The notes beneath the pieces were generated by a model. That model was given only the letters and a program-made list of their open reading frames with translations. It was not told the DNA's origin and did not search any database. From NCBI GenBank assembly GCA_046563655.1, contig CM102286.1, positions 15,494,766 to 15,514,765 of the forward strand: a stretch of DNA of 20,000 nt, written 5' to 3'. Both the position numbers and the translations under genes were made by a program. Below, piece after piece: positions 1 to 20,000 of the stretch; the first letter of the stretch is position 1, and every line of letters starts with the position of its first letter. Origin of the DNA: Yuukianura sp. NJ FZ-2021. Taxonomy: Eukaryota.

Positions 1-230
1 AACTTTAATGACCGCCCGCTCCCGCTCTCTCATATGTTAACATAGGAGCGGGCGGAGCGAAGAGCGGCGCTCTTTATCAATTTTTGGGTTCGCTCCGCTC
101 CCGCCCGCTCTTTCAAAAAGTTTCGGGAGACCGCACCGCTCCGCTCTCCGAGCGAAGAGCGGAGCGGTCACCGCTCTTCTAAAGAGCAATCGCTCTCAAA
201 AGAGCGGCGCTCTCTCAATTAGCACCAGTG
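1..230. mobile_element. hAT-type MITE, right part only (left end outside window), inserted in gene copy A
   Basis: Near-identical to 14848-15077. Ends in the TIR ...GAGCGGCGCTCTCTCAATTAGCACCAGTG at 230, after which gene sequence (cttcgaagtcaaatgc) resumes. Dense GAGCG/CGCTC motifs. Confidence 0.9.
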
Positions 231-1443
231 CTTCGAAGTCAAATGCTGTTTTCAAGTGTAGTGTTTCCAGGGGAGAATTGGCCATGCCATGAAAAAAGTA
301 TCGAAGCCATTTCGCAGTTGGGTACTTCATGGTGAGTCGTTTCAAGGCGGGAAACATTTTATCCATGTTCAGCATAAAAAATTGATCCTGAACGAAATCA
401 GGAAGCCTGAGGTCACGAACGAACTTGACTTCGTGCAGTTCGGAGTTAAATGCTTCAGGAGACGCTGGAATTTGCATTGTCAGTGTCCAGTTGCTGCGAA
501 TATGAAGTGTCTTTACCTTCGGGACCATCGATGGCTGGATTCTGTCGATATGAATCGAGGTTCCGAGAGAAACTTTTCAGAGTTGGAATTGCAGAAAATG
601 AAATTTCTATTTGAGTCGTTCCTATTTTGTCCAAGGAGATGACCTGGTCATCTTGTACATTCTGTGCGGCATTTCCCCCGGCTGAGTCGTCGTCGCTGTA
701 ACTACCGCAGCCTTCATAGTCGTCTGATTCGACGATTCCTTCAGTTTCTTTGACTTCATACACGCTTCCAATTCCCATGTGAAGAGTCCTCAGTTGAGTC
801 ATCTTCGGGACATGATGTTTGAGTTGATTGTCGGCGGCCATGTCCACTCCTTGCCAGTTGCCGGCAATCGTGAAGTGTCGGAGAGTTGGGGCGAATTTTG
901 GCAAGAGAGTAGTCAGATCCATAGCCTTCACGTCGTCCCATATCCCGCAGTTCAATTTTAAACTTGCTAATGCTGCAAGATTCAAATTGGCAATCGACAG
1001 ACTTTGTTTGCGATGCAGTGCAAGTTCTTCCTCAGCATCATCCTCGTTCGACTCGATTTTCTGAATACTCAAGAGTTTCAGATTTTTCAAATTCGAAGAA
1101 GAATTGATTCCATTGAGGAGCTGATCAAGTTCTTGAAGACTTGAGTAAGTGTAGACCAAATAGCTGAGCGTTTTCGGCAAGCTGGCCAGCAAGCAACTGA
1201 GGTTTGTGGTGTTCTTCAGAAAATTATTGTTTCCATTAAGCACAACTTTCACAAGCTTGGTACGTGCAGGGAAAGTGAATTTTGAGCTAGACTTCTCCGC
1301 TTCAACGTTTTTGTCACGTGACTCTGGAATCACCAACACTTCCAATTCCTTCAGCCGGTTCGCAATCTCCTTCAAGATTTGGCAGTTGATTGCTTCTACG
1401 TTGATTGTCTTGATTTTTTGTCGATTAGTATCGCAGAAGCGAA
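231..1443 (-). pseudogene. LRR-like family copy A (central exon-2 part; 5' truncated, 2-bp frameshift near 571, MITE-interrupted)
   Basis: ORFs 455..1516 and 196..528 match the other copies (LKELEVLVI, NLKNLKLLSI, APTLRHFTI, FPALKRLTM). Homology stops at ~1443 (cgcagaagcgaat|gatttc vs ...aat|aaatcggg). Confidence 0.85.
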
Positions 1444-2330
1444 TGATTTCATGTAATGCTTTAGCTTTTAAAAGTGACATTAAGCTTGTGACTTGAGAAA
1501 TTAAAACATTTTCCACTTTTCCACACTAATTGAGAACGTTATCCCCTTGAGAAGTCCTGTGTTTAGGTTCATCTCTTGTTTTCATCTTCACAAACAGGAA
1601 AAAATAACATCGATTTACCTATTTTTTTTATATGAATAACGTGCCTACCATTTTTTAATTAATTCAAATTTACAAAACTAGTCTAAATGTAAACAAAAAA
1701 GTGTGAAACTGTAAAAGGAAATGTGGATTTTAGTGAAGCAATACCGACAGTGATGCAATAAGCGTGTGAATTTGTAGACGTGGCTTGTGGTTTTACAAGT
1801 AGCACTGACAAAATATAAAGTTTAGTAATAAGATACTATGTATAACTTTTCTGAACATCCAAAATATCAAAACTCTAAAATGCGTTTTAAACTTTCTTAT
1901 AAGCTATTGTTAAAATCCTTTAAAAATAGTAAAATTACAATAAGTCTTATATTTGAATTGTACTAAAAATAGTACCTACTTTTTAATTGATTTGTGAGTG
2001 TAAGTTGCTAAATATTGGCGGAGTTAAAAGTGTCTTATGTGCGTTCTTGCAATTAGTTTAGGTTAGGTGTTGCACAAAACCTTTGCGGTTTTAAAAGCAC
2101 ACGAAACCGACTTCCTTAAGATTTGACTTTATATCATTGGCTTACCGCAGTTTAATTAAGGTTTACGATTGGCCTAATTTGTAAATTGAGGTATAATGAT
2201 GATTAATGCAAAAGTTAAAAGTTGAGTTAGTATTGAATTCAGTTCTCCACAAAAAGCTTTTACTTTAACATATTTTACTGACCTAGAATTTAACTTAACA
2301 CATTGAAGGTGCGAATTAGTTCATCTAAAG

Positions 2331-3328
2331 ATGAGCATTTACTTGATTTGTCTAGGCGTCATTGCCTTCTGCGTCCTACAAGCAGCAACTTCCCACACTG
2401 CTGCTGATCCTGAGCAACACGCCGTGGTGGAGGGTGAACACCACTCTCCGCACGGTGGTAACGGTCATCACGGTGGTAACGGTCATCACGATGGCAACGG
2501 TCACCACGGCAGCAACGGTCGCCATGGTGGTTACAAACGTGGCCATCATAAAGGCAACCGAGACGGATCGGATGAGGAGCATGACGACGAACATAAAAAA
2601 AAGAAGAGCTGTACATGCCTAGAAACCAAGGAAAGCGACTCTGAAAGCCAAGAAGAGGACAGAGTGAGGAGATTTGTGCTGCGACAGCATGGGCACAGGC
2701 GACGTCCCTTCCAGCTTTACCACCGTCGTCGTCCCCAACACGGACATGAGCACGAACGTCACCATAAGTGCGCATGCCCAGAACCTCGGCTGGAAAAGGA
2801 GCAGGCGGAAGTGAAGAAAGTGGAGAAAGAAGCCAAACTAGACGCTGATTCTTCATCCAGCAGCGAAAGTGACGACAGTTCGAGTTCATCCGAAAGCAGT
2901 AGCGACGAAAGCGGGAATTCCAAGAACAAGTGTTCTGGCAGCGACAGTGACGAAAGCAGTAGCAGCGAGGAGGGTGACAAAAGCATTGAATCAAAAGCCC
3001 ACAAGAAAGGTGACGCTGAACACGAGAAAAAAGCTGACGCTGAAGCTGAGGAAAAAGCTTGCACCGTTGCAGAGAAAAACGCTGATGCTGATGCTCAGAA
3101 AAAAGGTGACACTGAAACTGAGAAAAAGGAGACGCTGAAGCTGAGAAAATAGCTGACGCTGAAAAAGCTCCTGAGGCTGAAGCTGACAAGGAACCTGCTG
3201 AAGGAGCAGTCGGAGCTCCGCCAGCACATGCCGATGCTGCTCCACCACATGCAGATGCTGTTCCACTACATGCCGAACCTGCTCCAGTAGCCAAGGAAGT
3301 TGTCACTACTGATGTGAAAGAGGTTTAA
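2331..3328 (+). CDS. Secreted His/Gly-rich, Ser-rich, Lys/Glu/Ala-rich low-complexity protein (~332 aa if one A is restored in the run at 3123-3127)
   Basis: Hydrophobic N-terminus MSIYLICLGVIAFCVLQAATS (signal-peptide-like), GGNGHH repeats, poly-Ser tracts, EKKADAEA repeats. The repeat pattern continues in the shifted frame (GDAEAEKIADAEKAPEAEADKEP...VVTTDVKEV*) to TAA at 3326-3328. Confidence 0.75.
2451..2531 (+). repeat. 18-bp coding tandem repeat (HGGNGH) x ~4.5
   Basis: cacggtggtaacggtcat twice, then cacgatggcaacggtcac, cacggcagcaacggtcgc, catggtggt. Confidence 0.9.
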
Positions 3329-4193
3329 ATTAACATTAAAAAAAATTTTCACAAATTACCACTGATATTTTGTGCGTGTATTGAATTTTATTGGATTGAA
3401 TTAATTGAAAATACTGAACATGATACGGTCAAAATTGTAGATTTTCTATGCGAAACTTCAAATTCTATTGATCAATTAAACTGTTTTCTAAAAACTATGC
3501 TGGAAAAGGGAAAACTATCTTCAAATTCCCACAAATTTAATGTTTATACGTTACTTTCTCATACCCTTACACTTGTTTTGAATCATCACGTTAGGTTTGA
3601 CCAAGGCTCCTGGTTGACCCTTATGGCTGCTGTTTGACCTCATGTCTAACTGCGTCCTCGCTTCTTGGCTTGACGTCGACGTGGCCGTCAGTGGGCTTCT
3701 CCTTCTTGACTTTCTTGATTTGTCTGTCCCTGGCAAAGTTGCGTTTAACCCTCTTCTTACGGCTGAATTCAGCCACAGTACTGCCAGCATCTTCAAAGGC
3801 ATCTCTGGCCTTGCGCTTCCCCTCCTCACTCCTGGATCTTTCTGTTCCCAATTTAAAATACCGATTCCAGAACTTGTCGTCAAACGGGTACATCCAGAAT
3901 CCGATTCTGCAATGTTGATCAAATGTTTGTTGTGGATGTTTGTGTGAATTTTTGTTATTTAACGGAATTTTGACCGGTTTCTTGCCGAACCATTCCAGGG
4001 TCATATTCTTGAGCCCTGTCAAATGCTCAATGCCATATTCCCGTCTCTGCAGAATGTCATCATCGATGGTCAACTCTGCCCATATGGGAAGTTCAATTAA
4101 TTTGTCACGAATGAATTCCTCAAAAACGTCTTGGTTTTGAGCGTTTTTTAATTCCAGGAGTTTAGTGAGACTGTAGTCGTCTTCGATTAGTGG

Positions 4194-4537
4194 CAAAGAA
4201 AAAAGCATCCTAGTTGAAGCGACAAAGGGTAAGAAACACTGTTAATGAAAACTTTCTCTTCCCCCCTCTCCCTCCCCGCGATTTGGAGGAATGGAATTTG
4301 AGTTCTTGGGTGGTCGCTGGTATAGCTTAGGCGTAATGTGGAGTGATTTTGCTTCCCGCCGTCACCTGATATATGGTGATATACGGAGGCCGATTCTGAC
4401 GCTTCGATTGGCTGTTGAGGCCGATTCTGACAGCCTGATTGGTTCTATATCTAAACCTACTTATAAAAACTCTATTACGCGGGAGTACATTACCTTGTCC
4501 CTTCAACCTGCGTAGCAGGCCGATGCTTTCTTCTTTG
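4194..4537. mobile_element. 344-bp non-autonomous TIR DNA transposon with 9-bp TSD (Mutator-like by TSD length)
   Basis: TSD GATTAGTGG at 4185-4193 and 4538-4546. 16-bp TIRs CAAAGAAAAAAGCATC / GATGCTTTCTTCTTTG (15/16). Subterminal inverted match gttgaagcgacaaagggtaa / ttaccttgtcccttcaac. Empty sites in paralogs near 11218 and 14516. Confidence 0.88.
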
Positions 4538-6010
4538 GATTAGTGGAAGGTATCGTTGAGAAAACAGCATCTACCAGCATCCCTTTGAAGTCAAACGCGG
4601 TTTTCAAGTGTAGTGCTTCCAGGGGAGAATTGGCCATGCCATCAAAAAAGTATCGAAGACATTTCGCAGTTGGGTACTTCATGGTGAGTCGTTTCAAGGC
4701 GGGAAACATTTACGAATGTTAAGCATAAAGAATTGGTCTTTAATGAAATCAGTTTGACGGAGGTCACGAACGAACTTGAATTTGTGAAATTCGGAGTTAA
4801 AGGCTTAGGGCGACGTTGGGATTTGCATTGTCACTGTCCAGTTGCTGCGAATATGAAGAGTCGTTAACTTCGGGAACATGGATCGCTGGATCCTGTCGAT
4901 ATGAATTGAGGTTCCGAGAAACAAAGTTTTCACAGTTGGAATTGGAGAAAATGAAATTTCTATTTCAGTCGTTCCTATTTTGTCCAAGGAAATGACCTGG
5001 CCATCTTGTACATTTTGTATACCATGTCCCCCGGCTGAGTTGTCGTCGCTGTAACTACCGCTGTCGTATTCATAGTCGTCAGATTCGACGAATCCTTCAG
5101 TTTCTTAGACTTCATACACGCTTCCATTTCCTATGTGAAAACTCCTCAGTTGTGCCATCTTCGGGACATAAAATTTGACTTGGTTGTAGGCCATGTCCAC
5201 TCCTTTCCAGTTTCCGGAAATCGTGAAGTGTCGGAGAGTTGAAGCAAATTTTGACAAGTGCGATGTCAGACACATTGCCTTCACCTCCTCCCATATCCCG
5301 CAGTTTAATTTTAAACTTGCTAATGCTGCAAGATGCAAATGGGCAATTGACTGGATTTGTTTCCGATGCAGTGCAAGTTCTTCTTCGTCGTCATCATCGT
5401 TCGACTCGATTTTCTGAATACTCAAAAGTTTCAGATTTTACAATTTCGGAGAAGAATTGATTCCATTGAGGAGCTGGTCGACTTCTTGGCGACTTGAATA
5501 AATGTAGACCAAATGATTCACCGTTTTCGGCAGGCTAGCCAACAAGCAACTGAGGTTTGTTGCTTTCTTTAGAAAATTATTGGTTCCGTTAAGCACAACT
5601 TTCACAAGCTTCGTACGTGCAGGGAAAGTGAATTTTGAGCTAGCGTTCTCCTCCGCTTCCTCTTCTTGGTCACGTGACTCTGGAATCACTAAGACCTCCA
5701 ATTCCTTCAGGCGGGTCGCAATCTCCTTCAAGATTTGCCAGTTGCTTGCTTCTACGTTGATTGTCTTGATTTTTTGTCGATTAGCACCGCAGCTTATAAA
5801 TCGGGGCAGGTGAATCGGTCTCGATCCAGGAAAACGAACTTTAGTGACCTTGGAGCCAAGTTTTCGGTTACGATTTCCGTTGAAAAACGAAGTAAGGCTG
5901 CGAATGACTTTGACCGAGCCCTTCTGTTCCGCTTTCGCTTTTTCCTTTCGTTCACCGTCTTCGTCATCACTATCCTGTAAGTAACAGAACATTTCATTTT
6001 CCACAATCAG

Positions 6011-6106
6011 CTGACCTAACCTAACCTAACCTAACCTGTCAAATACAAGCGTTGTATTGCATTAGTTTTTCCTACCTTACGCATATATTGTACATATTGA
6101 TATTAC
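6011..6106 (-). other. Spliceosomal intron of the LRR-like family (conserved position in copies B, C, D, F, G)
   Basis: Donor GAG|GTAAT(A/G), branch-like CTAAT, acceptor CAG|CTGATTGTG. 73 nt in copy F (12723-12795), 119 nt in copy G (16356-16474). Splicing keeps the frame. Confidence 0.8.
6015..6037 (-). repeat. Interstitial telomere-like tract (CCTAA)4CCT
   Basis: Replaces 'gg' of cagctg-gg-tcac seen at the same site in copies F, G and H. Confidence 0.9.
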
Positions 6107-6361
6107 CTCAGGCGAAATTGTTTTCGTTATAGAGCTGCGGGTGAAACGTCGCGGTCCAGTGTGTACCGAGGTGCGGGAATCCTGCTGCGATGGACCCTGG
6201 TCACGGCCGGGTTCATCAGCATCGCCAGACAAGTCTACAGCTTCTACAACGGTTTCCGGTTTTTGTTCCTGCTCCAGTAGTACAACGTCGTCGTCATCGC
6301 TGGTATCTGCTTGGCGAACGTTGTCAGTATACGAAGACGTCCCCGCTGCCGGTCGTGCCAT

Positions 6362-6685
6362 TGTGCTGAATGCTGATGGAACGGAAGCTCTAGTAACAGG
6401 AAGTCGGTGTTCCAACAAAAACAAACAAAAGCGGCATGGTAGAAAATGCAAAGCAAAGGCAATTGCAATAATCTGGGGTTACAAAATTTCATGAGTCGGA
6501 GGGCCAATTGCCATTTCATGTTTCATATTGTCAATTTTTATCCCCATTAACTGTTCAAGTTTTGCATTTCTCGAATGGCATAGTTTTCTACTTTATACAC
6601 GTCGTAACTTGCAGGGTCAGGAACTTACGACATTGTGACTGACGTTTCAAGTTTATGACTGGCGTTTTATTAACGCTTTATGACT
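6362..6685 (-). promoter_or_regulatory. Conserved 5' flank (5'UTR/promoter) of the LRR-like family
   Basis: Alignable upstream of the ATG in copies D (10178-10350), F (13062-13258), G (16736-17040) and H (19373-19526, resuming at 19984), e.g. gagtcggagggccaattgccatttcatgtt. Regulatory role is inferred from position only. Confidence 0.5.
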
Positions 6686-7297
6686 TTTTTATTTTAACTA
6701 AAAAGGAATTTTGAGTTTTTGAAAAAAGGGAAAAAGTAGTGTAATAAGATCAAGAATAAACACGAATACAGGACTACGAGAAATCGTTCTCGATCAATGA
6801 AATTCAGAGTACTTTAAGTGTGCCAATTAACCAATTGATTACTTTTAATGAAAACTTAATTCAATTTTGTGCTTCCCGTGCAAATATTGTACTTACAATG
6901 AAACTAATTGATTGAATTTAATTGAAAATTGAACATGTCAAGGTCAACATTGCCAATTTATTCGAACCTCCAAATCCTATCGACCAATTAAACTTTTTCT
7001 AAAAACTAAGGTCGAAACTATGTTCACATTAAGACAACTTTAAAATTTTACGATTACGGTAGTATTCTTTCCAGTTGGCCAGAGAAGTTGCATACAGCAT
7101 CTTTAGGTGCATCCACTTCAGGGTGAAACTCAGCACAAAGTTTACAACCAAAAACATCTAAAAAGTCTAAATTTTTCTAAATCGGATCTAAAATTTCAAA
7201 CTACAGAATAAATTTTAAGGCCATTTTCTATGTTCATACGAATGCAGGTTACTTTGTCATAGCCTAACAGTTTTGCGAAATCACGTTAGGTTTGACC

Positions 7298-8358
7298 CTA
7301 AGAAGACTCCTGTGTGACCTCTGCCTTCACCTCGTGTTTAACTTCTTCCTTGATGATTCTGGGCTTGATGTCAGTGGGCTCGTCCTTCACTTCCTTGATT
7401 AGCCTGTCCCTGGCAAAGCCACCTTTGACTTTCTTCTTCCTCTTCTTACTGTTGGACCCAGCAAAACTACTGCCAACATCTACAAATCCAAAATCCCAAG
7501 TACCCTCATCATCACTCGATATTACGTAAGCTGCTCCGCGGTTTTCGTTGTTGATCCCGTATTGCCCGGTATATGTACACGTCTTTTACCACTTGGGATC
7601 ACAAGGAAGCTAGTCAGGCTAGTCAGCAAGCAACTGAGGTTTGTTGCGTTGTTCAGAAAGTTATTGGTTCCGTTTCGCACAACTTTTACAAGCTTCTTCC
7701 GTGCAGGGAAAGTCAATTTTAAGCTAGACTAACCGAACCATCTCCTTCGCTTCATCCTTTTGATCACGTGACTCTGGAATCACCAGAACCTCCCATTTCT
7801 TCAGCCGGGTTGCAGTCTCCTTTAAGATTTGCCAGTTGATTGCTTCTACGTTGATTGTCTTGATTTTTTGTCGGTTAGCATCGCAGAATCTAATACATCG
7901 GGGTAGGTTGATCGGTCTCCATCCAGGAAAATTAACTGTAGTAACGTTGGAGCCAAGTTTTCGCTTACGATTCCCGTTGAAAAACGAACTGAGGCTGTAA
8001 ATGACTTTGACTGAGCCCTTCTGTTCCGCTTTTTCTTTACTTGCATCGTCTTTGTCATCACTATCCTGTAAATAATAGCACATTTACTTTTCCACAATCA
8101 GCTGGTTAGGTCACATACAAGCGTTATATTGCATTAGTTTTTCCCACTTTACGTATACATTGTACACATTGACATTACCTCATGCGAGATCGTTTACGGT
8201 ATATAACTTTAGGTGAAACGTCGCGGTCCATTCTGTACTGCGGTTCGCGAATCCTGCTGTGATGGACTCTGGTCACTAACCGGTTCATCAGCATCGTCGG
8301 ACAAGTCTACAGCTTCTACAGCAGTTTCCGGTTTTTGTTCTTGCTTCAGTATTACAAC
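7298..8358 (-). pseudogene. LRR-like family copy C (start lost; large internal deletion at ~7607 fusing to a divergent C-terminal tail)
   Basis: Partial exon 1, intron and exon-2 start, then a jump from NLSCLLTSL to a tail reading ...KKRKKKVKGGFARDRLIKEVKDEPTDIKPRIIKEEVKHEVKAEVTQESS* (TAG at 7298-7300). Confidence 0.8.
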
Positions 8359-9015
8359 CAGGAGCGGTAACTAGAAAGAGTGGTTGCAAATCTGCTAGAG
8401 CAAATTTGCTTGCTACTCTCGTCTGCGACTTTGACAATTTGGTACTTACAAAACACTTTCTCTCGGTAGCAAAGTTGAGGCACTTTTCTCTAAAATAAGA
8501 AAAAATAAGAAAAAATGTGACAAGAGGAGGAGTTGAGTCTCTTCACTCCTCACAAAAGCTAAAATCTCGAAGTCACAACAAGGGTGAGACTTCTTGGCAC
8601 AATGTTTGGAACAATAAGTGCATATGATAATATGCACTTATACACGTACGATATGGTTATCATGCTGTTACGAACAGTTACGAAGCTGTTACATTTGTTA
8701 ATTGACTTAGTTTTCCTTATACTTAGATTGTTATTGTTAATAATCGTTCAAGTAGCAAGTTTGCTGCTAGTTCCGACTAGCTGCAAAGATATCACGGAAG
8801 TTGCTATGCTAGTGAGAGGAAGAGCTCTTTATAGGTACCGATTGTCCTGCTAGGAAAAAGGATTCAATGGAGAAAGAGAAGGAGGATCGCTAGAGTTGCT
8901 ATCCTCTTGCGATCCTACTTGCTCCCGGTTTCTTGAATACCAAACGTCGCAAAATTTGAATTTGCGACGCGGGAAGGACTTGCGACCGGTCGCAAGTCTT
9001 TATAGTTACTGCTCC
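8359..9015. mobile_element. ~657-bp non-autonomous TIR element (family uncertain)
   Basis: Starts exactly where copy C homology breaks (attacaac|caggagc). GGAGCGGTAACTAGAAAGA (8361-8379) matches the reverse complement of 8997-9015 at 17/19. Hairpins at 8945-8969 and 8977-8998. No right-hand TSD. Confidence 0.6.
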
Positions 9016-9194
9016 AGGGCTGTTATTTTAGGCGCCAAAATTCACTTTGGTGCGCAATTCAGGCAATACTGGTAAAAATGACCCGTTTTTTACGAAAAAT
9101 GCCACGAATGTAATGTATCCTTATGGGAAACGTACTGCGCAGATGGCAGCAACACTGCCAAATTCTGATCAACGTTCATTCATTCCGATATCTT

Positions 9195-10177
9195 AGATTT
9201 CTCAAACTCGAAGAAGAATTGATTCCATTGCGTAGCTAATCAAGTTCTTGAAGACTTGAGTAAGTGTAGACCAAATGGCCCAGCGTTTTCGGCAGGCTCG
9301 CCAGGAAGCAACTGAGGTTTGTGGTGTTCTTCAGAAAATTATTGTTTCCATTAAGCACAACTTTCACAAGTTTGGTACGTGCAGGGAAATTGAATTTTAA
9401 GCTAGCGTTCTCCTCCGCTTCATCGTTTTGGTCACGTGACTCTGGAATCACAAACACTTCCAATTTCCTCAGCCGGGTGGCAATCTCTTCAAGGTTTGAA
9501 AGTTGATTGCTTCTACGTTGATTGTCTTGATTTTGTTTCGATTAGTATCAGAAGCGAATAAATCGGAACAGGTTAATCGGTCTCCATGCAGTGAGGGGCT
9601 AATACACTCCTTCGAGATTTGAAAAAGTGTAGAACAAATGTTCCAGAGTTTTTGGGAGGCTAGCCAGTACGCAACCGAGGTTTGTTGCGTTCTTAAGGTT
9701 AGGCTGTGAACGACGTAAGGCTGTGAATGACTTTGACTGAGCCTTCTGGTCCGCTTTCGTTTTTTCTTTCCTTGCACCACCATCGTCATCAATATCCTGT
9801 AAATAAATTAAAACATTTCATTTGCCACAATCAGCTGGGCCACAATGAGTCACATACAAGCGTTGTATTATATTAGTTTTTCCTACTACCTTGTGCATTA
9901 TATTGTACACATTGATATTACCTCAGGCGTAATTTTTTTCGGTATATAGCTTCGGGTCAAATGTCGCGGTTCAATTTGTACCGAGGTTGGCGAATCCTGC
10001 TGCGATGGACCCTGGTCAGGTTAGAGTTCATCGTCTGACAAGTCTACACTCTAAAGCTTCCACAAAATTCTCTGATTTTCGTTCCTGCCTCAGTATTATA
10101 ACGTCGTCGTCATCGTTGGTATCTCCTTGACGAACGATGTCAGTATCCCAAGACGTTCCTGCTGCCGCTCGTGACAT
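9195..10177 (-). pseudogene. LRR-like family copy D (5' part; internally rearranged; 3' truncated)
   Basis: ATG at 10177 (MSRAAAGTSW), intron, exon 2 to ...SSLQELD*. Foreign paralog patch at ~9600-9695. Confidence 0.8.
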
Positions 10178-10429
10178 TGTGCTGAATGCTGATGGAAGCT
10201 CTACGAAGTCGGTGTTCAAACAAAAACAGCGGCATAGTAAAAGTACAACATACAAAACAATGGCAATTGTAATAAACCGAGATTACAAAATTACATGAAT
10301 TGGAGGTCCAATTAACATGTCATGTTTCATTCTCCAAATTTTCGTCGCCAGGCCTAACCCCTAACCTAACCTATTTTGTTCAAGGAAACCATCATCTTGA
10401 ACGTTTTCGTCACCATTAATACGGTTACT

Positions 10430-10908
10430 CTCTTTTTGGGTTGAGTTGTCGCTGTCACTATTGCTGTCGTTTTCATAGTCGTTTTCATAGTCGTCTGACT
10501 CGATGAATGTTTTAGTTTAGTGGACTTCATCCACACCTCCATTTCCCATGGTAAAAGTCTTCAATTGAGCAGTCTTCGCTTCGTGTAACTAGAGCGGGTT
10601 GTCGGTCTTGTCCACTCCTTGCAAGTTTCCGGCAATCGTTAAGTGTCGCTGAGTTGGTGCGAATTTTGACAACAGTAGCGTTAGATCCAAAGCCTTTCAC
10701 ATCATCCCATATCCTGCAAAGTAATTCTAAACTTGCTAATGCTGAAAGATTCAAATGGGCAATCGATAGAATTTTTTTTGCGATGCAGAGCAAGTTCTTC
10801 TTCATCATCTCATCATCCTCGTTCGACTCGATTTTCTGAATAGTCAAGAGTTTCAGATTTTTCAAATTCGGAGAAGAATTGATTCCATTGAGGAGCTGAT
10901 CGACTTCT
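10430..10908 (-). pseudogene. Segment E: extra copy of the central exon-2 region fused to the 3' end of copy F
   Basis: ORF 10527..11045 reads ...HCRIGFWRYP (near the C-terminus) directly into EVDQLLNGINSSPNLKNL (central region). Confidence 0.8.
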
Positions 10909-13061
10909 GGGTACCGCCAAAATCCGATTCTGCAATGTGGATGAAATGTTTGCAGTGGATGTTTATGTAAAATTTTGTTATTCGACGGAATTTTGGCCGG
11001 TTTCTCGCGGAGATATTCCAGACTCACATTCTTGAGCATTCTCACGTGCTCAATGCCATACTCCCGTCTGTGCAGAATGTCATCATATCATATCATCGAT
11101 GGTCGGCTCTGCCCAAATGGCAAGTTCAATTAATTTGTCACGAATGAATTCCTCAAAAACGTATTGGTTTTCAGCGTTTTTTAGCTCCAGGAGTTTAGTA
11201 AGACTGTAGTCGTCTCCGATTGGTCGAAGGTATCGTTCAGGAAACAGAGCATCTTCCTGCATCCCTCTGAAGTCAAATGCAGTTTTCAAGTGTAGTGTTT
11301 CCAGGGAAGAATTGGCCATGCCATGGAAAAAATATCGAAGACATTTTGCAGTTGGGTACTTCATGATGAGTCGTTTCAAGGCCTGAAACATTTACGAATG
11401 TTAAGCATAAAGAATTGCTCTTGAATGAAATCAGGAAGCCGGAGGTCACGAACAAACTTGAATTCGTGCAGGTTGGAGTTAAATGTTTCTGGAGAAATTA
11501 AAAATTGCATTGTAACTGTCCAGTTGCTGCGAAAATGAAGTGTCTTTAACTTCGGCAACATCGATGGCTGGATTCTGTCGATATGAATCGAGGTTCCGAG
11601 AGAAACTTTTCAGAGTTGGAATTGCAGAAAATGAAATTTCTATTTGAGTCGTTACTATTTTGTCCAAGGAAATGACCTGGTCATCTTGTCCATTTTGTTC
11701 ACCATATTCCAAACCTCTCCCGGTTGAGTCGTCGCTGTCACTACCACTGTCCTCTTCATAGTCGTCTGATCTTTCAGTTTCAGTTTCTTGAACTTAATAC
11801 TCATACACCCATCCCATTTCCCATGTTAAAAGTCCTCAACTGAGCCATTTTCGGAACATGAAATTTGACTTGGTTGTCGGCCATATCCACTCCTTGCCAG
11901 TTTCCGGCAATCGTGAAGTGTCGAAGAGTTGGAGCGAATTTTGACAACAGCAATGTCAGACACATTGCCTTCACATCCTCCCACATGCCGCACTTTAATT
12001 CTAAACTTTCTAATCCTGAAACATTAAAATTGGCAATCAACAGAATTTGTTTTCGATGCAGTGCAAGTTCTGCGTCGTCTTCATCATCATCCTCGTCCAA
12101 CTCGATTTTCTGAATAGTCAAGATTTTCAGATTTTTCAAATTAGAAGAAAAATTGATTCCATTGAGGAGCTGACCTACTTCTTGGAGAGTTGAATAAATG
12201 TAAACCAAATGGTCAGCGTTTTCGGCAGGTTAGCCAGCAAACAACTGAGGTTTGTTGCGTTCTTTAGAAAATTATTGGTTCCCTTAAGCACAACTTTCAC
12301 AAGCTTCGTACGTGCAGGGAAAGTGAATTTTGAGCTAGCGTTCTCCTCCGCTTCATCGTTTTGGTCGCGTGACTCTGGAATCACCAACATTTCCAATTCC
12401 TTCAACCTGGTGGCTATCTCCTTCAAGATTTCGAAGTTGATTGCTTCTACGTTGAATGTTTTGATTTTTTTTCGATTAGCATCGCAGAAGCTAATAAATC
12501 GCGGCGGGTGAATCGGTCTAGATCCAGGAAAATGAACTCAGGAAAATGAACTTCACTGACCTTAGAGCCAAGTTTTCGGTTACGATTTCCGTTGAAAAAA
12601 AAAGTACGGCCGTAAATGACTTTGATTGAGCCCTTCTTCTCCGCTTTCGCTTTTGCTTTGCCTGCACCGTCTTCGTCATCAATATCCTGTAAATAATAGA
12701 ACATTTCTTTTTTCACAATCAGCTGGGTCACATACAAGCGTTATATTGCATTAGTTTTTCCCACTTTACGCATACGTTTTACCCATTGACATTACCTCAA
12801 CCGAGATCTTTTTCGGTATAGAACTTCGGGTGAAACCCGAATTCGGGCGGTCCATTCTCTACTGCGGTTCGCGAATCCATCCTGCTGTGATGGACTCTGC
12901 TCACGACCGGCTTCATCTCCATCGTCGGACAAGTCTACACCTTCTACAGCAGTTTCCGGTTGATGTTCTTGCTTCAATATTACGACGTCGTCCTCATCGC
13001 TGGTATCTGCTTCGCGATCGTTGTCAGTATTCGAAGACGTTCCTGCTGTCGGTCTTGACAT
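10909..13061 (-). pseudogene. LRR-like family copy F (nearly full length, multiple frameshifts, C-tail missing)
   Basis: ATG at 13061 (MSRPTAGTSS), intron 12723-12795, chain of ORF fragments 12447..12737, 12175..12426, 11801..12208, 11376..11561, 11083..11391. Confidence 0.85.
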
Positions 13062-13539
13062 TTGTGTTGAATGCTGATGGCAGCACTAAGAACAGGATGT
13101 CGGTGTTCAAACAAAAAAAAACAAAAGCGACATCGTAGATAATACAAAGCAGAAAATACAATTGTATTGCAATAATCTGGGGTTACAAAATTGCATGAGC
13201 CGGAGGGCCAATTGCCATTTCATGTTTCATTTTTCTCAATTTTTATCGCCATTCTAACTTAGGGCTAACCTAACCCAACGATTCCTTGTCACAACACGGT
13301 ATTTTTTTTAAATGTAAAATTTTTTCACATTTTTTGCCATTTCCAATGCAACTTTCGAAATTTTTTTCCCAAGAGCTTCTGCCGCCTCTGACTTACATCA
13401 AAATGTTGCCATGTACGGTGAGATTACGTTTTGCTGAATTTTCTTGGGGCGTTCATGTGAAATTTAAAATCCTGCTGAGGAGTTGAAGTTGGACTGCATG
13501 AATTTTTTGAATTTGACATTGTGAAATGCACGGACAGGT

Positions 13540-13633
13540 CCCGACGCTGAAGCCGACAAGGAACGTGCTGAATGAAACAACATTCGAAGTTCCGCCAGCA
13601 CATGCTGCGCCAGTAGCCAAGGAAGTTGTCACC
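13540..13633 (+). pseudogene. Relic of the 3' end of the His-rich secreted protein gene
   Basis: gacgctgaagccgacaaggaacgtgctgaa...ccgccagcacatgc...ccagtagccaaggaagttgtcac matches 3172-3306. The downstream 13700-13940 matches 3355-3620. Confidence 0.8.
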
Positions 13634-13939
13634 TGCAAATGTCAAAAGCTTAAACTTAAAACAAATTCCCTGAAATCAAAACTAAAATTTTGCGCTTACC
13701 ATCACACTAATTGATTGAATTTAATTGAAAATACTGAACATGTCCAAGGTCAACATTGCCAATTTCCTATTCAAAACTCCAAATTCTATTGAGCAATTAA
13801 TCTTCTTCGAAAAATTACACTGGAAAAGGGAAAACTACGTTTAAATTCCCCAAAATTAAATCTCCATACGTTACTTTGTCACACCCAGCATTTGTTTTGA
13901 ATAATCACGTTAGGTTTGACCAAGGCTCCTTTTTTACCC

Positions 13940-16735
13940 TTATGGCTCCTGTTTGACATCCCTCTTCACCTCATGTCTAACTTTGCCCTCGATTCTTCGC
14001 TTGACGTGGAACTCAAGCGGGCTCCTCCGTCTTGACTTTCTTGATTTATCTGTCCCTGGCAAAGTTGCGTTTTACCCTCTTCTTACTGTTGGATTCAGCC
14101 ACAGTACTGCCAGCATCTTCAAAGGCATCTCCGGCCTTGCGCTTCCCCTCCTTACTCCTGGATCCTATTGTTTCCAATTTAAAATACCGATCCAACAACT
14201 TGTCGTCAAACTTGTACTTCCAGAATCCGATTCTGCAATGTTGATCAAATGTTTGCTATGGATGTTTATGTGAAACTTTATTTAACGGAATTTTGGCCGG
14301 TTTCTTGTTTAGATTTTCCAGACTCATCATCTTGAGCCCTCTCAAGTGCACAATGCCATACTCCCGTCCGTGCAGAATGTCATGATCGATGATCAACTCT
14401 GCCGTCTGCCCAAATGGCAACTTCAATTACTTTGTCACGAATGAATTCCTCTAAAACGTCTTGGTTTTGAGCGTTTTTTAGTTCCAGGAGTTTAATGAGA
14501 CTGTACTCGTCTCCGATAAGTGGAAGGTAACGTTGAGGAAACAGATCATCTTCGAGCATCCCTCCGAAGTCAAATGCTGTTTTCAAGTGTAGTGTTTCCA
14601 GGAAAGAATTGGCCATGCCATGAAAAAAGTATCGGACAATTTTTCAGTTGGGTACTTCATGGTGATTCGTATCAAGGCGGGAAACATTTTACGAATGTTA
14701 AGCATAAAGAATTGGTCTTGAACACTGGTGCTAATAGAGTGAGCGCCGCTCGAGCGGCGCTCATCATCTGCTGCAAAAAATATTACCGCTCCGCTCCCGC
14801 CCGCTCCCTCGTCCGCATCGCTCCCGCTCCGCTCAGAGCGGTCATAAAACTTTAACGACCGACTGCTCCCGCTCTCTCATGTGTTAACATAGGAGCGGGC
14901 GGAGCGAAGAGCGCCGCTCTTCACCAATTTTTGGCTTCGCTGCGCTCCCGCCCGCTCTTTCGGAAAATTTTTGTGGACCGCTCCGCTCCGCTCTCCGAGC
15001 GAAGAGCGGAGCGGTCACCGCTCTTCTAAAGAGCGATCGCTCTCAAAAGAGCGGCGCTCTCTCAATTAGCACCAGTGGTCTTGAATGAAATCAGGAAGCC
15101 GGAGGTCACGAACGAACTTGAATTCGTGTAATTCGGAGTTATATGCTTCCGGAAAAGTTGGGATTTGAATTGTCACGGTCCAGTTACTGCGAATATGAAG
15201 CGTCTTCAACTTTGGAAACATGGATGGTTGGATTCTGTCGATACGAATTGAGTTTCCGAGAGACAAACGTTTCAGAGTTGGAATTGTAGCGAATGAAATT
15301 TCTATGTCAGTCGTTCCTGCTTTATGCAGAGAAATGACCTGGTAATCTTGTCCATTTTGTGCACCGTCGTCGTCGTCGCTGTCACTACCGCTGTCGTTTT
15401 CATAGTCGATGTATGTTTCAGTTTCAGTTTCTTGGACTTCATTCACACTTCCATTTCCCATGTTAAAAGTCCTCAATTGGGCCATCTTAGGGACATGAAA
15501 TTTGACTTTGTTGTCGGCCAAGTCCTCTCCTTGCCCGTTTCCGGCAATCGTGAAGTGTCGCAGAGTTGGAGCAAATTTTGACAACAGGAATGTCAGATCC
15601 ATGGCCTTCACATCCTCCCAAATCCCGCAGTTTAATTCTAAACTTGCTAATGCTGAAAGACTCAAATCCACAATCGACAGAACTTGTTTACGATGCAGTG
15701 CAAGTTCTTCTTTGTCGTCTTCATCCTTCGACTCGATCTTAGGATTAGGTTAGGTATCCTGAATAGTCAAGAGTTTTAGATTTTTCAAATTCGGAAAAGA
15801 ATTGATTCCATTGAGCAGCTGATCGACTTCTTGAAGGCTTGAGTAAGTGTACACCAAATGGTTGAGCGTTTTCGGCAGGTTGGCCAGCAAGCAACTGAGG
15901 TTTGTGGTGTTCTTCAGAAAATTATTGTTTCCATTAAGCACAACTTTCACAAGCTTCATACCTTCAGCGAAAGTCAATTTTGAGCAAGAGTTCTCCTCCG
16001 TTTCATCGTTTTGGTCACGTGACTCTGGAATCACCAACACTTTTAACTCCTTCAGCCGGGTCGCAATCTCCTTCAAGATTTGGAATTTGATTGCTTCTAC
16101 GCTGATTGTCTTGATTTTTTGTCGATTATTATCGCAGAAGCGAATAAATCGGGACAAGTTAATCGGTCTCGATCCAGGAAAATGAACTGCAGTAGTAACC
16201 TTGGAGCCAAGTTTTCGGTTACGATTCCCGTTGAAAAACGAACTAAGGCTGTAACTGACTTTGACTGAGCCCTTCTGTTCCGCTTTTTCTTTACTTGCAC
16301 CGTCTTCGTCATCACCATCCTGTAAATAATAGAACATTTAATTTTCCACAATCAGCTGGGTCACATACAAGCGTTGTTATTGCATTAGTTTCTCCTTCCT
16401 TAGTAATATGTACTAGGTACAATGTATGCGTAACGGATCCTTACGCATACACCGTACCTACATATTGCCATTACCTCAGGCGAAATTGTTTTCGGTATAG
16501 AGCTTCGGGTGAAACGTCGCGGTACAATTTGTATCGGGGTGGGCGAATCCCGCAGCGGTGGACCCTGGTCACGGCCGGGTTCATCACCATCAGTATCGTC
16601 GGACAAGTCTACAGCTTCTACAGCAGTTTCCGGTATTTGTTGCTGCTTCAGTATTACAACGTCGCCGTTATCGCTGTTATCTGCTTGGCGAACGTTGTGA
16701 GTATTCCAAGACGTTCCTGCTGCCGGTCGTGACAT
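13940..16735 (-). pseudogene. LRR-like family copy G, full length (exon 1 16735-16475, intron 16474-16356)
   Basis: ATG at 16735; nonsense GAA>TAA just after the acceptor; 18-nt TTAGG-containing insertion at 15741-15758 carrying a stop; MITE at 14723-15077; ends DVKQEP* at 13940. Confidence 0.85.
14723..15077. mobile_element. 355-bp hAT-type MITE, complete
   Basis: 8-bp TSD GTCTTGAA (14715-14722, 15078-15085). 29-bp TIRs CACTGGTGCTAATAGAGTGAGCGCCGCTC (27/29), CA...TG termini. Empty sites in copies A, B and F. Confidence 0.95.
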
Positions 16736-18019
16736 TGGGCTGAATGCTGGCTGATGGAAGTTCTAAGGAGTCGGTGTTCAAACAAAAACAAACAAAACCG
16801 GCATGGTACACGTACAAACTACAATGGCAATTGCAACAAACCAACCGGGATACATGAGTCGGAGGGCCAATTGCCATTTCATGTTACATTTTGTCAATTT
16901 TTATCCCCATTGTAACTGTTCAAGTTTTGCATTTCTCAATTGCATGGTTTTGTGTTTTGTACACGCCGTAAGTTGCAGGGTCGGCAAAATGATTGTGACT
17001 GACGTTTCATGTTTATGACTGGCGTTTTATTAACGTTTTTTTATAAAGCGACCCTTTGTCACAACACGGCATTTTCTTGAAATGCAAGAATTTTTGGTTA
17101 GATTATCGTTTCAGGGGCAGTGAAAAATTTTTTTTGTCAAAATTTTCGAAATTTTTTTTCCTAGATTTTTTCACTTCTTATCATGTTTTACACGTTTTTC
17201 GAACGTTTAGAGCAAAAAATTTTTTTTAAACCAAGGGTCCCCCCTTCCCATTTTTGTGAGAATCGGGACTCGAAGATTTCCAAAGTACAAAAACTGAAGT
17301 GGTCACCCCTGACAACCTCAAAAATGACCCTTACAAAAGTTGTTCGGAATCTTAAAAAGGAATAAGACATGGCAACGGTGGGTCTCGTTTTGCCTCAAGT
17401 TAATTAATTTTCAGGCTTAATAAGTCGTCACAATAATGACCTAGAAATTTGTACAATACCTCTAGAAATTCCTTGATATTCGCAGAATAACTATTAGGGC
17501 TCAGAATTTGACTGTTAGCAGCTAAATGATACTAAAAATCCGATACAAAGGTTCAATTTTGTATAAGTATTGTATGACACAATAAATTTGGAAATTGGCC
17601 CCTAACTATTATGCGCCATGGTCTTCCGGATTTTTAGACACCTTAAACGCAATTTTTAGGTCTTATAGCAAAAAAAATTTTCAGACAAAACAGATGTAAT
17701 TCTGACATTATTCAATAATTTGCAAATATCGGCACCAAAATCAACCGTCTGCATCGGCACAAGGTTGTTGTTGAGTCCCAGGTTGTTTCAATTCATGTCC
17801 TGCGAAAAACTTTGGTTTGTCAATCATTGGAAACAGTGCCGACTTCTGCAAGTTTAAGCCGTGATTTTGCTTTGTTGCTAATGACAATGGCTGACACCAA
17901 ATCGTAAACAAACGCTGCCTCTTACCCGTCCTTACGTGGAGTATTTTTTGTCCTATGGACTATGACCCTACGATCACTCGTTGAGGTCAGAGGTCAAGTC
18001 AAACATTTCCCCTAACCTA

Positions 18020-19372
18020 AGCGAATGAAATTTCTATGTCAGTCGTTCCTATTTTGTCCAAGGGAATGACATGGTTATATTGTCCATTTTGTTCAACATG
18101 TCCCAAACGTCCTCCGGTTGAGTCGTCGTCGCTGTCACTACCGCTGTCATCTTCATAGTCGTCTGATTCGACGAATCCTTCAGTTTCTTGGACTTCATTC
18201 ACGCTTCCAATTCTCATGTTAAAAGTCCTCAATTGAGCCATCTTCGGGACATGAAATTTGACTTGGTTGTCGGCCATGTCCACTCCTTGCCAGTTTCCGG
18301 CAATCGTGAAGTGTCGGAGAGTTGGGGCGAATTTTGGCAAGAGAGTATTCAGCTCCATAGCCTTCACGTCGTCCCATATCCCGCAGTTTAATTTTAAACT
18401 TGCTAATGCTGAAAGATTCAAATGGGCAATCGACAGAACTTGTTTACGATGCAGTTCAAGTTCTTCTTTGTCGTCCTCGTCGTTCGACTCGATCTTCTGA
18501 ATACTCAAGACTTTTAGATTTTTTCAAATTCGGAAAAGAATTGATTCCATTGAGGAGTTGACCTACTTCTTGGAGAGTTGAATAGGTGTAAACCAAATGG
18601 TCAGCGTTTTCGGCAGGTTAGCCAGCAAGCAACTGAGGTTTGTTGAGTTCTTTAGAAAATTATTGGTTCCGTTAAGCACAACTTTCACAAGCTTCGTACG
18701 TGCAGGGAAAGTGAATTTTAAGCTAGCGTTCTTCTCCGCTTCATCGTTTTTGCCACGTTAGTCTGCAATCAAAAACACTTCCAATTTCTTCAGCCGGGTC
18801 GCAATCTCCTTAAGATTTGCCAGTTGATTGCTTCTACGTTGATTGTCTTGATTTTTTGTCATTCAGCATCGCAGAAGCTAATAAATCGGGGCAGGTTGAT
18901 CGGTCTCCATCCAGGAAAATGAACAGTAGTAACGTTGGAGCCAAGTTTTGGCTTACGATTCCCTTTAAACAACGAACGTAAGCTGGAAATGACTTTGACG
19001 GAGTGCTTCTGTTCCGCTTTCGCTTTTTCTTTGCTTGCACCGTCTTGCACTTCGTAATCTATCACTATCCTGTAAATAATAGAACATTTCATTTCCCAGA
19101 ATCAGCTGGGTCACATACAAGCGTTATATTGCATTAGTTTTTCCTACTTTATGCATACATTGCGGTCCAGTTTGTACCGATGTCCGCGAATCCTGCTGTG
19201 ATGGACCCTGCTCACGGTCGGGTTCATCAGCATCGTCGGACAAGTCTACGTCTTCCATAACAGTTTCCGGTTTTCGTTCCTGCTTCACTATTAGAAAGTC
19301 GTCGTCATCGCTGGTATCTCCTTGGTGGACGTTGTCAGCACTCCAAGACGTTCCTGCTGCCGGTCGTGACAT
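18020..19372 (-). pseudogene. LRR-like family copy H (splice donor deleted near 19161; frameshifts; 3' truncated at a CCTAA tract)
   Basis: ATG at 19372 (MSRPAAGTSW); ORFs 18859..19092 and 18017..18508. Homology ends at EISFA, abutting (CCTAA)2 at 18011-18020. Confidence 0.85.
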
Positions 19373-19526
19373 TGTGCTGAGCTGATGAAAGCTCCACTGG
19401 GAAGTCGGTGTTCAAACAAAAACAGACAACGTCAGCATGGTACAAAAGATAAAGCAATGGCAATTGCAATAAACCGTGGTTACAAAATTACACGAGTCGG
19501 AGGCGCAGTTGTCATTTCATGTTTCA

Positions 19527-19983
19527 TCATACTCTAATTGACGATGCGACCGACCGACCGGCCAATGCTAATAGCATGGCCATGCAAACTATATGTGCAA
19601 AAAACTCTCTGTGTGGAAGAGTGGAACGATCCTGGGGTGTCCCTTTTACATTACTTCTCCAAGCACAGACTTTCAAAAATTCCATCTCAACTCAATCAAA
19701 AAACAAAAGAAAGGGGGGGGGGGTCTGGGGGGGATTACCCCCCCAGCCTCGACAATACATTTTCGATTCAACTAGACGGAACCCGTGATGCTTACGCATC
19801 ACCAAATAACTTGAAGCACTAGGTCATACTCGGGTCAAACGAAAAAGCTAGTGGATTTTTGACATGAAGGAAGGATGATTTGGAACATTTTGTCAAAAAT
19901 CCGCTAGCTTTTTCGTTTGACCCGAGTATGACCTAGTGCTTCAAGTTATTTGGTGATGCGTAAGCATCACGGGTTCCGTCTAG
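19527..19983 (+). mobile_element. Non-autonomous Helitron, 457 bp including a nested element
   Basis: A|TC start and CTAG|T end with no TSD. Hairpin GTGATGC-GTAA-GCATCAC (19953-19970) lies 9 nt before CTAG. Removing it restores catgtttcA|TTTTgtcaatttttatc, the empty site seen in copy G (16888/16889). Confidence 0.9.
19772..19878 (-). mobile_element. Nested 107-bp mini-Helitron in opposite orientation
   Basis: The minus strand reads A|TCATCC...same hairpin...CTAG|T. Its last 93 bp match the host 3' end with 1 mismatch. Confidence 0.7.
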
Positions 19984-20000
19984 TTTTGTCAATTTTTATC

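Follow-up and report, generated by a model that had tools for sequence, protein, structure and literature searches.

Copy-specific TTAGG telomere-repeat tracts at insertion and rearrangement junctions of a decaying leucine-rich-repeat gene array

Results

The window (the whole 20-kb stretch of DNA that was analysed) contains short TTAGG-register tracts that are copy-specific, enriched, and located at insertion, deletion or truncation junctions within a tandem gene array. Seven of them (B, C 8106–8109, D 9695–9703, D/E, F, G and H in Table 1) are firmly assigned to a single copy, with the sister sites empty. We interpret the set as short interstitial telomeric sequences (ITSs) that were probably left by break repair in a decaying leucine-rich-repeat array, with telomerase as the most likely enzyme. 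TTAGG, the ancestral arthropod telomere repeat, is presumably that of this animal as well. All nine strings listed in an initial annotation of this DNA can be located, none more than 2 nt from its given coordinates. Its description of them as copy-specific junction sequences absent from sister copies holds for the seven firm sites, where the filler is enriched, and is weak for 10018–10024 and 7729–7739, which are of background length. It had missed a seventh long tract, at 2053–2068, and the GGTTAG at 17096–17101.

Table 1 Gene copies, telomere-like tracts and associated features in the window.
Feature	Position	Strand	Description	Basis
Copy A	1–1444	−	Runs off the window start; MITE at 1–230	Self-BLAST, alignment
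TTAGT-TTAGG-TTAGG-T tract	2053–2068	+	Precedes an unrelated plus-strand gene by about 250 nt; no paralog for comparison	
Copy B	3279–6679	−	Full-length unit; 3′ part 3279–4193, body 4538–6679	BLAST, ORFs, alignment
B tract	6014–6037	−	24-nt perfect insertion, G-strand on minus; intron of B at CAGCTGG^GTCAC	
C insertion ACTAACCGAA	7728–7737	−	10 nt, copy-specific; minus reads GG/TTCGGTTAGT; degenerate telomere-like filler, weak	
C insertion TTAG	8106–8109	+	4 nt, makes GGTTAGGT (8104–8111); at the B-tract intron site, opposite orientation	
C CTAACC	8276–8281	−	Four clustered private substitutions at GGCCGG site, exon 1; weak, background length	
D complex repair event	9595–9703	+	Ectopic patch of ~100 nt (9595–9694) in place of ~75 native nt, then AAGGTTAGG (9695–9703), then a short local duplication	
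D insertion GCCACAATGA	9839–9848	+	Non-telomeric, 10 nt; same intron site as B and C; near copy of 10 nt located 8 nt upstream (templated)	
D AGGTTAG	10018–10024	+	GGCCGG site; clustered private substitutions and a 6-nt deletion; weak, background length	
D/E filler	10351–10373	−	Between 5′ flank of D and truncated E; plus reads CCA/GG/CCTAACCCCTAACCTAA/CCTA	
Fragment E	10374–10908	−	Internal gene segment	BLAST, alignment
Copy F	10909–13259	−	3′ part truncated	BLAST, alignment
F filler	13260–13285	.	Head-to-head at ~125-bp deletion, 5′ flank: TAACT / TAGGG / CTAACCTAACCC / AACGATTCC; G-like flank from 13286	
Copy G	13605–17095	−	Second full-length unit, pseudogene	BLAST, alignment
G insertion AGGATTAGGTTAGGTATC	15741–15758	+	18 nt, in-frame, in coding sequence; sense Q D T * P N P K; TAA at 15750–15752	
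High-copy repeat block	17096–18010	.	About 915 bp between G flank and truncated H; opens with GGTTAG (17096–17101)	
H tract CCTAACCTAA	18011–18020	−	Truncated 3′ end of H; minus reads CATTCGCT/TAGGTTAGG/GGAAATG; 1 nt in register	
Copy H	18021–19527	−	Truncated within coding region	BLAST, alignment

A decaying tandem array

Eight decaying copies of a lineage-specific leucine-rich-repeat gene make up the array, all on the minus strand and 80–90% alike; two of them (B and G) are full-length units. The tree is star-like, and copies B, C and D do not form a clade. A Pfam search of seven ORFs returned a sub-threshold LRR_4 as its sole match, and one distant homologue (P0001, with LRR_4) was found among 5.8 billion proteins. 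A single TTAGG-type tract, 20 nt long, lies in the 7.67-kb contig of that homologue (L001), with 3 of 200 shuffles reaching its three overlapping matches, an anecdote that we do not count as support.

The array copies are pseudogenes, and their decay has several causes besides telomeric insertions. Copy B is interrupted by in-frame stops and by a repeat of 353 bp inserted at 4185–4537, and copy G carries a MITE at 14713–15075 and a 45-nt inverted duplication at 16412–16456. Fragment E runs into the 3′ part of copy F through a direct join at 10908/10909 that contains no filler. Copy A has an ORF of 356 aa (455–1525).

The insertion in G lies between ORFs 15066–15749 and 15750–16337, which share a frame, and the site is empty in A, B, E, F and H. 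Since a 5-nt repeat and a 3-nt codon share no common factor, 15 nt of TTAGG or CCTAA places TAG or TAA in every frame; by this arithmetic of ours telomere-unit addition would be an obligate nonsense mutagen, an effect that the G insertion shows. To call such insertions a significant gene-killing mutagen, as the initial annotation did, is an overstatement, because a new stop in a reading frame can be demonstrated for the G insertion alone, and G, B and the other copies have further stops, frameshifts or transposon insertions. The D 10018 site was considered as the source of an in-frame stop and dropped, as D is already frameshifted upstream.

Enrichment of TTAGG-register sequence

Perfect TTAGG-register runs were counted in the 20-kb window and compared with 200 Markov simulations. 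Runs of at least 10 nt number 6, against 0.04 expected, and those of at least 8 nt number 11, against 1.46; the excess shrinks at 7 nt (16 observed, 6.0 expected) and 6 nt (30 observed, 24.9 expected). Inexact matches are likewise in excess, with 12 near-matches to the 10-mer (0.64 expected) and 10 to the 15-mer with up to three mismatches (0.29 expected); exact 7-mers are at background level (5 versus about 4.5). When all 102 classes of pentamer repeat were compared, none but TTAGG had six independent sites of at least 10 nt, and the other frequent classes are found at paralog-conserved sites or inside a MITE. The tracts are real, and most of them are not due to chance.

The 16 runs of at least 7 nt comprise five that are conserved between paralogs (GTTAGGTT at 3590, 7285 and 13909; AGGTTAG at 12227 and 18615), two that have no paralog for comparison (1563 and 2058), and nine that are copy-specific, at eight loci. 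The five conserved runs are therefore ancestral sequence and not insertions. As runs of 6–7 nt occur at the background rate, 10018–10024 (7 nt) and 7729–7739 (a degenerate unit with 6 nt, the longest perfect run in the 7728–7737 insertion of C) cannot stand on length alone; both are weak candidates, to which copy-specific mutation clusters lend modest support.

A count restricted to inserted DNA gives the same picture. We identified 22 copy-specific, non-transposon insertions of at least 4 nt, 4 of which contain a telomere run of at least 8 nt, against 0.053 expected, and none of 5000 randomisations of the insertions reached the observed 4. Three rearrangement junctions also contain telomeric filler: the D|E joint, the ~125-bp deletion in F and the truncation of H. 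The over-representation of telomere units in inserted and junction DNA, as proposed in the initial annotation, is strongly borne out. Its figure of 8–9 independent events is an over-count, as two of the sites have a length that chance would yield and events at a shared site need not be independent.

Structure of the junctions

The empty sites were confirmed with paralogs, and intact copies run through the break points of E and H. The changes that accompany the tracts are diverse: a ~125-bp deletion in F, loss of 1 nt in B, added ATC in G, a patch and local duplication in D, and truncations in E and H. The B tract, which TRF scores as 4.8 copies at 100%, replaces one G, and its site is empty in F, G and H. 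The D patch derives from a paralogous internal gene segment (BLAST matches of 9606–9694 to 12177–12264, 18565–18652 and 5481–5569 at ~80%), and the flank beyond the F filler (13286–13324) matches 17056–17095. Extra non-native nucleotides lie beside three tracts (ATC in G, AACGATTCC in F, CC in D/E) and have no common sequence. Irregular leading units occur in several tracts (TTAGG-A-TTAGG, TTA-A-GG, TTGGG, TTAGG-GG-TTAGG), and the filler is head-to-head in one case (F).

At the 3′ ends of the breaks we counted the native nucleotides that are in register with the added repeat, giving 0 for B, 2 for C (GG upstream and GT downstream at 8106–8109), 2 for G (TT upstream), 4 for the E end (the final CCTA of the D/E filler, TAGG on minus, is native E), 1 for the H end and 1 for the left end of F. 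At least one such nucleotide is thus present at five of six readable ends against 25% expected, a binomial probability of ~0.005 by our own arithmetic on a small number of ends read by eye. Of the further ends three are ambiguous and one is 0, and adding two further zero or ambiguous ends changes the binomial value to ~0.03.

Several tracts share their sites, contrary to the initial annotation. D and F have tracts at the same homologous position; the B and C tracts occupy one intron site in opposite orientations, where D has its non-telomeric insertion; and C 8276–8281 and D 10018 coincide at another. In all, three alignment positions are affected in two or three different copies, and recurrent sites of this kind are not predicted by random breaks. 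No hairpins or inverted repeats were found at the three recurrent break sites, and the conserved sequences on either side of the intron hot spot had 0 matches in a metagenome scan. Excision of an ancestral transposon was considered for the intron site common to B, C and D and is unsupported though conceivable, given that these copies are not a clade in the star-like tree and that no footprint-like palindrome is present.

Assembly support

The read data comprise three runs (X1, X2 and X3) of one sample from one study and are probably the source of the assembly itself, so that their support is not independent. Contigs from all three runs span the tracts at 2058 and 10353 without differences, and X1 contigs do so for 9696 and 13260 (0 differences over 9505–9901 and 12741–13791); none of the contigs listed covers the B, G or H tract. 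Word depth is ordinary near the tracts at 2058, 6014, 10353, 13260 and 15741. The contigs of the three runs from the one sample show no tract-lacking allele, an absence of indels that does not speak for fixation.

Origin of the tracts

We infer that breaks gave rise to the tracts, that telomerase added them and that this took place in the germline. Telomerase would prime on broken ends that finish in 1–4 nt of the repeat, both ends would sometimes be extended to give a head-to-head tract (F and, minimally, D), and other DNA would sometimes be captured, such as the paralog-derived patch in D and the 915-bp repeat block that separates G from H. The telomerase-assisted repair put forward in the initial annotation keeps the backing of the in-register ends, the head-to-head tract and the enriched filler, the tracts having the signatures from which telomerase is argued for vertebrate ITSs; its choice of enzyme is the conditional part, for another polymerase could have copied telomeric DNA. 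The longest tract, in B, has no in-register nucleotide and counts against telomerase priming.

That other polymerase might act by polymerase-theta-type end joining, with telomere units copied in trans through microhomology from chromosome ends or extrachromosomal telomeric DNA. Another templated-synthesis pathway was indeed active at the locus besides the addition of telomere units, as seen in typical templated or snap-back insertions (GCCACAATGA in D, the inverted duplication of 45 nt in G, and F 12839–12845); F also has small palindromic insertions, microhomology annealing would also yield in-register nucleotides, and many of the fillers are just 4–11 nt long. We nonetheless think this route unlikely, because it would require telomeric DNA to serve as template at a frequency that no other sequence approaches, when the other fillers were copied from a few nucleotides away and, in one case, from a paralog. 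Processive repeat addition is also the better fit to the perfect tract of 24 nt and to the double extension in F. Chance, or microsatellite slippage from telomere-like seeds, has hardly any prospect of accounting for the set. It could explain 10018–10024, 8276–8281 and the core of 7729–7739 individually, with runs of 6–7 nt at background and five runs of 7–8 nt belonging to conserved paralogous sequence, but it is already refuted for the six long tracts by their count against simulation, the empty sites offer no pair of units on which slippage could have begun, and the randomised insertions never reach the observed number.

The surroundings of the tracts bear on two further explanations. If the array is now or was once subtelomeric, the junction tracts could be relics of successive terminal truncations that were healed with a real telomere and later extended by end capture, as happens at the edges of subtelomeric duplicated blocks, and the three large junctions (D/E, F and H) do all have the C-rich strand on plus, with the long tract in the right-hand piece and 0–6 nt belonging to the left. 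Agreement of three tracts in one orientation has a 1 in 4 chance, however, and the tracts do not all point toward one end: the small insertions (B, C, G and D 9695) are divided between one that is C-rich and three that are G-rich on plus, and they lie inside collinear copies intact on both sides, which terminal healing would not produce. We consider this history quite improbable. Very little probability attaches to the tracts being tails, termini or targets of mobile elements, whether TRAS/SART-type, endonuclease-deficient Penelope-like or telomere-ended MITEs. The H tract directly adjoins a high-copy block, where the earlier claim of no transposon termini fails; the block has many joints to other family copies, its word depth (17343–18009) is ~13–27 times that of the next bin (18010–18676) at 2155/11986/6553 versus 144/458/510 in X1/X2/X3, and its other edge is GGTTAG, so that an inverted telomere-like hexamer bounds it. 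Against this, 17096–18010 has no terminal inverted repeat beyond the 6-nt hexamer and no ORF of at least 80 aa, no poly(A) run lies beside any tract in the flanks inspected, and by these signs no TRAS/SART element body with a poly(A) junction was recognised. The tract flanks have no common sequence, depth is ordinary at five tracts, the sister sites are cleanly empty with only repeat units added, and no target-site duplications flank the tracts, as had been claimed.

Telomere-unit addition by telomerase during break repair, our preferred reading, could have wider reach. It is conceivable, though we think it doubtful, that such addition is a frequent end-joining step in this springtail-like germline, entering about one-fifth of insertions of at least 4 nt and about one-third of rearrangement junctions in neutral DNA, orders of magnitude above mammals, acting at recurrent break sites and perhaps sealing in captured DNA. 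The assertion that the step is routine goes too far for one 20-kb window from one sample in which 18 of the 22 copy-specific insertions and 7 other junctions are without telomeric filler. Were it frequent, it may be the process behind the telomere-repeat scars of bdelloid rotifers, and might also account in part for the stitching of foreign or ectopic DNA into the chromosomes of these gene-transfer-rich soil animals. Should the same density apply across the genome, telomerase or telomere-templated synthesis would rank among the main sources of insertions in the lineage. A decaying tandem array supplies built-in empty sites and is in this respect a natural record of break repair.

Comparison with known systems

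Insertion of ITSs in the course of break repair is known at sequence level mainly from vertebrates, where it is rare; the literature searched returned none for a TTAGG arthropod, the insect work being cytogenetic. Work on primate, rodent and horse ITSs (PMC2246262, PMC7215372, PMC9693754) describes internal tracts with homologous empty sites, in-register nucleotides, deletions, random nucleotides, duplications, complex rearrangements and occasional head-to-head arrangements, as found here. In-register nucleotides are given for ~75–80% of 3′ break ends in mammals (PMC2246262, Table 4), a distribution that the values from the array match. The horse insertions are reported to come with deletions, added nucleotides, duplicated sequence, complex events and tracts in head-to-head order (PMC7215372). 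These accompanying features all occur in the array.

The differences are in sequence, scale and recurrence. The repeat here is the pentamer TTAGG, the empty sites are paralogs in one array and not orthologs, the tracts are 4–24 nt long with just two reaching four units, and several sites have been struck more than once, each time in another copy. Mammalian surveys list 79–250 interstitial loci per whole genome at a threshold of four units (PMC2246262, PMC7215372); seven loci in 20 kb is a far higher density, although only 1–2 of them pass that threshold. In a further class, the TERC-ITSs, the telomeric repeats are flanked by retro-transcribed telomerase RNA (PMC2246262, PMC8537989). The extra nucleotides beside some tracts here are without common sequence, and an origin as telomerase RNA is putative.

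Bdelloid subtelomeres, as characterised in PMC2861651, are alike in having short telomere stretches between rearranged, repetitive or fragmented genes. They differ in lineage and repeat, and most tracts in the array have a single orientation, several being simple insertions in collinear copies. Aphids, for which de novo telomere synthesis at breaks is described (PMC4296714), offer the likeness of an arthropod TTAGG telomerase working on broken ends in a germline or clonal lineage. The evidence there comes from cytogenetics and deals with new chromosome ends that are stable, whereas the ends in this array were rejoined with a few internal units between them.

Array copies and copy-specific insertions

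The minus-strand tandem array, with a unit of ~3.4 kb in self-comparison and multiple alignment of the window, comprises copies of a lineage-specific leucine-rich-repeat gene (A–H) that share 80–90% pairwise identity and give a star-like tree. Its product combines leucine-rich repeats with an N-terminus that is acidic; a sub-threshold LRR_4 is the sole Pfam match, and among 5.8 billion proteins searched a single relative was recovered (36% identity). The metagenome contig encoding this sole detectable relative contains a short internal TTAGG-type tract, TTAGGTTAGGTCAGGTTAGG, at 70–89. All this is pseudogene sequence: in-frame stops and inserted transposons interrupt B and G, D has a frameshift, and only A retains a long ORF (356 aa). 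A plus-strand gene at 2307–3300 has a signal-peptide-like start, then histidine/glycine-rich and acidic/serine-rich repeats; because 70 nt left over from its 3' end (13536–13605) lie just before G, it once belonged to the duplicated unit.

Array copies and telomeric features of the window
Feature	Position	Strand	Description
A	1–1444	-	fragment, extends beyond window edge
B	3279–6679	-	full length
C	about 6880–8358	-	fragment, large internal deletion
D	9195–10350	-	fragment
E	10374–10908	-	fragment
F	10909–13259	-	fragment
G	13605–17095	-	full length
H	18021–19527	-	fragment
Insertion in B	6014–6037		24 nt
Insertion in C	8106–8109		+TTAG, giving GGTTAGGT
Complex event in D	9592–9708		contains AGGTTAGG
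Insertion in G	15741–15758		18 nt, with 11-nt run
Junction with telomeric filler	10351–10373		D 5' flank to E
Junction with telomeric filler	13260–13285		~125-bp deletion in F flank
Junction with telomeric filler	18011–18020		truncated end of H

All nine TTAGG strings listed in the initial annotation are present at their reported positions. Against a simulated background and other pentamers, enrichment in the window is present for long runs in the TTAGG register: 6 of at least 10 nt (0.04 expected), 11 of at least 8 nt (1.46), 16 of at least 7 nt (6.0) and 30 of at least 6 nt (24.9). Because the excess is length-dependent, 6–7-nt strings are background; of the nine proposed sites, the long copy-specific tracts exceed chance and the shortest do not. 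TTAGG alone among 102 pentamer-repeat classes has six independent sites of at least two perfect units; other frequent classes reflect one conserved site repeated across copies, or fall within a MITE of high GC content. Searching the window for degenerate tracts at looser stringency added zero loci. Nine of the 16 runs of at least 7 nt are copy-specific, spread over eight loci, while five are kept across paralogs (GTTAGGTT at 3590/7285/13909; AGGTTAG at 12227/18615) and two (1563, 2058) have no paralog for comparison. The occurrence of TTAGG tracts at copy-specific junctions is largely real.

Insertions of at least 4 nt private to one copy were taken from the alignment, leaving out two transposon insertions and adding those of C and D at a shared intron site (22 events). 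Four carry a telomere-register run of at least 8 nt, as against 0.053 expected from randomised insertions of the same lengths and flanks, which reached four in 0 of 5000 trials. In the D event, AAGGTTAGG ends a ~100-nt patch from a paralogous internal segment, with ~75 nt of native sequence replaced. Most of the remaining 18 are tandem duplications, short snap-back insertions that form palindromes, or events of no clear class. Copy-specific insertions at 9839–9848, 12839–12845, 13156–13163 and 16412–16456 resemble sequence a few nucleotides away, direct or inverted (GCCACAATGA, CCCGAATTCGGG, ACAATTGT and a 45-nt inverted duplication). Insertions templated by adjacent sequence are usually attributed to polymerase-theta-type end joining.

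The G insertion is in frame and translates as Q-D-T-stop-P-N-P, and the ORFs on either side of its stop (15750–16337 and 15066–15749) share a frame. Counting codons shows that a 15-nt stretch of TTAGG or CCTAA repeats brings TAG or TAA into every frame. Because G is also disrupted elsewhere, the label "gene-killing mutagen" describes an inferred potential rather than an effect demonstrated at this locus.

Recurrent sites and junction ends

Three alignment sites (6014/8106/9839; 8276/10018; 10351/13260/19527) each acquired separate mutations in two or three of the copies and are possible break hot spots. The intron site CAGCTGG^GTCAC carries a C-strand (CCTAA) tract in B, a G-strand TTAG in C and a non-telomeric insertion in D (the GCCACAATGA copied from 8 nt upstream), and is empty in F, G and H; B, C and D do not form a clade. 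The flank site after ..ATCGCCA has fillers in D and F, with the end of H homology at most 25 nt away. At the exon-1 site GGCCGG, C has CTAACC and D has AGGTTAG, both of background length. Among 205 copy-specific 6-mer windows in which private substitutions cluster, six (at three loci) are in telomere register versus 0.5 expected, an excess that is suggestive only. A search for hairpins at the recurrent sites found none. Microhomology (GG/GT) may promote telomeric capture there, but this leaves D's non-telomeric event unaccounted for.

Junction ends with telomeric units, read in the G-strand direction
End	Native end	Added units	Following sequence	In register
B	..TTTGAC	AGGTTAGGTTAGGTTAGGTTAGGT	CAGCTG	0 nt
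C	..CAGCTGG	TTAG	GTCACA	2 nt
G	..CGATCTT	AGGATTAGGTTAGGT + ATC	CTGAAT	2 nt
E	..ACAAAATAGG	TTAGGTTAGGGGTTAGG		4 nt (TAGG in every intact copy)
H	..CATTCGCT	TAGGTTAGG		1 nt
F left	..CTAACT	TAGGG		1 nt

Native nucleotides already matching the added repeat number at least one at 5 of the 6 readable ends (25% by chance) and at least two at 3 of 6 (6% by chance). Outside these six, the F right, D 9695 and C 7728 ends can be read in more than one way, and no nucleotide is in register at the G-flank end. In F a G-run passes head-to-head into a C-run, the arrangement that extension of both 3' ends at a single break, with subsequent joining, would leave; the D|E junction repeats this in miniature (CCA|GG|CCTAACC..). 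Seven ends or junctions are filler-free (A 1444, B 6679, C 7615, C 8358, D 9195, E|F 10908, H 19527).

Read support comes from one sample: among the contigs listed, those crossing the tracts at 2058, 9696, 10353 and 13260 show no differences, and none crosses the tracts of B, G or H. One contig of sequencing run X2 goes from the end of E (10898) back 1297 nt to the start of the D patch (9602), which hints at an alternative arrangement or an additional paralog elsewhere.

Mobile elements

A ~355-bp GC-rich MITE (CCGCT-rich; inverted ends starting CACTGGTGCTAAT) lies at 14713–15075 in G, with an 8-bp duplication (GTCTTGAA), and at 1–230 in A; the two are 92.6% identical at different positions within their gene copies, so one element family entered two paralogs independently. 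A 353-bp insertion private to B (4185–4537), with raised read depth, has a 9-bp direct repeat (GATTAGTGG) on both sides; one X2 contig connects 4184 to 4538 without it, and therefore an empty allele or paralog exists. The 216-bp foldback at 19770–19985 (91% match to its own reverse complement), in a bin of very high read depth, is probably a high-copy element.

Origin of the tracts

We lean towards an origin in which a double-strand break would be followed by addition of telomere units to its 3' ends and then by end joining, the adding enzyme most likely being telomerase priming on 1–4 nt of register. There is a small but appreciable chance that a polymerase guided by microhomology instead took the units from telomeric DNA as template, which would leave identical scars and would accord with the snap-back insertions found nearby in the array. 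There is a slim chance that the tracts are leftovers of healing that took place repeatedly in a region which is, or once was, subtelomeric: three junction tracts share one orientation, but insertions inside collinear copies are of mixed orientation.

It is very unlikely that the tracts are transposon tails or targets, an explanation plausible for the H tract only. That tract adjoins a high-copy repeat (word depth in 17343–18009 is ~13–27 times that of the next bin, 18010–18676), and the 915-bp block separating G from H has a left edge starting GGTTAG (17096–17101). A terminal inverted repeat (beyond this telomere-like hexamer), poly(A) or ORF was not found in the block; the initial claim that transposon termini are absent does not hold at H, where the repeat adjoins the tract. 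Chance or slippage, which covers the 6–7-nt sites only, is least credible. The initial interpretation names the right kind of event but claims too wide a scope for it, and we think it rather unlikely that the germline of the host lineage frequently repairs breaks by adding telomere units.

Comparison with known systems

Among known systems, the short interstitial telomeric sequences of vertebrates come closest (PMC2246262, PMC7215372); they are ascribed in a review to telomerase acting in alternative end joining (PMC9693754). Those of their features that are testable in the window are present, the empty sites being paralogous; judged from sequence, the tracts would belong to this vertebrate kind, with a putative telomerase role and TTAGG as the putative chromosome-end repeat of the host. 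In-register frequencies are near those that Table 4 of PMC2246262 gives for mammals (at least one nucleotide in about 75%, at least two in about 50%). The junction accompaniments are those tabulated for horse insertions, namely deletion, extra nucleotides, duplication, complex events and head-to-head stretches (PMC7215372). Cytogenetic evidence indicates that aphid telomerase builds new telomeres at chromosome breaks (PMC4296714), and bdelloid subtelomeres contain short telomeric-repeat stretches (PMC2861651); we found no sequence-level description of arthropod TTAGG insertion at break repair in the open-access literature. Unlike vertebrate interstitial telomeric sequences, of which mammalian surveys report 79–250 loci of at least four units per genome, those of the window are built of a pentamer, run much shorter, lie far more densely in their locality and recur at the same sites.
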